In this document: piece by piece, positions 1-42,544 of the stretch
Layout: each line of letters starts with the position of its first letter
Position numbering within the stretch: position 1 is the first letter of the stretch
Virus record (IMG/VR): IMGVR_UViG_3300009678_000029
Location: 1-42,544 of that record
Length of the DNA stretch: 42,544 nt
Source of the DNA: a virus
Strand: one strand, 5' to 3'
The notes under the pieces: model-generated
Told to the model about the DNA's origin: nothing
The model's database searches: none
What the model saw: only the letters and a program-made list of their open reading frames with translations
Program-made: the position numbers and the translations under genes

Positions 1-123
1 CCCTTCGAGCCCTTCACATACGGGCACTTCCGGTAGGCGCGGTAGGACCGATCGCGCTCGTCGTACAGTCGGAACAGGTGGCGCAATGTCGGCATGTCCA
101 CCGTCTCGATGAACCACGCCATC
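1..123. repeat. Terminal direct repeat, copy 1 (identical to 42422-42544); indicates a circularly closed assembly of ~42,421 bp
   Basis: Bases 1-123 are identical to the last 123 bases of the window. Confidence 0.95.
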
Positions 124-284
124 CGCGACGCCCAGAACTCGCGCCACATCTTCCGCGTCGCAAGCGAGACCCCATCGGGCGCAACGGGAACCGTCGCAGC
201 CTTGGACGGCTTAGTCGGCGCGACTAGGTCGAGGTGGCGCCGATGCCCCTGGCGGCGCTCGGCCGCTTTCGCTAGACGGCCCAC
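1..284 (-). CDS. terS: Terminase small subunit (P27-like), N-terminal part; the ORF crosses the contig junction and continues in 42232-42544
   Basis: The frame of ORF 42232..42543 stays open upstream of its ATG (= pos 122) back to a stop at 294-296. Candidate starts are GTG 284 or ATG 149. Translation reads ...KPSKAATVPVAPDGVSLATRKMWREFWASRMAWFIETVD...; about 157 aa in total. Confidence 0.6.
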   Translation of the reverse strand, partial: MGRLAKAAERRQGHRRHLDLVAPTKPSKAATVPVAPDGVSLATRKMWREFWASRMAWFIETVDMPTLRHLFRLYDERDRSYRAYRKCPYVKGSK

Positions 285-718
285 GGAATTTCCTCATCGC
301 GGGAAATTCGCGGAGAAATTTCGGGCGCGCGCGAAGACGACCTGCAAGCGGTCTTCGAGGGGGGGGCCTGGAAGAAAACCGCATCTTCGTGCGCCTGCTT
401 GGCATTGCACGAGCGACAGAGCGACTCCCAGTTCGTGGGATCAAGCCGTCTGCTTGGCGCAATGCGGATGCTGATGATGTGGCCTACCGCTCGGGCCTTC
501 ACTTGCCCGCGTCCCTCGCGCATACACCGCGCGCAGTCAGGGTGCGCCTTCAGGAAGCCTGCGGTTGCGTGCTGCCAGTCCCTATCGTAACCACGCTGCG
601 CTGCGGTCCCTCGCTGCTGTACGTCACGCTGCGCTGCCTCCGTGGTGTGCTTAGGACAGTACTTCTCCCCCTTAGCCACGAGGGCAGGGCAACGTGGTGT
701 GAAACAGTGGTGTCTCAC
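272..718 (-). CDS. HNH endonuclease (packaging-associated type)
   Basis: 148-aa ORF with Cys pairs (CFTPRC, CPKH) and HNH core VGHIISI...NWESLCRSCNAKQ. It lies directly upstream of terS/terL, as in HK97-like cos phages. Confidence 0.85.
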   Translation of the reverse strand: MRHHCFTPRCPALVAKGEKYCPKHTTEAAQRDVQQRGTAAQRGYDRDWQHATAGFLKAHPDCARCMREGRGQVKARAVGHIISIRIAPSRRLDPTNWESLCRSCNAKQAHEDAVFFQAPPSKTACRSSSRAPEISPRISRDEEIPWAV

Positions 719-1051
719 CTATGGTCTCCGTACCGCACGGACCATGCGAGGACTGGAGGTGAGGACGTTCACGCCATCCCCAAACACCTCGTAGACCACT
801 GTCCCCACCAGTGCCAGGAGTTGGGTGCGGAGGTTATCTCCCTCAAGCACGCCGAAGTAGATGCCCGTGGTGCCGCGCTCAGCCAGCGCCACGCTCATGG
901 TGGCATGAATCGTGGCGCCCCCATCCGTGAGACTCAGACGCCCCGTGAGTCCAGCGAGGCCTGTCGCTGGCTCGAGCGCGCCGGTTGTGGCGTTCTTTCG
1001 CGTGGCCCGATACTCGAACTCCCAGTCGCTGTCGAGATAGATCGTCTTCAC
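719..1051 (-). CDS. Hypothetical protein (110 aa)
   Basis: ORF track. Its start overlaps the stop of the upstream gene (1048-1051) and its stop abuts the HNH start. No motif recognised. Confidence 0.6.
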   Translation of the reverse strand: MKTIYLDSDWEFEYRATRKNATTGALEPATGLAGLTGRLSLTDGGATIHATMSVALAERGTTGIYFGVLEGDNLRTQLLALVGTVVYEVFGDGVNVLTSSPRMVRAVRRP

Positions 1052-2037
1052 GTCGAGGCCTCCGCCAGGTCGAAGCGCGCACTCGATTCCTCTTCGACTT
1101 CCTGCTTCGCGCGCGACTCATCGTCCACGAGAAACCGCATGGTCGATTGCTCAAGCAGTCCGTAGCGCACGTCCGACTGATCGAGAACGAGGTAGCGCAG
1201 GCCGCTCTGGTCCATGACCTGCAACGGCAGGGGGATCGGCACCCCCCCATGCACGAACGTGACATCTTGGCCACTGATGATGTACGCCGCCGGCAGCGCC
1301 ACGAGGCGCCACGTCTTCCGCAATCCGGCGACGGTGCCCGTGAGGACGAAGACACCACCCGCAGCACTGATGCGCCGTGCGATGCGCAAGCCTGCGGCCG
1401 TGCCGGTGAGCGTGTACGCCGTCCCGGTGGCCACGAGGCGATGCGTCGCCCGCAGCCCTGCCGCCGTCCCCGTGATGGTGAACGCCGCCGATGCCGCACT
1501 CAGCCGCCGACCAAGCGTGAGGCTCGCGGCAGTGCCCGTGAGGACGAACGTCCCCGATGCCGCCGCGAGCGTGTACGTGCTGCCCGCCACATAGGTCAGC
1601 GTGACATCCGAGCCCGTGAGGACGTAGGTCGCACTGCCTGCACTGAGCCGGCGCCCGTACTTCAGGGCGGCTGCCGTGCCCGTGAGCACATAGGCAGCTG
1701 GGGCAGCGGTGAGCAGCCAGGTCTTCCTGAGCCCTGCCGCGGTGCCGGTGAGCACGAACGCCGCGCTCGCGGCTTGGATCTTCCTCCCGTACTCAAGGCT
1801 CGCCGCTTGCCCTGTCACCGCGTAGCTCGCGGATGCTGCAGTGATCTTACGCCCCAGCTTCAGCGCAGCGGCCGTGCCAGACATGGTGAAGGAGGCCGAC
1901 GCTGCGGTGAGGATGTAGGCAGCAGCTCCCCCTCCCGCGAATGCGAGCTCCTGATCGAAGACGCCTTGCGGGTTGATCTCCGGGTCGAAGATTCCCGCGC
2001 GCCCAACCTGTGGATCGAAGAAGCCGTAGCGCGCCAT
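1048..2037 (-). CDS. Tandem-repeat protein (about ten 22-aa units), putative fibre-like structural protein
   Basis: ORF 1048..2142; the ATG at 2037 overlaps the stop of the upstream gene (TGATG). Repeats follow A-x-A-x-[YF]-x-L-T-G-T-A-A-x-L-x-x-x-R-[RK]-[LI]-x-A, with N-terminal FDP repeats and C-terminal DQSxxRY repeats. Confidence 0.75.
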   Translation of the reverse strand: MARYGFFDPQVGRAGIFDPEINPQGVFDQELAFAGGGAAAYILTAASASFTMSGTAAALKLGRKITAASASYAVTGQAASLEYGRKIQAASAAFVLTGTAAGLRKTWLLTAAPAAYVLTGTAAALKYGRRLSAGSATYVLTGSDVTLTYVAGSTYTLAAASGTFVLTGTAASLTLGRRLSAASAAFTITGTAAGLRATHRLVATGTAYTLTGTAAGLRIARRISAAGGVFVLTGTVAGLRKTWRLVALPAAYIISGQDVTFVHGGVPIPLPLQVMDQSGLRYLVLDQSDVRYGLLEQSTMRFLVDDESRAKQEVEEESSARFDLAEAST

Positions 2038-2783
2038 CAGGTCATCCGCACGTTGGGCGGGACGTTCGAGCGGTTCTGGCGGTAGAACGGCTCCTCTTCC
2101 CCTGGCGGGGTCGTGTCCTCTTTGAGCGCCACGATGTGGCAAATCGTCGAGTGGTCCACGCTGATCGTGAACGTGGCCGCTACCGCGCCGGCCGACGCGA
2201 GTACGCGATCCTCCATCGCAAGAATCGCGTCCGGGTTGTGCCGCATCGTGTAGTTGGTGCCCGCAGCCACCGTCCCGGCCCCTGGCGTTCCCTCGGAGGT
2301 GTTCTGGTGGAACCCGACGAGCAGCTCGTTATTCTCGGCGGTCGTGATGTTCGTACTGGTCACCGCGTCCGCCCCCGTCCCCGGATTCCCAGGACCGTTG
2401 GGCCCTTGCTCATGCCCGAGCGAGGTGTCGAACGGCACAGCAGCCCCGCCGCGCCACGCGCCGGCGATGATACGCCGGAACTGCACCGCCGCCGAGAAGG
2501 TCACGGTAATGACGGGCGTCCCCGCCACCGTGACTTTACTCCGCCACGTCTGCCCCGCCTCCCCGTCGAAGTCCTCAATGATTTTGTCGCTGTTCACGCT
2601 GTAGCTGTTTCCGAGATTGTCATCGACGGTCGAAATGTTGTCCGTCCCGCCGTCGCCCCAGCCCGACATGCCGACGATCACATCGCCGACCTCGACCGCC
2701 ACGCCGAGTGTGATAGCCACCGTCCCGGCGGAGGCATCCGCTTGAAAGCTCGCGCCGCTGCTCGCGACGTAGACGTAACCCAT
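2037..2783 (-). CDS. Hypothetical protein (248 aa), beta-rich; possibly tail or fibre associated
   Basis: ORF track. Gly/Thr/Val-rich, coupled to flanking genes. Function not recognised. Confidence 0.7.
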   Translation of the reverse strand: MGYVYVASSGASFQADASAGTVAITLGVAVEVGDVIVGMSGWGDGGTDNISTVDDNLGNSYSVNSDKIIEDFDGEAGQTWRSKVTVAGTPVITVTFSAAVQFRRIIAGAWRGGAAVPFDTSLGHEQGPNGPGNPGTGADAVTSTNITTAENNELLVGFHQNTSEGTPGAGTVAAGTNYTMRHNPDAILAMEDRVLASAGAVAATFTISVDHSTICHIVALKEDTTPPGEEEPFYRQNRSNVPPNVRMT

Positions 2784-2784
2784 A

Positions 2785-3126
2785 CTAGGTCAACTCCATC
2801 ATGCCGCCCGCACAGGACCACGGCTGCGGACCGGCGACGGTGACGCGCACGAGGGCATTGACGAAGGGACGGCCCCAACCAGCGGTGAACTCCTCCCGTG
2901 TGCGCGGCTGCAGCGTCCGCTGGTTGATGCCCGGAACGCAGCCCGTTTCCCCGACGAGCTGCTTCCAGCTATTGCCGCTGTCCTGCGACACCTCCACGAG
3001 CAGCCGCATGGTGCCCACGAGGGACGCCATGTCGAGCCAGAGCGAGAGCTTCGTGAAGGGACCCGGCACGACGAAGGGGTCGAGCACCTGGGGCGTCGTG
3101 AAGGCGGGAATGGGATAGCTGGGCAT
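2785..3126 (-). CDS. Hypothetical protein (113 aa; alternative start at 3177)
   Basis: ORF 2785..3177. The internal ATG at 3126 is preceded by GGAG 7 nt upstream and avoids overlap with gene 3155..3424. Confidence 0.6.
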   Translation of the reverse strand: MPSYPIPAFTTPQVLDPFVVPGPFTKLSLWLDMASLVGTMRLLVEVSQDSGNSWKQLVGETGCVPGINQRTLQPRTREEFTAGWGRPFVNALVRVTVAGPQPWSCAGGMMELT

Positions 3127-3154
3127 CAGCAGCTCCAGTTGCCGGTCATGCCGC

Positions 3155-3424
3155 TCACACACCCACCACGTCGCCATCAGCGAACAGCACTTCGTCTACC
3201 GTAATGGGCGGATCGAGTGCGGCTGCCGCGTCTACGACTGCCTGGGCGATACGCTGGTGCCACTTCGGGTTGTGCGGGTCGATGGATGGCGCACTGGCGA
3301 ATGCGCTCACCGCGACGAAGGGCTGCCCCAGCCCGTTGGTGACCGATGCCGATGCCTGCAGTTCGTAGTCGCCGTTGGCCTGCTGTTGTAGACCGTAGAT
3401 GGATTCGACTAGCGCCTTGGACAT
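3155..3424 (-). CDS. Hypothetical protein (89 aa)
   Basis: ORF track; fits the minus-strand operon. Confidence 0.6.
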   Translation of the reverse strand: MSKALVESIYGLQQQANGDYELQASASVTNGLGQPFVAVSAFASAPSIDPHNPKWHQRIAQAVVDAAAALDPPITVDEVLFADGDVVGV

Positions 3425-3445
3425 ACGGTGGCCTTCCTCTCTGTT

Positions 3446-4711
3446 TTAAGCGTTCCAACTACCAGTCATTCCACTTTGAATGCGGAGGGCGCCGTTATCG
3501 CCGAACCACGTTGTCGTGCCCGTCGCCGTCGAGATTTCGAGCCACGCGTAGAAGTGGCGGCCGATGGTCGGCTGATGACTCAAGGTCGCATGGGCGATCT
3601 GCTGTGCCGCCACAGCGGCCGGGTTCGAGCTGGACCCAGTGATGCCGGTAAACGCGGTGGTGGAATCGAACCCGATCCCGACTTCGCGCGCCACCGTTGT
3701 GCTGGCGTTGGTGCTGGTGGCCATGAGATCGGCCATGAAGTTCTCGACCTGCAGCCCCACCATCACATCGACTTGGTAGTTGGCCGAGGCCTGCGCCTGC
3801 CGCCACGTCGCGAGCGTGTAGGCCCAGGTATTCGTGAGCGCCCGGAGGACGAACGGAAACTCGACCCGATTGTCGGCGTTCCAGAGGTCGAACTTGCAGG
3901 GGAGGTCCGAGCCGATGGTCACCCAGTGGAACGTCGTCGCCGAGCGCGGACGGCATGACCCGAGGTAGCGCCGCGTCGAGTCTCCGGACTTGACGAGCAC
4001 CCCGTCGAGCCGCACCAGGGCTGTCGCGCGCGTGGTGGCGTTCGTCCAGTTCAAGAACTCCAGCGTCACCACACCACCGGACAAGAAGCCGAAGATGTCG
4101 AACGGGAGGTCGGTCGTGCGTCCGGTCACCGCAAGGGAAATCTCCGCCGCTGGCGCGCAGTCCTGCCAGTTGTTTCCGTCGAACAGGCTGAGGTGATTGC
4201 CTTTGTGCTGGCAGAGGAAGATGTTCGACAGCGTGGTCGAGTCGGCCACCATCACCGGCGTCCCGGTCACCCCGGAAAGCCGGAAGTCATTGCGGGCGGG
4301 GTCCACGATCGGGCCACCCGAGGAGTAGACCGACCCGAGCGCCGTGTAGTGAAAGGCAACGCCCGTATCCGAGATCATCGCCGCCTCACCGGCGAGCAGC
4401 GTCACGGCGGGCATGAGCCGACGCGCGTTCGTCCCATCGTGCCGGAGCAGCTCCACCACGTTCGAGACGCTGGCGTGGACGTTGTTGATCTTGACGGCCT
4501 TGACGTTGCGAACCTTGCTGGCGGCGGGCGTGGCACAGACGTCGGTGGTGGCAGCTGTCACGATCGTCGTCGATTGCGTATCCGGCACCATGTTGCTCGT
4601 CGGGGTGATGGGGTCGTCGGTGTCGACGAAGTCCACCTCCACATCGATGTCCCCCGCCGCCGAGGTGACGAGCTGGAGCTTATCCGCTGGGCTGTTCTTG
4701 AGGTTCAGCAT
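3446..4711 (-). CDS. Hypothetical protein (421 aa), putative fibre or receptor-binding protein
   Basis: ORF track. Thr/Ser/Asn/Gly-rich, beta-type composition. Its ATG overlaps the stop of the upstream small gene. Function inferred only from composition and neighbours. Confidence 0.65.
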   Translation of the reverse strand: MLNLKNSPADKLQLVTSAAGDIDVEVDFVDTDDPITPTSNMVPDTQSTTIVTAATTDVCATPAASKVRNVKAVKINNVHASVSNVVELLRHDGTNARRLMPAVTLLAGEAAMISDTGVAFHYTALGSVYSSGGPIVDPARNDFRLSGVTGTPVMVADSTTLSNIFLCQHKGNHLSLFDGNNWQDCAPAAEISLAVTGRTTDLPFDIFGFLSGGVVTLEFLNWTNATTRATALVRLDGVLVKSGDSTRRYLGSCRPRSATTFHWVTIGSDLPCKFDLWNADNRVEFPFVLRALTNTWAYTLATWRQAQASANYQVDVMVGLQVENFMADLMATSTNASTTVAREVGIGFDSTTAFTGITGSSSNPAAVAAQQIAHATLSHQPTIGRHFYAWLEISTATGTTTWFGDNGALRIQSGMTGSWNA

Positions 4712-4917
4712 CAGCGCCGCGGCATGGCCTGGAACGTCTTCGCCAAGAGCGACCCCGGCTCACAGAACACCTTCCGGTGCCGCCGCCCGCACCGCCGGCA
4801 GGTCGCCACCTTCACATCCGGCTGGGGTTCCGTCACGTCGAGGTTCCGCACATCGGCGCAGCACTTCATGAGATCCGTGCGCTGCTTCAGATAGGCGAAG
4901 GGATGAGGTTGCCGCAT
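4711..4917 (-). CDS. Small Cys-rich protein (68 aa), zinc-ribbon-like
   Basis: The internal ATG at 4917 of ORF 4711..5046 overlaps the upstream stop (TAATG). Sequence MRQPHPFAYLKQRTDLMKCC...CRRCGRRHRKVFC. Confidence 0.55.
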   Translation of the reverse strand: MRQPHPFAYLKQRTDLMKCCADVRNLDVTEPQPDVKVATCRRCGRRHRKVFCEPGSLLAKTFQAMPRR

Positions 4918-5186
4918 TACTTCGCGGACTCTGCCGCGAGCGAGTGCGCTCCCATCCCGCGGGCCAGCGCCGCGATCTCCATGCTGATCGCGCGGAGGTT
5001 GCCCTTCTCCTCGATCGCCGCCGCACGTTGGCGCACCGCGCGCCATTTCTTCGTCGCGGCATCGACGGCTTTGTGGAGCTCGTCGGCCTCCTGCTCGAGC
5101 GGCGCGGTTTTCTTGAGGATCGCGTCCCGCTGCTTGACGAGCTCGTCGAAGCGCTTGGACAGCTCCGGATATTTGTCTCGGTTCAT
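4917..5186 (-). CDS. Coiled-coil protein (89 aa)
   Basis: The internal ATG at 5186 of ORF 4917..5285 follows the stop of gene 5198..5545. Charged heptad-like sequence MNRDKYPELSKRFDELVKQRDAILKK... Confidence 0.55.
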   Translation of the reverse strand: MNRDKYPELSKRFDELVKQRDAILKKTAPLEQEADELHKAVDAATKKWRAVRQRAAAIEEKGNLRAISMEIAALARGMGAHSLAAESAK

Positions 5187-5197
5187 AAAGTGCCCCG

Positions 5198-5545
5198 TTA
5201 CGCGAGGGTCAGGATGCTGGCGCCGAAATCGACCGTGAAGGTCTCTCCATCGAGCACTGTCACCGCGCTCCCGTAATCCCACCACAGGACGAGGGGATCC
5301 GCCGGTGAGGTCTGCGTGTCGTTGTAGAGCGGGATGTACTGCAGCGGCCCGAACGATCCACCCGACGCCGTCCAGACCACATCGACGCCCGTCAGCGTCG
5401 CCGTCCCCGTCGTCTCCGTCCAGCCGTTCTGTACGTCAGTACCCCCAGCAGGGTAGCCGTTCGCCGGCGTGATCTCGGCGAGGTCGGCCTTCACCGCATC
5501 GGCCGACGCGGACGGCACGGCGTTCGAGGCGTACACCTTGAGCAC
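5198..5545 (-). CDS. Hypothetical protein (115 aa from GTG 5545; the coding signal continues upstream, see findings)
   Basis: ORF track, GTG start. The 82 nt upstream are in-frame and show coding-like codon periodicity but have no start codon. Confidence 0.65.
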   Translation of the reverse strand: MLKVYASNAVPSASADAVKADLAEITPANGYPAGGTDVQNGWTETTGTATLTGVDVVWTASGGSFGPLQYIPLYNDTQTSPADPLVLWWDYGSAVTVLDGETFTVDFGASILTLA

Positions 5546-5627
5546 GTGCCCGGCAGCATCGAGGACATGCTTGCCGAGGCCGAGCTGCTCGACGAAATCC
5601 TGGAACTTGTTCGCGACGGCCGTATCG

Positions 5628-5846
5628 CTACCCGTCCTTTCGGATCAATCCGTCGAGGGCTTGGGCGACGACGATCTTTGGCCCGCCACCGTTCGCGGCG
5701 GCATCGTCGCGCTTGTTGGCGATGCGCTCGATCAGTCGCGTGGCTTCGGCGAGCGCACCGAGGATGAGCACCGTCTGATCGAGCGGTCCCTTGATCGCGA
5801 CGCGCCCCTGCTGGAGATCGTATTGGATGTGGAGCTCGAGAATCAT
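5628..5846 (-). CDS. Hypothetical protein (72 aa), first gene after late leader A
   Basis: ORF 5628..5867 (TTG); the ATG at 5846 is more plausible. It ends in GGG TAG next to the possible recoding site. Confidence 0.5.
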   Translation of the reverse strand: MILELHIQYDLQQGRVAIKGPLDQTVLILGALAEATRLIERIANKRDDAAANGGGPKIVVAQALDGLIRKDG

Positions 5847-5864
5847 CGCCTGATTTGCTCCGCG

Positions 5865-5910
5865 CAAAAAGAAACGAGGGGCCAGAGCGCTGACTGCGCT
5901 CCAGCCCCTC
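5865..5910 (-). terminator. Intrinsic terminator ending the early/int operon (also the hairpin of late leader A)
   Basis: Minus strand reads GAGGGGC-TG-GAGCGC-AGTCA-GCGCTC-TG-GCCCCTC, followed by GTTTCTTTTTG. Confidence 0.7.
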
Positions 5911-5966
5911 GCCGACCAGTGTGCCGACCTAGGGCCTCGTTTACTTCATGGCGTCGAATATAGCGA
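5904..5966 (-). promoter_or_regulatory. Late leader element, copy A: TCGCTATATTC box, AGGCCCTAGGTCG box, TCGGCGAGGGGC (5' arm of the hairpin)
   Basis: All three blocks recur in the same order and similar spacing at 23264-23324. TATATT is -10-like. Confidence 0.5.
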
Positions 5967-5978
5967 CTTTGCAGCGAC

Positions 5979-6206
5979 TTAGCCGAGCAGATCTCGGAGC
6001 CGGATGTCCACGATCACCTTGCAGCGAATGCAGCGGTAACTGAACAGGACCGTCTCCAACTCGTCATGGCTGAACCCGGCCTCGCGACGCCCGAGCAGGC
6101 TCGCCAGCACCGCCACGCCGGCGAGATGCCGATGCAACGGCACATGCGTGCGACCGGGGCAGCGACAACTGCGCTTGATCACGCGCGTCTCCGCGACGGC
6201 CGTCAC
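5979..6206 (-). CDS. Small zinc-ribbon-like protein (75 aa), last gene of the ATPase-nuclease cassette
   Basis: ORF track. CxC near the N-terminus (SCRCPG) and CxxC near the C-terminus (CIRCK). Start overlaps the stop of the nuclease gene. Confidence 0.55.
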   Translation of the reverse strand: MTAVAETRVIKRSCRCPGRTHVPLHRHLAGVAVLASLLGRREAGFSHDELETVLFSYRCIRCKVIVDIRLRDLLG

Positions 6207-6595
6207 CGCACCTCCAGTTGACGGGGCGTTGATGCGGTCCCGCTAGTCTCCGCGCCATGGACGGCGTGATCATCTTCGACCTGCCCGACTGGCCCGTGCA
6301 GATCGATCCAGTCCCGCAGCGACACGACGACGAGCGCATCCTGATCCAGGCACCGCGGCCGCTGCAGGATGACGACGCCGATCTTCGCCGGCGATCGCTC
6401 GGCCGCCTTCCGGCGGATCTTGTCGAGCCACTCGAGGACGTAGCCCGGGAACTGTGAGGCGCGGCTCTTCGCCTGGTAGCAGAACATGCCGTCCTCGAAG
6501 TCGGCCCCGTCCCGCTCGCCGGTGACGGGGATCCGCCGGGTCCCGAGTAGGACCGCCACGCGCCGCTCGAACGCCTTCCAGCGTGTGTCGCTCAC
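6203..6595 (-). CDS. Small PD-(D/E)XK-type nuclease, Hjc/resolvase-like (130 aa)
   Basis: Layout WKAFERRVAVLLG ... GADFEDG ... FCYQAKS ... GVVILQRP resembles the E...D...(E/Q)xK motif of archaeal-type Holliday junction resolvases. Start overlaps the ATPase stop. Confidence 0.55.
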   Translation of the reverse strand: MSDTRWKAFERRVAVLLGTRRIPVTGERDGADFEDGMFCYQAKSRASQFPGYVLEWLDKIRRKAAERSPAKIGVVILQRPRCLDQDALVVVSLRDWIDLHGPVGQVEDDHAVHGAETSGTASTPRQLEVR

Positions 6596-8340
6596 ACCGC
6601 ACCATCGAACAGCAGCTCGCTCGCTTTGACGCCGTCGCGATCGGCTTCGACGAGGCGCTTCGCGCCGAGCCGCTGCAGATACGTGTCCCGGCTCGAGCGC
6701 GCATAGCCTGTTATTTCACTGATGACGTCGCGGGCGACGGCTTTCGGGTAGTCCGCCACGACGATGTCGAGGATCTTCCGCTCGCCTTCGGGCAGCCGCC
6801 GGCGCCAATGCTCCAGGAGTTCGGCGCCGATCGGCAGCGGCTCGAAGTCCGGACCGAGCGCGGCGAGGCCTGCCGACGTTGCGAGCGCGCTCGTGCCGGC
6901 GACCTGGACCAGGCCCTTCTCGCTCAGGCGCTGCAGATACGTGTGGTGCGTCGACCGGCGGTAGCCGGTGAGGACGGTCAGCTGCTTGCGACTGCAGCCT
7001 TCCGGGTAATGCGCCACGGCGCGCAGGACGGCGGCTTCGCCCTTGGGGAGCGCGCCGTCAAAAACCTCCCGGGCGGGAGGGATCTGCCGAGCCGGGAGGG
7101 AAACGGTCGGCCTTTTTCCGGGGACCGGTTGGCGGACTGCAGCCGTCTGCACTGGCTTCGTGGCTCGGGCAATGGCGACGTCGATGCGCTCGAGCGCGTC
7201 CGTCAGGATCCTTCTGCCCTCCGTCATACGCTCCGCCACGCCACGCGCGTCCGCAAAGACCTGCTGAATCACGACGAGCGCCTGCTTGAGTCCGGTAAGG
7301 TGTTCCTCGGTCAGCATGGGTACGGCCACACGCTCGATCTTCGTCTCGACGCGCGGCTCGATCTTGACGGTGCCCTTCTTGGCGAGCTCGCGCTGCAAGC
7401 GACCGACCTGCTCGCGCAGCAGCTTCGGGTCCTCCGCCTTCGCCTTCTCGATCGTGGCCGCCATGTCAGTCCGGATCCGCTCGAGATCGATCGGCGCGAG
7501 CTCGCGGGCGACCGCCGCGGCGCCGACCTCCGGCGTGGCGGACGCGTTGAACGATCGCTTCTCGAGGATCCCGACGACCTCGGAGATCTCCAGCCACTCG
7601 GGGCTCCACACGTGCGGCCGCCCGGTCTTCAGCTTCGGCAGCTCGGCGCCGATGTCCTGGTCGGCGATCGCCTTGTCTTTGATCCACGACTCGATCGCCT
7701 TCCGCTCGTGGCTGCCGGTGGTGCGAAACACGAACAGCGTCTGCGCCAGATTGAGCGCCTTCTTGGAGACGTCCTGCGGCCGCTGGGTGATGAGCGACGT
7801 TCCAATGCCGAAGTTGCGGCCGATCTTCTGCATCCGGATGAACGCATGCTTCATGTGCTCCTCGCCGCGCTGCTCGTTCTCGGGGACGAATTCCTGGCAC
7901 TCCTCGAGGAACAGGTGCACGGCGCTCGGCGAGGCCTTCTTGCGAAAGAAGAACCGATCGGCGAAGCCGCGGGCGAAGCGCGCCTTGTCGGTGTCCGTCT
8001 CGAACTGCGAGACGTCCAGGATGGCCGAGATCGCGCGGTCGATGATGAGATCGGCGAGCAGCGCACCGCCCGTCGGCTCGAGCGGCACGTCGCCGTGCAG
8101 CCCGCCGAAGATCGGGATCGTGATGTCGCTCGGCCGCTTGCCGTCGCCGGCGAGGCGCAGGCCATACCACACGCCGACGGGATCCAGGACGATGAACTGC
8201 GCACCGGCGTCCCACATCAGCTCGGCGAGCTTCGAGGCGCCGTACGTCTTGCCGCTGCCCGTCGTGCCGATCCACGCGAGCTTCTGCGTCACGGCCTCGA
8301 CGGGCAGCGCGAGCTCGTCGGCGAGCTTGAGTTTCTTCAC
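6592..8340 (-). CDS. FtsK/HerA-superfamily P-loop ATPase (DUF87/HerA-like motifs) with coiled-coil linker and two C-terminal winged-helix repeats
   Basis: 582 aa. Walker A GTTGSGKT, FIVLDPVG, Walker B-like HLFLEECQEF, TSLITQRPQD. Two repeats of L-P-x-G-E...TGY-x-RS...TYLQRL...LV. The GTG start overlaps the int stop (GTGA). Confidence 0.8.
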   Translation of the reverse strand: MKKLKLADELALPVEAVTQKLAWIGTTGSGKTYGASKLAELMWDAGAQFIVLDPVGVWYGLRLAGDGKRPSDITIPIFGGLHGDVPLEPTGGALLADLIIDRAISAILDVSQFETDTDKARFARGFADRFFFRKKASPSAVHLFLEECQEFVPENEQRGEEHMKHAFIRMQKIGRNFGIGTSLITQRPQDVSKKALNLAQTLFVFRTTGSHERKAIESWIKDKAIADQDIGAELPKLKTGRPHVWSPEWLEISEVVGILEKRSFNASATPEVGAAAVARELAPIDLERIRTDMAATIEKAKAEDPKLLREQVGRLQRELAKKGTVKIEPRVETKIERVAVPMLTEEHLTGLKQALVVIQQVFADARGVAERMTEGRRILTDALERIDVAIARATKPVQTAAVRQPVPGKRPTVSLPARQIPPAREVFDGALPKGEAAVLRAVAHYPEGCSRKQLTVLTGYRRSTHHTYLQRLSEKGLVQVAGTSALATSAGLAALGPDFEPLPIGAELLEHWRRRLPEGERKILDIVVADYPKAVARDVISEITGYARSSRDTYLQRLGAKRLVEADRDGVKASELLFDGAV

Positions 8341-9554
8341 GGCTGTCCCCCCGAATGTCCCCCACTCTTCGGTGGGTTTTCGCCGGTTTCGATGGGTTCC
8401 TTCGGGTTCAGTCCGGCTTTAGCTTTCGGGGCCGTGCTCGGGCGGGCTTGACTACGGATCAAGAGGCTGGGAGTTCGAGTCTTCCTGGGCGCACTTGCAC
8501 TTACGAGGTCGTCGACCGCGGCTGTCCCCCGTGTTGTCCCCCATGATTGGAGCACGTGCGTGAGCCGGGTCTCGCACTCGTCGTAGATCCGCTCCGTCTC
8601 CTGCCAGCCGTAGTCGAGTTTCCCGCGCGCGTGCCCAAGCAAGGCCTCACGCCAGAGGAACGAGATCCCCGCCAGGTCGCACCAGAGCGCGAACGAATCG
8701 CGGCCGTCCTTCGGCCGAACGCCCACGCCGGCGCCGCGCAGCGCGCGCTGGAATTGCTGGAGCGTGCCGACGGGCTCGGGGATTGCTCCCAGAAGTGGGA
8801 CGATACGATCGCGCGCGTCGGCTTTCGTGCCCCTGATGTGTAGCCGGCCGTCCTCGATGGCCCACTTGTTGGCGAAGTACTCGTCGGGCAACATGCCCGA
8901 GCAGCAGAGCGCCCACCACATCGCGCCGACGTCGCCGCCGAGCGTCTCACGGATCGCCGCCGCTTCGTCGGGCCGCTGCGGATTTTTCGCGCGCTTCACC
9001 GGTTCGGGCAGCGGCTCGAGCGTGGCGAGCTCGGTGGCTAGTGCATGCTCGTTCGTGATCGTGTCGCGGAGGAAGGCACGCAGGTAGGCGATCGCGCGAT
9101 TGAACATAGCGCCCTGCTTCAGGCTATCACAGGCGGCGCGATAGAGAACGCAGGCCTGCCGGAGCTCGGCGAGCGTCGCGGGCGTGCTGGTGCGCTCGAG
9201 ACCCGCGCGCGCCCAGGCCGCGAACTTCCGATACGCGAGACTCGGCTTCTTGAGCCGCCAGGCCTCGAACGTCTCGCCGAACGGGAGCGCGTGCTCTGGT
9301 GTTGGGAGCCGTTGCCACGCGCCGGCGCGATAGACCGTCCAGACCTGGCGCAAGCTGATGCGGCCGGCGCGCACCGCGCGCAGCAGTTCGTCGGCGCGGC
9401 CCGACTCGAACAGGACGCGCAGCATTTCCTTGAGCCGCGGCACCATCGCGGGATCCGCGAAGCCGCTGGCCCGCTCGATCTGGCCAACGCCGCGGAATCC
9501 GATGCGGACGATCGGCGTGCCCCGCCCGTGCGACTTCCGAATCATTGGCGTCAC
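8337..9554 (-). CDS. int: Tyrosine integrase (divergent), with a C-terminal tail encoded by the attP region
   Basis: 405 aa. HIRGTKADARDRIVPL (Lys hairpin), DGRDSFALW (box II Arg), LLGHA, downstream Tyr (KLDYGW or ERIYDE). Preceded by an excisionase-like gene; attP lies inside its 3' end. Confidence 0.8.
   Translation of the reverse strand: MTPMIRKSHGRGTPIVRIGFRGVGQIERASGFADPAMVPRLKEMLRVLFESGRADELLRAVRAGRISLRQVWTVYRAGAWQRLPTPEHALPFGETFEAWRLKKPSLAYRKFAAWARAGLERTSTPATLAELRQACVLYRAACDSLKQGAMFNRAIAYLRAFLRDTITNEHALATELATLEPLPEPVKRAKNPQRPDEAAAIRETLGGDVGAMWWALCCSGMLPDEYFANKWAIEDGRLHIRGTKADARDRIVPLLGAIPEPVGTLQQFQRALRGAGVGVRPKDGRDSFALWCDLAGISFLWREALLGHARGKLDYGWQETERIYDECETRLTHVLQSWGTTRGTAAVDDLVSASAPRKTRTPSLLIRSQARPSTAPKAKAGLNPKEPIETGENPPKSGGHSGGQP
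8344..8363 (+). repeat. Candidate integrase arm-type sites (P arm): TGTCCCCC x2, 12-nt phasing
   Basis: TGTCCCCC at 8344-8351 and 8356-8363. The same pair with the same spacing recurs at 8523-8542 on the other side of the core. Confidence 0.55.
8447..8493 (+). other. attP core: 3' half of a tRNA-Arg(ACG) (anticodon arm, variable loop, T arm, 3' acceptor strand, discriminator A)
   Basis: CTTGA-CTACGGA-TCAAG (U33, anticodon ACG), AGGCT, GGGAG-TTCGAGT-CTTCC (T54 T55 C56 A58, G53:C61), TGGGCGC-A. There is no matching 5' acceptor or D arm upstream, so this is a fragment. Confidence 0.8.
8523..8542 (+). repeat. Candidate integrase arm-type sites (P' arm): TGTCCCCC x2, 12-nt phasing
   Basis: TGTCCCCC at 8523-8530 and 8535-8542; both pairs are preceded by GGC. 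Confidence 0.55.
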
Positions 9555-9802
9555 GACTCGCCCCGCAGCGCGGCGAGTGCGGCAATTCCGGGTGAGAATG
9601 CGTCAGCGCGATCGCGGGCTGTCTGGCCCGCAGCAAGGATCGCCGCCGCTACACGGGGCGCGAGTTCGTTCGCGAGGTATGCGGGCCACCCGTGGTGTGG
9701 ACCATCGTAGCCGGGCGGCGGCTCCCACTCTAAGATTTCTGCCGTGCTGCGACCCAGCACTTGAGCCAATGTCTCCGCCACCTGCTGCTCGAATTCGGTC
9801 AT
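9551..9802 (-). CDS. Hypothetical protein (83 aa)
   Basis: The internal ATG at 9802 of ORF 9551..9826 overlaps the upstream stop; its stop overlaps the int start. Confidence 0.5.
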   Translation of the reverse strand: MTEFEQQVAETLAQVLGRSTAEILEWEPPPGYDGPHHGWPAYLANELAPRVAAAILAAGQTARDRADAFSPGIAALAALRGES

Positions 9803-10005
9803 GCCACCTCCTGCTGCTTGGCCCACTTCAAAACGGTCTCCCGCAAATAGCGCCGCCGCGGCCGCTTCTGTCCATGCCCGATCGTGAGGTACGGAATCGG
9901 CAAGGCGCGCAGGGTGTCGACGTCGACCTTGAGCAACGCGGCCGCCTGCTCGGACGTGAGGACGGGCTCGTCACCAACGGCAGCCCCCGTCACGAGGCTC
10001 GCCAC
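9799..10005 (-). CDS. Excisionase-type HTH DNA-binding protein
   Basis: 68 aa. LTSEQAAALLKVDVDTLRAL...RRYLRETVLKWAK resembles excisionase/MerR-like HTH. Located upstream of int. Confidence 0.65.
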   Translation of the reverse strand: MASLVTGAAVGDEPVLTSEQAAALLKVDVDTLRALPIPYLTIGHGQKRPRRRYLRETVLKWAKQQEVA

Positions 10006-10286
10006 AACCGCGCCTTGTAGCCACTCGGCGTGAGCCGCGTCTCAACGAGCCGCTGGACCTGGCCCAGGCGCCCCAGTTCGGACATGCGCCGGGCGACCGC
10101 GATCGGATCCAAACCGCAGACGTCTGCAATCTCGACGTAGGTCCGCGCGATCCCGTCCGCGAGTGCAGCGAGGATCTTCGCGCGGTGTGCAGCCGCGCCG
10201 TCGATCATGCCGTTGGCAGCTTCGACGGACGTCTCCGGATCGACGCGCCGGACGCCGGGCAGCAGGGCGAGCTGCTCGTCGCTCAT
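9990..10286 (-). CDS. Winged-helix (MarR/ArsR-like) DNA-binding protein (98 aa)
   Basis: ATG at 10286 overlaps the upstream stop. AHRAKILAALADGIARTYVEIADVCGLDPIAVARRMSELGRLGQV. Confidence 0.6.
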   Translation of the reverse strand: MSDEQLALLPGVRRVDPETSVEAANGMIDGAAAHRAKILAALADGIARTYVEIADVCGLDPIAVARRMSELGRLGQVQRLVETRLTPSGYKARLWRAS

Positions 10287-10561
10287 CGCCGGTGCTCGTC
10301 TGCGTGAACGCACGTGGCGAAATGGCTCTGATACAGCCGCTCGTCCTTCGCGGGCTCCGCCGTGAACGTCGCCAGGATGTCCTTGCCGGGGCGCAGGTCG
10401 TCGTCGTTGAATCCCATCTGCGCCTCATCGAGCACCGTCTCGTCAATGCGAAAGCCCCGCGCCGCTGGCCACGGCTCGGCGTCGACGGGCATCCGCTTCC
10501 CGTTCGTGGTGATCGTCCAGATGATCGGATCGCCGCAGGAGCGGCAGCGCGAGAGCTTCAC
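10283..10561 (-). CDS. Zinc-ribbon protein (92 aa)
   Basis: CRSCGDPIIW...GKRMPVD...HFATC motif; coupled starts and stops. Confidence 0.6.
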   Translation of the reverse strand: MKLSRCRSCGDPIIWTITTNGKRMPVDAEPWPAARGFRIDETVLDEAQMGFNDDDLRPGKDILATFTAEPAKDERLYQSHFATCVHADEHRR

Positions 10562-10737
10562 AGATTGCCCGTCCCCTCACACAGCGGGCAATTCCCGGGG
10601 CGCTGGGCCCGCGTGAGCGAGAAGCTGTTCACAAACAACGTGCCCGCACACTTTGGGCACGCGTTCGGAAATGCGGCGGCGACCGCGAGGCTGATCGCCT
10701 CGCCACAGCGCGCGCAATACATCGTGAGCGGCGTCAT
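10558..10737 (-). CDS. Small zinc-ribbon protein (59 aa)
   Basis: The internal ATG at 10737 overlaps the upstream stop (ATGA). CARCG...CPKC...CPLC. Confidence 0.5.
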   Translation of the reverse strand: MTPLTMYCARCGEAISLAVAAAFPNACPKCAGTLFVNSFSLTRAQRPGNCPLCEGTGNL

Positions 10738-11138
10738 CGCGCCGACTCCGCGATCACCGACGTCCACAGCTGCCACTCGGTCTCGGGCAAATACGCGAGC
10801 GGCGTCGTCCACGACGGCCACGCGCGGCGCACGAACGGGCGCCCATCCGAGCGCCGGCCCCAGTGCCACAGCGGCACCGGGCGATCGGTGCCCAGCCCCT
10901 CGGTCGCGATGTCCTTCTCGGGATCCTCGTCGCCCTCGTCGCGTTGCGCCAGCGCGTCGCACTGCGCGTTGAGTGTCGCCAGCGCCGAGGCGCCCGGCGC
11001 GATCCCACGGCGCGGCACGACCGACACGGCGCGCCAGCGCTGCACCAGCCACGCGACGCCGAAGCACAGCAGCCCGATCCCCACGATGCCGACGTAGACC
11101 AGGGCGCCGGCCGCCAGGACCCCGACGATAATCCTCAT
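10734..11138 (-). CDS. Membrane-anchored protein (134 aa, N-terminal TM helix)
   Basis: ATG at 11138 overlaps the stop of 11135..11701. MRIIVGVLAAGALVYVGIVGIGLLCFGVAWLV. Confidence 0.55.
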   Translation of the reverse strand: MRIIVGVLAAGALVYVGIVGIGLLCFGVAWLVQRWRAVSVVPRRGIAPGASALATLNAQCDALAQRDEGDEDPEKDIATEGLGTDRPVPLWHWGRRSDGRPFVRRAWPSWTTPLAYLPETEWQLWTSVIAESAR

Positions 11139-11701
11139 GCGTCCGCCTGGATGGGCGGCGGCGCCGCCGACGGCCGCTGATCGCGGACCTTGTGCTCGTA
11201 CCGCCCGCCGCCCGTGCCCGGGGCCGCGCCCATCGTGAAGGCGACTCCCGCCTTCCAGTGCAGCGCCGCGTTGTGCAGGATCAGCAGCCGGTAGATTTGA
11301 TTCCCCTCGCGGGTGATGGCGACGAGATGCTCCCCCATCCGCGCGTCGCAGACGGGGCACGGCGTCCACCGGCCCGTGGCGGGATCCTGCCAGGCGTTCT
11401 TCTCCCAGTCGTCGTACTGTCCCTGCAATCCGCTCGCCGGCCCCGACCCACGGGCGATGCCCTTGCCCAGCGCGAGCAGCTCGCCCGGCTTCGGGAACCA
11501 GCGGCCGGCGCTCTTGAGATAGGCGTCGACGGCCCCGGTGAACTGCGCGGTCGTGAGCTCGCCGCAGATCTGCGCGTAATCGGTGGCGAACTCCAGCACT
11601 TCGGGCGGCGCGTGCGCCGGCCGGTTGTAGACTCGGAGTAGGCGATCGAGTTGCGCCATCACATCGGAGCGGTTCAGCGGCAGCGACAGGGGCATGGTCA
11701 C
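11135..11701 (-). CDS. Hypothetical protein (188 aa), replication-module context
   Basis: ORF track. Start overlaps the stop of the putative replication organiser. No NTPase motif. Confidence 0.6.
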   Translation of the reverse strand: MTMPLSLPLNRSDVMAQLDRLLRVYNRPAHAPPEVLEFATDYAQICGELTTAQFTGAVDAYLKSAGRWFPKPGELLALGKGIARGSGPASGLQGQYDDWEKNAWQDPATGRWTPCPVCDARMGEHLVAITREGNQIYRLLILHNAALHWKAGVAFTMGAAPGTGGGRYEHKVRDQRPSAAPPPIQADA

Positions 11702-12594
11702 CGTGCGGCCTCTTCCTCACGCCGACGCTCGGCCTCAGCCGCGAGCCGCATCTTCTCGTAATCGCGCAGCGGTCCCGGTTGCCCGGCGGCTTGCTGCTTC
11801 GCCCACGCCTCGCGCACGGGCGCCTCGAAGTACCTCAGCGTGTGCGGCTGGCGGTTCAGCGGCGTCGCGCGGAACTCTTTCGCGCGCTCGCGCAGCACCT
11901 TCTCGGCCAGTTCGACGGGGATGCCAGCCGACTCCCACGCCAGGGCAACGTCGCCATCCTCGCCGGCGTGGAGCGCGTGGTAGGCGCCGGCGAGGCGTTC
12001 GCTGAGGACCTGGTTCACAGCGATCACGCAGCGCGTCGCGTAGCCCATAGCTGCTGCTGTTGTAGTAGGACTGGACTGCACTGCACTGGACAGCACAGCA
12101 CTGCCCTGCACAGCCAACGCTGGACCGGGCGCGGAAATTCCGCGCTCTTTCCTTATACTTGTCCGTGGACGCGTCCGCGTCCCTTTGGACCGTGCCAACC
12201 TTTTGCGCTTGCGGTCCTTAGCGAGCTTGAGCACGCTACCGCCCGTCCATTCGAGCCAGTCGTGGATGAGCAGCCGGCCGTCCGGACGGCGGTCGATATG
12301 CCCCGACGCTACGAGCAGCTCGCGCGCATCCTTGCGCGCCCATTCGGTGCCGTGGAGCCACTGCAGCAGCGACTTCCGGATGGACGCCTGATGCGCCGCG
12401 GTCACGTCCCCGTCCGGGTGATGTTCCGCGGCCCAGGCCCAGAACTCGTCGAGCACCGAGATCGCGATCGCCAGCCAGGCGACGTCGTCCCGCCCCGGGA
12501 AGAGATCCCCGGCGCCCTGACTGAGGAGCTCGGCCAGCACGTAGGTCTTTCGGTTGCTCGAGCGCTGTGTGTCGACTTGGATCCACAGGCTCAC
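11698..12594 (-). CDS. Putative replication initiator/organiser (298 aa) with an internal low-complexity linker carrying iteron-like repeats
   Basis: ORF 11698..12732. GTG at 12594 is preceded by GGAGG 5 nt upstream. Two domains are joined by the linker KRKRLARSKG...AVQGSAVLSSAVQSS. Function inferred from position and the lambda O-like layout. Confidence 0.5.
   Translation of the reverse strand: MSLWIQVDTQRSSNRKTYVLAELLSQGAGDLFPGRDDVAWLAIAISVLDEFWAWAAEHHPDGDVTAAHQASIRKSLLQWLHGTEWARKDARELLVASGHIDRRPDGRLLIHDWLEWTGGSVLKLAKDRKRKRLARSKGTRTRPRTSIRKERGISAPGPALAVQGSAVLSSAVQSSPTTTAAAMGYATRCVIAVNQVLSERLAGAYHALHAGEDGDVALAWESAGIPVELAEKVLRERAKEFRATPLNRQPHTLRYFEAPVREAWAKQQAAGQPGPLRDYEKMRLAAEAERRREEEAAR
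12070..12114. repeat. Three tandem 15-bp iteron-like repeats (ACTGGACTGCACTGC / ACTGGACAGCACAGC / ACTGCCCTGCACAGC)
   Basis: Read directly. Followed by palindromes GCGGAAATTCCGC (12131-12143) and GGACGCGTCC (12167-12176) and a lower-GC patch. Confidence 0.5.
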
Positions 12595-12646
12595 CGCTTC
12601 CTCCGGCGCCGGCGCACGTCGTCCTGGCGAGACCACGAGCGACCGT

Positions 12647-12811
12647 TCACTGGCGTTCCGTGCACTTCGTGCAGACCTGCCGGCCGGTGGCCAACAGGAT
12701 GGGATCCCAGGCGCAGCCCCCCGGGCAGGCACGGTCCTCGGTGCATCCGCACTTCGCGCACCGCGGCCAGGGCTTCGGCTTCGCGCGGCGCTTTGGCTTG
12801 GGGCGGCTCAC
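12647..12811 (-). CDS. Small basic Cys-rich protein (54 aa), absent from the ORF track
   Basis: GTG at 12811 overlaps the ParB-like stop (GTGA). High GC3. VSRPKPKRRAKPKPWPRCAKCGCTEDRACPGGCAWDPILLATGRQVCTKCTERQ. Confidence 0.45.
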   Translation of the reverse strand: MSRPKPKRRAKPKPWPRCAKCGCTEDRACPGGCAWDPILLATGRQVCTKCTERQ

Positions 12812-13866
12812 TTCTTGGCCTTCTTCTTGGCGGGTTTCTTCTCGGCCTTCGCCTTGGCAGCGGCAGCCTTCTCCTCGGCCACGACGATCTTTTCGGCGTC
12901 GCGCTCGAGCGCGGCCTCGACGCTCGTCAAGCTGTTGTTCAGCCAGAACAGCAACGCCATCGCGACCGGCTGCGCCGCGGCCGTTTCGGGCAGGCCGCGC
13001 TTCGACCAGCCCCCGCCCAGCTTCGGGCGCATGGCCTCGAAGACGTGCCGCGCGCGCGGGCCCGCGTCACCGAAATCGATGTCGTTCTCGAGGTCCGGCT
13101 CGAGCATGCGATCGCGCGCCATCCAGCTCGCGAACTCGGCGGGCAGCTTGATCTGCTTGGCGAGCGCGACGACGCCCAGCGCCCACTGCGGCGCGCGCTC
13201 CTGGATCAGTCGGAGCGTGACGTCTTCGACGCGGTGCGTGTGCTGCTCTTCCAGCGTGCGCTTGCGCTCGGCGGCCGCCTCCGCGTTCTGGCGCTTCTCG
13301 TCGCTGCCACTCGACGTCGCGGTCGTGCCCTTCTTGGCGCGTTTCTTTGCCGCCTCAGCGCGCTTGACGTGCTCGGGCCAGTGGACTTTGCACTTCTGCT
13401 TGTTGATGCAGACGCGGAAGACTTCACCCTGTCCACGGCCAGATGCGACGAACCCGTAGCCCGTCGCCTCCTCGAGCGGATGCAGATCGTCGCGCTGAAG
13501 GTTCTCGACGTTCAGGACCTCGATGAACGCGCGATCGTCGAGCTCCACGACCTTCGCCTCGAGCGCGTCGACGCCGCGGTACTTCGCCCCGTCAGGCTGT
13601 TGCTTGACCGCGAGCGTCGCGGCACGGTAGCGCCGATGGCCGGCGGCAATCTCGTAGCCGCCGCTCTTGCGCGACCGGACGATGATCGGCGTGAGCTGCC
13701 CGGTCTGGAGCAGGGACGCCGCGAGCTCCTTGAGGGCCGCCTCGTCGTACCGCTGCCGCGGATTGTGGGACGACTCGTGCAGCTCACCCAGGGGGATCCG
13801 GCGCAGCTCGCCGGCGGGCGAGCCGTTCGATGGTGCCGCTTTCGGCGGCGTGGCGACGGCGGTCAT
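12808..13866 (-). CDS. ParB-like N-terminal (ParB/Srx) domain protein with a Lys-rich tail
   Basis: IPLGELHESSHNPRQRYDEAALKELAASLLQTGQLTPIIVR...YEIAAGHRRYRAA; C-terminal AKAKAEKKPAKKKAKK. Confidence 0.85.
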   Translation of the reverse strand: MTAVATPPKAAPSNGSPAGELRRIPLGELHESSHNPRQRYDEAALKELAASLLQTGQLTPIIVRSRKSGGYEIAAGHRRYRAATLAVKQQPDGAKYRGVDALEAKVVELDDRAFIEVLNVENLQRDDLHPLEEATGYGFVASGRGQGEVFRVCINKQKCKVHWPEHVKRAEAAKKRAKKGTTATSSGSDEKRQNAEAAAERKRTLEEQHTHRVEDVTLRLIQERAPQWALGVVALAKQIKLPAEFASWMARDRMLEPDLENDIDFGDAGPRARHVFEAMRPKLGGGWSKRGLPETAAAQPVAMALLFWLNNSLTSVEAALERDAEKIVVAEEKAAAAKAKAEKKPAKKKAKK

Positions 13867-14228
13867 CGGCCACCTCGGCTCAGGCGATCGTGCGCTTCCT
13901 CAGCCAGGTCCCGCGGCGCGCGCTTGCCCTTGCCGCGTCCGCGGAACCCGCCGCCCTTCGGCTTGATGTCCTTCTTCTCGTTCGGCCCGGCGCCGAAGTT
14001 GAACGTGCCCTGCTCGTCGAACTTGGGGCCGAGCCGCTCCTGGATGTCGGAGGCCTCGCGCTCGAGCTGGGCGGCTTCGTTGTGGCGATCAAGCTCCTTG
14101 CACTTCTTCGCCACCTTCCGGAGCTCGGCGCCGCGGAGCTTCAGCGCCCGGCAGACCGTGCGGCAATCGTTGAGCGGGAGCGATCCAATATTGAGCGATG
14201 GATCATGGGCAGCGGCTGAACTCGTCAT
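13863..14228 (-). CDS. Hypothetical protein (121 aa)
   Basis: ORF track; start and stop overlap the neighbouring genes. Confidence 0.6.
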   Translation of the reverse strand: MTSSAAAHDPSLNIGSLPLNDCRTVCRALKLRGAELRKVAKKCKELDRHNEAAQLEREASDIQERLGPKFDEQGTFNFGAGPNEKKDIKPKGGGFRGRGKGKRAPRDLAEEAHDRLSRGGR

Positions 14229-14509
14229 AGCGTTTTCCTCTGCACAAAGAGCTCGCCTTGGCGGGCGGGCAGGTGGTCATGCTGGCACTTCTGGAGTGAT
14301 TGGCGGGCGTCGGTGACGCGCATCCGCTCGATCGTCCACCCGCGGCGCATCCACGGCGCCACGCGGTAACCGATGTCACGGGTCGAACAGAATTCGGGAA
14401 TGAGAACGGCGACCGCGCAGCCGCAGCCCTTCACGGCGACGTAGCAGATCTGGCCTGGGGCGACGAGTTGCGGCCGCGGACGGCTGTAGCGACGGACTGC
14501 TGGTCTCAC
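14225..14509 (-). CDS. Hypothetical protein (94 aa, GTG start)
   Basis: ORF track. The GTG at 14509 forms a GTGA overlap with the -1 frame end of the upstream gene. Confidence 0.55.
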   Translation of the reverse strand: MRPAVRRYSRPRPQLVAPGQICYVAVKGCGCAVAVLIPEFCSTRDIGYRVAPWMRRGWTIERMRVTDARQSLQKCQHDHLPARQGELFVQRKTL

Positions 14510-14531
14510 GCGGCCTTCTGCCCGACGGCGA

Positions 14532-15101
14532 TCATCCGGTCAAGCAGGTCGAACGCGCTCTCGGTGAGCTGCTGCTCGGTCGGCCGCAAGGCCGAGCGAG
14601 CAGCTTCATATCCGGCGTCCCTCGCGGCGGCCCACGCGGCGGCCACGCGGCGGCCGCTCTCGAACGCGCGCTGGCGCGCGCCTTCTCGAGCGTCGCCTGC
14701 ACAGCCACCGACAATTCGCCCGGCGTGATTTCCGGCAACGCGCGCAGCTCGGCCGCCTCGTCCTTCAGACCGGCGAGCTCGAGCCAGGCCGGCGTGTGCA
14801 CCCGCACCAGCCAGTCCATCGCGAGCGCGCCCCGGATCTGCTCGTCCGCCGGACCAGTGTTCGTGCCGACAACCTTCGTCGCGTAGGGCTTCAGGCGCTG
14901 CCGCGGCTCGTCGTCGAGCCCGTCGTTCCAGCTACGGAGGAAGGCGCCGATCGTCGGCGAGACGCATTCCGGATGATCGCCCCAAGGCTCGCCAGCGATC
15001 AGCGACACGGCTTCCATGATGCAGGCGCCATCGCTCAGCGAGCCATGCCCGCCCTTGGTGAGCGTGAGGGCATCGAGGTCCAGCTTCTGCGCGGTCGTCA
15101 T
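14532..15101 (-). CDS. Hypothetical protein, frame-disrupted near 14663-14682 (the true C-terminus probably ends at 14506 in the -1 frame)
   Basis: The last ~45 codons of the annotated frame have poor GC3 and a junk-like sequence. The -1 frame reads RAFESGRRVAAAWAAARDAGYEAARSALRPTEQQLTESAFDLLDRMIAVGQKAA with ~89% GC3. Confidence 0.6.
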   Translation of the reverse strand: MTTAQKLDLDALTLTKGGHGSLSDGACIMEAVSLIAGEPWGDHPECVSPTIGAFLRSWNDGLDDEPRQRLKPYATKVVGTNTGPADEQIRGALAMDWLVRVHTPAWLELAGLKDEAAELRALPEITPGELSVAVQATLEKARASARSRAAAAWPPRGPPRGTPDMKLLARPCGRPSSSSPRARSTCLTG

Positions 15102-15293
15102 GAGATCCTCACAGGGTCCTGCGGGTGGCCCCTTGCCCCGGGTCGCCAGCCGTCCTCGTGCACCGGCTCACTAGTGTCCGGCCAACCAACGGCCCGGGGC
15201 GTGTAGAGCGCGAGGCGGTTTCGAGGCCGCACCCTCCTCGGCGGTTGGTCCGAGGCGCTGATCTGTTCAGCTTCCCGCGCGTGTCCGCTTCGC

Positions 15294-15998
15294 TCAGAGA
15301 ATCGGCTGCACCCGCTCGAAGAGCTCGACGAGCGTCTGCGCTTCGCAAAGCCCGTAGTCGCGCAACGCGATCCACTCACCGCCCTGCACCCAGCTGAACA
15401 CCTCGGCGCCGTGCTCCTCGGCATGGATCCCGAACGCCTCGGCCCACCACTGCAGCGTCCCCCGCGCGCGGCGATCGTCGGCGCCGAGGATCAACCGGAG
15501 GTCCGCGTGCTGGTTGTCGTCGAAGGGATAGAGCAGCCGGCGCCAGGGGATCGACGGGACGCGCAGACCGAGCAGCGCCGCGCGGCCGCGCAGCACCGGC
15601 ACGTCGAAGCTCTTGCCGTTGAACGAGACGATCGTGGTGCGCTTGCCGCAGGCGCTGGCAAGAATGTCGAGTGCCTCGGTGACCAGCGCTCGCTCCGCGG
15701 TCGCCACGCCGGCCGGCGATCCGTCGCAATAGTCGTCCGCCTGGAGCACCTTGCGCTGCAGCTCGGCCGGCGCGCCGCGCCACCCGAACGACACCTGCAC
15801 GATGTGGCAGGTCGACGCGTGCAACGCCGCCGGCTGCTTCGTCGCGGCCAGCACCGCGCGGCCCGCGGCCACCTCGTAGCCGATGCGATCGGCGCCGCGG
15901 TCTTCGTTCAAGTAGTCGGTGTCGAGCTCCGGCCAGGCCTGGTCGTTCGTGAACCGCGCCTGCGGAACAGTTTCCAGATCAAGTGTCAAGAACGTCAC
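15294..15998 (-). CDS. DnaQ-like 3'-5' exonuclease (PolB-exonuclease-like family)
   Basis: GTG at 15998 overlaps the upstream stop (GTGA). FLTLDLETVP (Exo I DxE) and SFNGKSFDVPVL (Exo II-like). Confidence 0.7.
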   Translation of the reverse strand: MTFLTLDLETVPQARFTNDQAWPELDTDYLNEDRGADRIGYEVAAGRAVLAATKQPAALHASTCHIVQVSFGWRGAPAELQRKVLQADDYCDGSPAGVATAERALVTEALDILASACGKRTTIVSFNGKSFDVPVLRGRAALLGLRVPSIPWRRLLYPFDDNQHADLRLILGADDRRARGTLQWWAEAFGIHAEEHGAEVFSWVQGGEWIALRDYGLCEAQTLVELFERVQPIL

Positions 15999-16969
15999 GC
16001 CGGGTTCTCGCCGAGCTTGCCCTTCAACGCCTCGGAGCCCCGCTCGGCCTTCTTGCCGGTCCCCACCTTGCCGCGCAGATCCTCGACCGCCGCGGCCCAC
16101 GTGGTCTCGCCGTCTTTCACCGCGGTGTAGATCGCCCGCAGCGTCGAGAGCTCGGCCGGGTTCAGCTGATCGAGCGGCTTCTGCATGAACTCCTGGACGT
16201 CCTGCGGCGTAACACCCAGCGCCCAGAACGCGTCGAGGATCTGCTTGCGCGCGCCGGCGGGGTCCTTCGTGTCCCGCTCCCGCACGACGCGCAGGATCGT
16301 TTCTTCGGCCTCTTCGCTGATGTCGGACGGGATCAGCGTCAGGATGATGTTGCGGCGCGCCTTGGCGATCATCGCGTTGACCTTGTTGTGCAGCTCGTCT
16401 TCGGTCGCCTCGATCAAGTAGACGGTCTCGCCCTTGGTGTTCTGGCGCTGGCCGATCACCGTCTGCCCCTGCCGCGGCTGGCGGCGCTCGACGACCTTCT
16501 CGATGATCACGTCCTGGCTCTGCGTCGCGTTGGTCTCGAGGTCGGTCCCGGTGACGCGGTAGATGCGCCGATCGGCGTCGTCGAAGACGATCATCCCCAT
16601 GACGTCGAGGTTGCCCCAGGCCCGCGCCGCTTCCTCGGCGAAGCGGATCGACAGCCCTTCGACGCGGCTCTTGCCGACGGGCTTGGAGTACCGCGCCGAC
16701 TCGGCGAAGCGCGGACGCTTGCAGGCGTCCATGATCCGCAGCCGCGCTTGGTCGGTGTTGCGGGGGAACTTCGCCGCCATGACGAACCGCGCCTCGACGG
16801 CCGCGCGCTCCCGAGCGGCGACAGCGCTGGACGCGGTCTCACTCGCCAGAGGCGCGACGGCCGTCGGTGATGGCGGGACGGTCAGCGCCGTGCCGGCGCT
16901 CCCGGGCTCGGGCGGCAGCGGGATCTCTTGCTGGGCATTCGGCGCAGCGGTCATAGGCCCCTCGTTCAT
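15995..16969 (-). CDS. Putative single-strand annealing protein (RecT/Red-beta-like), partner of the YqaJ exonuclease
   Basis: 324 aa, immediately downstream of and overlapping the exonuclease gene. The motif AKARRNIILTLIP resembles the RecT C-terminal motif. The family call is tentative. Confidence 0.55.
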   Translation of the reverse strand: MNEGPMTAAPNAQQEIPLPPEPGSAGTALTVPPSPTAVAPLASETASSAVAARERAAVEARFVMAAKFPRNTDQARLRIMDACKRPRFAESARYSKPVGKSRVEGLSIRFAEEAARAWGNLDVMGMIVFDDADRRIYRVTGTDLETNATQSQDVIIEKVVERRQPRQGQTVIGQRQNTKGETVYLIEATEDELHNKVNAMIAKARRNIILTLIPSDISEEAEETILRVVRERDTKDPAGARKQILDAFWALGVTPQDVQEFMQKPLDQLNPAELSTLRAIYTAVKDGETTWAAAVEDLRGKVGTGKKAERGSEALKGKLGENPA

Positions 16970-17886
16970 TTGGAGAACCGGCAGTCGAACCGACGCGTCG
17001 CGGCGCGCGTGAACGCCTTCACCTCGACGGCGTCCATGTGCGTCCAGGTGATCTTGAACCCGGGCCCCGAGACGCCGCGGCGGTCCGCGATGAATTCCTT
17101 GATGTTGGCCGCGAGCTCGTCCTTCTCCCGCTCGAGCGTGCCGAGCTGCGCGCGCACCTGCTGCAGCCGCTCGACGACGAAGGACAGCTCGGGCGGCGCG
17201 GGGACGATCTCCCCCGAATGCGTCGGGTAGGTGCGGAGCAGGAACCGGTGATCGGACTCGGCGCCGGTGAAGGGCGGGTGCACGTTCTTGAGGACGCGAT
17301 CGAACCAGAACGCCCGCGCCTTCTCAATCAGCGCGGCGGCGATCGTCTCGTCGTAGGCGATCGTGTACTCGCGGTAGTCGTTGCCGCCGAGCAGGACCGC
17401 GGCGTCCCAGACCTTGAGGCCCGTCACGATCATGCCCCAGTGGCACTGCACCGCGACCGCATCCGGCACCTCGTCGGTGCCCTCGTCGCCCCAGGAGTCC
17501 CGATCGTACTCGCCGCGGCACTTGCACTCGAGGCCGCGGTCGTCCTTCGCCAGCACGTCCCGGCCGTCGAGCGGCCCCATCACTACCCGGCGATCGGGCG
17601 TCGCCAGCATCCACGGCTCGGGACCGACGACGGTGTTGGCCGGCAGCACGGTCCAGGTGGGATGGCGCTCCTGGTACTCCTCGATGATGTCGTCCTCGAG
17701 CCGGTTGCCCCACTTCGTGTAGCGGTTGCCCTCGAACGGGAGCACTTGGCCGGTCTTTTCGAGGAAGACATCGAGCGCGGTGCGCCGGGGATCGAGCCCG
17801 AGCACGGCCGCGATTTCACTGGCGCCGAGCCCCTGCTTGCGCAGCTCGCGTTGTTCGGGGGTGAGCTGGCTGGTGACCGCGGTCAT
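16966..17886 (-). CDS. YqaJ-type (lambda-exonuclease-like) recombination exonuclease
   Basis: The internal ATG at 17886 of ORF 16966..18063. LGASEIAAVLGLDPRRTALDVFLEKTG and a PD-(D/E)XK core (ECKCRG). Confidence 0.85.
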   Translation of the reverse strand: MTAVTSQLTPEQRELRKQGLGASEIAAVLGLDPRRTALDVFLEKTGQVLPFEGNRYTKWGNRLEDDIIEEYQERHPTWTVLPANTVVGPEPWMLATPDRRVVMGPLDGRDVLAKDDRGLECKCRGEYDRDSWGDEGTDEVPDAVAVQCHWGMIVTGLKVWDAAVLLGGNDYREYTIAYDETIAAALIEKARAFWFDRVLKNVHPPFTGAESDHRFLLRTYPTHSGEIVPAPPELSFVVERLQQVRAQLGTLEREKDELAANIKEFIADRRGVSGPGFKITWTHMDAVEVKAFTRAATRRFDCRFSK

Positions 17887-18032
17887 GTATCCCTCGTGGA
17901 CGGGCGGATCTGATCGCGGCGCCGATCGAGGAGATCGTCGACGCTGTCGCGACGCTTCGGCCGGTAACTCGCCCACAACATCAGGCAGCCCATGTAGAGC
18001 AGCGCGAGCACGACCTCGACGACGCGGTCCAT
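17883..18032 (-). CDS. Small membrane protein (49 aa), absent from the ORF track
   Basis: The ATG at 18032 shares a base with the upstream TAA; its TGA overlaps the exonuclease ATG (ATGA). MDRVVEVVLALLYMGCLMLWASYRPKRRD... Confidence 0.4.
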   Translation of the reverse strand: MDRVVEVVLALLYMGCLMLWASYRPKRRDSVDDLLDRRRDQIRPSTRDT

Positions 18033-18205
18033 TAGCGGGGCCGCTGGCAGTGGAGGCATTCACCGCACGGCGCGCGATGCGTCGTCGTCCACCGCGGATT
18101 GCATGCGGCGCGTTCGTAGCGGCGCCGGTTGCGCGCGCGCCGACGGTCCGTCGCGGGGCACTCGAACCGCGGCCGATTTCGGCTGGGGTCGCGATGGCGA
18201 TTCAC
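18032..18205 (-). CDS. Small basic Cys-rich protein (57 aa), absent from the ORF track
   Basis: GTG at 18205 overlaps the upstream TGA (GTGA). GC3 ~80%. ...FECP...C...PCGECLHCQRPR. Confidence 0.35.
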   Translation of the reverse strand: MNRHRDPSRNRPRFECPATDRRRARNRRRYERAACNPRWTTTHRAPCGECLHCQRPR

Positions 18206-18633
18206 GCGCGCCCCCGCTGCCGCTGCTCCTCGAGCAGCATGTCCAGCACCGCCGTTTCCCGTCTGATCATCTCGCGCTTTCGGGCGATCAGTCGCGCGAG
18301 GTTCGCATCAGACTTGTCGAGCTGATACCGGAGCTCGTCCACGTCCTCCAGCGCATCCGCCTGCTCTGCGAGCATCCACGTCGCCTCGCAGTTCGGCGGC
18401 GGCTCGCGCCCGTCGAGGGCGCGGTAGATCGGTTCCACGAAGCGGGCCAGTCGGTCGTCGTCGCCCAGTTTTCGGAAGGCATGGACAATCGCGGCACAAC
18501 GATGGTTGACGGATTTCATCAACTGTTCGACGGAGGCGGGCCGCATCCCGAGCGTGGGTGCGGCGTAGGCGGCTACGGGGTCGGCACGTCCCGACTGGCC
18601 CCAGCGACGACGTGGTGCGAGGCTCGTCGCCAT
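18202..18633 (-). CDS. Hypothetical protein (143 aa)
   Basis: ORF track; early operon. Confidence 0.6.
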   Translation of the reverse strand: MATSLAPRRRWGQSGRADPVAAYAAPTLGMRPASVEQLMKSVNHRCAAIVHAFRKLGDDDRLARFVEPIYRALDGREPPPNCEATWMLAEQADALEDVDELRYQLDKSDANLARLIARKREMIRRETAVLDMLLEEQRQRGRA

Positions 18634-18634
18634 G

Positions 18635-18961
18635 CTAGAGCGGGTACGCGCGACGCGCGTCTTGGATGGTGAGCCACCGCGTCAGCTGCGCGAGGTCCCG
18701 GCAGGCGAGCTCGCGATCGACGAGCTCGTTCTGGTAAATGGGTCCACCGGGTTGGCCGGGACGGGCCAGGAGGTAACCGCAGCGCCACGAGCCGTCATGA
18801 TTCGCCTGCACGACCACGCGACGCAGCGCGTGAGGAATCGTCGGGTCGTCCCGTTCGGCCACGACGACGTCATCGATGATGATCGTGGGCCGAAAGCCGC
18901 GGTCCAGCAGCAGCGCGACGACATCGACGACCGTGAAGCCCGGCGCGGTGGCGGTGGTCAT
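18635..18961 (-). CDS. Hypothetical protein (108 aa)
   Basis: ORF track; early operon. Confidence 0.6.
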   Translation of the reverse strand: MTTATAPGFTVVDVVALLLDRGFRPTIIIDDVVVAERDDPTIPHALRRVVVQANHDGSWRCGYLLARPGQPGGPIYQNELVDRELACRDLAQLTRWLTIQDARRAYPL

Positions 18962-19176
18962 GGCGACTCGACACCGGCAGACGCGAGGGAGTCCTGCGCC
19001 CGCAACTCAGCGAGGCGCGCGCGGATGCTGGGCATGGCGTGCTCCCGGAGGATCGTGCCCACACCGAGCTCGTTGTCCTTCCGGAGGTCCCGCTCCCGGC
19101 GGGCGAGTTCCTTCGCCACGACGGTCTCGTCGCGGTCCAATCCGACCTTGAATTCTTTCTTGACGTGTCGTGCCAT
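18958..19176 (-). CDS. First early gene: possible ribbon-helix-helix DNA-binding protein (Cro-like role)
   Basis: 72 aa. KKEFKVGLDRDETVVAKELARRE...LGVGTILREHAMPSIRARLAEL fits a beta-alpha-alpha pattern. Divergent from the repressor gene. Confidence 0.5.
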   Translation of the reverse strand: MARHVKKEFKVGLDRDETVVAKELARRERDLRKDNELGVGTILREHAMPSIRARLAELRAQDSLASAGVESP

Positions 19177-19188
19177 GCGCCGTATGCT
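19160..19188 (+). promoter_or_regulatory. Sigma70-like promoter candidate for the repressor gene (TTGACG-17 nt-TATGCT)
   Basis: Read directly. Located ~30 nt upstream of ATG 19219. The host promoter consensus is unknown. Confidence 0.4.
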
Positions 19189-19218
19189 CCCGGGTTGCGC
19201 TTGAGTCAGTGGCGGGTG

Positions 19219-19734
19219 ATGAGTTCCGCACTGTCAGGTGGGCCTTACAATGGCGTGTTGACACGCAAATGTCAAGAGAGGTTTACGAAATCCACTAAGG
19301 CAGGCCCCGACAAGCAGTTATTCGCCGACCGGCTGCGACTCCAGCTGCTCAAGCTGCGCTGGCGAGCGCCCCAGTTGGCGGAAGCCCTGAGGGAACGCGG
19401 TGTGACGATTAGCCGACAATCGGTCAACGAGTGGACGCTCGGGGCACTGCCGTCTGGTCACGCGGCGGCTGTGCTCGCCGATGTGCTTGGCGTCACGGCG
19501 GATTGGCTCTGGCGTGGCGTACCTGTAGACGAGAGAGAAAGGAATCGCGCCCTGCTTGCTGCCCAGATTGCCCGGGCCGTCGAACACGTCGTGCTTACCG
19601 GTAATACGCCGCGTCTCGAGATGCTGGCGGTCTGGCTGGTAAACCTCGCGAACGACCTGCATCGCGTTGATCCGTCCTATGACACGCTTGAGATTCGTCG
19701 TGCGGCCGACCAGGTCCGAGAACTCATCGGCTGA
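19219..19734 (+). CDS. XRE-family HTH repressor (CI-like), with no S24 peptidase domain
   Basis: ORF 19039..19734, probable start ATG 19219 (GTG 19255 also possible). HTH LFADRLRLQLLKLRWRAPQLAEALRERGVTISRQSVNEWTLG. One of only three plus-strand genes. Confidence 0.75.
   Translation: MSSALSGGPYNGVLTRKCQERFTKSTKAGPDKQLFADRLRLQLLKLRWRAPQLAEALRERGVTISRQSVNEWTLGALPSGHAAAVLADVLGVTADWLWRGVPVDERERNRALLAAQIARAVEHVVLTGNTPRLEMLAVWLVNLANDLHRVDPSYDTLEIRRAADQVRELIG
19258..19275. promoter_or_regulatory. Perfect palindrome TTGACA-CGCAAA-TGTCAA: candidate operator, giving -35-like hexamers on both strands
   Basis: Read directly in the repressor/early-operon switch region. Confidence 0.45.
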
Positions 19735-19795
19735 CGAGCTCACGCTGAAGGCGATCTTCCGGTTGGCCGGGCGGCCCGTGCAGACGGCTGCAGAG

Positions 19796-20401
19796 CTAGA
19801 GGAACTTCCGCCCGCAGCTCGCGCTGAACCCGACCGACCCGCCGAATAGACTGGCCGTCGTGCCCGCGATCGCGGGGCCGACCGTCGCGCCGACGCCGAC
19901 GACGCATCCCCAGCGTCGATGCTTCAGCGCGTTGTCGAGCTTGGTCTCGAGCGTCTCGGCGTGGCGACGCCAGCGCGCGGCCGCCGTGTCGGCCTCCACC
20001 TTCTGCCGGCGCGCGGTGAGCAGCTCGGCCCGCAGCGAGTCGCTCGTCGCGTTCGCGGTGCGCATCGCCTGGGCGTGAATCCGCGTGAGGTCGTCCACGA
20101 GTGCCCGCGGGACGAGATCCGGAAACTGGTTGACCTGGATGACGACATTCGCATGCGCGAGCTCCAGGGAATCGGCGCGCTTGCGGAGCGAGTCGATCGC
20201 CGCCTCGCGCCGGCGGGTGCTGTCGGCGGCCGCGGCGTCGGCGATCGCGCGCCGCTCGTCCTGCCCCTGCAGGGAATCGGCGACGACCTTCAGGCTGTCC
20301 CGCTCGAACTCCGCGCGCGCGAGCGAGGTATCCGGCCGGCAGAGCAGGGCCCCGAGCAACGCGCCCCCGCCGATCAGCGCGACGACGTGCCACGCCTTCA
20401 C
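19796..20401 (-). CDS. Spanin-like protein: N-terminal membrane anchor, coiled coil, C-terminal glycine-zipper hydrophobic segment (201 aa)
   Basis: GTG at 20401 overlaps the stop of the lipoprotein gene (GTGA). MKAWHVVALIGGGALLGALLC..., long Ala/Arg/Asp/Glu helices, ...WGCVVGVGATVGPAIAGTTASLFGGSVGF. Confidence 0.5.
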   Translation of the reverse strand: MKAWHVVALIGGGALLGALLCRPDTSLARAEFERDSLKVVADSLQGQDERRAIADAAAADSTRRREAAIDSLRKRADSLELAHANVVIQVNQFPDLVPRALVDDLTRIHAQAMRTANATSDSLRAELLTARRQKVEADTAAARWRRHAETLETKLDNALKHRRWGCVVGVGATVGPAIAGTTASLFGGSVGFSASCGRKFL

Positions 20402-21357
20402 GGGGCTACGTTCGGATGGCGTTCGAGCCACGCCGCGACGGCATCGTCCCACACCGCACGGTCCCGCGTCACCCTAAAGCAGCTCGGGATCGGCTCAGGG
20501 AAGTCTCCCGGCCCGAGCCACACGATGATGTTGTTCGCGCACGAGGCGAGATAGGCTGGCGGCGGGATGAAGAAGTTCCCGCAGCAGCTATTGTCGGTGT
20601 CCATCCGAAAGATGTTGTCGTGCAGCGCGAGACGCGGATCACCGCCGCTGCCGTCGCTGCTGTTCATCTTCCAGAAGCGCCCATGCCCCGGCCTCGCATA
20701 CCCTGTCGGCATGTCCTGCAACCGGATCAGATTCCCGCGGAATACGACGACCTTGTGACGGTTGTCCGCGACGAACCCCGCGTATGCCCGCGAGCTATAG
20801 CCCATGTAGCAGCCGTCAAAGAGATTGTCGTCCACAAGCCCGCTGTTGCCGAAATCGTTCGAGAGGCAGTCGTCATGGATGTAGGAGACGTGATTGCCCC
20901 GGACCGTCCAGCCTTCACTCCCCACGGCGTCAAAGCTGAAGGTGTCCCCGTAGTTGTGGATCCGCACGCCCTCGACCACCGTGCCGGGCGCGCCGCGGAT
21001 CACGAAGGCGTAATGGTCATGGTAGGTGCTCCACGACGTGCTGTCCGGGAACGTCCCCGTGATGCGTCCGCCGGACCAGTGGACGTTCGGCCCGCCGCCG
21101 TAGCGCACCGCCTGGGTTAACTGGCCGATCCACGAGGCCGTCCGCGCGTCGATCCGCGTATGCGCTGTCAGCTTCGTGTTGTCGTAGCGCGCGTTCGAGG
21201 GCCAGGGCACCCCGCGCACCGTAATGAGGGGCCCGAGCGGCAGCGGCGGTGGCAGGGTTGGGACAACGACCACCGGCGGCGGTGCCGGCGGTTGCGGCGG
21301 CGGAGACTCGCCGCCGGGACAACCGAGGAGTAGCAGCAGCCACCACGCATACTTCAC
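20398..21357 (-). CDS. Lipoprotein with Pro-rich linker and putative parallel beta-helix (glycan-degrading?) domain
   Basis: MKYAWWLLLLLGC (lipobox LLGC), PPPQPPAPPP...PPPLPLGP, then repetitive turns (IHNYGDTFSF, VRGNHVSYIHDDC, VDDNLFDGC, FRGNLI, LHDNIF). Confidence 0.65.
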   Translation of the reverse strand: MKYAWWLLLLLGCPGGESPPPQPPAPPPVVVVPTLPPPLPLGPLITVRGVPWPSNARYDNTKLTAHTRIDARTASWIGQLTQAVRYGGGPNVHWSGGRITGTFPDSTSWSTYHDHYAFVIRGAPGTVVEGVRIHNYGDTFSFDAVGSEGWTVRGNHVSYIHDDCLSNDFGNSGLVDDNLFDGCYMGYSSRAYAGFVADNRHKVVVFRGNLIRLQDMPTGYARPGHGRFWKMNSSDGSGGDPRLALHDNIFRMDTDNSCCGNFFIPPPAYLASCANNIIVWLGPGDFPEPIPSCFRVTRDRAVWDDAVAAWLERHPNVAP

Positions 21358-21659
21358 GGGACAGGATCGGGCGTCGTCGCGGCGGTCTTACCGTTGTCGT
21401 ACAGCAGCATGGCGATGACCGCCGTCAGCAATCCCACCAGCGTCGTCTCGCCCCAGGTCTCGACATCCCCGACGGGCGCGAGCTTCAGCGCGGCGACGCC
21501 CAGCGAGAAGACGATGTTGACGATCGCAAAGACGATGCGCTTCACCCAGTCGTTTAGCCCGCTGACGAACACCAGTCCCTTGTTCAAGAGCTTGAACAGG
21601 AACGAGGCGATCACCGGCACGACGAGCGGCAGGATCTGCGCGAGAATGGTCTTCAGCAT
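21354..21659 (-). CDS. Holin-like membrane protein (101 aa, ~3 TM segments)
   Basis: Hydrophobic segments ILPLVVPVIASFLF, IVFAIVNIVFSLGVAAL and LVGLLTAVIAMLL; in the lysis cassette. Confidence 0.55.
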   Translation of the reverse strand: MLKTILAQILPLVVPVIASFLFKLLNKGLVFVSGLNDWVKRIVFAIVNIVFSLGVAALKLAPVGDVETWGETTLVGLLTAVIAMLLYDNGKTAATTPDPVP

Positions 21660-21668
21660 CTGAACCTC

Positions 21669-22094
21669 CTAACGAAGCGGGAAGGCGTCGGTGATCGTGA
21701 GCGAGAAGTCGTCCACGTCCGCGAGCCAGTCCATCATCAGCCGGAACGCCACCTGACTTGCGACTACGGCCTGCTTCAGCACATCGTGCGCGCCCGTATC
21801 TTCGTCGGTCGGCACCTTCACCATACCGCGCCGCAGCCCGACGCCCACGCAGCCGCGCACATCCTCCTCGGTGTTGGCTGGGTGAAACAGAATGCGCGAG
21901 CGGCCGGGGATGCCCGTGATCTCGAAGGCTTCGTAGCCGTGCTTGTAGTAGATCGTGCGGCGACAGAGGTAGACGCCGGCGGGGAAGATGTCTTCGTCGT
22001 CCTCCATCGTGCACAGCGCGCGATGCTCGGGGATCGTGAGGAGTCCGAACACGCCGTCCCTCGTGCGCTCGGTGCGCCGGAGCGTCACGTTCAT
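21669..22094 (-). CDS. Putative endolysin, DUF5675-like (YkuD-like His/Cys signature)
   Basis: ATG at 22094 overlaps the upstream stop. GVFGLLTI...CTMEDD...PAGVY...SRILFHPANTEEDVRGCVGVG. Lies between membrane proteins. Confidence 0.5.
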   Translation of the reverse strand: MNVTLRRTERTRDGVFGLLTIPEHRALCTMEDDEDIFPAGVYLCRRTIYYKHGYEAFEITGIPGRSRILFHPANTEEDVRGCVGVGLRRGMVKVPTDEDTGAHDVLKQAVVASQVAFRLMMDWLADVDDFSLTITDAFPLR

Positions 22095-22402
22095 TCGACC
22101 ACCGCTGGGACATTGGGATCGGAGGCGCGGCGCCCCGGCGCCTCGCCGGCCACGACCTTCGCCGTGGCCGCTCGTTCCCTGACTCCCCGCAGGCCATCCG
22201 CGACCTGACCACCCGTGAGCGGCGCGACGCACGCCGCGACCATGATGCCCACCAGCGTCTCGTTCACGTCGCGGGCCATGAACACGACCCAGACCGTCGC
22301 GATCCCGGCGAGCGTCGCAAGGCCGACGCTGACAAAGCCACGCACGCGCCCATAGTTGATCACGCCCTTTTCGTCGGCGACCAACGTGCTCCAGCGGATC
22401 AT
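22091..22402 (-). CDS. Holin-like membrane protein (103 aa, 2 TM segments)
   Basis: ATG at 22402 overlaps the upstream stop. FVSVGLATLAGIATVWVVF and LVGIMVAACVAPL. Confidence 0.55.
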   Translation of the reverse strand: MIRWSTLVADEKGVINYGRVRGFVSVGLATLAGIATVWVVFMARDVNETLVGIMVAACVAPLTGGQVADGLRGVRERAATAKVVAGEAPGRRASDPNVPAVVE

Positions 22403-22893
22403 GGCGTCGCCTTGAGCAAGGGAATGATGACGCTCCCCGCGACGAACAGCAGCAGCGTTACCCCGAGACCGATGGCCCACCGCTGGGCCTGCCGCGCCGC
22501 GTCGAGCGCGTCGTCGCGGCCGCTCATGCCGCTGCGCGATTCGCGCAACCCTCCAACATCCTTCTTGATCTCGTCAATCTTCTCGTCCTGGGCGTCGAAT
22601 CGCTGCTCCGCTTCGGCTCGGCGCAGCATCTCGTTGCTCATGACCTTGTTCTGATCGTCGAGCTGGCCGCGGAACTCGTTGGAGCGCACGTTGTAATCGC
22701 GCTGCGCATCCTCGGCTTTGACGATGGCCTTTTCGCTGGAGGCGAACGCGGCGTTGGTCAACTTCTCTTGCGCCGCGAGCGCCGCATAGACCGCGGTCTC
22801 CTGCGCCTTGAAACGGTCCTCGTATCGCCGGTCGCGCTCGTCCATGATCCGCTCGAGGTACTCGCGCAACCGGACTTCCTGGGCGTGGGTCAT
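22399..22893 (-). CDS. Coiled-coil protein with a C-terminal membrane anchor (164 aa), lysis cassette
   Basis: The internal ATG at 22893 of ORF 22399..23046. Charged helical repeats, then WAIGLGVTLLLFVAGSVIIPLL. Confidence 0.6.
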   Translation of the reverse strand: MTHAQEVRLREYLERIMDERDRRYEDRFKAQETAVYAALAAQEKLTNAAFASSEKAIVKAEDAQRDYNVRSNEFRGQLDDQNKVMSNEMLRRAEAEQRFDAQDEKIDEIKKDVGGLRESRSGMSGRDDALDAARQAQRWAIGLGVTLLLFVAGSVIIPLLKATP

Positions 22894-22904
22894 GCCGTTC
22901 TGAC

Positions 22905-23210
22905 TCACCGGCAGATCTTCCACAGAGCGCCGGCCGCGAGCGCGGCCCCGACGACATCCGCCACCAGGTCGCGATACGAAAACTGGTCGGTAAGCCAGGG
23001 CCACGGCTGGGGACGCCCCTTCCCGTCCCAGCGCCAGAACCGCCAAAGCTCCACGAGCTCGACCCCGACCGCGGCGATGCCGAACAGCCCGAGCAGCACG
23101 AGGAACGACGCCCGCGTGAGCGCCGCGAGCATCGTCCAGGTGACGAACGCCCAGACGATGTGCTCGAGCTTGTCCAGTGCCAGGAAGCGGTCATCGGCGA
23201 ACAGCTTCAT
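22905..23210 (-). CDS. Membrane protein (101 aa), first gene after late leader B
   Basis: GGGAGG lies 4 nt before ATG 23210. TM segments IVWAFVTWTMLAAL, FLVLLGLFGIAAVGV and VVGAALAAGALW. Confidence 0.6.
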   Translation of the reverse strand: MKLFADDRFLALDKLEHIVWAFVTWTMLAALTRASFLVLLGLFGIAAVGVELVELWRFWRWDGKGRPQPWPWLTDQFSYRDLVADVVGAALAAGALWKICR

Positions 23211-23228
23211 CGGCCTCCCAGGAATGCG

Positions 23229-23267
23229 AAAAGGGCCCCCGCCCAGGAGTTACCTGAGCAGGGGCCC
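23229..23267 (-). terminator. Hairpin plus short U-tract of late leader B
   Basis: Minus strand: GGGCCCC...CAGG-TAACT-CCTG...GGGGCCC followed by TTTTCG. Same architecture as 5865-5910. Confidence 0.5.
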
Positions 23268-23324
23268 CTCGCCGATCGTCCGACTCGACCTAGAGCCTTC
23301 GATGCTAGGCTAAGAATATAGCGA
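23264..23324 (-). promoter_or_regulatory. Late leader element, copy B: TCGCTATATTC box, AGGCTCTAGGTCG box, TCGGCGAGGGGC
   Basis: Same three blocks as 5904-5966, in the same order, with spacing within 3 nt. Confidence 0.5.
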
Positions 23325-23393
23325 ATCGAATTAACCCCGGCGCGCTGCTTCCCCGAGTAGCGCCTGGCGCGGCGCCGCCATAGTGTCTATCCC

Positions 23394-23708
23394 ATGCGCA
23401 CGATCACAGTCTTCCTGGTCACGCTTCTTCTCCTGGCCGCCCCTCTCTCAGCGCAGCAGCCGCCTCGCTGGGAATACGGCCGTCTGGCACTCAGTGGTGG
23501 TGTGCCGGTTGGCTGGAGTGCTGGCGACAGTTCAGGCAATGCCCGCGCGCTCATTCAATCCGTCGAGGATCGCGAGCGGAGTGGGACGAAGCGGAACACC
23601 GACATTGTCGTCGGAGTGTTGAACGAACTCAGTGAGCAGGGATGGGAGTTGGTTCAAGCAGATGTACAGTTTGTTGGATTCATCTTCCGACGTCCGAGGC
23701 AGCAATGA
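23394..23708 (+). CDS. Secreted DUF4177-like protein (104 aa)
   Basis: Signal peptide MRTITVFLVTLLLLAAPLSAQ; WEYGRL...VLNELSEQGWELV pattern; plus strand; no obvious SD. Confidence 0.6.
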   Translation: MRTITVFLVTLLLLAAPLSAQQPPRWEYGRLALSGGVPVGWSAGDSSGNARALIQSVEDRERSGTKRNTDIVVGVLNELSEQGWELVQADVQFVGFIFRRPRQQ

Positions 23709-24214
23709 ATCGCTCTCTACTCATCATCGCCCTGGCACTGATCACCGCCTGCGGCGATCCGACAGCCGGTGCCAAGCCGCGGGGTGATCCGTTCACGGTC
23801 ATCGTGACGCATGCCCACTTCACGGACACGCTTGTGCAGCAGTACAACTTCTTTGCGATGGTCTTCGATCATGGAGCAACCTCTCCATTCGAAGTCACGT
23901 GGGGGGGCATCGACTCAACCCAATCCGCGAACGGGTTCACCACGTGCTTTAGCATGGGCGCTGACAGCTTAGGCTCACGCCTTGCGTATTTCGAACTCCG
24001 CTCTGCCTTTCCCTCCGCTGTCGGCGACACGCTCCAGAGTGACACGCTGGACATTGCCGCGATCCCCAGCGCGGATTCTGCCAACGGCTACGGACAGACG
24101 TACAACAAACCCTACTATTGGCACTGGTACATCGCCAACGATTCGAACGTGGTCCGCGGCGATACCACCCGCTTCCAGATTACGCCGGACCCCGCCACGA
24201 TTTGCCGCTTCTAA
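23705..24214 (+). CDS. Lipoprotein (169 aa), moron cargo
   Basis: ATG 23705 overlaps the upstream TGA (ATGA). MNRSLLIIALALITAC with lipobox ITAC. Confidence 0.65.
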   Translation: MNRSLLIIALALITACGDPTAGAKPRGDPFTVIVTHAHFTDTLVQQYNFFAMVFDHGATSPFEVTWGGIDSTQSANGFTTCFSMGADSLGSRLAYFELRSAFPSAVGDTLQSDTLDIAAIPSADSANGYGQTYNKPYYWHWYIANDSNVVRGDTTRFQITPDPATICRF

Positions 24215-24402
24215 AGCGGCGTCTCGTTCTCATCAACGAGGGACGCGCAGATGTCCAGCCGGTCGCCGAGTTTCGTCTTTTGCGCTGCCGTGAGGGTCAG
24301 TCCCGCTTGCCCGTCGGCGGGGACAACGAAGGCGACTGCGTGCTCGCGCCCGCCTGCGGTTGGAGCGACGACCAGGGTGATCTTGAGTTCCTTGATCGGC
24401 AT
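24211..24402 (-). CDS. Hypothetical protein (63 aa), last gene of the structural operon
   Basis: ORF track; follows the fibre gene. Confidence 0.45.
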   Translation of the reverse strand: MPIKELKITLVVAPTAGGREHAVAFVVPADGQAGLTLTAAQKTKLGDRLDICASLVDENETPL

Positions 24403-24407
24403 GTGCC

Positions 24408-25796
24408 CTACTCCTTGTGGTCCATGAGGAAATAGCTAATCCATTGCCCATTATTGACGTTAAGATTGGTGCCCTGCGTCTGCGCGACCAGGCACTCGTA
24501 GTAGTCGCCCGCAACCGGCGCATTGTCGGTCACCTTGACTTGCTGGCGGGTCTCGATCGTGTTGGTGCCGTTCCGCGTGTCCTCGGCGAGAATCGTGGTG
24601 CCGTTCTTCCGAATCACGACGCGGCGGTAGCCCGTGGTGCCGGCAGCCCATTCGATCTGCGCGAGCAGTTGTACGACCCCGCGATTGGCTGCTGCTGAGG
24701 TGACGGTCAGTCGTTGATTGTTGGTGGCGTTGTCGTGAATCCCGCCGATGTCGTAGGCTTCCGTATCCCAGTCCATCGGCGTGAGCGCGGCCTGGCTCGT
24801 GATTGCTTTCGCGGCCGAGCGGTAGACGTGACATCGCTGCTTGGACGGGATGCGAAACACCTGCGCGGCATCGACCTTGAATGTACCGGTGTCGTCGCTG
24901 AACGAGCCGGGAAACTCGTGGATGATGATGATGTAGCGCGTTGTGGTCTGCAGCACCACCCCGCCGTAGAGCTGGAAGGTCGCGACCGCGCCCGTGTTGA
25001 CCTTGCTTGCGATCGTCGTGCGCTGGATGAGCGACTTGGCTGAGTCGTACTCCTCGACCTTCAGCGCGTAGGTGCCGGCGAGCAGGCCGATGTTGACCTT
25101 GACCGTTCCCCAGACCTCGTCGAGCGGCTGCACGGGCAGATACAGCGGGCCCCCGTCCGTCGAATCGTCGACATCAGTTTGGCGATCGCATTGCTGCACG
25201 CGCGACGTTGTCCCAACTCCACCAATCGTGATCTTGAGACTCTTCGCGCCCTCAATCGGACTCGCTGTGATGGCCTCCATCGTGTGGGCACCGCCCGACG
25301 CGCTCGACACGCGCCAGTTCGTGACCCCCTGCTCGTAGTCGCCGTTGACAGCGGCGTTCGTCCCGACTTCGGTGACCTGTTTGATGACATCCGGGGCGAG
25401 GGTCGGCGACGTTACGATCAGCGGATAGATGCTCGCCGTGCCTCCATTGATCGACGCCGCGAGAACGTCCTTCGGAATGAGCGCCGGCAGCGCGCTCACC
25501 GAGTTGCTCCACGCCCCCTCTCCGACATCGGGGCCTTTGTGCCGCCAGCGGTAGTGCCAGCGCGCGCCCGTGGCCGGGGTCTGATCAACGAACGGCGCAC
25601 CGGCGGCGGGAAGCGGCGGGAGGTTATCGACGAGCGTTGCCCAGGTGCCTGGGGACCCCCCGCTATCGGGCGCCCGCTGCACCTCCGACGCACCTTTCCA
25701 TATCCGGCCCGTGGCCGCATCGCGCCCCGGCACGAGCGTGAGCGCAATCCCGATGAGTTGGACGCGGAACGGCGTCGTCGATGGGAGGACGGCCAT
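24408..25796 (-). CDS. Tail fibre / receptor-binding protein with FN3-like N-terminus and a carbohydrate-binding-like domain
   Basis: 462 aa. ...RWHYRWRHKG...GAWSNSV (FN3-like), NGDYEQGVTNWRV...GAKSLKITIGG (CBM-like). Lies downstream of the tail tip gene. Confidence 0.7.
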   Translation of the reverse strand: MAVLPSTTPFRVQLIGIALTLVPGRDAATGRIWKGASEVQRAPDSGGSPGTWATLVDNLPPLPAAGAPFVDQTPATGARWHYRWRHKGPDVGEGAWSNSVSALPALIPKDVLAASINGGTASIYPLIVTSPTLAPDVIKQVTEVGTNAAVNGDYEQGVTNWRVSSASGGAHTMEAITASPIEGAKSLKITIGGVGTTSRVQQCDRQTDVDDSTDGGPLYLPVQPLDEVWGTVKVNIGLLAGTYALKVEEYDSAKSLIQRTTIASKVNTGAVATFQLYGGVVLQTTTRYIIIIHEFPGSFSDDTGTFKVDAAQVFRIPSKQRCHVYRSAAKAITSQAALTPMDWDTEAYDIGGIHDNATNNQRLTVTSAAANRGVVQLLAQIEWAAGTTGYRRVVIRKNGTTILAEDTRNGTNTIETRQQVKVTDNAPVAGDYYECLVAQTQGTNLNVNNGQWISYFLMDHKE

Positions 25797-25799
25797 CGC

Positions 25800-28667
25800 C
25801 TACGGCTCCCCGATTAAGACCGTGATCCCGCCCGTGTCGGGTGCGACCGTCGTGACTCCTGTGGTCGCGATGTCCACCGTCACTTCGGCTGATACCGAGC
25901 CATCGAGCGCAACGTGCCGGAGGCCCACGCGGTAGGTGGTGGACGCAACGAGCACGGTGCCGTCGATGTCGCCCGGGATGTTGAAGAACGTCGAGCCCGG
26001 CAGCGCGCGCCCGATCACGATCCGCGGATCCGTGGTGGGCGTAGCCAGCAGGATCTCCGTCATGAGGTCCGCGTCGCCCGCCGTCCAGCTGACGCGGAAA
26101 CTTTTCGCGGTTTGCAGCGAGCCCGCCGGCGCGCTCGGGGCGGCGATCGTCGCGAGGTCCACACGTCCCGTCCCGCCGGCGAGCGCCCACGCCGACGGCA
26201 GCTTCAGCTGCTTCAGACTCGCGGGCACCGTGCGCCCGCGAAACCAGACGCGTTGCCCTGCGGGGATCTGCGTGACCGTCACGTCGCCCGCCATCCGTAG
26301 CAGAAAGCCCGCGGAGGTCCACAGCGCACTCGCCTCGGCCGGCGCCGAGCCGGTGGCCGTGTCGGTGACGGCGTAATGCACCTCTACGGGCTCGCTCGAG
26401 GCGTTGAGTGTCACGGTTGTCGAGGCCCCATGCCGGGTGTTGCCCGCCATCTGCACCGGCTGCGCGAGCGACGGCACGCTCGCTACGATGTTCACCGCAA
26501 CATCGAGGAACCGCAGATTGATGTCGACGCCATCCTCGGACGGCTCGAGGCAGCGCATCAGCCGCACCCCGCCGCGGAGGTGCGTCGCGGGATCGGGCAG
26601 GGCGTCGACATCGACGAGTCGGAGGTCGCCCGGCTTCGCGTTCGTGTTCGCCGTGCGGCGGCACTGGAGGACCGCCTTCTGCCCACCGAAGCCCCAGGGC
26701 TGGCGCAGGTGCTGCGTGAAGCCGTAGAGCTTGTCTTCGACCCAGCGCGCACGGACGAGGCCGTCGATCGTCGGGTCGCCGGCCATGAACCGCGCGCCGC
26801 GAGCGTTAATCGCCACGACCGTGTCGGCGAGCTGCGCGGCCCCGAGGTCGAGCACGCTCAGCGGATGTTCGATCTGGGCAATCAGCGCGTTCGCGATGAC
26901 CGGGCCCCCGCTGGGCCCGAAGTCCGGTGAGGCGAGGAAATCCGCCGGCGCGATGGCGATGTCTTCGTAGTAGGTCACGTCCGCCCGCGCGATCGCCGAG
27001 TCGCGGGTCTGCTCCCACACGGCGTTGCCCGGGACTTCGACGAGATCTGCGTCGGTAATCGTCAGGATTCCGCCGAGCGATGTCGGCAGCCGCAGGTCGA
27101 CGGGCACGACCTTCCCGTCGGCGTCCAAGTAATAGCCCAGCTGGTAGGGCTGGCAGATCGCCGACTCAATGAACGCCGACATCGACTCCGGGCCGGTGAT
27201 GACAAAGCGCACCTTCGGAAAGCTGAGGTCGGCGATCAGGATCGCGAACTTCGCGGTGTCATAGGCGACGGTGCGCACCGGATCCCCGGGGCTCTGGCCC
27301 ACCGGCACCGCCTCGGCGCGGCGCCAGAGGCGACTATAGTGCCCGTCGTAGATGTCCTTCCAGAGTTGCACCGGGTGGATGTCGTTGATGAGCAGGGGAT
27401 TGGTCTTCGAGACCGGCGCGTCGCCCACGAGCGTCAGCTCCACGCTCGTCGTGTTGGGCGGCATCTTCATGAACCCGGGCTCGCCCACCACGGAGAGGGC
27501 TTCGTTATCGGCCACCGCCACCGTGAGCCCGGGCTCGAGCGAGAGTGTCGCCTGACCGCTGCCATTGGAGTTCGCGTCCGCCTGCACCGTGTAGTGCCGC
27601 GTGTGCCCCGTGAAGCGGACCAGGTCGCCCGCCTTCACGATCCCCGTGATCGAGATCGTCCAGCCATCCGTGGCGATCACCTTCGTGCCGATCACGTAGC
27701 CGCCGCCGTTGTTCACAAGCGGGGTGCCCGTCGCAACGCCGGCGGGCGGGCGGAGCTCGGTCAGGACCACCGCCTCGATCGAGCGCAGCCGGCCGCCGCG
27801 GATCGTGGGCGACATGTTCATGAAGCCGACTCGGAATTCCCCCTGCTGGCCGGTGTCGAGACGCTTCAGGATGCCGCGCATCCGCGACCGATCGTCCGGG
27901 ATGGAATTCGGGATGTAGAGCGTGCCGCTGGGATTCGTGATGCGGGCAGGCCCGTTGCCGAGCTGGAACATGTTGTCCGAGACGACATTATCGAGGCGGC
28001 TCACCGACGCGGCGCTGAGCCGGACGCCCGCCACCTGGTAGCTCAGGCCCTGGAACGTGACGGTCGTGTTCTGAACGACGGTGCCAGCGAGCGGCGTGAC
28101 GGCCGGCTGGACGCCGTAGGGCTTCGTGATCCCGATGGGCAGCAGGGCGCTGATGGCGCCGGCGGCGTCGAGATGTGGGCGGCCGACGAAGACCTTGTAG
28201 CGGAGTTCCTGGGCGCGGTCCCTGGTGGCGAGCTCAAACTGCAGCTTGCTGTTGAGGCGCGCGGTGTGAATGGAGCCGGTCCAGAAAGAGGACCACGTCG
28301 CGCCGTCGTTGAGGCTCTCCTCGACGAAGACGCGGAGCCCCATCCAGGCGGGGTTCCCGTTCACGTCGCCGAGGAATGCGGTGACCCAGCGGACGAGGTT
28401 CGACCCCCCGGCGGTGGTGCGCTGGTCAACGATGCTGAACGCGAGCTCGCCCGTATCTAGGTGTTTCGACAGCGGGTCCAGGCGGCCGCGGCGGCCGCGC
28501 GGGGGGAGGAGGTAGGGCTTCCAGCCAGCCAGGCTCGGGTGCGTCGTGACGCGGAAGGGGTCCGAGTGGGCGGCGCCGGCGGCGGGCGTCAGGACGGTGA
28601 GCTCGGCGGGATCGGTCGCCCGGGGAGCGCGGACTTCAAGGCGGTAATGCGGGCGGTAGCTCGCCAC
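25800..28667 (-). CDS. Large tail tip / host-specificity protein (955 aa)
   Basis: Size and position after the tape measure and distal tail protein; C-terminal FN3-like segment (FRVSWTAGDADL...TYRVGLRHV). Confidence 0.75.
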   Translation of the reverse strand: MASYRPHYRLEVRAPRATDPAELTVLTPAAGAAHSDPFRVTTHPSLAGWKPYLLPPRGRRGRLDPLSKHLDTGELAFSIVDQRTTAGGSNLVRWVTAFLGDVNGNPAWMGLRVFVEESLNDGATWSSFWTGSIHTARLNSKLQFELATRDRAQELRYKVFVGRPHLDAAGAISALLPIGITKPYGVQPAVTPLAGTVVQNTTVTFQGLSYQVAGVRLSAASVSRLDNVVSDNMFQLGNGPARITNPSGTLYIPNSIPDDRSRMRGILKRLDTGQQGEFRVGFMNMSPTIRGGRLRSIEAVVLTELRPPAGVATGTPLVNNGGGYVIGTKVIATDGWTISITGIVKAGDLVRFTGHTRHYTVQADANSNGSGQATLSLEPGLTVAVADNEALSVVGEPGFMKMPPNTTSVELTLVGDAPVSKTNPLLINDIHPVQLWKDIYDGHYSRLWRRAEAVPVGQSPGDPVRTVAYDTAKFAILIADLSFPKVRFVITGPESMSAFIESAICQPYQLGYYLDADGKVVPVDLRLPTSLGGILTITDADLVEVPGNAVWEQTRDSAIARADVTYYEDIAIAPADFLASPDFGPSGGPVIANALIAQIEHPLSVLDLGAAQLADTVVAINARGARFMAGDPTIDGLVRARWVEDKLYGFTQHLRQPWGFGGQKAVLQCRRTANTNAKPGDLRLVDVDALPDPATHLRGGVRLMRCLEPSEDGVDINLRFLDVAVNIVASVPSLAQPVQMAGNTRHGASTTVTLNASSEPVEVHYAVTDTATGSAPAEASALWTSAGFLLRMAGDVTVTQIPAGQRVWFRGRTVPASLKQLKLPSAWALAGGTGRVDLATIAAPSAPAGSLQTAKSFRVSWTAGDADLMTEILLATPTTDPRIVIGRALPGSTFFNIPGDIDGTVLVASTTYRVGLRHVALDGSVSAEVTVDIATTGVTTVAPDTGGITVLIGEP

Positions 28668-28668
28668 G

Positions 28669-30369
28669 CTAGAGGGCCAGCATCTCGCCGAGGGTACGGA
28701 GCTTCGAGGCGATCTTCAGGTCGAGGAGGACGCCGTAGAGCGGATCTGCCCCGCTTGAGACACAGCCAATACGAAGCGTCTGCGTACCGAAGGCCGAAAA
28801 TGCCGCAGCCGTTGTTCCGAACGCTCCAAAACCTGCGCCTACGTCAAGGCGCGATTGCCCAGCCGTGGTAAGGTTCTTGAATTGCGCGCAAAGCGTCTGC
28901 TGGACCCCAGCGGGGATGGCCAGAAAGGCGTCCCCATCCGCTCCAGGTGTGATGATGTCGGCATGATAGAACCGGGAGTTGCCCGTGCCGTATAACCGCA
29001 ACTGGGGAGGGGTGGTAGACCCGATGTCAGCAATACCGGGATTCGTTACGATGTCCCCCACGGCATCGGCCCACACCGGCCGCGCCACCCGTGCGAGGAC
29101 GGTCAGGTCCATTGGACCCCAGTTGAACGGTACGGAGAGGCTATCCGCTGCCCGAGTGACTGCACTCGCGACCGTCTTGATGTAGGAGGACGAGAACACC
29201 GCCCGCTCGAATTGCGCGCCCCAGAGGTAGAGACCTTTCGCCGCGTCCCCGGTATAGTTGATCGCCCCCCCGTCGTCGTAGAGGTTCACCTGGAGGTGCC
29301 CGGACGTGACTCCCCCGTTGATCTTCCCTGCGACCTCCACCCGATACCAGCCGTTGCCAAGCGCCGTGATCTTGGCGTAGGCAGCCACCCCGGCACCGCC
29401 GACGGTCGGGGCGCTCACCGTTCCGGCTGTGAGGTTGAAATCCGCCGCGACCAGATTCGTCCCACTGATGTCGCCAATGTAGAGACGCCCCCGGAAGCGT
29501 CCACCATTCTTGATCTCCACTGCGCCGACCACCGCCTCACCGCTGGTGATCGTCATGGAGGTCTGGTAGATGTAGTGATTGGCGGCGGATGCGACTTCCA
29601 GCACATGGTCCGCGGTCGCGGTTCCGTCTGGTGCCGTGGTCGCGTTGGCCGTCACGGTGGTTTGCGATTTCGTCCACGTCGCGTTGTCGAACTCCTCGGA
29701 TCGCAGCGCGATGTTCGTGCGGCTTCCTTCGAGAAGGAGCCCCGGCGTTTCCCGAATCCCGTCCCCGTCGAGATCCACCCACTCGGTGCGCAGCACATTG
29801 GCCGCCACCGTCTCGATCGTCCCGTCGCGCTTGATTCGGGTCGCGCACGTGGTCGCGTCCGCACGCGTGAATGTGACCACAGTTGGATCGGTAAGACTCA
29901 TGCCTGCCTGGATCTGCAGCATGACGCCACGCAGCGCCTGGTGGAAATCCATCGTGGCGTTCCGGAGCTTGATGCGGACATTGCGCTTGATGTCCGCCGA
30001 GGGGTTACCGAACCCCTTGCGCGGTTCGACGAGATACACGTTGTCGATGTAGAAATCGGGGGCGGTGTCGTCCGGAATGAACCGCAGCGCGTTGGCGTCT
30101 CGCGCGTAGTCAAGGAACGCCTGCCAGCTCACGGCGCCGGAGAGCTGCGTCTGCACTGGCGCCGTGCCCGGGCCGTCGGGGATCCAGCGCACCTCGGCGT
30201 CGATCACATAGTCCCGGCCCGTGATCCACGCATCCTCGACACCGCTCGGCGCCTGGATGTGCTCGCTGCCCTCGCGCTCCTCGCGGTCCGTCACCAGGTC
30301 GAACAGTGGAAACCCGATGCGCAGCTCATTCTCAAAACCAGCGCCCCACAGCAGCTTGGAGATTGGCAT
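28669..30369 (-). CDS. Distal-tail-protein-position gene with an inserted lectin/LamG-like domain (566 aa)
   Basis: Immediately follows the tape measure (ATGA overlap at 30369). The motif TNIALRSEEFDNATWTKSQTTVTANATTAPDGTATADHV is common in phage fibre glycan-binding modules. Confidence 0.7.
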   Translation of the reverse strand: MPISKLLWGAGFENELRIGFPLFDLVTDREEREGSEHIQAPSGVEDAWITGRDYVIDAEVRWIPDGPGTAPVQTQLSGAVSWQAFLDYARDANALRFIPDDTAPDFYIDNVYLVEPRKGFGNPSADIKRNVRIKLRNATMDFHQALRGVMLQIQAGMSLTDPTVVTFTRADATTCATRIKRDGTIETVAANVLRTEWVDLDGDGIRETPGLLLEGSRTNIALRSEEFDNATWTKSQTTVTANATTAPDGTATADHVLEVASAANHYIYQTSMTITSGEAVVGAVEIKNGGRFRGRLYIGDISGTNLVAADFNLTAGTVSAPTVGGAGVAAYAKITALGNGWYRVEVAGKINGGVTSGHLQVNLYDDGGAINYTGDAAKGLYLWGAQFERAVFSSSYIKTVASAVTRAADSLSVPFNWGPMDLTVLARVARPVWADAVGDIVTNPGIADIGSTTPPQLRLYGTGNSRFYHADIITPGADGDAFLAIPAGVQQTLCAQFKNLTTAGQSRLDVGAGFGAFGTTAAAFSAFGTQTLRIGCVSSGADPLYGVLLDLKIASKLRTLGEMLAL

Positions 30370-32087
30370 CAGGCTCCCCGGGCCTCGACGATGACTTCGC
30401 GGCCCGACAAGTTCGAGAGCGCCTCCGCCAGCGCGTCCTGGTTCCGCGGGTCCTGGAACAGCGTCGCGATCACCGCGTCCCCATGCAACTCAAGGATGAT
30501 TCGGCCGCTCCCCTGACCGCCCCCGACGCCGGCGCTCGACTCGGCGCCGACACCACCACCCCCACCGCCGCCAGAGAGGCCCGTGCTGGAGATCCGCTCC
30601 GCCTGCGCGCCCAGTTGATTGCCGAGCGCGATGAGCGCCGCCCCGACGGCGATCGCCGCCAGTGGATTCTTGGCAAAGAACTTGATGGCGAAGCCCAGCT
30701 TGCCATACATGATCGAGACGACGCCGAGCTCCACCAGGGTCTTGCCGATCATCTTCATCACGCCAGCAAGCACGCTGCCCACCGCCCCGAAGAACCCGCG
30801 GATGCGTCCCGAGACGCCGCTGAAGAGGTCCCCAATCCGGGAGGCGACCACCGCAATGCCGTCGGCGATCCCCTGCAGCACGTCGCTGATGATCTTGCCT
30901 TCGGCCACCAGCGCGTCGGCGGCGAGGTCAGGCCTGACCCCCGCCCGCACCATTTCTTGGAACTGCGCGATCGCGCGCAGCTGCCGCTCGAGCTGCGGCC
31001 CCAACGCCCCCAGCGCCACGTTAAACGCGCGCGACATCTCGGTCGCGCTGAGGAATGACGTCGCGAGCTGCTGCACCGAGGTGGCGTGCCCGTTCATCAT
31101 CACGGTGCCCGTCACATTATTGGCGATCAGCGCATCCAGGAGCGTCTTCAGATTTGCGGCCTGGGCGCCCTCGTAGTCAAAGGTGCCGCCCAGCACGCGG
31201 GCCTGGGCATTGAGCCGCCGCTGGGCTTCGTAGAACGCATTGATCGCGTCGCGCACCGTGAGACTCTGGGTGCCGAGATCCTTGAGACCCTCGCCCACCT
31301 TGGGAAGATTCTTCTCGAGCTCGACCAAGAGCCCGCCGAGCTTCCCGAGCGTCGCGTCGGACAATTCGTTGAGCTTGCCGCGCAGGAAGTCGGTCCAGCC
31401 CACCAGCTTCGCCAGCCCGAGCGAGAAGATGTCGATCATCAGAATCGACAAGCGCATCACGTTGATGAACTGCTCGGCCAAGAAGGTCGCGAACAGCGCG
31501 AGCCGGTACTTCGCCCAGTCCGTGTGCGTGGCGGCATAGATCATCGCCCCACCGATGAGCAGGATCCCGCCCGTGGTGAGGTTCGTCGTCGTGACCAAGA
31601 TCGGCAGGATCCGGATCAGCGCCCCGATCGCGGTGATGAGCTTGCCCACCACCAGCACCGTCGGCCCCAGCGCCGCCAGGAAGAGCAGCGTATAGATCAC
31701 CGTCGTTTTGATCCACTGCGGCAGCTCGTGGAAGGCGACAATCCACCCGCGCAGGATCCCGATGCCCGTGCGCATCAACTCAATGAGTTGGAGGAATACC
31801 GGCTGCAGCTCTCGCCCGAGCTCGAGGACGAGATCGTGCGCGTTGGCTTTCAGCGACTGGAAGTCTCGATAGAGTGGCCCAAATTGGCGGTGCGACTCCT
31901 CGAGGAGCACGTGGAAGGCGGCGAATCCGGCGGCGATGATCGGCAGGGAGATCGCCATCGTGATCTCGCGCCCGATCTTCGCAATCCGGCGGCCGGTGCT
32001 CTCGATGCGCCGCGCGGCTTTCTCCATCTGCTGGTGAAACTCCGCGGTCTCCGCACTGAGCCGGACCAGCAAGTGTGCGATCGTCAT
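30369..32087 (-). CDS. Tape measure protein (572 aa)
   Basis: The internal ATG 32087 of ORF 30369..32243 has GGAGG 8 nt upstream. Helical N-terminus, central multi-TM/hydrophobic block, Gly-rich C-terminus. Follows the chaperone frameshift region. Confidence 0.85.
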   Translation of the reverse strand: MTIAHLLVRLSAETAEFHQQMEKAARRIESTGRRIAKIGREITMAISLPIIAAGFAAFHVLLEESHRQFGPLYRDFQSLKANAHDLVLELGRELQPVFLQLIELMRTGIGILRGWIVAFHELPQWIKTTVIYTLLFLAALGPTVLVVGKLITAIGALIRILPILVTTTNLTTGGILLIGGAMIYAATHTDWAKYRLALFATFLAEQFINVMRLSILMIDIFSLGLAKLVGWTDFLRGKLNELSDATLGKLGGLLVELEKNLPKVGEGLKDLGTQSLTVRDAINAFYEAQRRLNAQARVLGGTFDYEGAQAANLKTLLDALIANNVTGTVMMNGHATSVQQLATSFLSATEMSRAFNVALGALGPQLERQLRAIAQFQEMVRAGVRPDLAADALVAEGKIISDVLQGIADGIAVVASRIGDLFSGVSGRIRGFFGAVGSVLAGVMKMIGKTLVELGVVSIMYGKLGFAIKFFAKNPLAAIAVGAALIALGNQLGAQAERISSTGLSGGGGGGGVGAESSAGVGGGQGSGRIILELHGDAVIATLFQDPRNQDALAEALSNLSGREVIVEARGA

Positions 32088-32091
32088 GCGC

Positions 32092-32678
32092 CTACCTCCG
32101 CTTTTGTTTCGCCTCGAGCCGAGCCTTCGCTGCAGCTTCCATCTCTTCCTCACGCTCACGCTCCTGCTCCAGCTCAAGAAACGCCGACCATTCACTGAGC
32201 TTGCGCGACGAGATCTTGCGCAGTAGCCAATCTGGATCCGCAATCCCCAACTCGCGGCAGAGCTGAAAGGCGAGATACCGGCTCGGCCGCTCCGTTAGTT
32301 TTTTGCGAGTTCCTCAAGGTCTTCCTCCGTCAGGCCGGACAATCGCGCCGCAACCTCGTAGACTCGGTTCAGCGCGGCGGCGCTCTTCTTGCCGAGCAGC
32401 GCGACGTCGTCATCGCTGAACATTCGAGACCCGTCAGGATTGAAACACGAGCGCGCGACCAGCTTCGCCCGTGCGTTCCGGTAGTTGACCTCCGTCTTGC
32501 GACCTTTGCCGCGGATGCAGCTCGCCTCGAAGTCGTCGCGCTCGTCGCCCATGAGACCGCGCACGATCACCGTGCCGCCCTTGCGCCATTCGGGGATGGT
32601 CACCGTCTCCGAGATGATGTCATCGGCGGCGAGGATCTCCTCGCGCGTGAGTGGGGTGTTGCCGTTCTGCTGAGTCAT
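32092..32678 (-). CDS. Tail assembly chaperone -1 frameshift product (gpGT-like)
   Basis: After the A AAA AAC slip, the -1 frame reads KLTERPSRYLAFQLCRELGIADPDWLLRKISSRKLSEWSAFLELEQEREREEEMEAAAKARLEAKQKRR and stops at TAG 32092-32094, just before the tape measure ATG. Confidence 0.7.
32295..32678 (-). CDS. Tail assembly chaperone (gpG-like, 127 aa)
   Basis: Lies between the tube and tape measure genes and ends GCA AAA AAC TAA, with the slippery heptamer at the stop. Confidence 0.75.
   Translation of the reverse strand: MTQQNGNTPLTREEILAADDIISETVTIPEWRKGGTVIVRGLMGDERDDFEASCIRGKGRKTEVNYRNARAKLVARSCFNPDGSRMFSDDDVALLGKKSAAALNRVYEVAARLSGLTEEDLEELAKN
32298..32304 (-). promoter_or_regulatory. -1 programmed ribosomal frameshift slippery heptamer A AAA AAC
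   Basis: Plus strand GTTTTTT at 32298-32304, in the zero frame X XXY YYZ, directly 5' of the TAA stop. Confidence 0.7.
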
Positions 32679-32790
32679 ACGAAACCCTCGACACCCTGGG
32701 TGGAACCCGGCGGTCAGTTCCGCTCGAGACCCCGAAGGGCCTGGCCCTGGCCAGGGGCCGGCTCCCCGCTGGTGAACTGCGGCCTGCGGT

Positions 32791-33207
32791 TTAGCTCGAC
32801 GCCTGGATGAGCGGCACGCCGTCCGATCCTTCCATCGTGATCGGCGCCATGCCCATCTCGCCCACGCTCCCGGTGTAGGGCGGATAGCTCGAGATGATCC
32901 CGTTGCCCGAGTGGCGTTTGTTCGTGGCGCTCACTGCCGTGCCCTTCACCGGGATGAGCTCGAACGCCGTCTGCACCCCAACGAGCGGGAAGATCGTCGC
33001 GTCGATTTTCCCCGCCGCGTAGTCCTGGTAGAACTCGATCTCGACACTCCAGTCTTTCAACCCACCCTTCCGCGCCTTGGAGAGATTGCCCATGGCGGTC
33101 GCTTCTTGGAGCTCGGCGGAGTAATTCAGCTTGACCGACTTGACGTGGTCCGAGAGGTCAACGGCGTTGATCTTCACGGAGGCGTCGACAAATACGAGCG
33201 TTGGCAT
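32791..33207 (-). CDS. Major tail (tube) protein, short paralog (138 aa)
   Basis: Position upstream of the chaperone. Homologous along its whole length to the N-terminal 135 aa of 33220..33951. Confidence 0.7.
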   Translation of the reverse strand: MPTLVFVDASVKINAVDLSDHVKSVKLNYSAELQEATAMGNLSKARKGGLKDWSVEIEFYQDYAAGKIDATIFPLVGVQTAFELIPVKGTAVSATNKRHSGNGIISSYPPYTGSVGEMGMAPITMEGSDGVPLIQASS

Positions 33208-33219
33208 TGGGTCAGCTCC

Positions 33220-33951
33220 TTAGAGAATGCCCATGAAGATCACGAACGTGATGCTGTTGCCGGATCCGCCGGCGACGCTCCAGGTCGCGCGCCAGTTGTC
33301 ATCGCTGGCGATCGGCCCTGCGACCGGCACGGCCCACTGCGAGCCCTTCACCGTCACCGCGGCGAACGTGATGCGATCGACCGGCGAGGGAAATCCGCTG
33401 GTGTCCGATTGCACTTTGAACGTCCAGGTGCCCCCGCCCGAGACCGAGAGGACGTGCAGCGTCGCCCACAGCTTCTGCCCGGTGCCGACGAGGCCCTGCG
33501 CGAATGCCGTCCCGTTCCCGCCGGCGGTCTCGACCGCGTTGCGCAGAAGGATCCCACGGATCAGCGCCTCGTTCGAGCTCTCGGCATCGAGCGAGAACTT
33601 GAGCATCTCGCCCACCGCGGCGCCTGGCGTGTACTGCGCGAGCCCGGCAAGAAAGCTGAACGAGCCCGGATCCCCCGCGACGCCCGTGTCCGACACGGTG
33701 ATCGGCACGTCCACCACGCCGATCTTGCCGAACAACACCTCGTCCACCTCGTCGACGGCGCCGTCCCAGAAGCCCTCAAGCGCGAGCGATGTGCTTTTGA
33801 GGCTGCCCTTCCGGGCCTTGCCGCCCTGATTCCCGAACGTCGTCGCATCCTGGAGTTCAGTGCCGTACTGCAGGGCGATCTTGTTCACGTCGCCCGAGAG
33901 ATCGAAGGCGTCGAGCCAAATCCGCGCGTTCGTGAGGACTTTGGGCGGCAT
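33220..33951 (-). CDS. Tail tube paralog with a C-terminal ~105-aa extra (Ig/beta-sandwich-like) domain (243 aa)
   Basis: ARIWLDAFDLSGDVNKIALQYGTELQDATTFGN..KARKGSLK aligns with ASVKINAVDLSDHVKSVKLNYSAELQEATAMGN..KARKGGLK. Both share a GEM motif. Confidence 0.65.
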   Translation of the reverse strand: MPPKVLTNARIWLDAFDLSGDVNKIALQYGTELQDATTFGNQGGKARKGSLKSTSLALEGFWDGAVDEVDEVLFGKIGVVDVPITVSDTGVAGDPGSFSFLAGLAQYTPGAAVGEMLKFSLDAESSNEALIRGILLRNAVETAGGNGTAFAQGLVGTGQKLWATLHVLSVSGGGTWTFKVQSDTSGFPSPVDRITFAAVTVKGSQWAVPVAGPIASDDNWRATWSVAGGSGNSITFVIFMGIL

Positions 33952-34164
33952 CTAGCGAGTCACCAGCAGTTGATCGGGTCCGAGCGCAGGGATTTCGATC
34001 GGCGCGACCAGACGCCCATGTACGGGGTGATAGTCCAAACGCACCCGACTGACCTGCCCCACCCGGCAGCGTACCGTGACCCCGAAGACCTGGTTGCTGA
34101 TGTCCACGCCGTCGATCACCACACGCCCGCAGCCAATTTCGTCTAGTTCCAGTTCAAGTTTCAT
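33952..34164 (-). CDS. Hypothetical protein (70 aa)
   Basis: The internal ATG 34164 of ORF 33952..34290 follows the stop of 34169..34573. Confidence 0.45.
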   Translation of the reverse strand: MKLELELDEIGCGRVVIDGVDISNQVFGVTVRCRVGQVSRVRLDYHPVHGRLVAPIEIPALGPDQLLVTR

Positions 34165-34168
34165 ACGG

Positions 34169-34573
34169 TCACTCGCGGTGTGAGATGATGAAATCCACGA
34201 ATCGCTGATACAGCAGCACGACGTCGTCCAGTCCCAGATCCCCTTCGTTGTCCAGGAAGGAATCCAGGACGTCGATCGTGGCCACGACACCGCGCCAGCG
34301 GCTGTAGCAGGCGATCAGTTGCACCGTGATCGCCTTCGCCTCGGTGCGCGTCTTGGCCCACGGCGAGAACTGGAACCGCGGATGCGCGACCCCGGGATCC
34401 GACCCCATCGCGTGCTCGCGCGGACCCGAGATCATCTGATAGGTGACGTAGGGCGCGACGGCGTTCTGCGGTGCCTGCACGGGATAGAGCCGCGTCGGAT
34501 TGGTCCCGAGCAGCGCCGTCAGCCCCCCGAACGTCGACCCGCGCGTGAAGATCGCGTCCTCGATCGTCGCCAC
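34169..34573 (-). CDS. Tail completion protein (DUF3168-like)
   Basis: 134 aa. LTALLGTNPTRLYPVQAPQNAVAPYVTYQMIS...HPRFQFSPWAKT pattern, in the neck-module position. Confidence 0.7.
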   Translation of the reverse strand: MATIEDAIFTRGSTFGGLTALLGTNPTRLYPVQAPQNAVAPYVTYQMISGPREHAMGSDPGVAHPRFQFSPWAKTRTEAKAITVQLIACYSRWRGVVATIDVLDSFLDNEGDLGLDDVVLLYQRFVDFIISHRE

Positions 34574-35032
34574 TCATCGTTCCTGCGGCGCGAGGCGCCG
34601 GAACGCGGTCTCGATCTCTTTGCCCATCACTTCACCAGTGCGCTGCAGCACCTCTTCCTTGTTCTCATCAAAGGCCGGCCGCAAGAAGGGATAGGCCGGC
34701 ACTTGGCCGAGCGTCTGATCGCCGACGACCTTGCGGTGCCCGAACTCCACGAGGTGCGCGTGTGGCTTTTTCGTCCCGACGTCCACGACCGCGTGCGTGG
34801 CGTCTTTCTCACCGAGGAAGGTCTTGATCGAATCGGCGAGGGTGATCGTCTCCGGGCGCCGGCGGGGTCCGCGGCGCGTGCGCGCGCGACTCGCGGCATC
34901 GGTGCGCACGGGCTCGGCGCCGGCGACCAGCGACTGCTGGAGAATCTCGCCGCGGAGCTCCTTGGGCAGCTGCAGCAGCGCACGCTCGAGCTGCTTACCA
35001 CCCTTGAACTCCATCTTCATGCTATCGCCCAT
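34574..35032 (-). CDS. HK97 gp10-like neck protein (152 aa)
   Basis: The internal ATG 35032 overlaps the upstream stop. ...HAHLVEFGHRKV...PAYPFLRPAFDENKEEV is typical of the family. Confidence 0.75.
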   Translation of the reverse strand: MGDSMKMEFKGGKQLERALLQLPKELRGEILQQSLVAGAEPVRTDAASRARTRRGPRRRPETITLADSIKTFLGEKDATHAVVDVGTKKPHAHLVEFGHRKVVGDQTLGQVPAYPFLRPAFDENKEEVLQRTGEVMGKEIETAFRRLAPQER

Positions 35033-35367
35033 CACACTCCTCGTTGTGTCGTCCCGAGATGCAGACTCGCACGCCGGCCGATTTCCTTGACCTCGTTGAT
35101 GTCGAACAGCACGCCCAGCTCGTTCACCCACATCTTTGGCGTCACCCCGGGAACCCAATGACGGAGTTCCCACCGGTAGGCTGCCGTCGCCTGGATCTGC
35201 CGCGCCGCGACGCCCTCGTCCCCTCCGAGCGGCACCTTCTTCGCCCACACAGGCCCCAGGACCACCGGGACGCCGGGCACCATCTCGCCGCTGCTGTTCT
35301 GCGTTTCGGGCGTCGACTCGATCGTGATCAGCCGATCGCACTCGCCGCCGCTAGGCGCGCGCGCCAT
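35032..35367 (-). CDS. Head closure / head-tail adaptor protein (SPP1 gp16-like)
   Basis: 111 aa. RLITIESTPETQNSSGEMVPGVPVVLGPVWAKK...AAYRWELRHW pattern. Confidence 0.75.
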   Translation of the reverse strand: MARAPSGGECDRLITIESTPETQNSSGEMVPGVPVVLGPVWAKKVPLGGDEGVAARQIQATAAYRWELRHWVPGVTPKMWVNELGVLFDINEVKEIGRRASLHLGTTQRGV

Positions 35368-35526
35368 CTACCGCTTCCGCTTCGGCGGTGCCTTTTTCTT
35401 CCGCGCCGGCTTCTTAGCCGCGAGCACCACGACCGCGAGCCCGCGATCGACCAGGACCTGCGCCTCCGCGTCAGGGAGATCCTGCTCTGTGCCCATCTGC
35501 GGACCGAACAGCGGACGGATGCGCAT
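35368..35526 (-). CDS. Small protein with a Lys/Arg-rich tail (52 aa), absent from the ORF track
   Basis: ATG 35526 overlaps the connector stop; the TAG abuts the adaptor ATG. High GC3. MRIRPLFGPQMGTEQDLPDAEAQVLVDRGLAVVVLAAKKPARKKKAPPKRKR. Confidence 0.4.
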   Translation of the reverse strand: MRIRPLFGPQMGTEQDLPDAEAQVLVDRGLAVVVLAAKKPARKKKAPPKRKR

Positions 35527-36149
35527 CAGACCGCCAACGCATTCCGATAGGGGGCGAAGAACTGCTCGAGCAGTTCCGTCGAGTGCGGCAGCGTCTCCCC
35601 GCCGGAGCCCGTGACGATGCCTTCGCGGAACTGGAACAGCGTCCCCACGGCGAGCCGCATCATTTGCTTCTGGTCTTCTGGGAGGACGCCGACATTCAAC
35701 GAGCCCGCGACGTACTTCACCACCACACTGCTCGGCTGCTCGCGAATCGCCGGCCAGTTCTGGCCGAACGCCGGCACGATGCGCCCCGGCGTGGAGCGGG
35801 TATCCACGAGATACAGCCCGGCACTCAGGGCCTGCGGCGCGCCCGCGGGATCCACATAGGTGATCGAGGTGACGGACTGGAGCGGCGGCCGCGGCAACTC
35901 AATCGCGGCCCACGTGTCCTCGTACCCGTCGCAGAAATCCACCACCGGGAAGGCGTCGATCGCCCATTCGAGCGTTTGGGTGAGGAAGGCCAGATCAAGA
36001 ATCTTCTCCGCGTGGATGCGGAGCGCGCTCAGGTAGCTCTGGAGGAGATCCTCTTCGTCCGTCTGGGTGATACGCAGATGGAGCCGCACCTCATCAAGCG
36101 AGAGCGGCTCCTCTGCAGGCGGGGTGATCGTGCGGAGGGACCCGATCAT
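35526..36149 (-). CDS. Head-tail connector (gp6-like adaptor) protein
   Basis: 207 aa. PLSLDEVRLHLRITQTDEEDLLQSYLSALRIHAEKIL is typical of gp6-like connectors. Confidence 0.75.
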   Translation of the reverse strand: MIGSLRTITPPAEEPLSLDEVRLHLRITQTDEEDLLQSYLSALRIHAEKILDLAFLTQTLEWAIDAFPVVDFCDGYEDTWAAIELPRPPLQSVTSITYVDPAGAPQALSAGLYLVDTRSTPGRIVPAFGQNWPAIREQPSSVVVKYVAGSLNVGVLPEDQKQMMRLAVGTLFQFREGIVTGSGGETLPHSTELLEQFFAPYRNALAV

Positions 36150-36155
36150 CCACGG

Positions 36156-36617
36156 CTACTTCTTCCGCTTTTTCTTCGCTGGCGCAGGTTCCGCTTCGGC
36201 CTTCACCGCGGCCGCCTTGATCGCTTGGGCGAGCACCTGACGCACAGACTCGACCTCGGCATCGAGGGCGACGCGCTCGGCTTCCATCTCGCTCGGCGTG
36301 TCCTTGACGGCGTTCTCCGTCTTGTGGGCGGCAATCTTCTCGGCGTGCGCCTTCTGGCGCCCCTCGACCTCGGCCAGCTCCTTGCGGAGCGCGGCGACCT
36401 GCACGACCCGGTCCTGGTGGACCTTGCCGTCCTTCACGCTGAGCCCCAGGCGCCGCGCTTCTGATGCCGGGATGAGACTGCCCTCGTTCGCGAGCAGGAA
36501 GGCCGATTCGGCGCTGCCGTGCTCGACCACCCGGTCCCGGGATGCATCTAGCCAGAGCTTTCGGTCGGCGACGATCCCCTCTTCGCTGGTCTTCGACTTC
36601 GCAATGGCCAAGCCCAT
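36156..36617 (-). CDS. Hypothetical head-module protein (153 aa) with a Lys-rich tail
   Basis: ORF track; between the capsid-associated gene and the connector. Confidence 0.6.
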   Translation of the reverse strand: MGLAIAKSKTSEEGIVADRKLWLDASRDRVVEHGSAESAFLLANEGSLIPASEARRLGLSVKDGKVHQDRVVQVAALRKELAEVEGRQKAHAEKIAAHKTENAVKDTPSEMEAERVALDAEVESVRQVLAQAIKAAAVKAEAEPAPAKKKRKK

Positions 36618-36629
36618 GATGGCGGCTCC

Positions 36630-37025
36630 TTACACGTAGAAGAGGGTGAGCCGGAGTTTCCCGGCTGTGATCGTACCGGTGGCGATGACGATGGAGGGAC
36701 TGCGATCGACCGTGGCCTTGATGCTCGTCGCGCCCGTGAACGCCGGAGTGATGCTCTTCTGCCCCGTCGTGGAGTAGGGCGCGCCCGACACCACGGTGGC
36801 AGTCTGGATGTCGTTCGCCGCTTCAGCCGTCAGCGCGGCGGTGGCCGCCGAACCGGTCGTGAACGCCGTGAGGATCTCGAGGACACCACCCAGGATGAGG
36901 GAGCCGACCGGAAGCGCGCCGGAATCCCCGCGGAGGGGGATCGTGCCGATCGCGCCGCCGTCCACGGCGAAGTCGTATTCGCCGCGGAAGGTTTTGAGGG
37001 CGCGACTGCCAGGAGAGACGGGCAT
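36630..37025 (-). CDS. Hypothetical protein following the major capsid gene (131 aa), possibly a capsid accessory or decoration protein
   Basis: ORF track. Gly/Thr/Ala-rich, beta-type. The function call rests on position only. Confidence 0.55.
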   Translation of the reverse strand: MPVSPGSRALKTFRGEYDFAVDGGAIGTIPLRGDSGALPVGSLILGGVLEILTAFTTGSAATAALTAEAANDIQTATVVSGAPYSTTGQKSITPAFTGATSIKATVDRSPSIVIATGTITAGKLRLTLFYV

Positions 37026-37026
37026 C

Positions 37027-38283
37027 TTACAGCCCCGTCACGGTCGCGAACGCTGCCGGCCGGTAGACGCAGAAGGCCACGCGCACATCGGCACGCAGCG
37101 TCTTCTGGCCGATGATGAACTGCGAGGCGATCCACCCGACCTGCACCTCGATCTGCTTGCGCTCCAGCAGCTGGCAGTAGTTCGCGTAGTCGCCCACGAG
37201 CGCCGTGCCCACGGTGAGTGACTCGCACAGCACGACGGGAAGACCCCACATCCGCATGTCGCCGGCGTCGAGGGGAGACCCGAACTGGAAGTCGCCCGCC
37301 GCGTTCGTGAGGAGGCGCGTGGTCTCCCAGTTGGTCGGGTGCATGAAGATCGCGTTCGGCGCCGCCCGCCCCGTCACGCGGACCTTGGTGAGCGCCTTCA
37401 GGACGCCGGCCGGGATGGAGTCGGCGCCCTTCGCCTGCGTCTGGATGCCGGCGGTCGAGACGATACCCGTCAGCGTCACGCCGGCGCCCGTGCCCGCGAT
37501 GACCTGCTGGTCCACGCGCGCCGACAGGCCGAAGCGCAGCCGGTTGTCCACCAGCGCGCGGGACTGCGGCACATCGTCCAGCTGCTCGTCGGTGATCGGA
37601 ATCTGCGAGCCGATCTTGCGCACCGGGCTCGTCCGCTCGGTGAACACGAACACGTCTTCGGCGTAGGTGCCGGATTCCGCGACCTCCGCCTCCGACTGCG
37701 TGCGAGTCGTTTCCTCCATCCACCGAATCTCGAACTGATCGGTCTGATCGACGGGGATGAAGTCCAGGATCTGCGGCGGGCGGATGGCGAAATCCACGAC
37801 GCGCCCCGTGCGAGCGGCGCGCGGTGCCCAGCCCGCCGTGGTGGACATCACCGCCTTGACACCCATCTCCACGGTCGCCAAGGCCTGCCCCGGCATCTTG
37901 GACTTGCCCGCCAACTCCAGGTACGACTTGCTCTCCACGACGAGCTCGCCGAAGCTCTTGGGCTCATCGGAAAGCGGCGCACCGGGGATGTTCGGCCGAA
38001 TCGGCCGCTTCATCCGCTCGTCCTGACTCGCGACGGCGTCCTTGATCGACTTCAGCGTCAGCGAGTCGAGCTGGGCGCCGATCTCCTGAATCTCCACCCC
38101 GAGCGCCATGACCTTCGACTTGGCGTCCGCCATGTCGCTGGCCCCGAGCTTCTCGAGGACGGCCGCGCGCGAGTAGTCCTCGGAGCCGTCGTCCGCTTTC
38201 GCGGCTTCGTTGGCCTCGTGGAACCGCTTGGTCTTGGTGGCGAGGAGTTCGCGGGTTTCGGCGAGCAGGTTGGACTCGGGCAT
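37027..38283 (-). CDS. Major capsid protein, HK97 fold, with an N-terminal delta/scaffold-like region
   Basis: 418 aa. Coiled N-terminal ~110 aa, then a typical HK97-family body. Follows the prohead protease; GGAGG lies before the ATG. Confidence 0.9.
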   Translation of the reverse strand: MPESNLLAETRELLATKTKRFHEANEAAKADDGSEDYSRAAVLEKLGASDMADAKSKVMALGVEIQEIGAQLDSLTLKSIKDAVASQDERMKRPIRPNIPGAPLSDEPKSFGELVVESKSYLELAGKSKMPGQALATVEMGVKAVMSTTAGWAPRAARTGRVVDFAIRPPQILDFIPVDQTDQFEIRWMEETTRTQSEAEVAESGTYAEDVFVFTERTSPVRKIGSQIPITDEQLDDVPQSRALVDNRLRFGLSARVDQQVIAGTGAGVTLTGIVSTAGIQTQAKGADSIPAGVLKALTKVRVTGRAAPNAIFMHPTNWETTRLLTNAAGDFQFGSPLDAGDMRMWGLPVVLCESLTVGTALVGDYANYCQLLERKQIEVQVGWIASQFIIGQKTLRADVRVAFCVYRPAAFATVTGL

Positions 38284-38310
38284 AGCAGCCTCCGTAGTGC
38301 TGGAGGCCAG

Positions 38311-38346
38311 CTAAACGAAAACGGCCAACCAGCAGATGGTTGGCCG
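38311..38346 (-). terminator. Intrinsic-terminator-like hairpin inside the late operon, just upstream of the capsid gene
   Basis: Minus strand: CGGCCAACC-ATCTGCT-GGTTGGCCG followed by TTTTCGTTTAG. Confidence 0.55.
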
Positions 38347-38379
38347 TCGAAGGGCCCGATTGATGCTCCGAGAATCAAT

Positions 38380-38589
38380 CTAGGTTGCCAGTACCTCGAC
38401 CGCAATAGGCCGGAAGACATTCACCCAGCCGCACGCATCGCACCGGCGGCGGGTTTCATCTGGCTGCCGGGATACCTGCCCCGCAAGCGACGGCTTGAAG
38501 AGCATGACCAGCCGAAGAAGACGCGCGTCCGCAGTCGTCATCGGCAAACGATGAGAGCAACTGTGGCAACGCAGATCGAAGTCGGTCAC
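38380..38589 (-). CDS. Zinc-ribbon protein (69 aa) between the protease and capsid genes
   Basis: The ATG overlaps the protease stop. CHSC...CDAC. Confidence 0.5.
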   Translation of the reverse strand: MTDFDLRCHSCSHRLPMTTADARLLRLVMLFKPSLAGQVSRQPDETRRRCDACGWVNVFRPIAVEVLAT

Positions 38590-39164
38590 CGCACCCGCAG
38601 GTTCCGCCGAATCCGATGGAATTCACCCTTCAGGGCGTCGGCCGCCGCCTGGCGCTGCGCCTCCGCCTCCGCATCCAGCGCCTTCGCGTCCACCGTGCCC
38701 GTCCCGATCCCAGCACCGATGAAGACGGGGCTGGCCTCGACGATCGGGAGCCCGGTGATGAGCCGCCGCGCACCTTTCGCCTGCCACTCTTTCGTCATCG
38801 GGGTGGTCTGGACCAGATGCTTCGGCCACGCCACCGACCACTGGTAGTCCTGGCCCATCTCCTTCACGGTGTGAAACGCCTCGCGGCCCAGGTCGGTGCT
38901 CAAGAAGAAGCGCCCGCGGAGGATGCCCTTGTCGCCGTCGATGTGCACGGTGCCCTTCCCGGCAGGGGCTTCTCCGCGCGCCAAGCTGTGCTCGTGGGCG
39001 GAGATTTGCACCGGCGTCCCGTCGGCGAATGCGCCCGGAAGGATCACGTCCCGGTCACGGTCCACCGCGTTGAACACGGCCACAATGGCGGTAACCTCCC
39101 CCTTCTCCGCGTCCTTCACTTCAAACGCCCCGAAGGTTTTCATCTCCAGATCGTCGCGGTTCAT
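38586..39164 (-). CDS. HK97-family prohead protease
   Basis: 192 aa. FGAFEVKDAEKGEVTAIVAVFNAVDRDRDVILPGAF...HEH pattern. Lies between the portal and capsid genes. Confidence 0.9.
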   Translation of the reverse strand: MNRDDLEMKTFGAFEVKDAEKGEVTAIVAVFNAVDRDRDVILPGAFADGTPVQISAHEHSLARGEAPAGKGTVHIDGDKGILRGRFFLSTDLGREAFHTVKEMGQDYQWSVAWPKHLVQTTPMTKEWQAKGARRLITGLPIVEASPVFIGAGIGTGTVDAKALDAEAEAQRQAAADALKGEFHRIRRNLRVR

Positions 39165-40477
39165 GGTGCTCCTCCATTGCCGGTCGCCGCAGGCTCGTCC
39201 TTGGGTGCGATTCGGTTCGGTGGCGCCGGCTCGTTCGGCGGCGTCGGAGCCGGTGCGGTCATCTCGCGCAGATACTTGTCCTGCGACTTGTCCACGGGAT
39301 AGCCGAGTTCCTTCTGGGCCTGTGACACCTTGATGATGTTCCCGGCCACCAGTTTAGTCACGCGATCCGTCTTCTCGCTCTTGGTCTCGTTGATCGCATC
39401 GACGACGGTGGTATCGAACCGCGTGCGAAAGAGCGAGATGTTGTCCTGAAACTCTGGTAGGAGTGACCGGTCCATTTCGTCGGCGCAGATCGCCTGCGGC
39501 GGCTCGATCCCTTGCTCCCACGAGAGCTTCACGACCTCTTTCATCGTCGCGCCGACCTTCGTCTGCTGCAGCCCGGTCCCAAAGCCCACGACCGCCGGCT
39601 GAATACCGAGGGCGGCGCAGACACGCTCCTCCGACACGTCGCGCAGCGGCCCGACGTCGAAGCCCTGGAGATTGTACTGCAGCAGCGACACATCGGTCGG
39701 CGCGGTCAGCACCAGCCCGTTCCCGCGCTTATCTCCCCCGAAGTTCTTCTTCAGGTATTCTTTGGTCTTTTCCGCCACATCCTTGGTGATTATCCCCGCT
39801 TTGGGCGAGAACACCACGCCGATGATGCCCAAATTACGGAGAATCGACGCGGTGAAATTGGCCGCCTGGTCGTCGATGTAGACCTCGCGGAAGATCGACG
39901 CGAGCGGCGAGAACCCCCGCCGCGGATTCTCGGGGTCTTGGCCGAAGCGGAAGTGCACCACGTCCTCAACCGGGTAGTCCACCGGCGCGCCGATGGTCTG
40001 GTATTCGTAGTGGGTGATGAAACTCTTGGGGTCATTCTCGTCCCACTTCGGCGTGATCAGCGCGCGCGGCACCCACCAGAGCTCGGTGAGCTCGCCCAAC
40101 TGGTTCCGCACCTTCAGCCAGAACGCTTCCCCGAAGCAGAAGTCCATGATCGTCGCCATCAGCAGGACGCGACCCCCATAGAAGGGGTTCGGCTTGCGCA
40201 GCAGCTTCGTCATGTCGTGGGCCTGCACGGGGAGCCACTGCTCCTCCGCGAGCCGATCGACGACGACGGGTGCTTCCGGGAAGGCCCGCATCACCCAGCA
40301 GAGCGCCGACGTAATCACCGAGGAGCGGAGCCCATCGTGACCGACTTCGCGCTCGTAGTTGATCTTGCTGCCCGGCAAGGAGAAGTTCCACGTCGCCCCG
40401 CCATAAGGCATGGGGACGAAGGTCAGGCCCTTCTTGCCGAACCGGGCGACCGCCGTGGACTTCGCGCGCTTCTTCAT
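39161..40477 (-). CDS. Portal protein (HK97 family)
   Basis: 438 aa. Follows terL; typical size and order. Confidence 0.9.
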   Translation of the reverse strand: MKKRAKSTAVARFGKKGLTFVPMPYGGATWNFSLPGSKINYEREVGHDGLRSSVITSALCWVMRAFPEAPVVVDRLAEEQWLPVQAHDMTKLLRKPNPFYGGRVLLMATIMDFCFGEAFWLKVRNQLGELTELWWVPRALITPKWDENDPKSFITHYEYQTIGAPVDYPVEDVVHFRFGQDPENPRRGFSPLASIFREVYIDDQAANFTASILRNLGIIGVVFSPKAGIITKDVAEKTKEYLKKNFGGDKRGNGLVLTAPTDVSLLQYNLQGFDVGPLRDVSEERVCAALGIQPAVVGFGTGLQQTKVGATMKEVVKLSWEQGIEPPQAICADEMDRSLLPEFQDNISLFRTRFDTTVVDAINETKSEKTDRVTKLVAGNIIKVSQAQKELGYPVDKSQDKYLREMTAPAPTPPNEPAPPNRIAPKDEPAATGNGGAP

Positions 40478-40707
40478 GCCTCAGCCGGCTCCTTCTCCTG
40501 CACGGCCTCGGCGATCGCCGCCCGGTAATCCGCCAGCCACTGCTCATCCGAGCGCGGCTCTTTGCTCTGATAAACCTCCAGCGCCGCCTGCTGCGCGGCC
40601 ACGAGCCGCTTGCCGCTGTAGGGCGCGAGCAGCTTCTCGAGTGCCGCGGCACGGTCGGGGTTCAGCTTGATCGGCTTCGTTTCCATCGGCAGCTTGCTCA
40701 TCGTCAT
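40474..40707 (-). CDS. Hypothetical protein (77 aa) between terL and portal
   Basis: The internal ATG 40707 of ORF 40474..40986 overlaps the terL stop. Confidence 0.55.
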   Translation of the reverse strand: MTMSKLPMETKPIKLNPDRAAALEKLLAPYSGKRLVAAQQAALEVYQSKEPRSDEQWLADYRAAIAEAVQEKEPAEA

Positions 40708-42272
40708 GCTCCTGAGAGATCGAACGCGCTGAAGTCCCAGGCGCCCGAGGTTTGCCGCACCGCCGTGTCGTAGGCGATGATCGCCGCAATGGCGCAGTCG
40801 ATGTGCCGCGGAGAATCCGGCGACTCCTTCGTCGGCACGAGCCCCCAGCGCGTGCCCTTCGCTACGCAGTGGCCGACGTGCGCCGCCAACACCGTGTCCC
40901 CGTCGTGCGTCAGCCGCTGGTCCTTGATCGCCCCGTAGAGCTGCGCGGCCGCCGGCGCGATCCGCGACTGCGACCGCGTCGGCCACTCAACGACCTCGAT
41001 GCCCTTCTGCTGCAGCGCCTCCAGGTCCATCGCCCAGATGCGCCCGAACGTGTCGTCCGCCGCGAGGATCCGGACGGCGTACTTCCCGATCGCGTCCTCC
41101 ATCGCGCCGAGGACCTCTTCGCGCGGCACCGTCCATTCCTTCACCCCGTCCGGCCGTTCCCACGCGCCCAGCGTGATGAGCCGAGGCACTGCTTCCTCGG
41201 TGCAGCCCATCAGCGACGTCGAGTCGCGGTTGTACGAGCCGTCGAAGCCGAGCACCATCGACGTCCCCGGCGCCACCTCGCCAACACGTTTCGCGGCCTC
41301 CCACATCTCGACCGGGATCCACTGCGTCGGCGCCGCGGACCATTGGTTCAAGTGATACCGACGGAACTCGTGTTCGGGGATCTGCTGATAGCGCGCGACG
41401 ATCCCCTCGAGCGACAGGAAGTCCCCGACCGCTGGATTCGCCTGGCGGATCGCCGCCTCGAGCTGCGTAGGATCGTTCAGGTCCCACTTCTCGTCGGCCT
41501 CGTTCCAGATAAACAGGAACTTGTCGTCCCGCCCCTGGCCAGCCTGCACGCGCTTCCCGTGCAGGTACATCTTGCCGAGCAGTGTGGACTGATCCCAGCC
41601 GGCCGTCGTGATCGCTAGCTCCCAGGCGTCGCGTCGCTTCGCGCGGCCGTTCGACAGCACCAGGTGCACACGCTCCTTCGTGCCCACCCACTCGTGGAGC
41701 TCGTCGGAGACGAAGCACGTCGGCCGCTTCCCGTCGTTCGCGCCGGCGACGGCCGCCACCCGGTACAGCGTCCCCGGCCGGCCCTTGAGCAGGATCTCCG
41801 TATCGAAGACCTCGCAGAGCTCGTTCAGCGTGCCCTCGCGCACCATCGTGCGCGCCGCGCCGAACACGAGATCGGCCTGGTCGAACGACGCCGCCGCGAC
41901 CGGGATGTCGGGCGACGTCCGGGCGGCGCCGATCGGCGTGCCGTCCTGGCGCCAGCCGGCGAAGCACACCGGCCCCGCAAACTCGGCGCAGGCGATCGCC
42001 GCGGCGACCTCGGTCTTCCCCTGGCCCTTGGGTAGCCCCCAGAGCAGGCGATCATAACGCCGGCTCCCGTCCGCGTTGAGCTCGTAGGCTTCGTAGATCA
42101 CGCGCTTCTGCCAGGGCCGCAGCCGGAACGGCTTGCCGTAGTAGTCGCCCTCCGCGTGGACGAGGTTCGCCTCCATCCACCGACAGATCTGCCGCCCGAG
42201 ACTCGGCGGCAGCACCGTCTTCCCGCGGCGCTTAGGCGCGCGGGTCGTCGTCGTCGCTGTCATCGAGGTCAT
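40704..42272 (-). CDS. terL: Terminase large subunit
   Basis: 522 aa. Walker A-like GLPKGQGKT, Walker B FVSDELHEW, C-terminal nuclease region. Preceded by terS. Confidence 0.92.
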   Translation of the reverse strand: MTSMTATTTTRAPKRRGKTVLPPSLGRQICRWMEANLVHAEGDYYGKPFRLRPWQKRVIYEAYELNADGSRRYDRLLWGLPKGQGKTEVAAAIACAEFAGPVCFAGWRQDGTPIGAARTSPDIPVAAASFDQADLVFGAARTMVREGTLNELCEVFDTEILLKGRPGTLYRVAAVAGANDGKRPTCFVSDELHEWVGTKERVHLVLSNGRAKRRDAWELAITTAGWDQSTLLGKMYLHGKRVQAGQGRDDKFLFIWNEADEKWDLNDPTQLEAAIRQANPAVGDFLSLEGIVARYQQIPEHEFRRYHLNQWSAAPTQWIPVEMWEAAKRVGEVAPGTSMVLGFDGSYNRDSTSLMGCTEEAVPRLITLGAWERPDGVKEWTVPREEVLGAMEDAIGKYAVRILAADDTFGRIWAMDLEALQQKGIEVVEWPTRSQSRIAPAAAQLYGAIKDQRLTHDGDTVLAAHVGHCVAKGTRWGLVPTKESPDSPRHIDCAIAAIIAYDTAVRQTSGAWDFSAFDLSGA

Positions 42273-42544
42273 GGTTCAGATCTTCCAGGGACTTCTGCTT
42301 GCCCACCGGGATCCCCATCCGTTGCCGTGACCAGGGGCTGATGCCGAACCGGTCCTCGAGGCGGCGGATCTCTGACTCGAACGCGCGCGCCTGTTTCAGG
42401 ATCGGGTTGATCACCGGCTGCCCCTTCGAGCCCTTCACATACGGGCACTTCCGGTAGGCGCGGTAGGACCGATCGCGCTCGTCGTACAGTCGGAACAGGT
42501 GGCGCAATGTCGGCATGTCCACCGTCTCGATGAACCACGCCATC
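42232..42544 (-). CDS. terS: Terminase small subunit (P27-like), C-terminal part; the N-terminus lies at 124-284 across the circular junction
   Basis: ...GQPVINPILKQARAFESEIRRLEDRFGISPWSRQRMG... is typical of P27-family small terminases. The ORF is open at the window edge. Confidence 0.8.
   Translation of the reverse strand, partial: MAWFIETVDMPTLRHLFRLYDERDRSYRAYRKCPYVKGSKGQPVINPILKQARAFESEIRRLEDRFGISPWSRQRMGIPVGKQKSLEDLNHDLDDSDDDDPRA
42422..42544. repeat. Terminal direct repeat, copy 2 (identical to 1-123)
   Basis: Direct comparison of both window ends. Confidence 0.95.

Follow-up and report, generated by a model that had tools for sequence, protein, structure and literature searches.

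Two short leaders in the genome of an uncultivated soil phage, one ahead of the packaging and virion genes (copy A) and one ahead of a set of putative lysis genes (copy B), on balance probably form a factor-dependent attenuator that gates both late units. In each leader a short hairpin (P1) competes with an intrinsic terminator, and this competition points to a previously undescribed way of turning on phage late genes; the literature that we searched describes no terminator/antiterminator leader for phage late genes, which is not proof of absence. To our knowledge, the timing of late genes has been worked out for a handful of model phages only (lambdoid phages, with Q; P2 and Mu, with activators; T4 and SPO1, with sigma factors), and we know of nothing on gene regulation in the soil phage group to which this genome belongs.

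The window (the whole stretch of DNA analysed here, 42.5 kb, 66.6% GC) carries nearly all of its genes on the minus strand. Contigs of the same phage from other samples revealed a 123-nt overlap between its ends; the window is therefore a complete circular genome, and the unit behind leader A continues into the tail genes. Judged by its recognizable genes, the map is that of a temperate siphovirus-like phage, with an HTH repressor-like gene on the plus strand (19039-19734) and an early leftward unit encoding a YqaJ exonuclease, another exonuclease, a ParB-like protein, an integrase, and a 582-aa HerA/DUF87 protein with a winged helix. The gene order given for the late unit in a preliminary description of this DNA holds once the circle is closed: HNH (272-718), terS (from 42232), terL (40704-42272), portal, capsid (37027-38283), and last the tail genes. 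We found no close relative of the phage in the INPHARED collection and no Rfam family at or above the gathering threshold anywhere in the window. Homologues of the 582-aa protein number more than 1,186 and come almost entirely from metagenomes of soil and groundwater; distant ones lie in bins assigned to Acidobacteriota, Gemmatimonadota, Verrucomicrobiota, and further phyla. The phage is a member of a very large, wholly uncultivated soil phage group. Five contigs of the same phage from other samples, in which we sought informative SNPs, carry an identical leader.

Both leaders lie on the minus strand and share three collinear blocks. Copy A begins with block 1, TCGCTATATTC (5966-5956), which includes a −10-like TATATT (5962-5957); after 18 nt follows block 2, AGGCCCTAGGTCG (5937-5925), and after a further 9 nt block 3, TCGGCGAGGGGC (5915-5904). 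A GC-rich hairpin and the U-rich tail GTTTCTTTTTG (5875-5865) come next, and then GGAG and an ATG at 5846. Copy B repeats TCGCTATATTC at 23324-23314 (TATATT at 23320-23315) and TCGGCGAGGGGC at 23275-23264, with AGGCTCTAGGTCG (23298-23286) as block 2, and ends in a hairpin of 16 to 20 bp followed by UUUUCGCAUUCC, GGGAGG, and an ATG at 23210; its U-tract (UUUU at 23232-23229) is shorter and weaker than that of copy A. Exact TCGCTATATTC, AGGCYCTAGGTCG, and TCGGCGAGGGGC are confined to 5966-5904 and 23324-23264 across the 42.5 kb and both strands, and a chance origin can be dismissed for blocks of 11, 13, and 12 nt that are collinear and exact or nearly so. The blocks, hairpins, and U-tracts thus lie where the preliminary description had placed them, and its account of copy B as a recurrence of copy A needs correction in the spacers, which are 15 and 10 nt rather than 18 and 9, and in block 2, which differs by one C/T. 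The AGTCGCT direct repeat that it reported upstream in copy A is likewise present (5979-5973 and 5968-5962). The signature of this leader type can be written GGCYCUAGGUCG ... UCGGCGAGGGGC, and the full leaders A and B fold better than shuffled sequences (z, −3.5 to −5.1). Exact-pattern scans of IMG/VR with the window blocks returned chance matches only, and a loose P1 pattern returned more than 120 chance matches, none of which a covariance model confirmed.

TATATT had been proposed as a promoter −10. It occurs twice in the window, both times inside block 1, and TATAAT does not occur at all; neither copy has a −35 at 16 to 18 nt upstream, which leaves room for a contribution of an activator, or of upstream read-through, to transcription of the leader. 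Block 2 contains a second hexamer of this kind, TAGGTC, 25 nt (copy A) or 22 nt (copy B) past TATATT and without the final T of a −10. We judged it less likely to be the true −10, an idea prompted by the TAGGTT of relatives, in view of its final C, its position within P1, and the absence of a −35; if it were a real −10, P1 would not be transcribed whole. Two other candidate elements were rejected: a leader peptide, since the mini-ORF AUG-AAG-UAA of copy A (5947-5939) is missing from copy B, and a conserved RNA hairpin around block 1, which forms in copy A only.

When folded up to the terminator loop, leaders A and B take the same structure, in which block 2 pairs with block 3. Blocks that the preliminary description had treated as independent boxes are thus the two strands of an RNA helix that competes with the terminator. 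In copy A, P1 (5903-5936, block 2 as 5′ strand and block 3 as 3′ strand) consists of outer and inner stems of 6 bp each, separated by a 2×2 internal loop (AG/GA) and capped by a loop of 6 nt, with a predicted energy of −20.5 kcal/mol (z, −3.35; 0 of 200 shuffles equal). Copy B (23263-23297) has the same architecture at −17.7 kcal/mol with a modest z of −2.09. The plan common to the two is a 6-bp outer stem GGCYCU/GGGGCY, the 2×2 internal loop, and an inner stem of 5 to 7 bp, under a loop that differs in both sequence and length. RNAalifold places 12 P1 pairs, all kept in both copies, with two sequences as support: the C/U difference within block 2 keeps its pairing (C-G to U·G), the base after block 3 (U/C between copies) also stays paired, and the pair adjoining the loop changes from C-G to U-A. 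P1 uses four G·U pairs, and its antisense strand reaches only −6.5 (copy A) and −6.2 kcal/mol (copy B). P1 thus forms on the sense strand only, which favors an RNA element over a DNA palindrome.

The terminator of copy A (5865-5913) has a stem at 5913-5873 and a U-rich tail at 5875-5865. Its core (5910-5876), previously described as a 7+6 bp hairpin, is the same stem, which we read as a continuous 15 bp with two central G·U pairs; a terminator scan extends it to 18 pairs (5913-5873). The terminator of copy B spans 23226-23272, and both stems are predicted to be strong (−37 to −45 kcal/mol). The 3′ strand of P1 (GAGGGGC) doubles as the 5′ base of the terminator, with 6 to 9 nt in common, and the two folds are therefore mutually exclusive in both copies. 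With P1 formed, only the upper terminator stem is left, 7 to 9 unpaired nt from the U-tract. Predicted energies are −41.5 kcal/mol for the terminator state versus −32.4 for the P1 state in copy A, and −47.6 versus −36.4 in copy B. The terminator state is thus more stable by 9 and 11 kcal/mol, respectively, which would make termination the default and a factor necessary for read-through. The general features of an attenuator are present: a 5′ leader with an intrinsic terminator immediately ahead of genes and, in the window as in the relatives described below, an alternative helix that sequesters part of the terminator 5′ arm.

Both copies occupy true intergenic gaps directly before two late-type units. 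About 20 nt separate the U-tract from the start codon in each and hold only the RBS; with no room for a promoter there, both units should be expressed only through the terminator. Leader A opens a unit of about 24 kb that starts with a 72-aa ORF (5628-5846, minus strand) and continues into accessory genes and on to HNH, terS, terL, portal, capsid, and tail genes. Leader B opens a transmembrane-rich unit whose first ORF encodes a membrane-spanning, holin-like protein of 101 aa (22905-23210, minus strand). The earlier assignment of a lysis cassette behind copy B fits this unit, which also encodes a DUF5675 protein (21669-22232), to the extent that a lysis role is plausible from its gene content. 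A lower-GC stretch on the plus strand (23394-24214) with genes for a secreted protein and a lipoprotein separates the tail genes from leader B; since these two genes are oppositely oriented, the lysis-like unit needs a transcriptional entry of its own. Inside the late unit, before the capsid gene, lies another strong hairpin (38348-38320), which had been linked to the leaders in a common antitermination model. It shares no block with them and has no competing helix, and we rejected it as a third leader copy. A passive attenuator would not explain how polymerase passes this hairpin, whose presence in the late unit would favor a processive modification of RNA polymerase.

The switch that we propose would operate in vivo as follows. 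Transcription would enter the leader from the −10-like TATATT of block 1, and the RNA would first form P1 as block 2 pairs with block 3, the P1 3′ strand being also the 5′ base of the long GC hairpin with its U-tract. Left alone, the more stable terminator would displace P1, halting transcription some 20 nt short of the first late gene. A factor specific to the phage and produced beforehand, presumably a protein, would recognize the conserved P1 strands and either hold P1 closed or load onto RNA polymerase. With P1 held, the terminator base could not form, and polymerase would enter the packaging and virion genes (A) and the lysis-like genes (B) simultaneously. Exact conservation of the P1 strands between copies of the same genome, while the loops are free to vary, suggests a sequence-specific trans factor. 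Such conservation would also fit a DNA-binding protein.

Competition of this design has precedents in bacteria, where BglG, SacY, and LicT with their RAT sites and the ANTAR regulators are protein-dependent terminator/antiterminator attenuators. As in the window, a short antiterminator hairpin there shares nucleotides with the 5′ arm of a stabler terminator, and its conserved stem sequence suggests a sequence-specific RNA binder. The window differs in that its hairpin sequence is unrelated and lies before phage late operons, its leader type is genome specific and accompanied by a small unrelated gene, and its proteins include no CAT/PRD or ANTAR domain detectable with Pfam. A zipper-type attenuator, cATTpLS20, stands before the conjugation operon of pLS20-family plasmids (PMC13401043) and is likewise a competing-fold leader attenuator before a very long mobile-element operon, with an architecture conserved across relatives. 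It has a leader of 456 nt and a long zipper stem, followed by a separate two-component processive system, whereas the leader of the window is about 100 nt long, is duplicated in the genome, and belongs to a soil phage.

We looked for the leader in related phages with the 582-aa gene as anchor. A terminator scan downstream of this gene covered 79 metagenome loci and 9 genome loci, and two loci alone matched (L010, with 86% identity in the 582-aa protein, and L007); most other relatives were too diverged or differently arranged. Both have a promoter-hairpin-terminator-RBS leader at the same genome position as the window but with other sequences, and in both the gene directly upstream of the leader encodes a protein of 63 to 66 aa unrelated to the 75-aa protein in that slot in the window. 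For copy B, no DUF5675 relative was found that could serve as anchor, and terL as anchor gave one distant locus only.

The small protein of these relatives belongs to a novel family (53 to 121 aa, with an Arg-rich tail) that is encoded directly upstream of a leader in 12 of 12 lineages examined. A profile search of 1.84 billion representative proteins yielded 46 clusters of the family. All five clusters that we looked up have an intergenic P1/terminator leader directly downstream, four of them with promoter-like hexamers, and one (L238) has only a poor U-tract; no family member among the loci examined lacks a downstream leader. A Foldseek search of PDB with a model of the small protein found no match.

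With five further family members, the leaders of the relatives revealed one clear plan. A −35 (TAGACT) lies over the stop codon of the upstream gene, followed by a nonconserved 17-nt spacer and a −10 (TAGGTT or TAGATT). About 9 nt later comes P1, of the form GGAGU-CAA-CCG-loop-CGG-C-ACUCC, and the 5′ arm of the terminator starts with the ACUCC of P1 and is followed by a U-tract and RBS. A covariance model built from these leaders found an additional one in another phage (L002; 43 kb, with a 582-aa protein 61% identical to that of the window), where a subsequent scan with an exact pattern turned up a second copy. The two L002 copies are identical in the P1 strands and the terminator base (11/11, 11/11, and 10/10) and differ in the P1 loop and the upper stem. 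Copies A and B of the window show the same pattern of kept strands and differing loops. Copy 1 of L002 lies behind a gene for the small protein in tandem, two-domain form (hhalign probability, 96.8%) and precedes a head gene cluster that includes a cement protein; it keeps P1 and the terminator but has no recognizable promoter. Copy 2 follows TTGGCG-17-TAGATT and precedes genes for a holin-like membrane protein and an NlpC/P60 lysin.

In total, 13 related leaders have different sequences and the same layout, and both of their helices covary. In the 13-sequence alignment of P1, 97% of cells are paired and compensatory changes occur in five of eight pairs, a value reached in 0 of 500 shuffles (slid controls, 18 to 59%); in the terminator base helix, compensatory changes occur in six of eight pairs. 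Columns 27 to 31 are common to the two helices, and here all three partners change together, as in GGAGU/ACUCC/GGRGU, GAGGU/ACCUC/GAGGU, and GGGGU/AUCCC/GGGAU. Compensatory change over shared columns of this kind marks two competing structures, each maintained by selection.

The leaders of the window cannot be aligned with those of the relatives, and the relatives' covariance model does not detect them; the window type is represented by two copies in one genome. Conservation of the boxes in relatives, which the preliminary description had expected of a functional element, therefore fails for the blocks themselves and holds for the architecture alone. The link between the window and its relatives is thus architectural only. 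It comprises the layout of the leader, its position after the replication/recombination module, its duplication before virion and lysis units, and a small gene in the upstream slot. We infer that the window carries a swapped cassette, with a different small gene and a different P1.

In the window, this slot directly upstream of leader A holds an orphan gene (5979-6206, minus strand) for a 75-aa protein with a CxxC...CxxC pattern. The small-protein family of the relatives is absent from the window, and the 75-aa protein is not related to it; because its gene sits where relatives carry the conserved small protein, it is the best candidate for a type-specific factor, by position only. A search of 5.8 billion proteins recovered only the protein itself, Pfam gave nothing at an E value of ≤0.01 (Zn_ribbon_CSL fell below threshold at 0.011), and an AF2 model with a helix and a beta-hairpin was of low confidence and too poor to use. 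PDB sequence searches with the two proteins encoded upstream of leader A gave no match, and no RNA-binding domain was recognized in any protein of the window.

A broader and distinctly more tentative proposal is that these leaders represent a new class of late switch. In this class, a leader of about 100 nt that sets a genome-specific antiterminator hairpin against a terminator, placed before the virion and lysis operons, might be opened by a very small (about 55 to 120 aa) RNA-binding antiterminator encoded immediately upstream, and uncultivated soil phages might trade protein and hairpin as a unit, a specificity cassette. The window would then carry a second, unrelated cassette, composed of the 75-aa CxxC protein and the GGCYCU...GGGGCY hairpin. 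If the switch works as modeled, a compact RNA element would couple virion assembly and lysis to one signal, and the small proteins would be tiny regulators of a new family, each matched to its RNA target and possibly useful as orthogonal parts in synthetic biology. The promoter-P1-terminator-RBS signature would also locate the starts of late operons in metagenomic phages that lack annotatable genes.

Two forms of processive antitermination are the main alternatives to the attenuator, and we regard both as unlikely. The preliminary description had likened the layout to lambda PR′-tR′ with its Q protein, or to RNA-mediated antitermination of the HK022 type. Its general idea of an antitermination layout survives, inasmuch as terminators gate two late units and the layout recurs in relatives, including the two-copy leader of L002; its anatomy does not, the leaders being built on P1 versus terminator.

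In a Q-type system, block 1 would be the late promoter, and a DNA-binding protein would load onto polymerase paused at TAGGTC and make it resistant to the leader terminator and later ones, which would explain passage of the internal hairpin at 38348-38320. Four canonical components of Q late antitermination are listed in a preprint on the Bartonella gene transfer agent BaGTA, whose BrrG is Q21-like (bioRxiv 10.1101/2024.11.20.624540). Three of the four are present in the window as layout (a −10-like promoter, a −10-like element about 19 to 24 nt past the presumed start, and a terminator), and the small gene directly upstream corresponds to Q by position. The lambdoid Q/PR′-qut-tR′ and BrrG systems resemble the window in having a terminator between a promoter-like site and the late genes, a regulator-sized gene directly upstream at the end of the replication/recombination module, a −10-like hexamer past the putative promoter, and, as proposed for the window, coordinated late expression. 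Several points weaken the analogy. Among 47 window proteins scanned with Pfam, all early-region ORFs included, no antiterminator family turned up, whether Q-lambda, Q21, Q82, or another, and the PDB sequence search of two proteins gave none either, although Q-like proteins can escape recognition by sequence. Neither window copy has a −35 or an identifiable Q-binding element, and TAGGTC lacks the final T of a −10. The blocks downstream instead form an RNA helix that overlaps the terminator, with a pairing that needs G·U pairs and exists on the sense strand only. The relatives have no conserved −10-like element at the place in the transcribed region equivalent to TAGGTC, yet show RNA covariation there, and one of their leaders, copy 1 of L002, dispenses with a recognizable promoter while keeping P1 and the terminator. 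Finally, lambda has one PR′, whereas the leader of the window is used twice, for the virion and lysis units.

About as improbable is an N/nut-type system, in which P1 would be a boxB-like loading hairpin for a small basic protein that moves along with RNA polymerase, and its overlap with the terminator secondary. In lambda, boxB is a 15-nt hairpin; in HK022, the put sites are each made of two neighboring stem-loops, about 65 to 70 nt together, and need no phage protein to act on RNA polymerase; and neither nut nor put overlaps a terminator. The window resembles lambda nutL/nutR and HK022 putL/putR in having two conserved RNA elements per genome, located downstream of promoter-like sites and upstream of terminators on which they would act, with a kept stem and a variable loop. 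The Arg-rich tail of the relatives' small protein and the internal terminator-like hairpin in the late unit also fit such a system. Its HK022 form is not supported by the structure, a single bipartite hairpin of 34 to 35 nt that overlaps the terminator rather than two free stem-loops. As for lambda, the window hairpin is not boxB-like, no N-like protein with an arginine-rich motif was found among the window proteins with Pfam, and no boxA was recognized beyond the tetranucleotide CGCT, all that block 1 shares with what we take to be the boxA consensus. Every leader type keeps the overlap of P1 with the terminator, and the shared columns covary, which suggests that the competition itself is under selection.

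We give still less weight to the absence of any switch, in which the leaders would be constitutively leaky terminators or insulators, or RNA-stabilizing 5′ structures, and the blocks promoter or operator DNA whose complementarity has no function. Phage operons often contain partial terminators, the window type consists of two copies only, and the chance of such complementarity between two 11-mers in GC-rich sequence is about 0.05 by our personal estimate. Against this stand the recurrence of kept strands and free loops in an independent genome (L002) and the covariation of P1 with the terminator in 13 leaders; terminator stems as strong as those of the window also make constitutive read-through of a 24-kb operon unlikely. 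Least credible, and very improbable in our view, are genes for trans-acting short regulatory RNAs, which the order of promoter, about 75 nt, and terminator resembles and to which the sRNA family BjrC68 of Rfam has a weak, subthreshold match in both copies (19 and 18.5 bits versus 39), since that match is limited to the terminator stem and each element lies within about 20 nt of an RBS and start codon, in the window as in 13 of 13 relatives.

A previously unnamed family of small proteins (53-121 aa) accompanies the leaders of the related phages. Its members share the motif L..ELEQiLdggFTGeI.L.C..G.V..y.V.E.rKPG and have a predicted fold of one helix and a beta-hairpin; a set of 1.84 billion representative proteins holds 46 clusters of them, and one member is a tandem duplication. 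The genes lie at L010 7045-7245, L007 286-476, and L002 19119-19481 and also occur in loci L102-L106 and L235-L239. In every locus examined, a leader with P1, the candidate antiterminator hairpin, and a terminator stands directly downstream of the family gene. What follows the leader varies among relatives: in several, the first genes encode TPR/glycosyltransferase-like proteins and SAM methyltransferases (L010 7405-10568, L102 1515-5681, L104 721-5641) rather than packaging proteins, while in L007, HNH, terS, and terL come immediately after it.

The two leaders of the window, A before the virion unit and B before the lysis-like unit (both minus strand), also differ in short sequence features. 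Leader A contains a mini-ORF, AUG-AAG-UAA, just 5′ of P1 (5947-5939, minus strand) that is not present in leader B. Immediately 5′ of block 1, the 11-nt block with the −10-like TATATT, copy A has two direct repeats of AGTCGCT 11 nt apart (5979-5962, minus strand), and copy B has a tandem pair of ATTCG (23333-23321, minus strand). Farther upstream, both copies carry GG(C/T)TAA(G/T)TCG, at a distance from block 1 that differs between them.

Two further promoter-like sites were found on the minus strand. Immediately 5′ of the major capsid gene, TTGCGG-17-TAGATT is followed after 28 nt by a 12-bp GC hairpin and UUUUCGUUU (38382-38311); this third promoter-like and terminator arrangement in the window has no blocks in common with leaders A and B and is without a competing helix. 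The other site places a consensus −35 TTGACA within the palindrome TTGACAtttgcgTGTCAA (19275-19246), adjoining an HTH repressor-like gene (19039-19734, plus strand), and is probably the early promoter with its operator, which suggests that canonical sigma-70 signals are read by host RNA polymerase.

Upstream of leader A on the minus strand lies the gene (6592-8340) for a protein of 582 aa that combines an ATPase domain of the HerA/DUF87 type with two winged-helix domains at its C-terminal end. This protein has more than 1,186 homologues, nearly all metagenomic, and marks a very large group of uncultivated soil phages, whose distant members are binned with several phyla. Between this gene and that of the 75-aa CxxC protein, a 130-aa protein is encoded (6203-6595, minus strand) that is kept in L010 at 54% identity; a search for family or PDB matches to it found none. 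By eye, its GERDGADF...Q-A-K pattern recalls a PD-(D/E)XK nuclease or resolvase. Near leader B, two genes have the reverse orientation to every neighboring gene (23394-24214, plus strand) and lie in a stretch of 57-60% GC; one encodes a secreted protein (MRTITVFLVTLLLLAAPLSAQ...), the other a lipoprotein (MNRSLLIIALALITAC...). The pair resembles an accessory (moron) cassette that was acquired and inserted between the genes for the tail and those for lysis.

A junction-spanning contig from the same phage indicates that the first and last 123 nt of the window (1-123 and 42422-42544) are identical. The window is therefore a complete circular assembly of ~42.4 kb, and terS crosses the junction. 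In the L002 phage, CCCGGGAAAAGTCCCGGG occurs twice upstream of the 582-aa gene, on both sides of a fragment resembling a tRNA 3′ half, and this region (L002 7940-8140) may be an attachment site.

What the first reader, a model, noticed from the sequence alone, without database searches (positions are those of the whole stretch)
5979..8340. Integrase-coupled three-gene cassette: FtsK/HerA-type ATPase with twin wHTH tail, small PD-(D/E)XK nuclease and zinc-ribbon protein
Seen: the 582-aa ORF has Walker A GTTGSGKT at residues 25-32, FIVLDPVG, HLFLEECQEF and TSLITQRPQD, the HerA/DUF87-like motif set, but no N-terminal barrel domain. A coiled-coil linker follows. Then come two ~65-aa repeats (LPKGEAAVLRAV..TGYRRSTHHTYLQRLSEKGLV and LPEGERKILDIV..TGYARSSRDTYLQRLGAKRLV) that look like winged helices, giving a motor-plus-sequence-reader layout like FtsK-gamma or TraB. 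Its GTG overlaps the int stop (GTGA). Its stop overlaps a 130-aa ORF with an E..D..QxK layout like Hjc-type nucleases. A 75-aa CxC/CxxC ORF follows, and the unit ends at a strong terminator. Inference: the cassette belongs to no recognisable head, tail, lysis or replication module. After integration at the adjacent attP it would sit at the very end of the prophage, cut off from the early promoter. That is where temperate phages usually carry defence or exclusion cargo. Alternative readings are a motor-plus-resolvase pair (RuvAB/RuvC-like logic) for branched DNA, or a site-specific DNA translocase.
Basis: partly seen in the sequence, partly recalled or inferred. Interest (0 to 1): 0.75.

Follow-up and report, generated by a model that had tools for sequence, protein, structure and literature searches.

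The report
Phage HerA-type DNA motor beside attP
The three genes are real, but they are not a conserved defence cassette: the large one belongs to a very large, unstudied family of phage DNA-pumping ATPases with two DNA-reading heads, and here it sits next to an ordinary junction-cutting nuclease and an orphan zinc protein, just across the phage attachment site from the integrase.

Summary
All ORFs, motifs, GTGA overlaps, the twin wHTH repeat and the terminator are present at the stated coordinates.

The window is a complete circular temperate siphophage of 42,421 bp. I located attP between the integrase catalytic domain and the ATPase start. Positions 8446-8493 are 100% identical to the 3' 48 nt of a soil-bacterial tRNA-Arg(ACG) gene, and four arm-type 8-mers flank it.

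The "cassette/defence cargo" reading is not supported.
- The ATPase belongs to a stand-alone phage family with at least 5,279 clusters at 50% identity.
- The family has constant architecture: a barrel-less HerA/FtsK-type motor, a linker and two MarR/IclR-like wHTH domains.
- It occurs in phages of many phyla, at the distal end of the early DNA-metabolism region and always upstream of the terminase.
- The nuclease travels with it in only 2 of 74 related loci. The Zn-ribbon travels with it in none.
- PADLOC and NCBIfam give only partial motor-core hits.
- The 130-aa protein falls in PHROG Holliday-junction-resolvase families.

Best reading: a site-recruited ring dsDNA translocase for late-stage processing of phage DNA, expressed from the early operon only after excision. 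Its function is untested.

The parts
8337..9554 (-). Tyrosine integrase ORF (405 aa). The homology-supported catalytic part ends near nt 8535. The last ~60 codons read through attP, so the GTGA overlap with the ATPase start arises from that read-through.
   Evidence: phrog_1 integrase E=5e-7. 30-33% identical to the int-like genes of L082 and L085 over residues 7-330 only. An iterative HMM recruits 28 int-like ORFs, 12 of which Pfam calls Phage_integrase.
8446..8493 (+). attP core: 48 nt identical to the 3' end (anticodon arm, T arm and acceptor strand) of a bacterial tRNA-Arg(ACG) gene.
   Evidence: Rfam tRNA hit at 8434-8493, 26.1 bits, E=0.002, D arm missing. 100% identity over 48-51 nt to tRNA-Arg(ACG) genes in most of the 34 soil metagenome loci returned (98% in four), which lie in an Ala-Gly-Met-Val-Arg-Pro-Arg tRNA cluster. 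This is the only T-arm-like motif in the whole genome.
8523..8542 (-). Pair of GGGGGACA 8-mers (12-bp period) on the int side of the core. Likely Int arm-type sites.
   Evidence: GGGGGACA occurs 6 times in the genome against 1.6 expected, always on the minus strand, with 4 copies within 200 bp around the core (D9, 92, 93). L082 has the same layout with a different 8-mer, and L085 has different flanking repeats although its ATPase wHTH domains are nearly identical. The repeats therefore track Int rather than the ATPase (inference).
8344..8363 (-). Second pair of GGGGGACA 8-mers, on the ATPase side of the core, ending 4 nt before the ATPase GTG.
7501..8340 (-). ATPase residues 1-280: a minimal HerA/FtsK-clade P-loop motor. 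Walker A at 25-32, Walker B/catalytic EE at 146-147, GRN at 174-176, QRP at 186-188. No HAS barrel and no membrane segment.
   Evidence: Pfam DUF87, AAA_10 and TrwB_AAD_bind. PDB profile hits to HerA chains, E 1e-11 to 1e-6. Foldseek hits HerA 4d2i/8xau at E about 1e-12 and the STIV2 B204 packaging NTPase at target TM 0.74. Invariant residues listed. Maximum Kyte-Doolittle 19-residue window is 1.49.
7051..7500 (-). ATPase residues 281-430: a conserved FNASATPEVG segment and helix 286-321, then a variable helical linker (345-394) and a disordered Pro/Arg-rich stretch.
   Evidence: AF2 secondary structure and pLDDT; alignment A1.
6595..7050 (-). ATPase residues 431-582: two tandem MarR/IclR-like winged-helix domains (431-500 and 516-578), with TGY(K/R)RS.R.TYLQRL recognition helices.
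   Evidence: Pfam HTH_IclR 8e-7, MarR_2 8e-6, Penicillinase_R. PDB HosA (MarR family) 8e-4. DNA-level repeat D3. The module also occurs as a separate gene (L087, L088) and is not alignable in L082, although its motor is 79% identical.
6203..6595 (-). 130-aa putative Holliday-junction resolvase-type nuclease. Core of about 100 aa; invariant E10, R11, R21-I-P-V, G26, R28, D32, K43.
   Evidence: 246 homologues, no Pfam match. Alignment. 29 of 35 members hit phrog_244 'RusA-like HJ resolvase' (best 1e-9) and 5 hit phrog_2002 'HJ resolvase'. AF2 pLDDT 83 with alpha-beta-beta-beta-alpha-beta order. No significant match to solved structures.
5979..6206 (-). 75-aa CxC...CxxC ORF, an orphan with no homologue in any related locus.
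   Evidence: GC3 0.83. No family hit apart from a weak Zn_ribbon_CSL match, E=0.011. phmmer finds nothing in 84 loci. L085 and L082 carry unrelated small ORFs at the equivalent position. Present in 3 other contigs of the same phage.
5873..5913 (-). Intrinsic terminator closing the early transcription unit. Structural-type genes follow it.
   Evidence: 18-bp stem with 12 G-C pairs plus a T run. ORFs just downstream are homologous to L082 genes that lie between TerL and portal and in its head module.

Best explanation
The three ORFs are the last genes of the phage's early (DNA-metabolism) transcription unit. They lie immediately across attP from int and are three independent genes, not a system.

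The 582-aa protein belongs to a very large, uncharacterised, stand-alone phage family. It is soluble and consists of a minimal HerA/FtsK-clade P-loop motor, a flexible helical/disordered linker, and two MarR/IclR-type wHTH heads.

Inferred mechanism:
- The motor assembles into a ring, as HerA, FtsK and B204 do.
- The tethered wHTH pairs recruit or orient it on particular phage DNA.
- It then translocates dsDNA to process replicated and recombining phage DNA (branches, multimers, bound proteins) late in the early phase, before terminase acts.

The neighbouring 130-aa protein is a phage Holliday-junction-resolvase-type nuclease that fits the same stage, but it is only a local neighbour. The 75-aa Zn protein is an orphan.

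Because attP (tRNA-Arg 3' end plus arm-type repeats) lies between int and the ATPase, these genes are joined to the early operon only in the excised circular genome. In the prophage they sit at the far end.

Shown: domain architecture, family size and spread, lack of conserved partners, genomic position, and the attP location. Inferred: ring formation, translocation, the DNA-processing role, and excision-gated expression.
For: Architecture.

Family size and constancy:
- 1,186 or more homologues at 50-60% identity over the full length.
- 5,279 representatives of 50%-identity clusters at E<=1e-30, and the top 150 are all 550-630 aa and match end to end.
- Hosts span Acidobacteriota, Gemmatimonadota, Verrucomicrobiota, Myxococcota, Chloroflexota and Actinomycetota; locus GC ranges from 0.35 to 0.70.

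Context:
- The window has its own canonical HNH/TerS/TerL/portal/MCP set, so the ATPase is not the packaging enzyme.
- In relatives the gene lies among early genes: ParB-like, DUF5131, methylases, HNH, DnaB_C, RusA, exonucleases.
- TerL, where detected (15 of 74 loci), is always downstream on the same strand, 0.6-7.8 kb away.
- No neighbour family is shared by more than about a fifth of loci.

Mosaicism: ATPase is 86% identical in L085, against Int 30% and nuclease 54%. In L082 the motor is 79% identical but the wHTH tail is replaced. The wHTH module also occurs as a separate gene. Together these suggest a swappable DNA-specificity head.

Nuclease: PHROG HJ-resolvase families.

attP.

Early/late boundary at the terminator.
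Against: - No experiment exists on any family member. Only one GenBank phage record, from an uncultured phage, has a homologue.
- No DNA target of the wHTH heads was found. There is no skewed or clustered 8-mer other than the att-flanking repeats, and those track Int.
- Ring formation and translocation are extrapolated from fold relatives.
- The window lineage places the gene at a prophage end, a classic cargo position.
- The recurrent direct adjacency to int (9 of 74 loci) or to a ParB-like gene (7 of 74) could mean a lysogeny or segregation role rather than a lytic one.
- The nuclease fold has no significant match to any solved resolvase.
Confidence: 0.5

Rival explanations
1. Defence or superinfection-exclusion cargo. 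The trio, or the ATPase alone, is expressed from the prophage end in lysogens and blocks incoming phage DNA, for example by pumping or cutting it.
For: After integration at attP (8446-8493) the trio lies at the prophage end opposite int, separated from the early promoter and closed by a strong terminator. The closest solved relatives of the motor include the HerA subunits of the SIR2-HerA and DUF4297-HerA anti-phage systems. PADLOC HerA models hit the motor core.
Against: - The PADLOC and NCBIfam hits cover only about 100 residues: 35 bits against a cut-off of 800 for HerA_antiphage.
- The HAS barrel and the Sir2/DUF4297/NurA-type partner are absent.
- The trio is not conserved as a unit.
- The ATPase is highly conserved across thousands of phages, most with no integrase within 10 kb (50 of 74 loci), and sits inside early operons upstream of TerL.
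- No promoter-like site was found upstream of the gene.
- A low-GC, opposite-strand island at 23.2-24.4 kb looks like the more typical moron.
Confidence: 0.15
2. Accessory to site-specific recombination or genome segregation, following FtsK/XerCD or ParB logic. The motor acts at or near att/dif-like sites, or on ParB-bound DNA, to drive excision, integration, multimer resolution or segregation of phage genomes.
For: A tyrosine recombinase is directly adjacent on the same strand in 9 of 74 loci. In three loci (window, L043, L044) the ORFs overlap by 4 nt. int-attP-ATPase is conserved in the window, L085 and L082 despite different tRNA targets and only 30% Int identity. L069 reads ATPase-int-tRNA-Lys. 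A ParB-like gene is directly upstream in 7 loci and beside the split form in L087, with no ParA seen. B. cereus-group temperate phages likewise carry an FtsK-family gene near int, proposed to aid lysogenic recombination but never tested (PMC3335513).
Against: 50 of 74 loci have no integrase and 58 of 74 have no ParB-like gene within 10 kb. Both modules commonly sit at the end of early operons, so adjacency may be positional. The att-flanking repeats co-vary with Int, not with the wHTH heads. There is no FtsK_gamma or FtsK_SpoIIIE signature.
Confidence: 0.15
3. Replication protein: an origin-binding initiator or helicase, with twin winged helices as in iteron-binding Rep proteins fused to a ring NTPase.
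For: The window phage has no recognisable replicative helicase among its early ORFs. ATPase plus C-terminal winged helix is a common initiator layout (general knowledge).
Against: The window already has a rep-initiator-like ORF with internal 15-bp iterons. L085 (86% identical ATPase) and other loci also encode DnaB_C helicases. The gene lies at the distal end of the early region, not with the replication genes. HerA/FtsK-clade motors are dsDNA translocases rather than fork helicases (general knowledge).
Confidence: 0.07

Closest known systems
HerA (archaeal/bacterial HerA-NurA; HerA of the SIR2-HerA and DUF4297-HerA anti-phage systems)
   Same: Best sequence-profile and fold matches. Shares Walker A, a Walker B with EE, and the (S/T)QRP motif.
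   Different: No N-terminal HAS barrel. No conserved nuclease or Sir2 partner. Carries a long linker and two wHTH domains that HerA lacks. Scores far below the NCBIfam HerA cut-offs.
FtsK/SpoIIIE and Streptomyces TraB (motor plus C-terminal wHTH that reads 8-bp DNA motifs)
   Same: Same overall logic: an FtsK-HerA-superfamily motor followed by winged-helix DNA readers. Weak local resemblance of the recognition helix, GY(K/N)R..R..I(Q/E).(L/M).
   Different: No FtsK_SpoIIIE or FtsK_gamma Pfam match. hhalign probability 0.6% against E. coli FtsK gamma. No membrane anchor. Two wHTH domains of MarR/IclR type. No KOPS/TRS-like motif found.
A32-like/B204/P9 genome-packaging ATPases of membrane-containing viruses
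   Same: The minimal, barrel-less FtsK-HerA ATPase domain superposes on STIV2 B204 (target TM 0.74).
   Different: This phage packages DNA with a canonical TerS/TerL/portal set and has an HK97-type capsid. B204 has no wHTH tail.
FtsK-family genes of Bacillus cereus-group temperate phages (e.g. phIS3501 p50)
   Same: A phage-encoded FtsK-HerA-superfamily ATPase located next to the integrase in the circular genome, with function unknown (PMC3335513).
   Different: No detectable sequence match in GenBank phages. Different clade and architecture.
Archaeal Hjc and phage Holliday-junction resolvases (for the 130-aa protein)
   Same: Size, E...D...QxK spacing, alpha-beta-beta-beta-alpha-beta order, and position near the end of the early region. 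Hits PHROG HJ-resolvase families.
   Different: No significant profile or fold match to solved Hjc, RusA or T7 endonuclease I. Q replaces the acidic residue of the (D/E)xK motif.

Membership tests
HerA (canonical, incl. anti-phage HerA) | HerA-type P-loop core (Walker A, Walker B EE, SQRP-type motif) | tested here: met
   Pfam DUF87/AAA_10; PDB HerA profile hits at 1e-11; Foldseek E about 1e-12; invariant K31, E146, E147, Q186, R187, P188.
HerA (canonical, incl. anti-phage HerA) | N-terminal HAS-barrel domain | tested here: not met
   Walker A lies at residues 25-32, and the AF2 model begins with the ATPase fold. HerA profiles align only from their position ~400 onward.
HerA (canonical, incl. 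anti-phage HerA) | Full-length match above the curated cut-off | tested here: not met
   NCBIfam HerA_antiphage 35 bits against 800; helicase_HerA 29 bits against 970.
HerA-partner systems (NurA, SIR2, DUF4297) | Conserved adjacent effector gene | tested here: not met
   No PADLOC hit for the 130-aa or 75-aa proteins. No neighbour is conserved across 74 loci.
FtsK/SpoIIIE/TraB | FtsK_SpoIIIE motor domain | tested here: not met
   No such Pfam hit at E<=0.1.
FtsK/SpoIIIE/TraB | FtsK-gamma-type wHTH | tested here: not met
   No FtsK_gamma Pfam hit; hhalign probability 0.6%. The wHTH domains match IclR/MarR instead.
FtsK/SpoIIIE/TraB | N-terminal membrane anchor | tested here: not met
   Maximum hydropathy 1.49 over 19 residues, in a buried ATPase segment.
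FtsK/SpoIIIE/TraB | Polar or clustered 8-bp recognition motifs on the substrate DNA | tested here: inconclusive
   The only clustered 8-mer (GGGGGACA) flanks attP and co-varies with Int. No other skewed 8-mer stands out. All genes share one strand, which confounds skew.
Ring (hexameric) dsDNA translocase | Oligomeric ring, DNA-stimulated ATPase, translocation | not testable with these tools
   Inferred only from fold relatives.
Virus packaging ATPase (A32/B204/P9) | Sole packaging enzyme of a virus with a jelly-roll capsid and internal membrane | tested here: not met
   TerL (phrog_9, 3.5e-84), portal, HK97-type MCP and TerS Terminase_4 are present.
PD-(D/E)XK Holliday-junction resolvase (Hjc-like) - 130-aa protein | Catalytic E ... 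D ... (D/E/Q)xK on an alpha-beta-beta-beta-alpha-beta core | tested here: met
   E10, D32 and K43 are invariant and Q41 is at least 90% conserved. The AF2 secondary-structure order fits.
PD-(D/E)XK Holliday-junction resolvase (Hjc-like) - 130-aa protein | Significant sequence or fold similarity to a characterised resolvase | tested here: inconclusive
   PHROG families annotated as HJ resolvase are hit (1e-9). There is no PDB profile hit, no Foldseek PDB hit and hhalign against Hjc 1HH1 gives 0.2%. BFVD hits are uncharacterised phage proteins.
Known anti-phage defence system (PADLOC-DB) | All components match system models and co-occur | tested here: not met
   Only partial HerA motor hits; the other two proteins give no hit. 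The trio is not conserved.
tRNA-targeting tyrosine-integrase attP | Core identical to the 3' part of a host tRNA gene, flanked by repeated arm-type sites next to int | tested here: met
   Analogous tRNA-like fragments lie between int and the ATPase in L085 and L082.

The most novel reading that the evidence does not exclude
The 582-aa protein is the founding example of a very large, wholly uncharacterised family of phage-encoded, soluble HerA/FtsK-type ring translocases (at least 5,000 clusters at 50% identity, across many soil bacterial phyla). The family carries an exchangeable twin-wHTH 'reader'. It would be a phage counterpart of FtsK/TraB that loads at specific phage DNA sites to resolve, segregate or clear replicated genomes before packaging. 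In this lineage attP splits the gene from the early operon, so that it is made only after prophage excision.
Probability: 0.3. Interest if true: 0.7.

Novelty: new variant of a known kind. Interest (0 to 1): 0.45.

Why it matters
Tailed phages are thought to need no FtsK/HerA-type pump, because terminase does the packaging. A highly conserved, stand-alone motor-plus-reader protein present in thousands of soil phages would therefore point to an unrecognised step in phage DNA handling between replication and packaging, or to a new kind of lysogeny or segregation helper.

It also gives a clean, testable case of gene expression gated by excision, because attP interrupts the operon. Practically, the result removes a false candidate from the list of defence systems. 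It also supplies a firm attP/attB pair (tRNA-Arg(ACG)) for this uncultured phage.

Tried and rejected
- **Terminase reading.** phrog_2666 'terminase large subunit' hits the motor. Rejected because the phage has a canonical TerL, TerS and portal.
- **Known defence system.** PADLOC and NCBIfam give only partial core hits.
- **Conserved trio.** HMM searches of 84 loci found the nuclease in one other lineage only and the Zn-ribbon nowhere.
- **Nuclease fold assignment.** PDB profile search, Foldseek against PDB, Foldseek against BFVD and hhalign against Hjc 1HH1 all gave nothing significant.
- **FtsK-gamma homology of the wHTH.** Not significant.
- **KOPS/TRS-like target motifs.** Tandem repeats, dispersed repeats and 8-mer counts showed nothing beyond the att-flanking GGGGGACA pairs, which I assign to Int.
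- **attP in the terminator gap 5868-5978.** No tRNA-like signal there. The real core is at 8446-8493.
- **Integrated copy of this phage.** The viral-contig scan found nothing. The metagenome scan found empty attB sites and one att scar (L111) without the ATPase. All other contigs with the identical ATPase are in phage form.
- **Literature.** Searches found no description of this family.


Full report
**1. What is in the sequence**

The window is a complete circular phage contig. Its first and last 123 bp are identical, giving a true length of 42,421 bp.

Essentially all genes lie on the minus strand. The gene content is as follows.
- Packaging and head-tail set: HNH (272-718), TerS of the Terminase_4 type (42232-42543), TerL (40704-42272; phrog_9, 3.5e-84), portal, HK97-type major capsid protein, adaptor, tape measure and tail proteins.
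- Early region: a RecE-like exonuclease, a PolB-exo-like protein, a ParB_N protein and a replication-initiator-like ORF carrying internal 15-bp repeats.

The finding's ORFs are all present: int 8337-9554, the 582-aa ATPase 6592-8340, the 130-aa ORF 6203-6595 and the 75-aa ORF 5979-6206. All three cassette ORFs show coding-type GC3 of 0.83-0.89.

The two wHTH repeats can even be seen as a DNA repeat of 71% identity, 258 nt apart. An 18-bp-stem intrinsic terminator follows at 5913-5873.

**2. The ATPase**

Pfam sees DUF87 (HerA central domain), AAA_10 and TrwB_AAD_bind in residues 10-221. It sees IclR/MarR/Penicillinase_R winged helices at 435-480 and 519-572.

A profile of 36 homologues hits only HerA chains in the PDB (1e-11 to 1e-6), plus the MarR-family protein HosA for the tail.

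The AlphaFold model (pLDDT 85) begins directly with the P-loop fold and has no HAS barrel. It continues with helices 286-321 and 345-394 and a disordered stretch at 398-425, and ends in two wHTH domains.

Foldseek returns HerA from Sulfolobus and from the SIR2-HerA, DUF4297-HerA and NurA-HerA complexes at E about 1e-12. It also returns the minimal packaging NTPase B204 of STIV2, which the motor covers almost entirely (target TM 0.74).

There is no membrane segment, no FtsK_SpoIIIE or FtsK_gamma signature, and only a 0.6% hhalign probability against E. coli FtsK-gamma. The protein is therefore a barrel-less, soluble member of the HerA branch of the FtsK-HerA superfamily, with a tandem MarR/IclR-like reader. 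It is not an FtsK or TraB family member.

**3. How widespread the ATPase is and where it sits**

The word-indexed search returned 1,186 or more homologues, full length at 50-60% identity, many on contigs of 40-45 kb. The exhaustive HMM search of 1.84 billion cluster representatives found 5,279 at E<=1e-30 and 8,899 at E<=1e-10. The best 150 are all 550-630 aa and match end to end.

Only one GenBank phage record has a homologue: an uncultured podovirus whose gene is annotated 'hera helicase'. No PHROG, NCBIfam or Pfam model covers the whole protein.

Loci come from viral contigs and from MAGs of Acidobacteriota, Gemmatimonadota, Verrucomicrobiota, Myxococcota, Chloroflexota and Acidimicrobiia. 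Their GC content ranges from 0.35 to 0.70.

In 74 non-redundant loci no neighbouring gene family is shared by more than about a fifth. The large neighbours break down as follows.
- Upstream: ParB (8-9 loci), DUF5131, integrase (4), HNH, DnaB_C, methylases, Mu Gam.
- Downstream: integrase (8), TerL of the GpA or Terminase_6N type, DUF5131, sigma factors, portal.

Wherever a TerL was detected (15 loci), it lies downstream on the same strand, 0.6-7.8 kb away (median 4.2 kb), and never upstream. Gene tables for individual contigs show the same picture: the ATPase is the big gene at the distal end of the early DNA-metabolism region, ahead of the packaging genes.

The twin-wHTH module also exists as a separate gene.
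- In L087 it follows a 348-aa DUF87 ATPase and lies next to ParB.
- In L088 it follows a DUF3799 nuclease.

In L082 the motor is 79% identical to the window's, but the tail is not alignable. The heads therefore behave as an exchangeable specificity module.

**4. The two small genes**

The 130-aa protein has 246 homologues, mostly about 100 aa long, and no Pfam match. E10, R11, the R21-I-P-V segment, G26, R28, D32 and K43 are invariant, and Q41 is nearly so. Twenty-nine of 35 members hit phrog_244 ('RusA-like Holliday junction resolvase', best 1e-9), and five hit phrog_2002 ('Holliday junction resolvase').

The predicted secondary structure follows the alpha-beta-beta-beta-alpha-beta order of PD-(D/E)XK enzymes. 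However, no solved structure matches significantly, by profile, by Foldseek or by hhalign against Hjc 1HH1. BFVD matches are uncharacterised phage proteins. I therefore call it a probable phage junction-resolving nuclease. This is an ordinary gene for this part of a phage genome; relatives carry RusA there instead.

The 75-aa CxC...CxxC ORF has no homologue in any related locus and no family assignment.

**5. Is the trio a unit?**

It is not. An HMM of the nuclease family finds it in only one other ATPase lineage among the 84 fetched loci, L006 (the same phage as L082). There the order is nuclease, 66-aa ORF, int, 78-aa ORF, ATPase.

The contig with an 86% identical ATPase (L085) does keep int-ATPase-nuclease. 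Even there, Int is only 30% identical, the nuclease 54%, and the following small ORF is unrelated to the Zn-ribbon protein.

PADLOC gives only partial HerA motor hits and nothing for the partners.

**6.

A repeat pair noticed at the int/ATPase junction (D9) led to GGGGGACA. This 8-mer occurs six times in the genome against 1.6 expected, always on the minus strand. Four copies form two tandem pairs at 8523-8542 and 8344-8363.

Between the pairs, Rfam's tRNA model matches 8434-8493 on the plus strand (26.1 bits, E=0.002, D arm missing). A metagenome scan with the T-arm/acceptor part returned 34 loci. In most of them positions 8446-8493 are 100% identical (98% in four) to the 3' 48-51 nt of a tRNA-Arg(ACG) gene. 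That gene lies in a conserved Ala-Gly-Met-Val-Arg-Pro-Arg tRNA cluster.

This is a textbook tRNA-targeting attP. It lies inside the 3' tail of the int ORF, whose homology to other integrases stops at residue ~330, and directly upstream of the ATPase start codon. The int/ATPase GTGA overlap is thus a consequence of the int frame running through attP.

L085 and L082 also have a tRNA-like fragment between int and the ATPase, with their own flanking repeats. Those repeats differ between the window and L085, although the wHTH heads are nearly identical and Int is only 30% identical. I therefore assign them to Int (arm-type sites) and not to the ATPase; this is an inference.

After integration the prophage would read, in the direction of transcription: attR, ATPase, nuclease, Zn ORF, terminator, late genes, early genes, xis, int, attL.

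In the circular genome the trio forms the tail of the early operon. The ORFs just past the terminator are homologous to genes that lie between TerL and portal, and in the head module, of L082. That supports the terminator as the early/late boundary.

**7. Interpretation**

The prophage-end position fits a cargo reading. The family-level evidence fits a conserved function in the lytic programme better.
- The family has thousands of members with constant architecture and strong conservation.
- It is 44-50% identical between phages of hosts with 35% and 67% GC.
- It has a fixed place in early operons upstream of the terminase.
- It occurs in 50 of 74 loci with no integrase within 10 kb.

I therefore favour a site-recruited ring dsDNA translocase that processes replicated or recombining phage DNA before packaging (confidence 0.5). 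In this lineage it would be transcribed from the early promoter only once excision has rejoined the operon across attP.

Two recurrent direct neighbours keep a lysogeny or segregation role alive (confidence 0.15).
- A tyrosine recombinase is adjacent in 9 of 74 loci, three of them with overlapping ORFs. L069 shows ATPase-int-tRNA-Lys.
- A ParB-like gene without ParA is adjacent in 7 of 74 loci.

A similarly unexplained FtsK-family gene next to int is known in B. cereus-group temperate phages (PMC3335513). Defence cargo (0.15) and a replication role (0.07) are less likely, for the reasons given under the rival explanations.

**8. Novelty and score**

What is new is this combination: a barrel-less HerA-branch motor, a long linker and two MarR/IclR-type heads, soluble and without a conserved partner. 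It also forms a very large phage-specific family on which I found no experimental work or description.

I rate it a new variant of a known kind. Interest is 0.45. The specific claim of a three-gene, integrase-coupled defence cassette does not hold, but the ATPase family itself deserves study.

Noticed in passing
window 1-123 and 42422-42544: A 123-bp identical terminal repeat shows that the window is a circularly closed assembly of a complete 42,421-bp phage genome.
   Followed up: yes
window 8337-8535 (int ORF tail): The last ~60 codons of the int ORF are encoded by attP (core plus arm repeats). Integration would therefore replace the Int C-terminus. From memory, this resembles myxophage Mx8, where attP lies inside intP.
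   Followed up: partly
window 12070-12114: Three tandem 15-bp repeats (ACTGGACTGCACAGC) lie inside the replication-initiator-like ORF 11698-12732. They are candidate iterons or an origin within the initiator gene, as in lambda O.
   Followed up: no
window 23200-24400: A low-GC island (0.62 against about 0.67) holds the only plausible plus-strand ORFs. ORF 23394-23708 has a signal peptide, and ORF 23642-24214 has an internal lipobox-like signal sequence (LIIALALITAC, about 20 residues after the listed ATG). This looks like a typical moron or lysogenic-conversion island. There are no Pfam hits.
   Followed up: partly
window 1048-2142: A 364-aa ORF contains 66-nt (22-aa) internal repeats (LTGTAAGL-type). 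It lies in a block of unannotated ORFs (700-5867) between the early-operon terminator and HNH/TerS/TerL. Two ORFs of this block (5628-5867 and 719-1051) are homologous to genes that lie between TerL and portal, and in the head module, of L082.
   Followed up: partly
window 10283-10561: A 92-aa CxxC protein is 92% identical between the window and L085. It is the most conserved gene between the two phages, with the ATPase (86%) next.
   Followed up: no
L111 751-902: A soil metagenome contig carries arm-type repeats plus the 48-nt core (80% identical to window 8344-8495). They sit between a host transporter-like gene and tRNA-Pro, with no ATPase and no intact tRNA-Arg(ACG). This is an att scar or the junction of a different element using the same site.
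   Followed up: partly
L087 4926-6603; L088 1851-2669: Split and stand-alone forms of the family exist. L087 has a 348-aa DUF87 ATPase gene followed by a 200-aa twin-wHTH gene beside ParB. L088 has a 272-aa twin-wHTH protein after a DUF3799 nuclease, with no ATPase nearby.
   Followed up: partly
L069 1072-4535: A Gemmatimonadota MAG contig shows ATPase, then integrase, then tRNA-Lys (convergent). This is a prophage end with the ATPase on the int side, the mirror of the window's layout.
   Followed up: partly
L076 and L079 (same 11-Mb Chloroflexia chromosome): Two different copies of the ATPase family lie 1.8 Mb apart in one bacterial chromosome, presumably in two prophages.
   Followed up: no

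Follow-up and report, generated by a model that had tools for sequence, protein, structure and literature searches.

What is the 3' part of a host tRNA gene doing inside the coding sequence of a phage integrase, and does its position there matter to the phage? The window analysed here, the whole stretch of 42,544 nt, begins and ends with the same 123 nt; it is the closed 42.4-kb genome of a temperate tailed phage, with all genes on one strand. Its integrase (int) open reading frame (8337-9554, minus strand) encodes 405 aa, or 402 aa as annotated by gene callers, which start it 3 codons downstream. No in-frame stop precedes attP, so the frame runs through both arms and the core of the attachment site, all elements of which fall within int codons 337-405 (8545 being codon 337 and 8340 codon 405). 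An earlier note on this DNA had described a tRNA-Arg 3' half, flanking pairs of TGTCCCCC, the int ORF and a GTGA overlap with the next gene, and we find each of them where it had been placed. We consider it probable that the attP of a temperate phage is present in full at 8337-8545, and that the 60-70-residue Int tail encoded across it is a disordered passenger rather than a functional domain.

The attP core (8446-8493, plus strand) reproduces 48 nt from the 3' part of tRNA-Arg(ACG): it starts at position 26, takes in the anticodon stem and the T arm, and ends with discriminator base A73. It lies antisense to int and corresponds to codons 354-370 of 405. On the plus strand, 8447-8493 reads CTTGA/CTACGGA/TCAAG, AGGCT, GGGAG/TTCGAGT/CTTCC, TGGGCGC and a final A. 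Such a fragment might instead be a decayed phage tRNA gene or a chance likeness, with the long int ORF an artefact of assembly or sequencing. The Rfam tRNA model matches 8434-8493 (plus strand) with 26.1 bits (E=0.003), below its gathering score of 29 and without a D arm, ARAGORN detects no complete tRNA in the whole window, and the exact core has no match among IMG/VR viral contigs. We nevertheless regard this explanation as effectively refuted. The 47-nt core is found exactly in 15 places, all of them in Gemmatimonadales genome bins and each within a genuine tRNA-Arg(ACG) gene, as the earlier note had expected of a host. Free and integrated relatives diverge exactly at the edge of this stretch, the same read-through architecture recurs in P0002, P0003, P0004 and P0006, and over the att region (8300-8600) six further contigs that carry this Int or ATPase match the window at 100% identity, a comparison covering six of the nine contigs on record (JGI, ENA, Logan). 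Because of that identity the read-through is not a sequencing error.

The host is likely a soil Gemmatimonadales bacterium. In these genomes the tRNA-Arg(ACG) gene sits within a tightly spaced Ala-Gly-Met-Val-Arg-Pro-Arg tRNA cluster, with tRNA-Pro 5-14 nt downstream of the target in most hosts. All 15 host sites are empty, and no lysogen of this phage itself was found among them and the contigs with the exact Int or ATPase. Nine contigs on record encode the exact 402-aa Int, all in the attP form, which is the only form that an exact-sequence look-up returns, since an integrated copy would encode another tail. That this phage integrates at tRNA-Arg(ACG) is therefore inferred from relatives with 53-59% identical Int together with the exact attB match.

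Those relatives, which are found recombined at exactly this tRNA, are on record in both states. In two pairs of free and integrated forms (L021/L022 and L072/L077), the partners agree in full as far as the anticodon stem and differ beyond it. L021 is the free phage, of 42.6 kb, and L022 its integrated form; the two are identical until ...CCGTAGTCA, from which one continues into the phage arm and the other into the tRNA 5' half. L072 and L077 share 100% identity across 553 nt, split at the same point and have their int tails swapped; the int copy of this pair matches residues 222-404 only and is thus 5'-truncated, and its recombination may have used Int supplied in trans. Integration in these relatives rebuilds an intact tRNA-Arg beside int, an int-proximal junction that we observe in L022, L077, L002, L003 and about 20 others. 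Reading antisense through the whole tRNA, int in about 20 integrated copies from metagenome loci has a tail that becomes ...LLIRSQA|LYPVELWA..., so that the predicted change of the Int C-terminus upon integration is borne out. The extent of the swap had been put at residues 1-369 kept and 36 replaced; the swap itself stands, and the 48-nt identity at 8446-8493 moves these numbers to 1-370 kept and 35 replaced. In many integrated metagenome loci the tblastn match likewise ends at query residue 370. Across 14 candidate hosts, the predicted prophage form of Int is 383-401 aa long.

There are 0 substitutions in the core between the window and L005. The T stem carries a paired change, GGGAG/CTTCC in the window versus GGGGG/CCTCC in L002 and L022, which indicates that each element tracks the real tRNA of its own host. 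In all free forms, the stretch shared with the tRNA begins at the 5' strand of the anticodon stem, either inside it or immediately ahead of it. Judged from this left edge, as seen in five free forms, strand exchange would fall in the anticodon loop CTACGGA (8452-8458, plus strand), which would be the overlap region; the inverted halves of the anticodon stem, CTTGA at 8447-8451 and TCAAG at 8459-8463 (plus strand), are putative core-type Int sites. The core would thereby belong to the 'anticodon-centred' class of tDNA att sites.

The enzyme that would act on this site is a divergent lambda-type tyrosine integrase. It matches PHROG_1 integrase (E=5e-7) and has no Pfam match even at E<=10; PF00589 (Phage_integrase) is reached by 2 of 27 members of its family, the other 25 having no match. 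A profile of the family aligns to the XerA structure 4a8e (E=6e-5) at KDGR(285), LLGH(308) and Y(315). These three elements are invariant across 27 Int homologues, and the motifs of the Tyr nucleophile, Arg-II and His-III are present. Judged from sequence, in the alignment to XerA, the canonical R...HxxR...Y tetrad appears to be incomplete: the Arg-I position (XerA GLRVSE) corresponds to G-M-L222-P-D-E, with Leu, Gly or Asn across the family, and the His-II position is K282 in the window Int and Lys, Tyr or His among family members. The invariant R248 and R250 could compensate. In the AlphaFold model, pLDDT exceeds 85 as far as about residue 337 and falls under 50 in residues 344-405, the folded part being residues 1-337 (8544-9554); the N-terminal domain of the model, a beta-sheet plus helix, is lambda-like, and its top Foldseek matches, all at probability 1.0, are full-length lambda Int, XerA, Brujita Int and Tn1549 Int.

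Two arms flank the core. TGTCCCCC starts at 8344, 8356, 8523 and 8535, these four copies within 200 bp belonging to six in the window against 1.38 expected; the paired arrangement TGTCCCCC-N4-TGTCCCCC occurs at 2 places in the window only, both flanking the core, where 0.01 would be expected. Both pairs are embedded in a 25-nt direct repeat (8340-8364 and 8519-8543), each unit comprising two sites 12 nt apart. The int-proximal arm (8519-8543, plus strand, with putative arm-type Int sites at 8523-8530 and 8535-8542) lies 29 nt from the core within int codons 338-344. The int-distal arm (8340-8364, plus strand, putative sites at 8344-8351 and 8356-8363) is separated from the core by a spacer (8365-8445) that encodes Int residues 371-397 and that, on the int strand, contains five C(C)GAA(A/G) repeats and a conserved GCACGGNCCCGAAA block; on that strand the TGTCCCCC sites read GGGGGACA. 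Relatives with 40-83% identical Int carry in their int-proximal arm a two-site motif G[GC]GGGACA, likewise 12-nt phased, between the Int catalytic domain and the core and at a variable distance from the latter. The distal pair is kept in L005, L110, L112, L072 and L021, and the stretch between the core end and the end of the distal sites measures 104 nt, without variation, in six free forms; one of them is L021, in which the arm is non-coding. This invariant length points to a constraint on the DNA.

These pairs are putative arm-type sites, and the repeats might instead serve another factor, such as the excisionase or a host bending protein, act as a translation signal, or be a by-product of Gly-rich coding. 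The distal pair is situated 7-20 nt upstream of the ATPase start codon, and in the protein alignment the motif encodes GG(T/Q/H) repeats. No start codon follows the proximal pair, however, and in L021 the distal pair is conserved although it is non-coding and no gene follows it for about 300 nt. Moreover, both pairs stand beside the core as arm sites would, directly repeated and with fixed positions; the N-terminal domain of the Int model resembles that of lambda Int, to whose full length the model can be aligned; and a different flanking repeat accompanies the different Int subfamily of L097, in which a tRNA-Lys-like core occupies the same genome position. We therefore think it very unlikely that the pairs are anything other than Int arm sites.

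Whether the swapped tail has any function is a separate matter. Residues 344-405 are predicted to be disordered, and at the protein level the tail appears to evolve neutrally: dN/dS is 0.99 in the tail (an estimate from 35 codons) versus 0.17 in the body, and substitutions at the three codon positions across 10 pairs number 113/98/115 in the tail versus 33/28/108 in the body. Tail ends vary among relatives (GGHSGGQP, GGHAGGHE, AGFEVGQ), with no tag-like conserved C-terminus. In L021 the int stop lies 81 nt short of the core end, and the distal arm, homologous to the one here, encodes no protein; free or integrated, this phage keeps the same Int of 348 aa. The functional weight that the earlier note had given to the tail swap thus finds no support in a tail that is predicted disordered, neutral and, in L021, non-coding, and in our view the swap itself probably changes Int little or not at all. 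State-dependence, if there is any, more likely arises from the context of transcription and translation than from the peptide.

That context is one part of an alternative resembling Mx8, in which integration acts as a switch: the two tail forms would give Int different activity or stability, and translation of int across attP would drive the ATPase and late block, either because stop and start are coupled or because Rho-dependent polarity is prevented, so that upstream promoters would serve the block only while the genome is circular. All 5/5 read-through lineages keep the int frame open through attP, compared with about 40% of the alternative frames, and an NTGA stop/start overlap is kept in 5/5 of them regardless of which gene lies downstream. 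The overlap could possibly reflect translational coupling, and together with the open frame it could reflect selection for translation across attP. The one-strand gene order makes read-through from int to the ATPase geometrically possible, and Mx8 sets a precedent of recombinant int with altered properties (PMC6070905). These five lineages share ancestry, however, and are not independent tests; the invariant 104-nt arm length alone accounts for the preserved frame; the tail is neutral and predicted disordered; and L021, L040 and L097 function with no int read-through across attP, the Int of L021 being the same 348 aa in either state. We consider such a switch unlikely. A further proposition, that read-through across attP and the stop/start overlap form a selected sensor of integration state, seems to us quite unlikely. 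If it were true, ribosomes translating int in the circular genome would pass through attP and on into the HerA-ATPase and late block, which would remain joined to the early operon at the level of transcription. Once integrated, int would instead read antisense into the host tRNA-Arg gene and collide head-on with a strongly transcribed tRNA operon, silencing int and disconnecting the ATPase block, and the insertion would sever tRNA-Pro(CGG) and tRNA-Arg(CCG) from the operon promoter.

The first gene beyond attP encodes a 582-aa HerA/FtsK-like P-loop ATPase with C-terminal winged-helix domains (6592-8340, minus strand), whose GTG start overlaps the int stop TGA by 4 nt (GTGA, 8337-8340, minus strand). 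The ATPase matches DUF87/HerA, HTH_IclR and MarR_2 in Pfam and also HerA in the PDB, and its homologues number over 1,100, many of them carried by contigs of phage size (40-50 kb). On the int strand, a G-run of the distal arm lies 7 nt upstream of the ATPase GTG and could be its Shine-Dalgarno sequence. The overlapping ATPase gene follows int directly in the six contigs examined, but a phage whose ATPase is 86% identical has no overlap and a 232-nt gap between the two genes, which likewise lends no support to a functional weight of the tail swap. The 'nuclease' of the cassette in the earlier note is the 130-aa ORF that overlaps the ATPase stop (6203-6595, minus strand); it has no Pfam match and gives only a weak resolvase-like match (PHROG_2002, E=0.0017). 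A homologue of this ORF comes after the ATPase in L097. Upstream of int, a 68-aa protein (9799-10005, minus strand) matches Pfam HTH_17 (E=1e-4) and PHROG_66 excisionase (E=0.005), and a gene with an HTH_17 match immediately precedes int in L021, L022 and L024; the 68-aa protein is probably the excisionase (recombination directionality factor).

Under our preferred reading, of a complete attP with a passenger tail, a lambda-type Int would bind the inverted anticodon-stem halves as core sites and exchange strands across the 7-nt anticodon loop, with its N-terminal domain bridging to the two GGGGGACA pairs, of which the proximal one is 29 nt away from the core and the distal one stands at a constant 104 nt on its opposite side, and with the upstream HTH_17 protein acting as excisionase. 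In the resulting lysogen, int would read antisense through the tRNA gene, and residues 371-405 would be replaced by 13-31 host-encoded residues (LYPVELWAR...), giving a prophage form of Int made up of residues 1-370 plus LYPVELWARNGRY. The geometry of attP predicts that the ATPase module moves to the far end of the prophage, where the ATPase-to-terminase block would then lie with the ATPase gene first.

Among known systems, lambda shares with this phage the Int fold with an N-terminal beta-sheet domain, a core flanked by repeats in both arms and, here, an HTH excisionase-like gene upstream of int. In lambda, int does not contain attP, and the attB site is no tRNA gene. The family described here also differs in mostly lacking Pfam Phage_integrase matches, in the apparent absence of Arg-I and in having Lys, Tyr or His at His-II. 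As in the Islander class A of anticodon-centred tDNA att sites, with 2,083 islands listed, the element carries the 3' part of the tRNA from the anticodon stem onward; in that class the target is regenerated and the displaced 3' fragment marks the far end (PMC4383910). By contrast, the regenerating segment and both arms are here inside the integrase ORF, and the target tRNA sits mid-way in a tightly spaced tRNA cluster. SSV-type archaeal integrases likewise have their att site in int and a tRNA gene as target (PMC5861418), and some family members here share a Lys at His-II. The catalytic domain of SSV1 is a weak fold match to the window Int (Foldseek E about 0.03-0.05), but integration of SSV1 splits and disrupts int, whereas here a disordered C-terminal extension is swapped and the catalytic domain is left whole.

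The likeness proposed in the earlier note was to mycobacteriophages with attP in a regulatory gene. In BPs and Brujita that gene is the repressor; integration removes its tail, a degradation tag without which the lysis-lysogeny switch does not work, and the integrases have neither arm-binding domains nor arm sites (PMC3694055). Here too attP lies inside an ORF, so that viral and prophage proteins differ in their C-termini, and the Brujita Int structure is among the fold matches of the window Int; the gene that is split, however, is int, and putative arm sites are present. Integration-dependent immunity of this type was considered and rejected, the attP gene encoding an integrase rather than a repressor and its C-terminus being neither conserved nor tag-like.

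Myxococcus phages Mx8 and Mx9 are the nearest precedent: attP lies within int, which through integration becomes a recombinant gene with another 3' end, and in Mx8 an effect of this on Int activity is reported (PMC6070905). The Mx8 genome (AF396866) carries an antisense fragment of tRNA T-arm and acceptor at about 6405-6469 inside int (5208-6809). Mx8 and the present phage share an attP core inside the int coding sequence, a 3' end altered by integration, a tRNA 3' part antisense to int and a GC-rich genome. Their integrases have no detectable homology (BLASTP E=2.5), so that the window Int resembles Mx8 Int in its way of working and stands outside its lineage, and a tblastn search with the window Int against 50,697 GenBank phage records gave no match. 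Beyond the core, the tail is about 110 residues in Mx8 versus 35 here; the Mx8 core appears, from the position of the fragment, to be T-arm/acceptor rather than centred on the anticodon loop; and the tail here looks neutral, in contrast to the effect on Int activity reported for Mx8. Taken together, attP within int is in this phage a clear and fairly ordinary new example of an arrangement already known from Mx8.

The plus strand at 8447-8493 carries the 3' part of a tRNA-Arg, made up of an anticodon arm (CTTGA/CTACGGA/TCAAG, anticodon ACG), a variable loop AGGCT, a T arm (GGGAG/TTCGAGT/CTTCC), the acceptor 3' strand TGGGCGC and a final A, in agreement with the description of attP in an earlier note made from the sequence alone. 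ARAGORN called no tRNA in the window, and the Rfam tRNA model matched 8434-8493 at 26.1 bits (E=0.003), below its gathering score of 29 and with the D arm deleted, which is the expectation for a fragment from the 3' part of a tRNA. A phage tRNA pseudogene was considered as the identity of this core and rejected. Immediately to its left, GTGCTCG (8434-8440) can pair with the acceptor 3' strand (8487-8493) via G-C and G-U, which accounts for the D-armless mini-tRNA that Rfam aligns at 8434-8493. Other free forms of related elements keep a GCACGG block at this left flank, which is probably an accessory-factor or core-flank site, not RNA.

The core is flanked by repeats. Six copies of the motif TGTCCCCC are present in the window, where 1.38 would be expected, four of these at 8344, 8356, 8523 and 8535, and the pair TGTCCCCC-N4-TGTCCCCC is found at just two places in the window (0.01 expected), one on each side of the core. 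Both pairs lie within a 25-nt direct repeat, CGGCTGTCCCCC-N4-TGTCCCCCA, at 8340-8364 and 8519-8543, and the putative arm-type site for the integrase, GGGGGACA, is present in two copies per arm on both sides. In relatives, too, each side of the core carries the conserved motif G[GC]GGGACA twice, with 12-nt phasing. Six free forms, one of them a free 42.6-kb phage (L021) whose distal arm is non-coding, all place the end of the distal sites exactly 104 nt from the core. An origin of the repeats solely as Shine-Dalgarno sequence or coding by-product was considered and rejected.

All of this lies within the integrase gene, int (8337-9554, minus strand, 405 aa), which has no upstream in-frame stop, whose codons 337 to 405 occupy positions 8545 to 8340, and whose TGA overlaps the GTG of the next ORF (6592-8340). 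Six further contigs of this same phage (JGI, ENA, Logan) were compared and show 100% identity over the att region (8300-8600), so the open frame is not a sequencing error; the same Int is encoded on nine contigs, and an assembly artefact was considered and rejected. Pfam gave no match to Int even at E<=10, and matches just 2 of 27 members of its family. Several other lines identify the product as an integrase: a match to PHROG_1 'integrase' (5e-7), a match of a profile from 27 homologues to the XerA structure 4a8e (6e-5) with KDGR285, LLGH308 and Y315 aligned, and an AlphaFold model (mean pLDDT 82) whose fold comes closest to full-length lambda integrase, XerA, Brujita Int and Tn1549 Int. The model is confident to about residue 337; because pLDDT is below 50 at residues 344-405, the core and both pairs of arm sites are predicted to fall in a disordered C-terminal extension past the last catalytic-domain helix.

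The 47-nt core was found exactly in 15 contigs of a species-representative genome collection, all of them Gemmatimonadales genome bins, and was not found in IMG/VR viral contigs. Every exact match sits inside a genuine tRNA-Arg(ACG) gene, as the earlier note had predicted for the host site, in a conserved cluster Ala-Gly-Met-Val-Arg(ACG)-Pro(CGG)-Arg(CCG). One more identical base, to 8446, extends the match to 48 nt, limited by the D-stem side and the discriminator base. All 15 host sites are empty attB: site L009, which lacks the downstream tRNA-Pro, carries no integrated element on checking, and in L018 the contig itself stops within the tRNA. The GC content of the window (66.6%) is consistent with Gemmatimonadales as host group, and a limited literature search found no described temperate phage of this order. 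An uncultured 42-kb soil phage is thereby linked to Gemmatimonadales with an exact attB/attP pair.

In most of these host loci (L006-L020; for example L007, 6281-6434) tRNA-Pro(CGG) starts 5-16 nt after tRNA-Arg(ACG), mostly followed by tRNA-Arg(CCG). Three (L012, L014 and L019) have spacers of 48-96 nt instead, with TGCACT near the spacer start in L012 and L019 (CTCACT in L014), resembling the phage sequence right of the core, CTTGCACTT; judged from this resemblance, the long spacers may be scars of earlier integration.

The relatives reveal what integration does to the integrase. Protein alignment shows that homologues have APR(K/R)TRTPSLLIRSQA in common, the antisense translation of the tRNA 3' part, and past it fall into two classes, one with a 'phage' tail (RPST...GGHSGGQP) and one with LYPVELWA..., which is the tRNA 5' half translated antisense. 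At two loci, L002 and L003, a complete tRNA-Arg(ACG) runs antisense within the int ORF. The host genes for tRNA-Val, Met, Gly and Ala come next in L002, and the same cluster stands just past the int stop in L022, which is the phage of L021 (Int 59% identical to that of the window) beside host genes. L021 and L022 are identical through ...CCGTAGTCA and then continue into the phage arm and the tRNA 5' half, respectively. A second pair, L072 and L077, is 100% identical over 553 nt and diverges at the same point, the int tail changing from SSGSTARK...GHSGGQEP to ALYPVELWARV; int of this pair matches residues 222-404 only. Each pair represents both recombination states of one element, and the change of the Int C-terminus foreseen in the earlier note is thus visible in the DNA as well as in the LYPVELWA tails. 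The same junction of int and tRNA is present at about 20 metagenome loci, at many of which the tblastn match stops at query residue 370. Because the T-stem difference between the window (GGGAG/CTTCC) and its relatives (GGGGG/CCTCC) is a paired change, each element mirrors the tRNA of its own host.

Some integrated relatives are not phages but conjugative elements with type IV secretion genes. L001 (1-9000) and L002 (1-3300) contain integrative conjugative elements at the same tRNA-Arg site, with integrases of the same family and genes for VirB4, TrbL, VirB8, VirB9/CagX, VirB10/TrbI, VirD4/TraG and a TraF peptidase. In L001 a deletion joins int (after ...RLRA) straight to the T arm, destroying the tRNA 3' end.

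In five free forms tRNA identity sets in on the 5' strand of the anticodon stem or shortly ahead of it, so the site belongs with the anticodon-centred tDNA att sites (PMC4383910). The overlap region for strand exchange would then be the 7-nt anticodon loop (8452-8458), and the core-type Int sites would be the inverted anticodon-stem halves. The resulting prophage would run from the host tRNA 5' half through core, int (pointing toward the tRNA), the rest of the prophage, the ATPase gene, distal arm and core to the host tRNA-Pro. attL, the rebuilt-tRNA junction on the int side, would read ...ATAGAGCG + CTTGACTACGGATCAAGAGGCTGGGAGTTCGAGTCTTCCTGGGCGCA + CTTGCACTTACGAGGTCG, and attR would read ...GGCCGTGCTCGGGCGGG + the same core + host spacer + CGGGGCGTAGCGCAG (tRNA-Pro). 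The prophage form of Int would be Int(1-370) + LYPVELWARNGRY; spliced onto the 14 complete host sites, int of the window is predicted to yield proteins of 383-401 aa ending in LYPVELWAR plus 4-22 residues. Insertion of 42 kb would also separate tRNA-Pro(CGG) and tRNA-Arg(CCG) from the part of the cluster lying upstream. No sigma-70 promoter turned up on scanning 7900-10100, so this interval offers no internal candidate promoter for the ATPase gene and none facing outward from the phage end for these two downstream tRNAs in lysogens.

Whether the exchanged tail matters can be judged from its evolution. Comparison of the window with its relative L005 gives a dN/dS of 0.17 over residues 1-335 and of 0.99 over residues 371-405, and the core is without substitutions. 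Over the ten pairs of five lineages, substitutions at codon positions 1/2/3 number 113/98/115 in the tail and 33/28/108 in the body. The tail is therefore more likely a passenger of attP DNA. The alternative, that translation across attP couples int to the downstream block, draws on signs of selection: none of the five read-through lineages has a stop in the int frame across attP, whereas only about 40% of alternative frames are open there, and every one of the lineages ends int in an NTGA overlap with the next start codon. We nevertheless consider such coupling unlikely, given the substitution pattern and predicted disorder of the tail and the relatives that do without read-through. In L021 int ends 81 nt short of the core end, giving the same 348-aa Int both free and integrated; in L040 the stop lies within the core; and in L097, a phage with an ATPase 86% identical to that of the window, 232 nt separate int from the ATPase gene. 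The invariant 104-nt spacing, moreover, suffices to explain why the int frame is never shifted. The gene after the overlap encodes a HerA ATPase in two of the five lineages (the window and L110) and is unrelated in two others (L005 and L112), the fifth lineage being L072. A state-dependent regulatory role of the overlap, as the earlier note proposed, is possible, but the evolutionary signal lends it no support. The comparative data suggest that an attP-in-int layout can be a neutral result of constraints on attP DNA in a GC-rich, stop-poor genome, which bears on the regulatory meaning assigned to such overlaps.

The first 123 nt of the window recur exactly at 42422-42544, so the genome, about 42.4 kb long, is closed, being either circular or terminally redundant. 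All confidently coding ORFs are on the minus strand, and the products include large terminase, portal, major head and tape-measure proteins, a ParB-like protein and a RecE-like exonuclease. Upstream of int, a 68-aa HTH_17 protein (9799-10005) is a candidate excisionase. The first gene beyond attP encodes a HerA-family ATPase (6592-8340), and after it comes a 130-aa ORF whose one match, resolvase-like, is weak. This ATPase carries two winged-helix domains at its C-terminal end. Its full-length homologues number more than 1,100, many of them on 40-50 kb contigs and usually just upstream of a small-gene and terminase block, and it seems to be a widespread, uncharacterised phage module. In L021 (3202-3274) and L023 (2662-2734) ARAGORN calls an unusual tRNA-like gene, its 'anticodon' only 2 nt long (tc), immediately upstream of a gene for an Acb2/Tad1-hairpin protein.

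A search on long contigs for the prophage end beside ATPase homologues returned an ATPase without adjoining att site in L098 (a 247-kb contig) and one adjoining a different int-attP module in L097. The latter module (3572-4850) replaces that of the window at the same genome position, with a 344-aa integrase of the same broad family, an intergenic tRNA-Lys(CTT)-like 3' fragment as core and flanking CCAACATTCTCCC(G/A)CACC repeats. Integration specificity looks to have been exchanged as a module, and the difference in flanking repeats is the pattern expected of arm-type sites co-evolving with their own integrase.

The integrase family itself is new and highly divergent: Int had no tblastn match among GenBank phages or PLSDB plasmids, and a protein scan of IMG/VR returned three loci only. 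On alignment of the homologues (A1), the canonical Arg-I seems to be missing; XerA G-L-R-V-S-E stands opposite G-M-L-P-D-E (Int residues 220-225), and the Arg-I position is Leu, Gly or Asn family-wide. The His-II position (residue 282) is Lys, Tyr or His. Invariant R248 and R250 might substitute for Arg-I, whose absence has a known precedent in IntDOT of CTnDOT. Common to phages and conjugative elements and targeting one tRNA-Arg gene, the family is useful for predicting hosts and calling prophage boundaries, and might serve as an integration tool in high-GC bacteria. One member (P0006, 539 aa; L112, 221-1840) has an in-frame insertion of ~130 aa with a T5orf172/MUG113 (GIY-YIG-like) domain between the catalytic domain and the proximal arm sites; its attP and its stop/start overlap are otherwise intact. 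A sister clade (P0009, P0015, P0016, P0020, P0023) has a conserved C-terminal ...RS..LT.AQAA; in L024 (10001-11108) and L025 its int lies 13 nt upstream of the EPSP synthase gene (aroA), with no tRNA nearby, and the attB of this clade may be a different one, in a protein gene that int again reads through.

Among known systems, the likeness to mycobacteriophages drawn in the earlier note does not hold: there attP lies in the repressor gene, and a degradation tag has to be removed (PMC3694055), whereas here attP lies in int, whose tail has no tag-like conserved C-terminus. SSV-type integrases are split upon integration (PMC5861418); in the window Int, by contrast, integration leaves the catalytic domain intact. 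The closest precedent is Mx8, in which attP is within int and integration makes a new int 3' end (PMC6070905); its GenBank record has an antisense T-arm and acceptor fragment at about 6405-6469, within int (5208-6809). Homology between the two integrases is not detectable (BLASTP E=2.5). The attP of the window is thus an Mx8-like attP within int with an anticodon-type tRNA target, both already known kinds, but its likely host, a member of the Gemmatimonadales, belongs to a phylum new for this kind of attP, and the Mx8-style arrangement has arisen outside myxophages too, with a non-homologous integrase.
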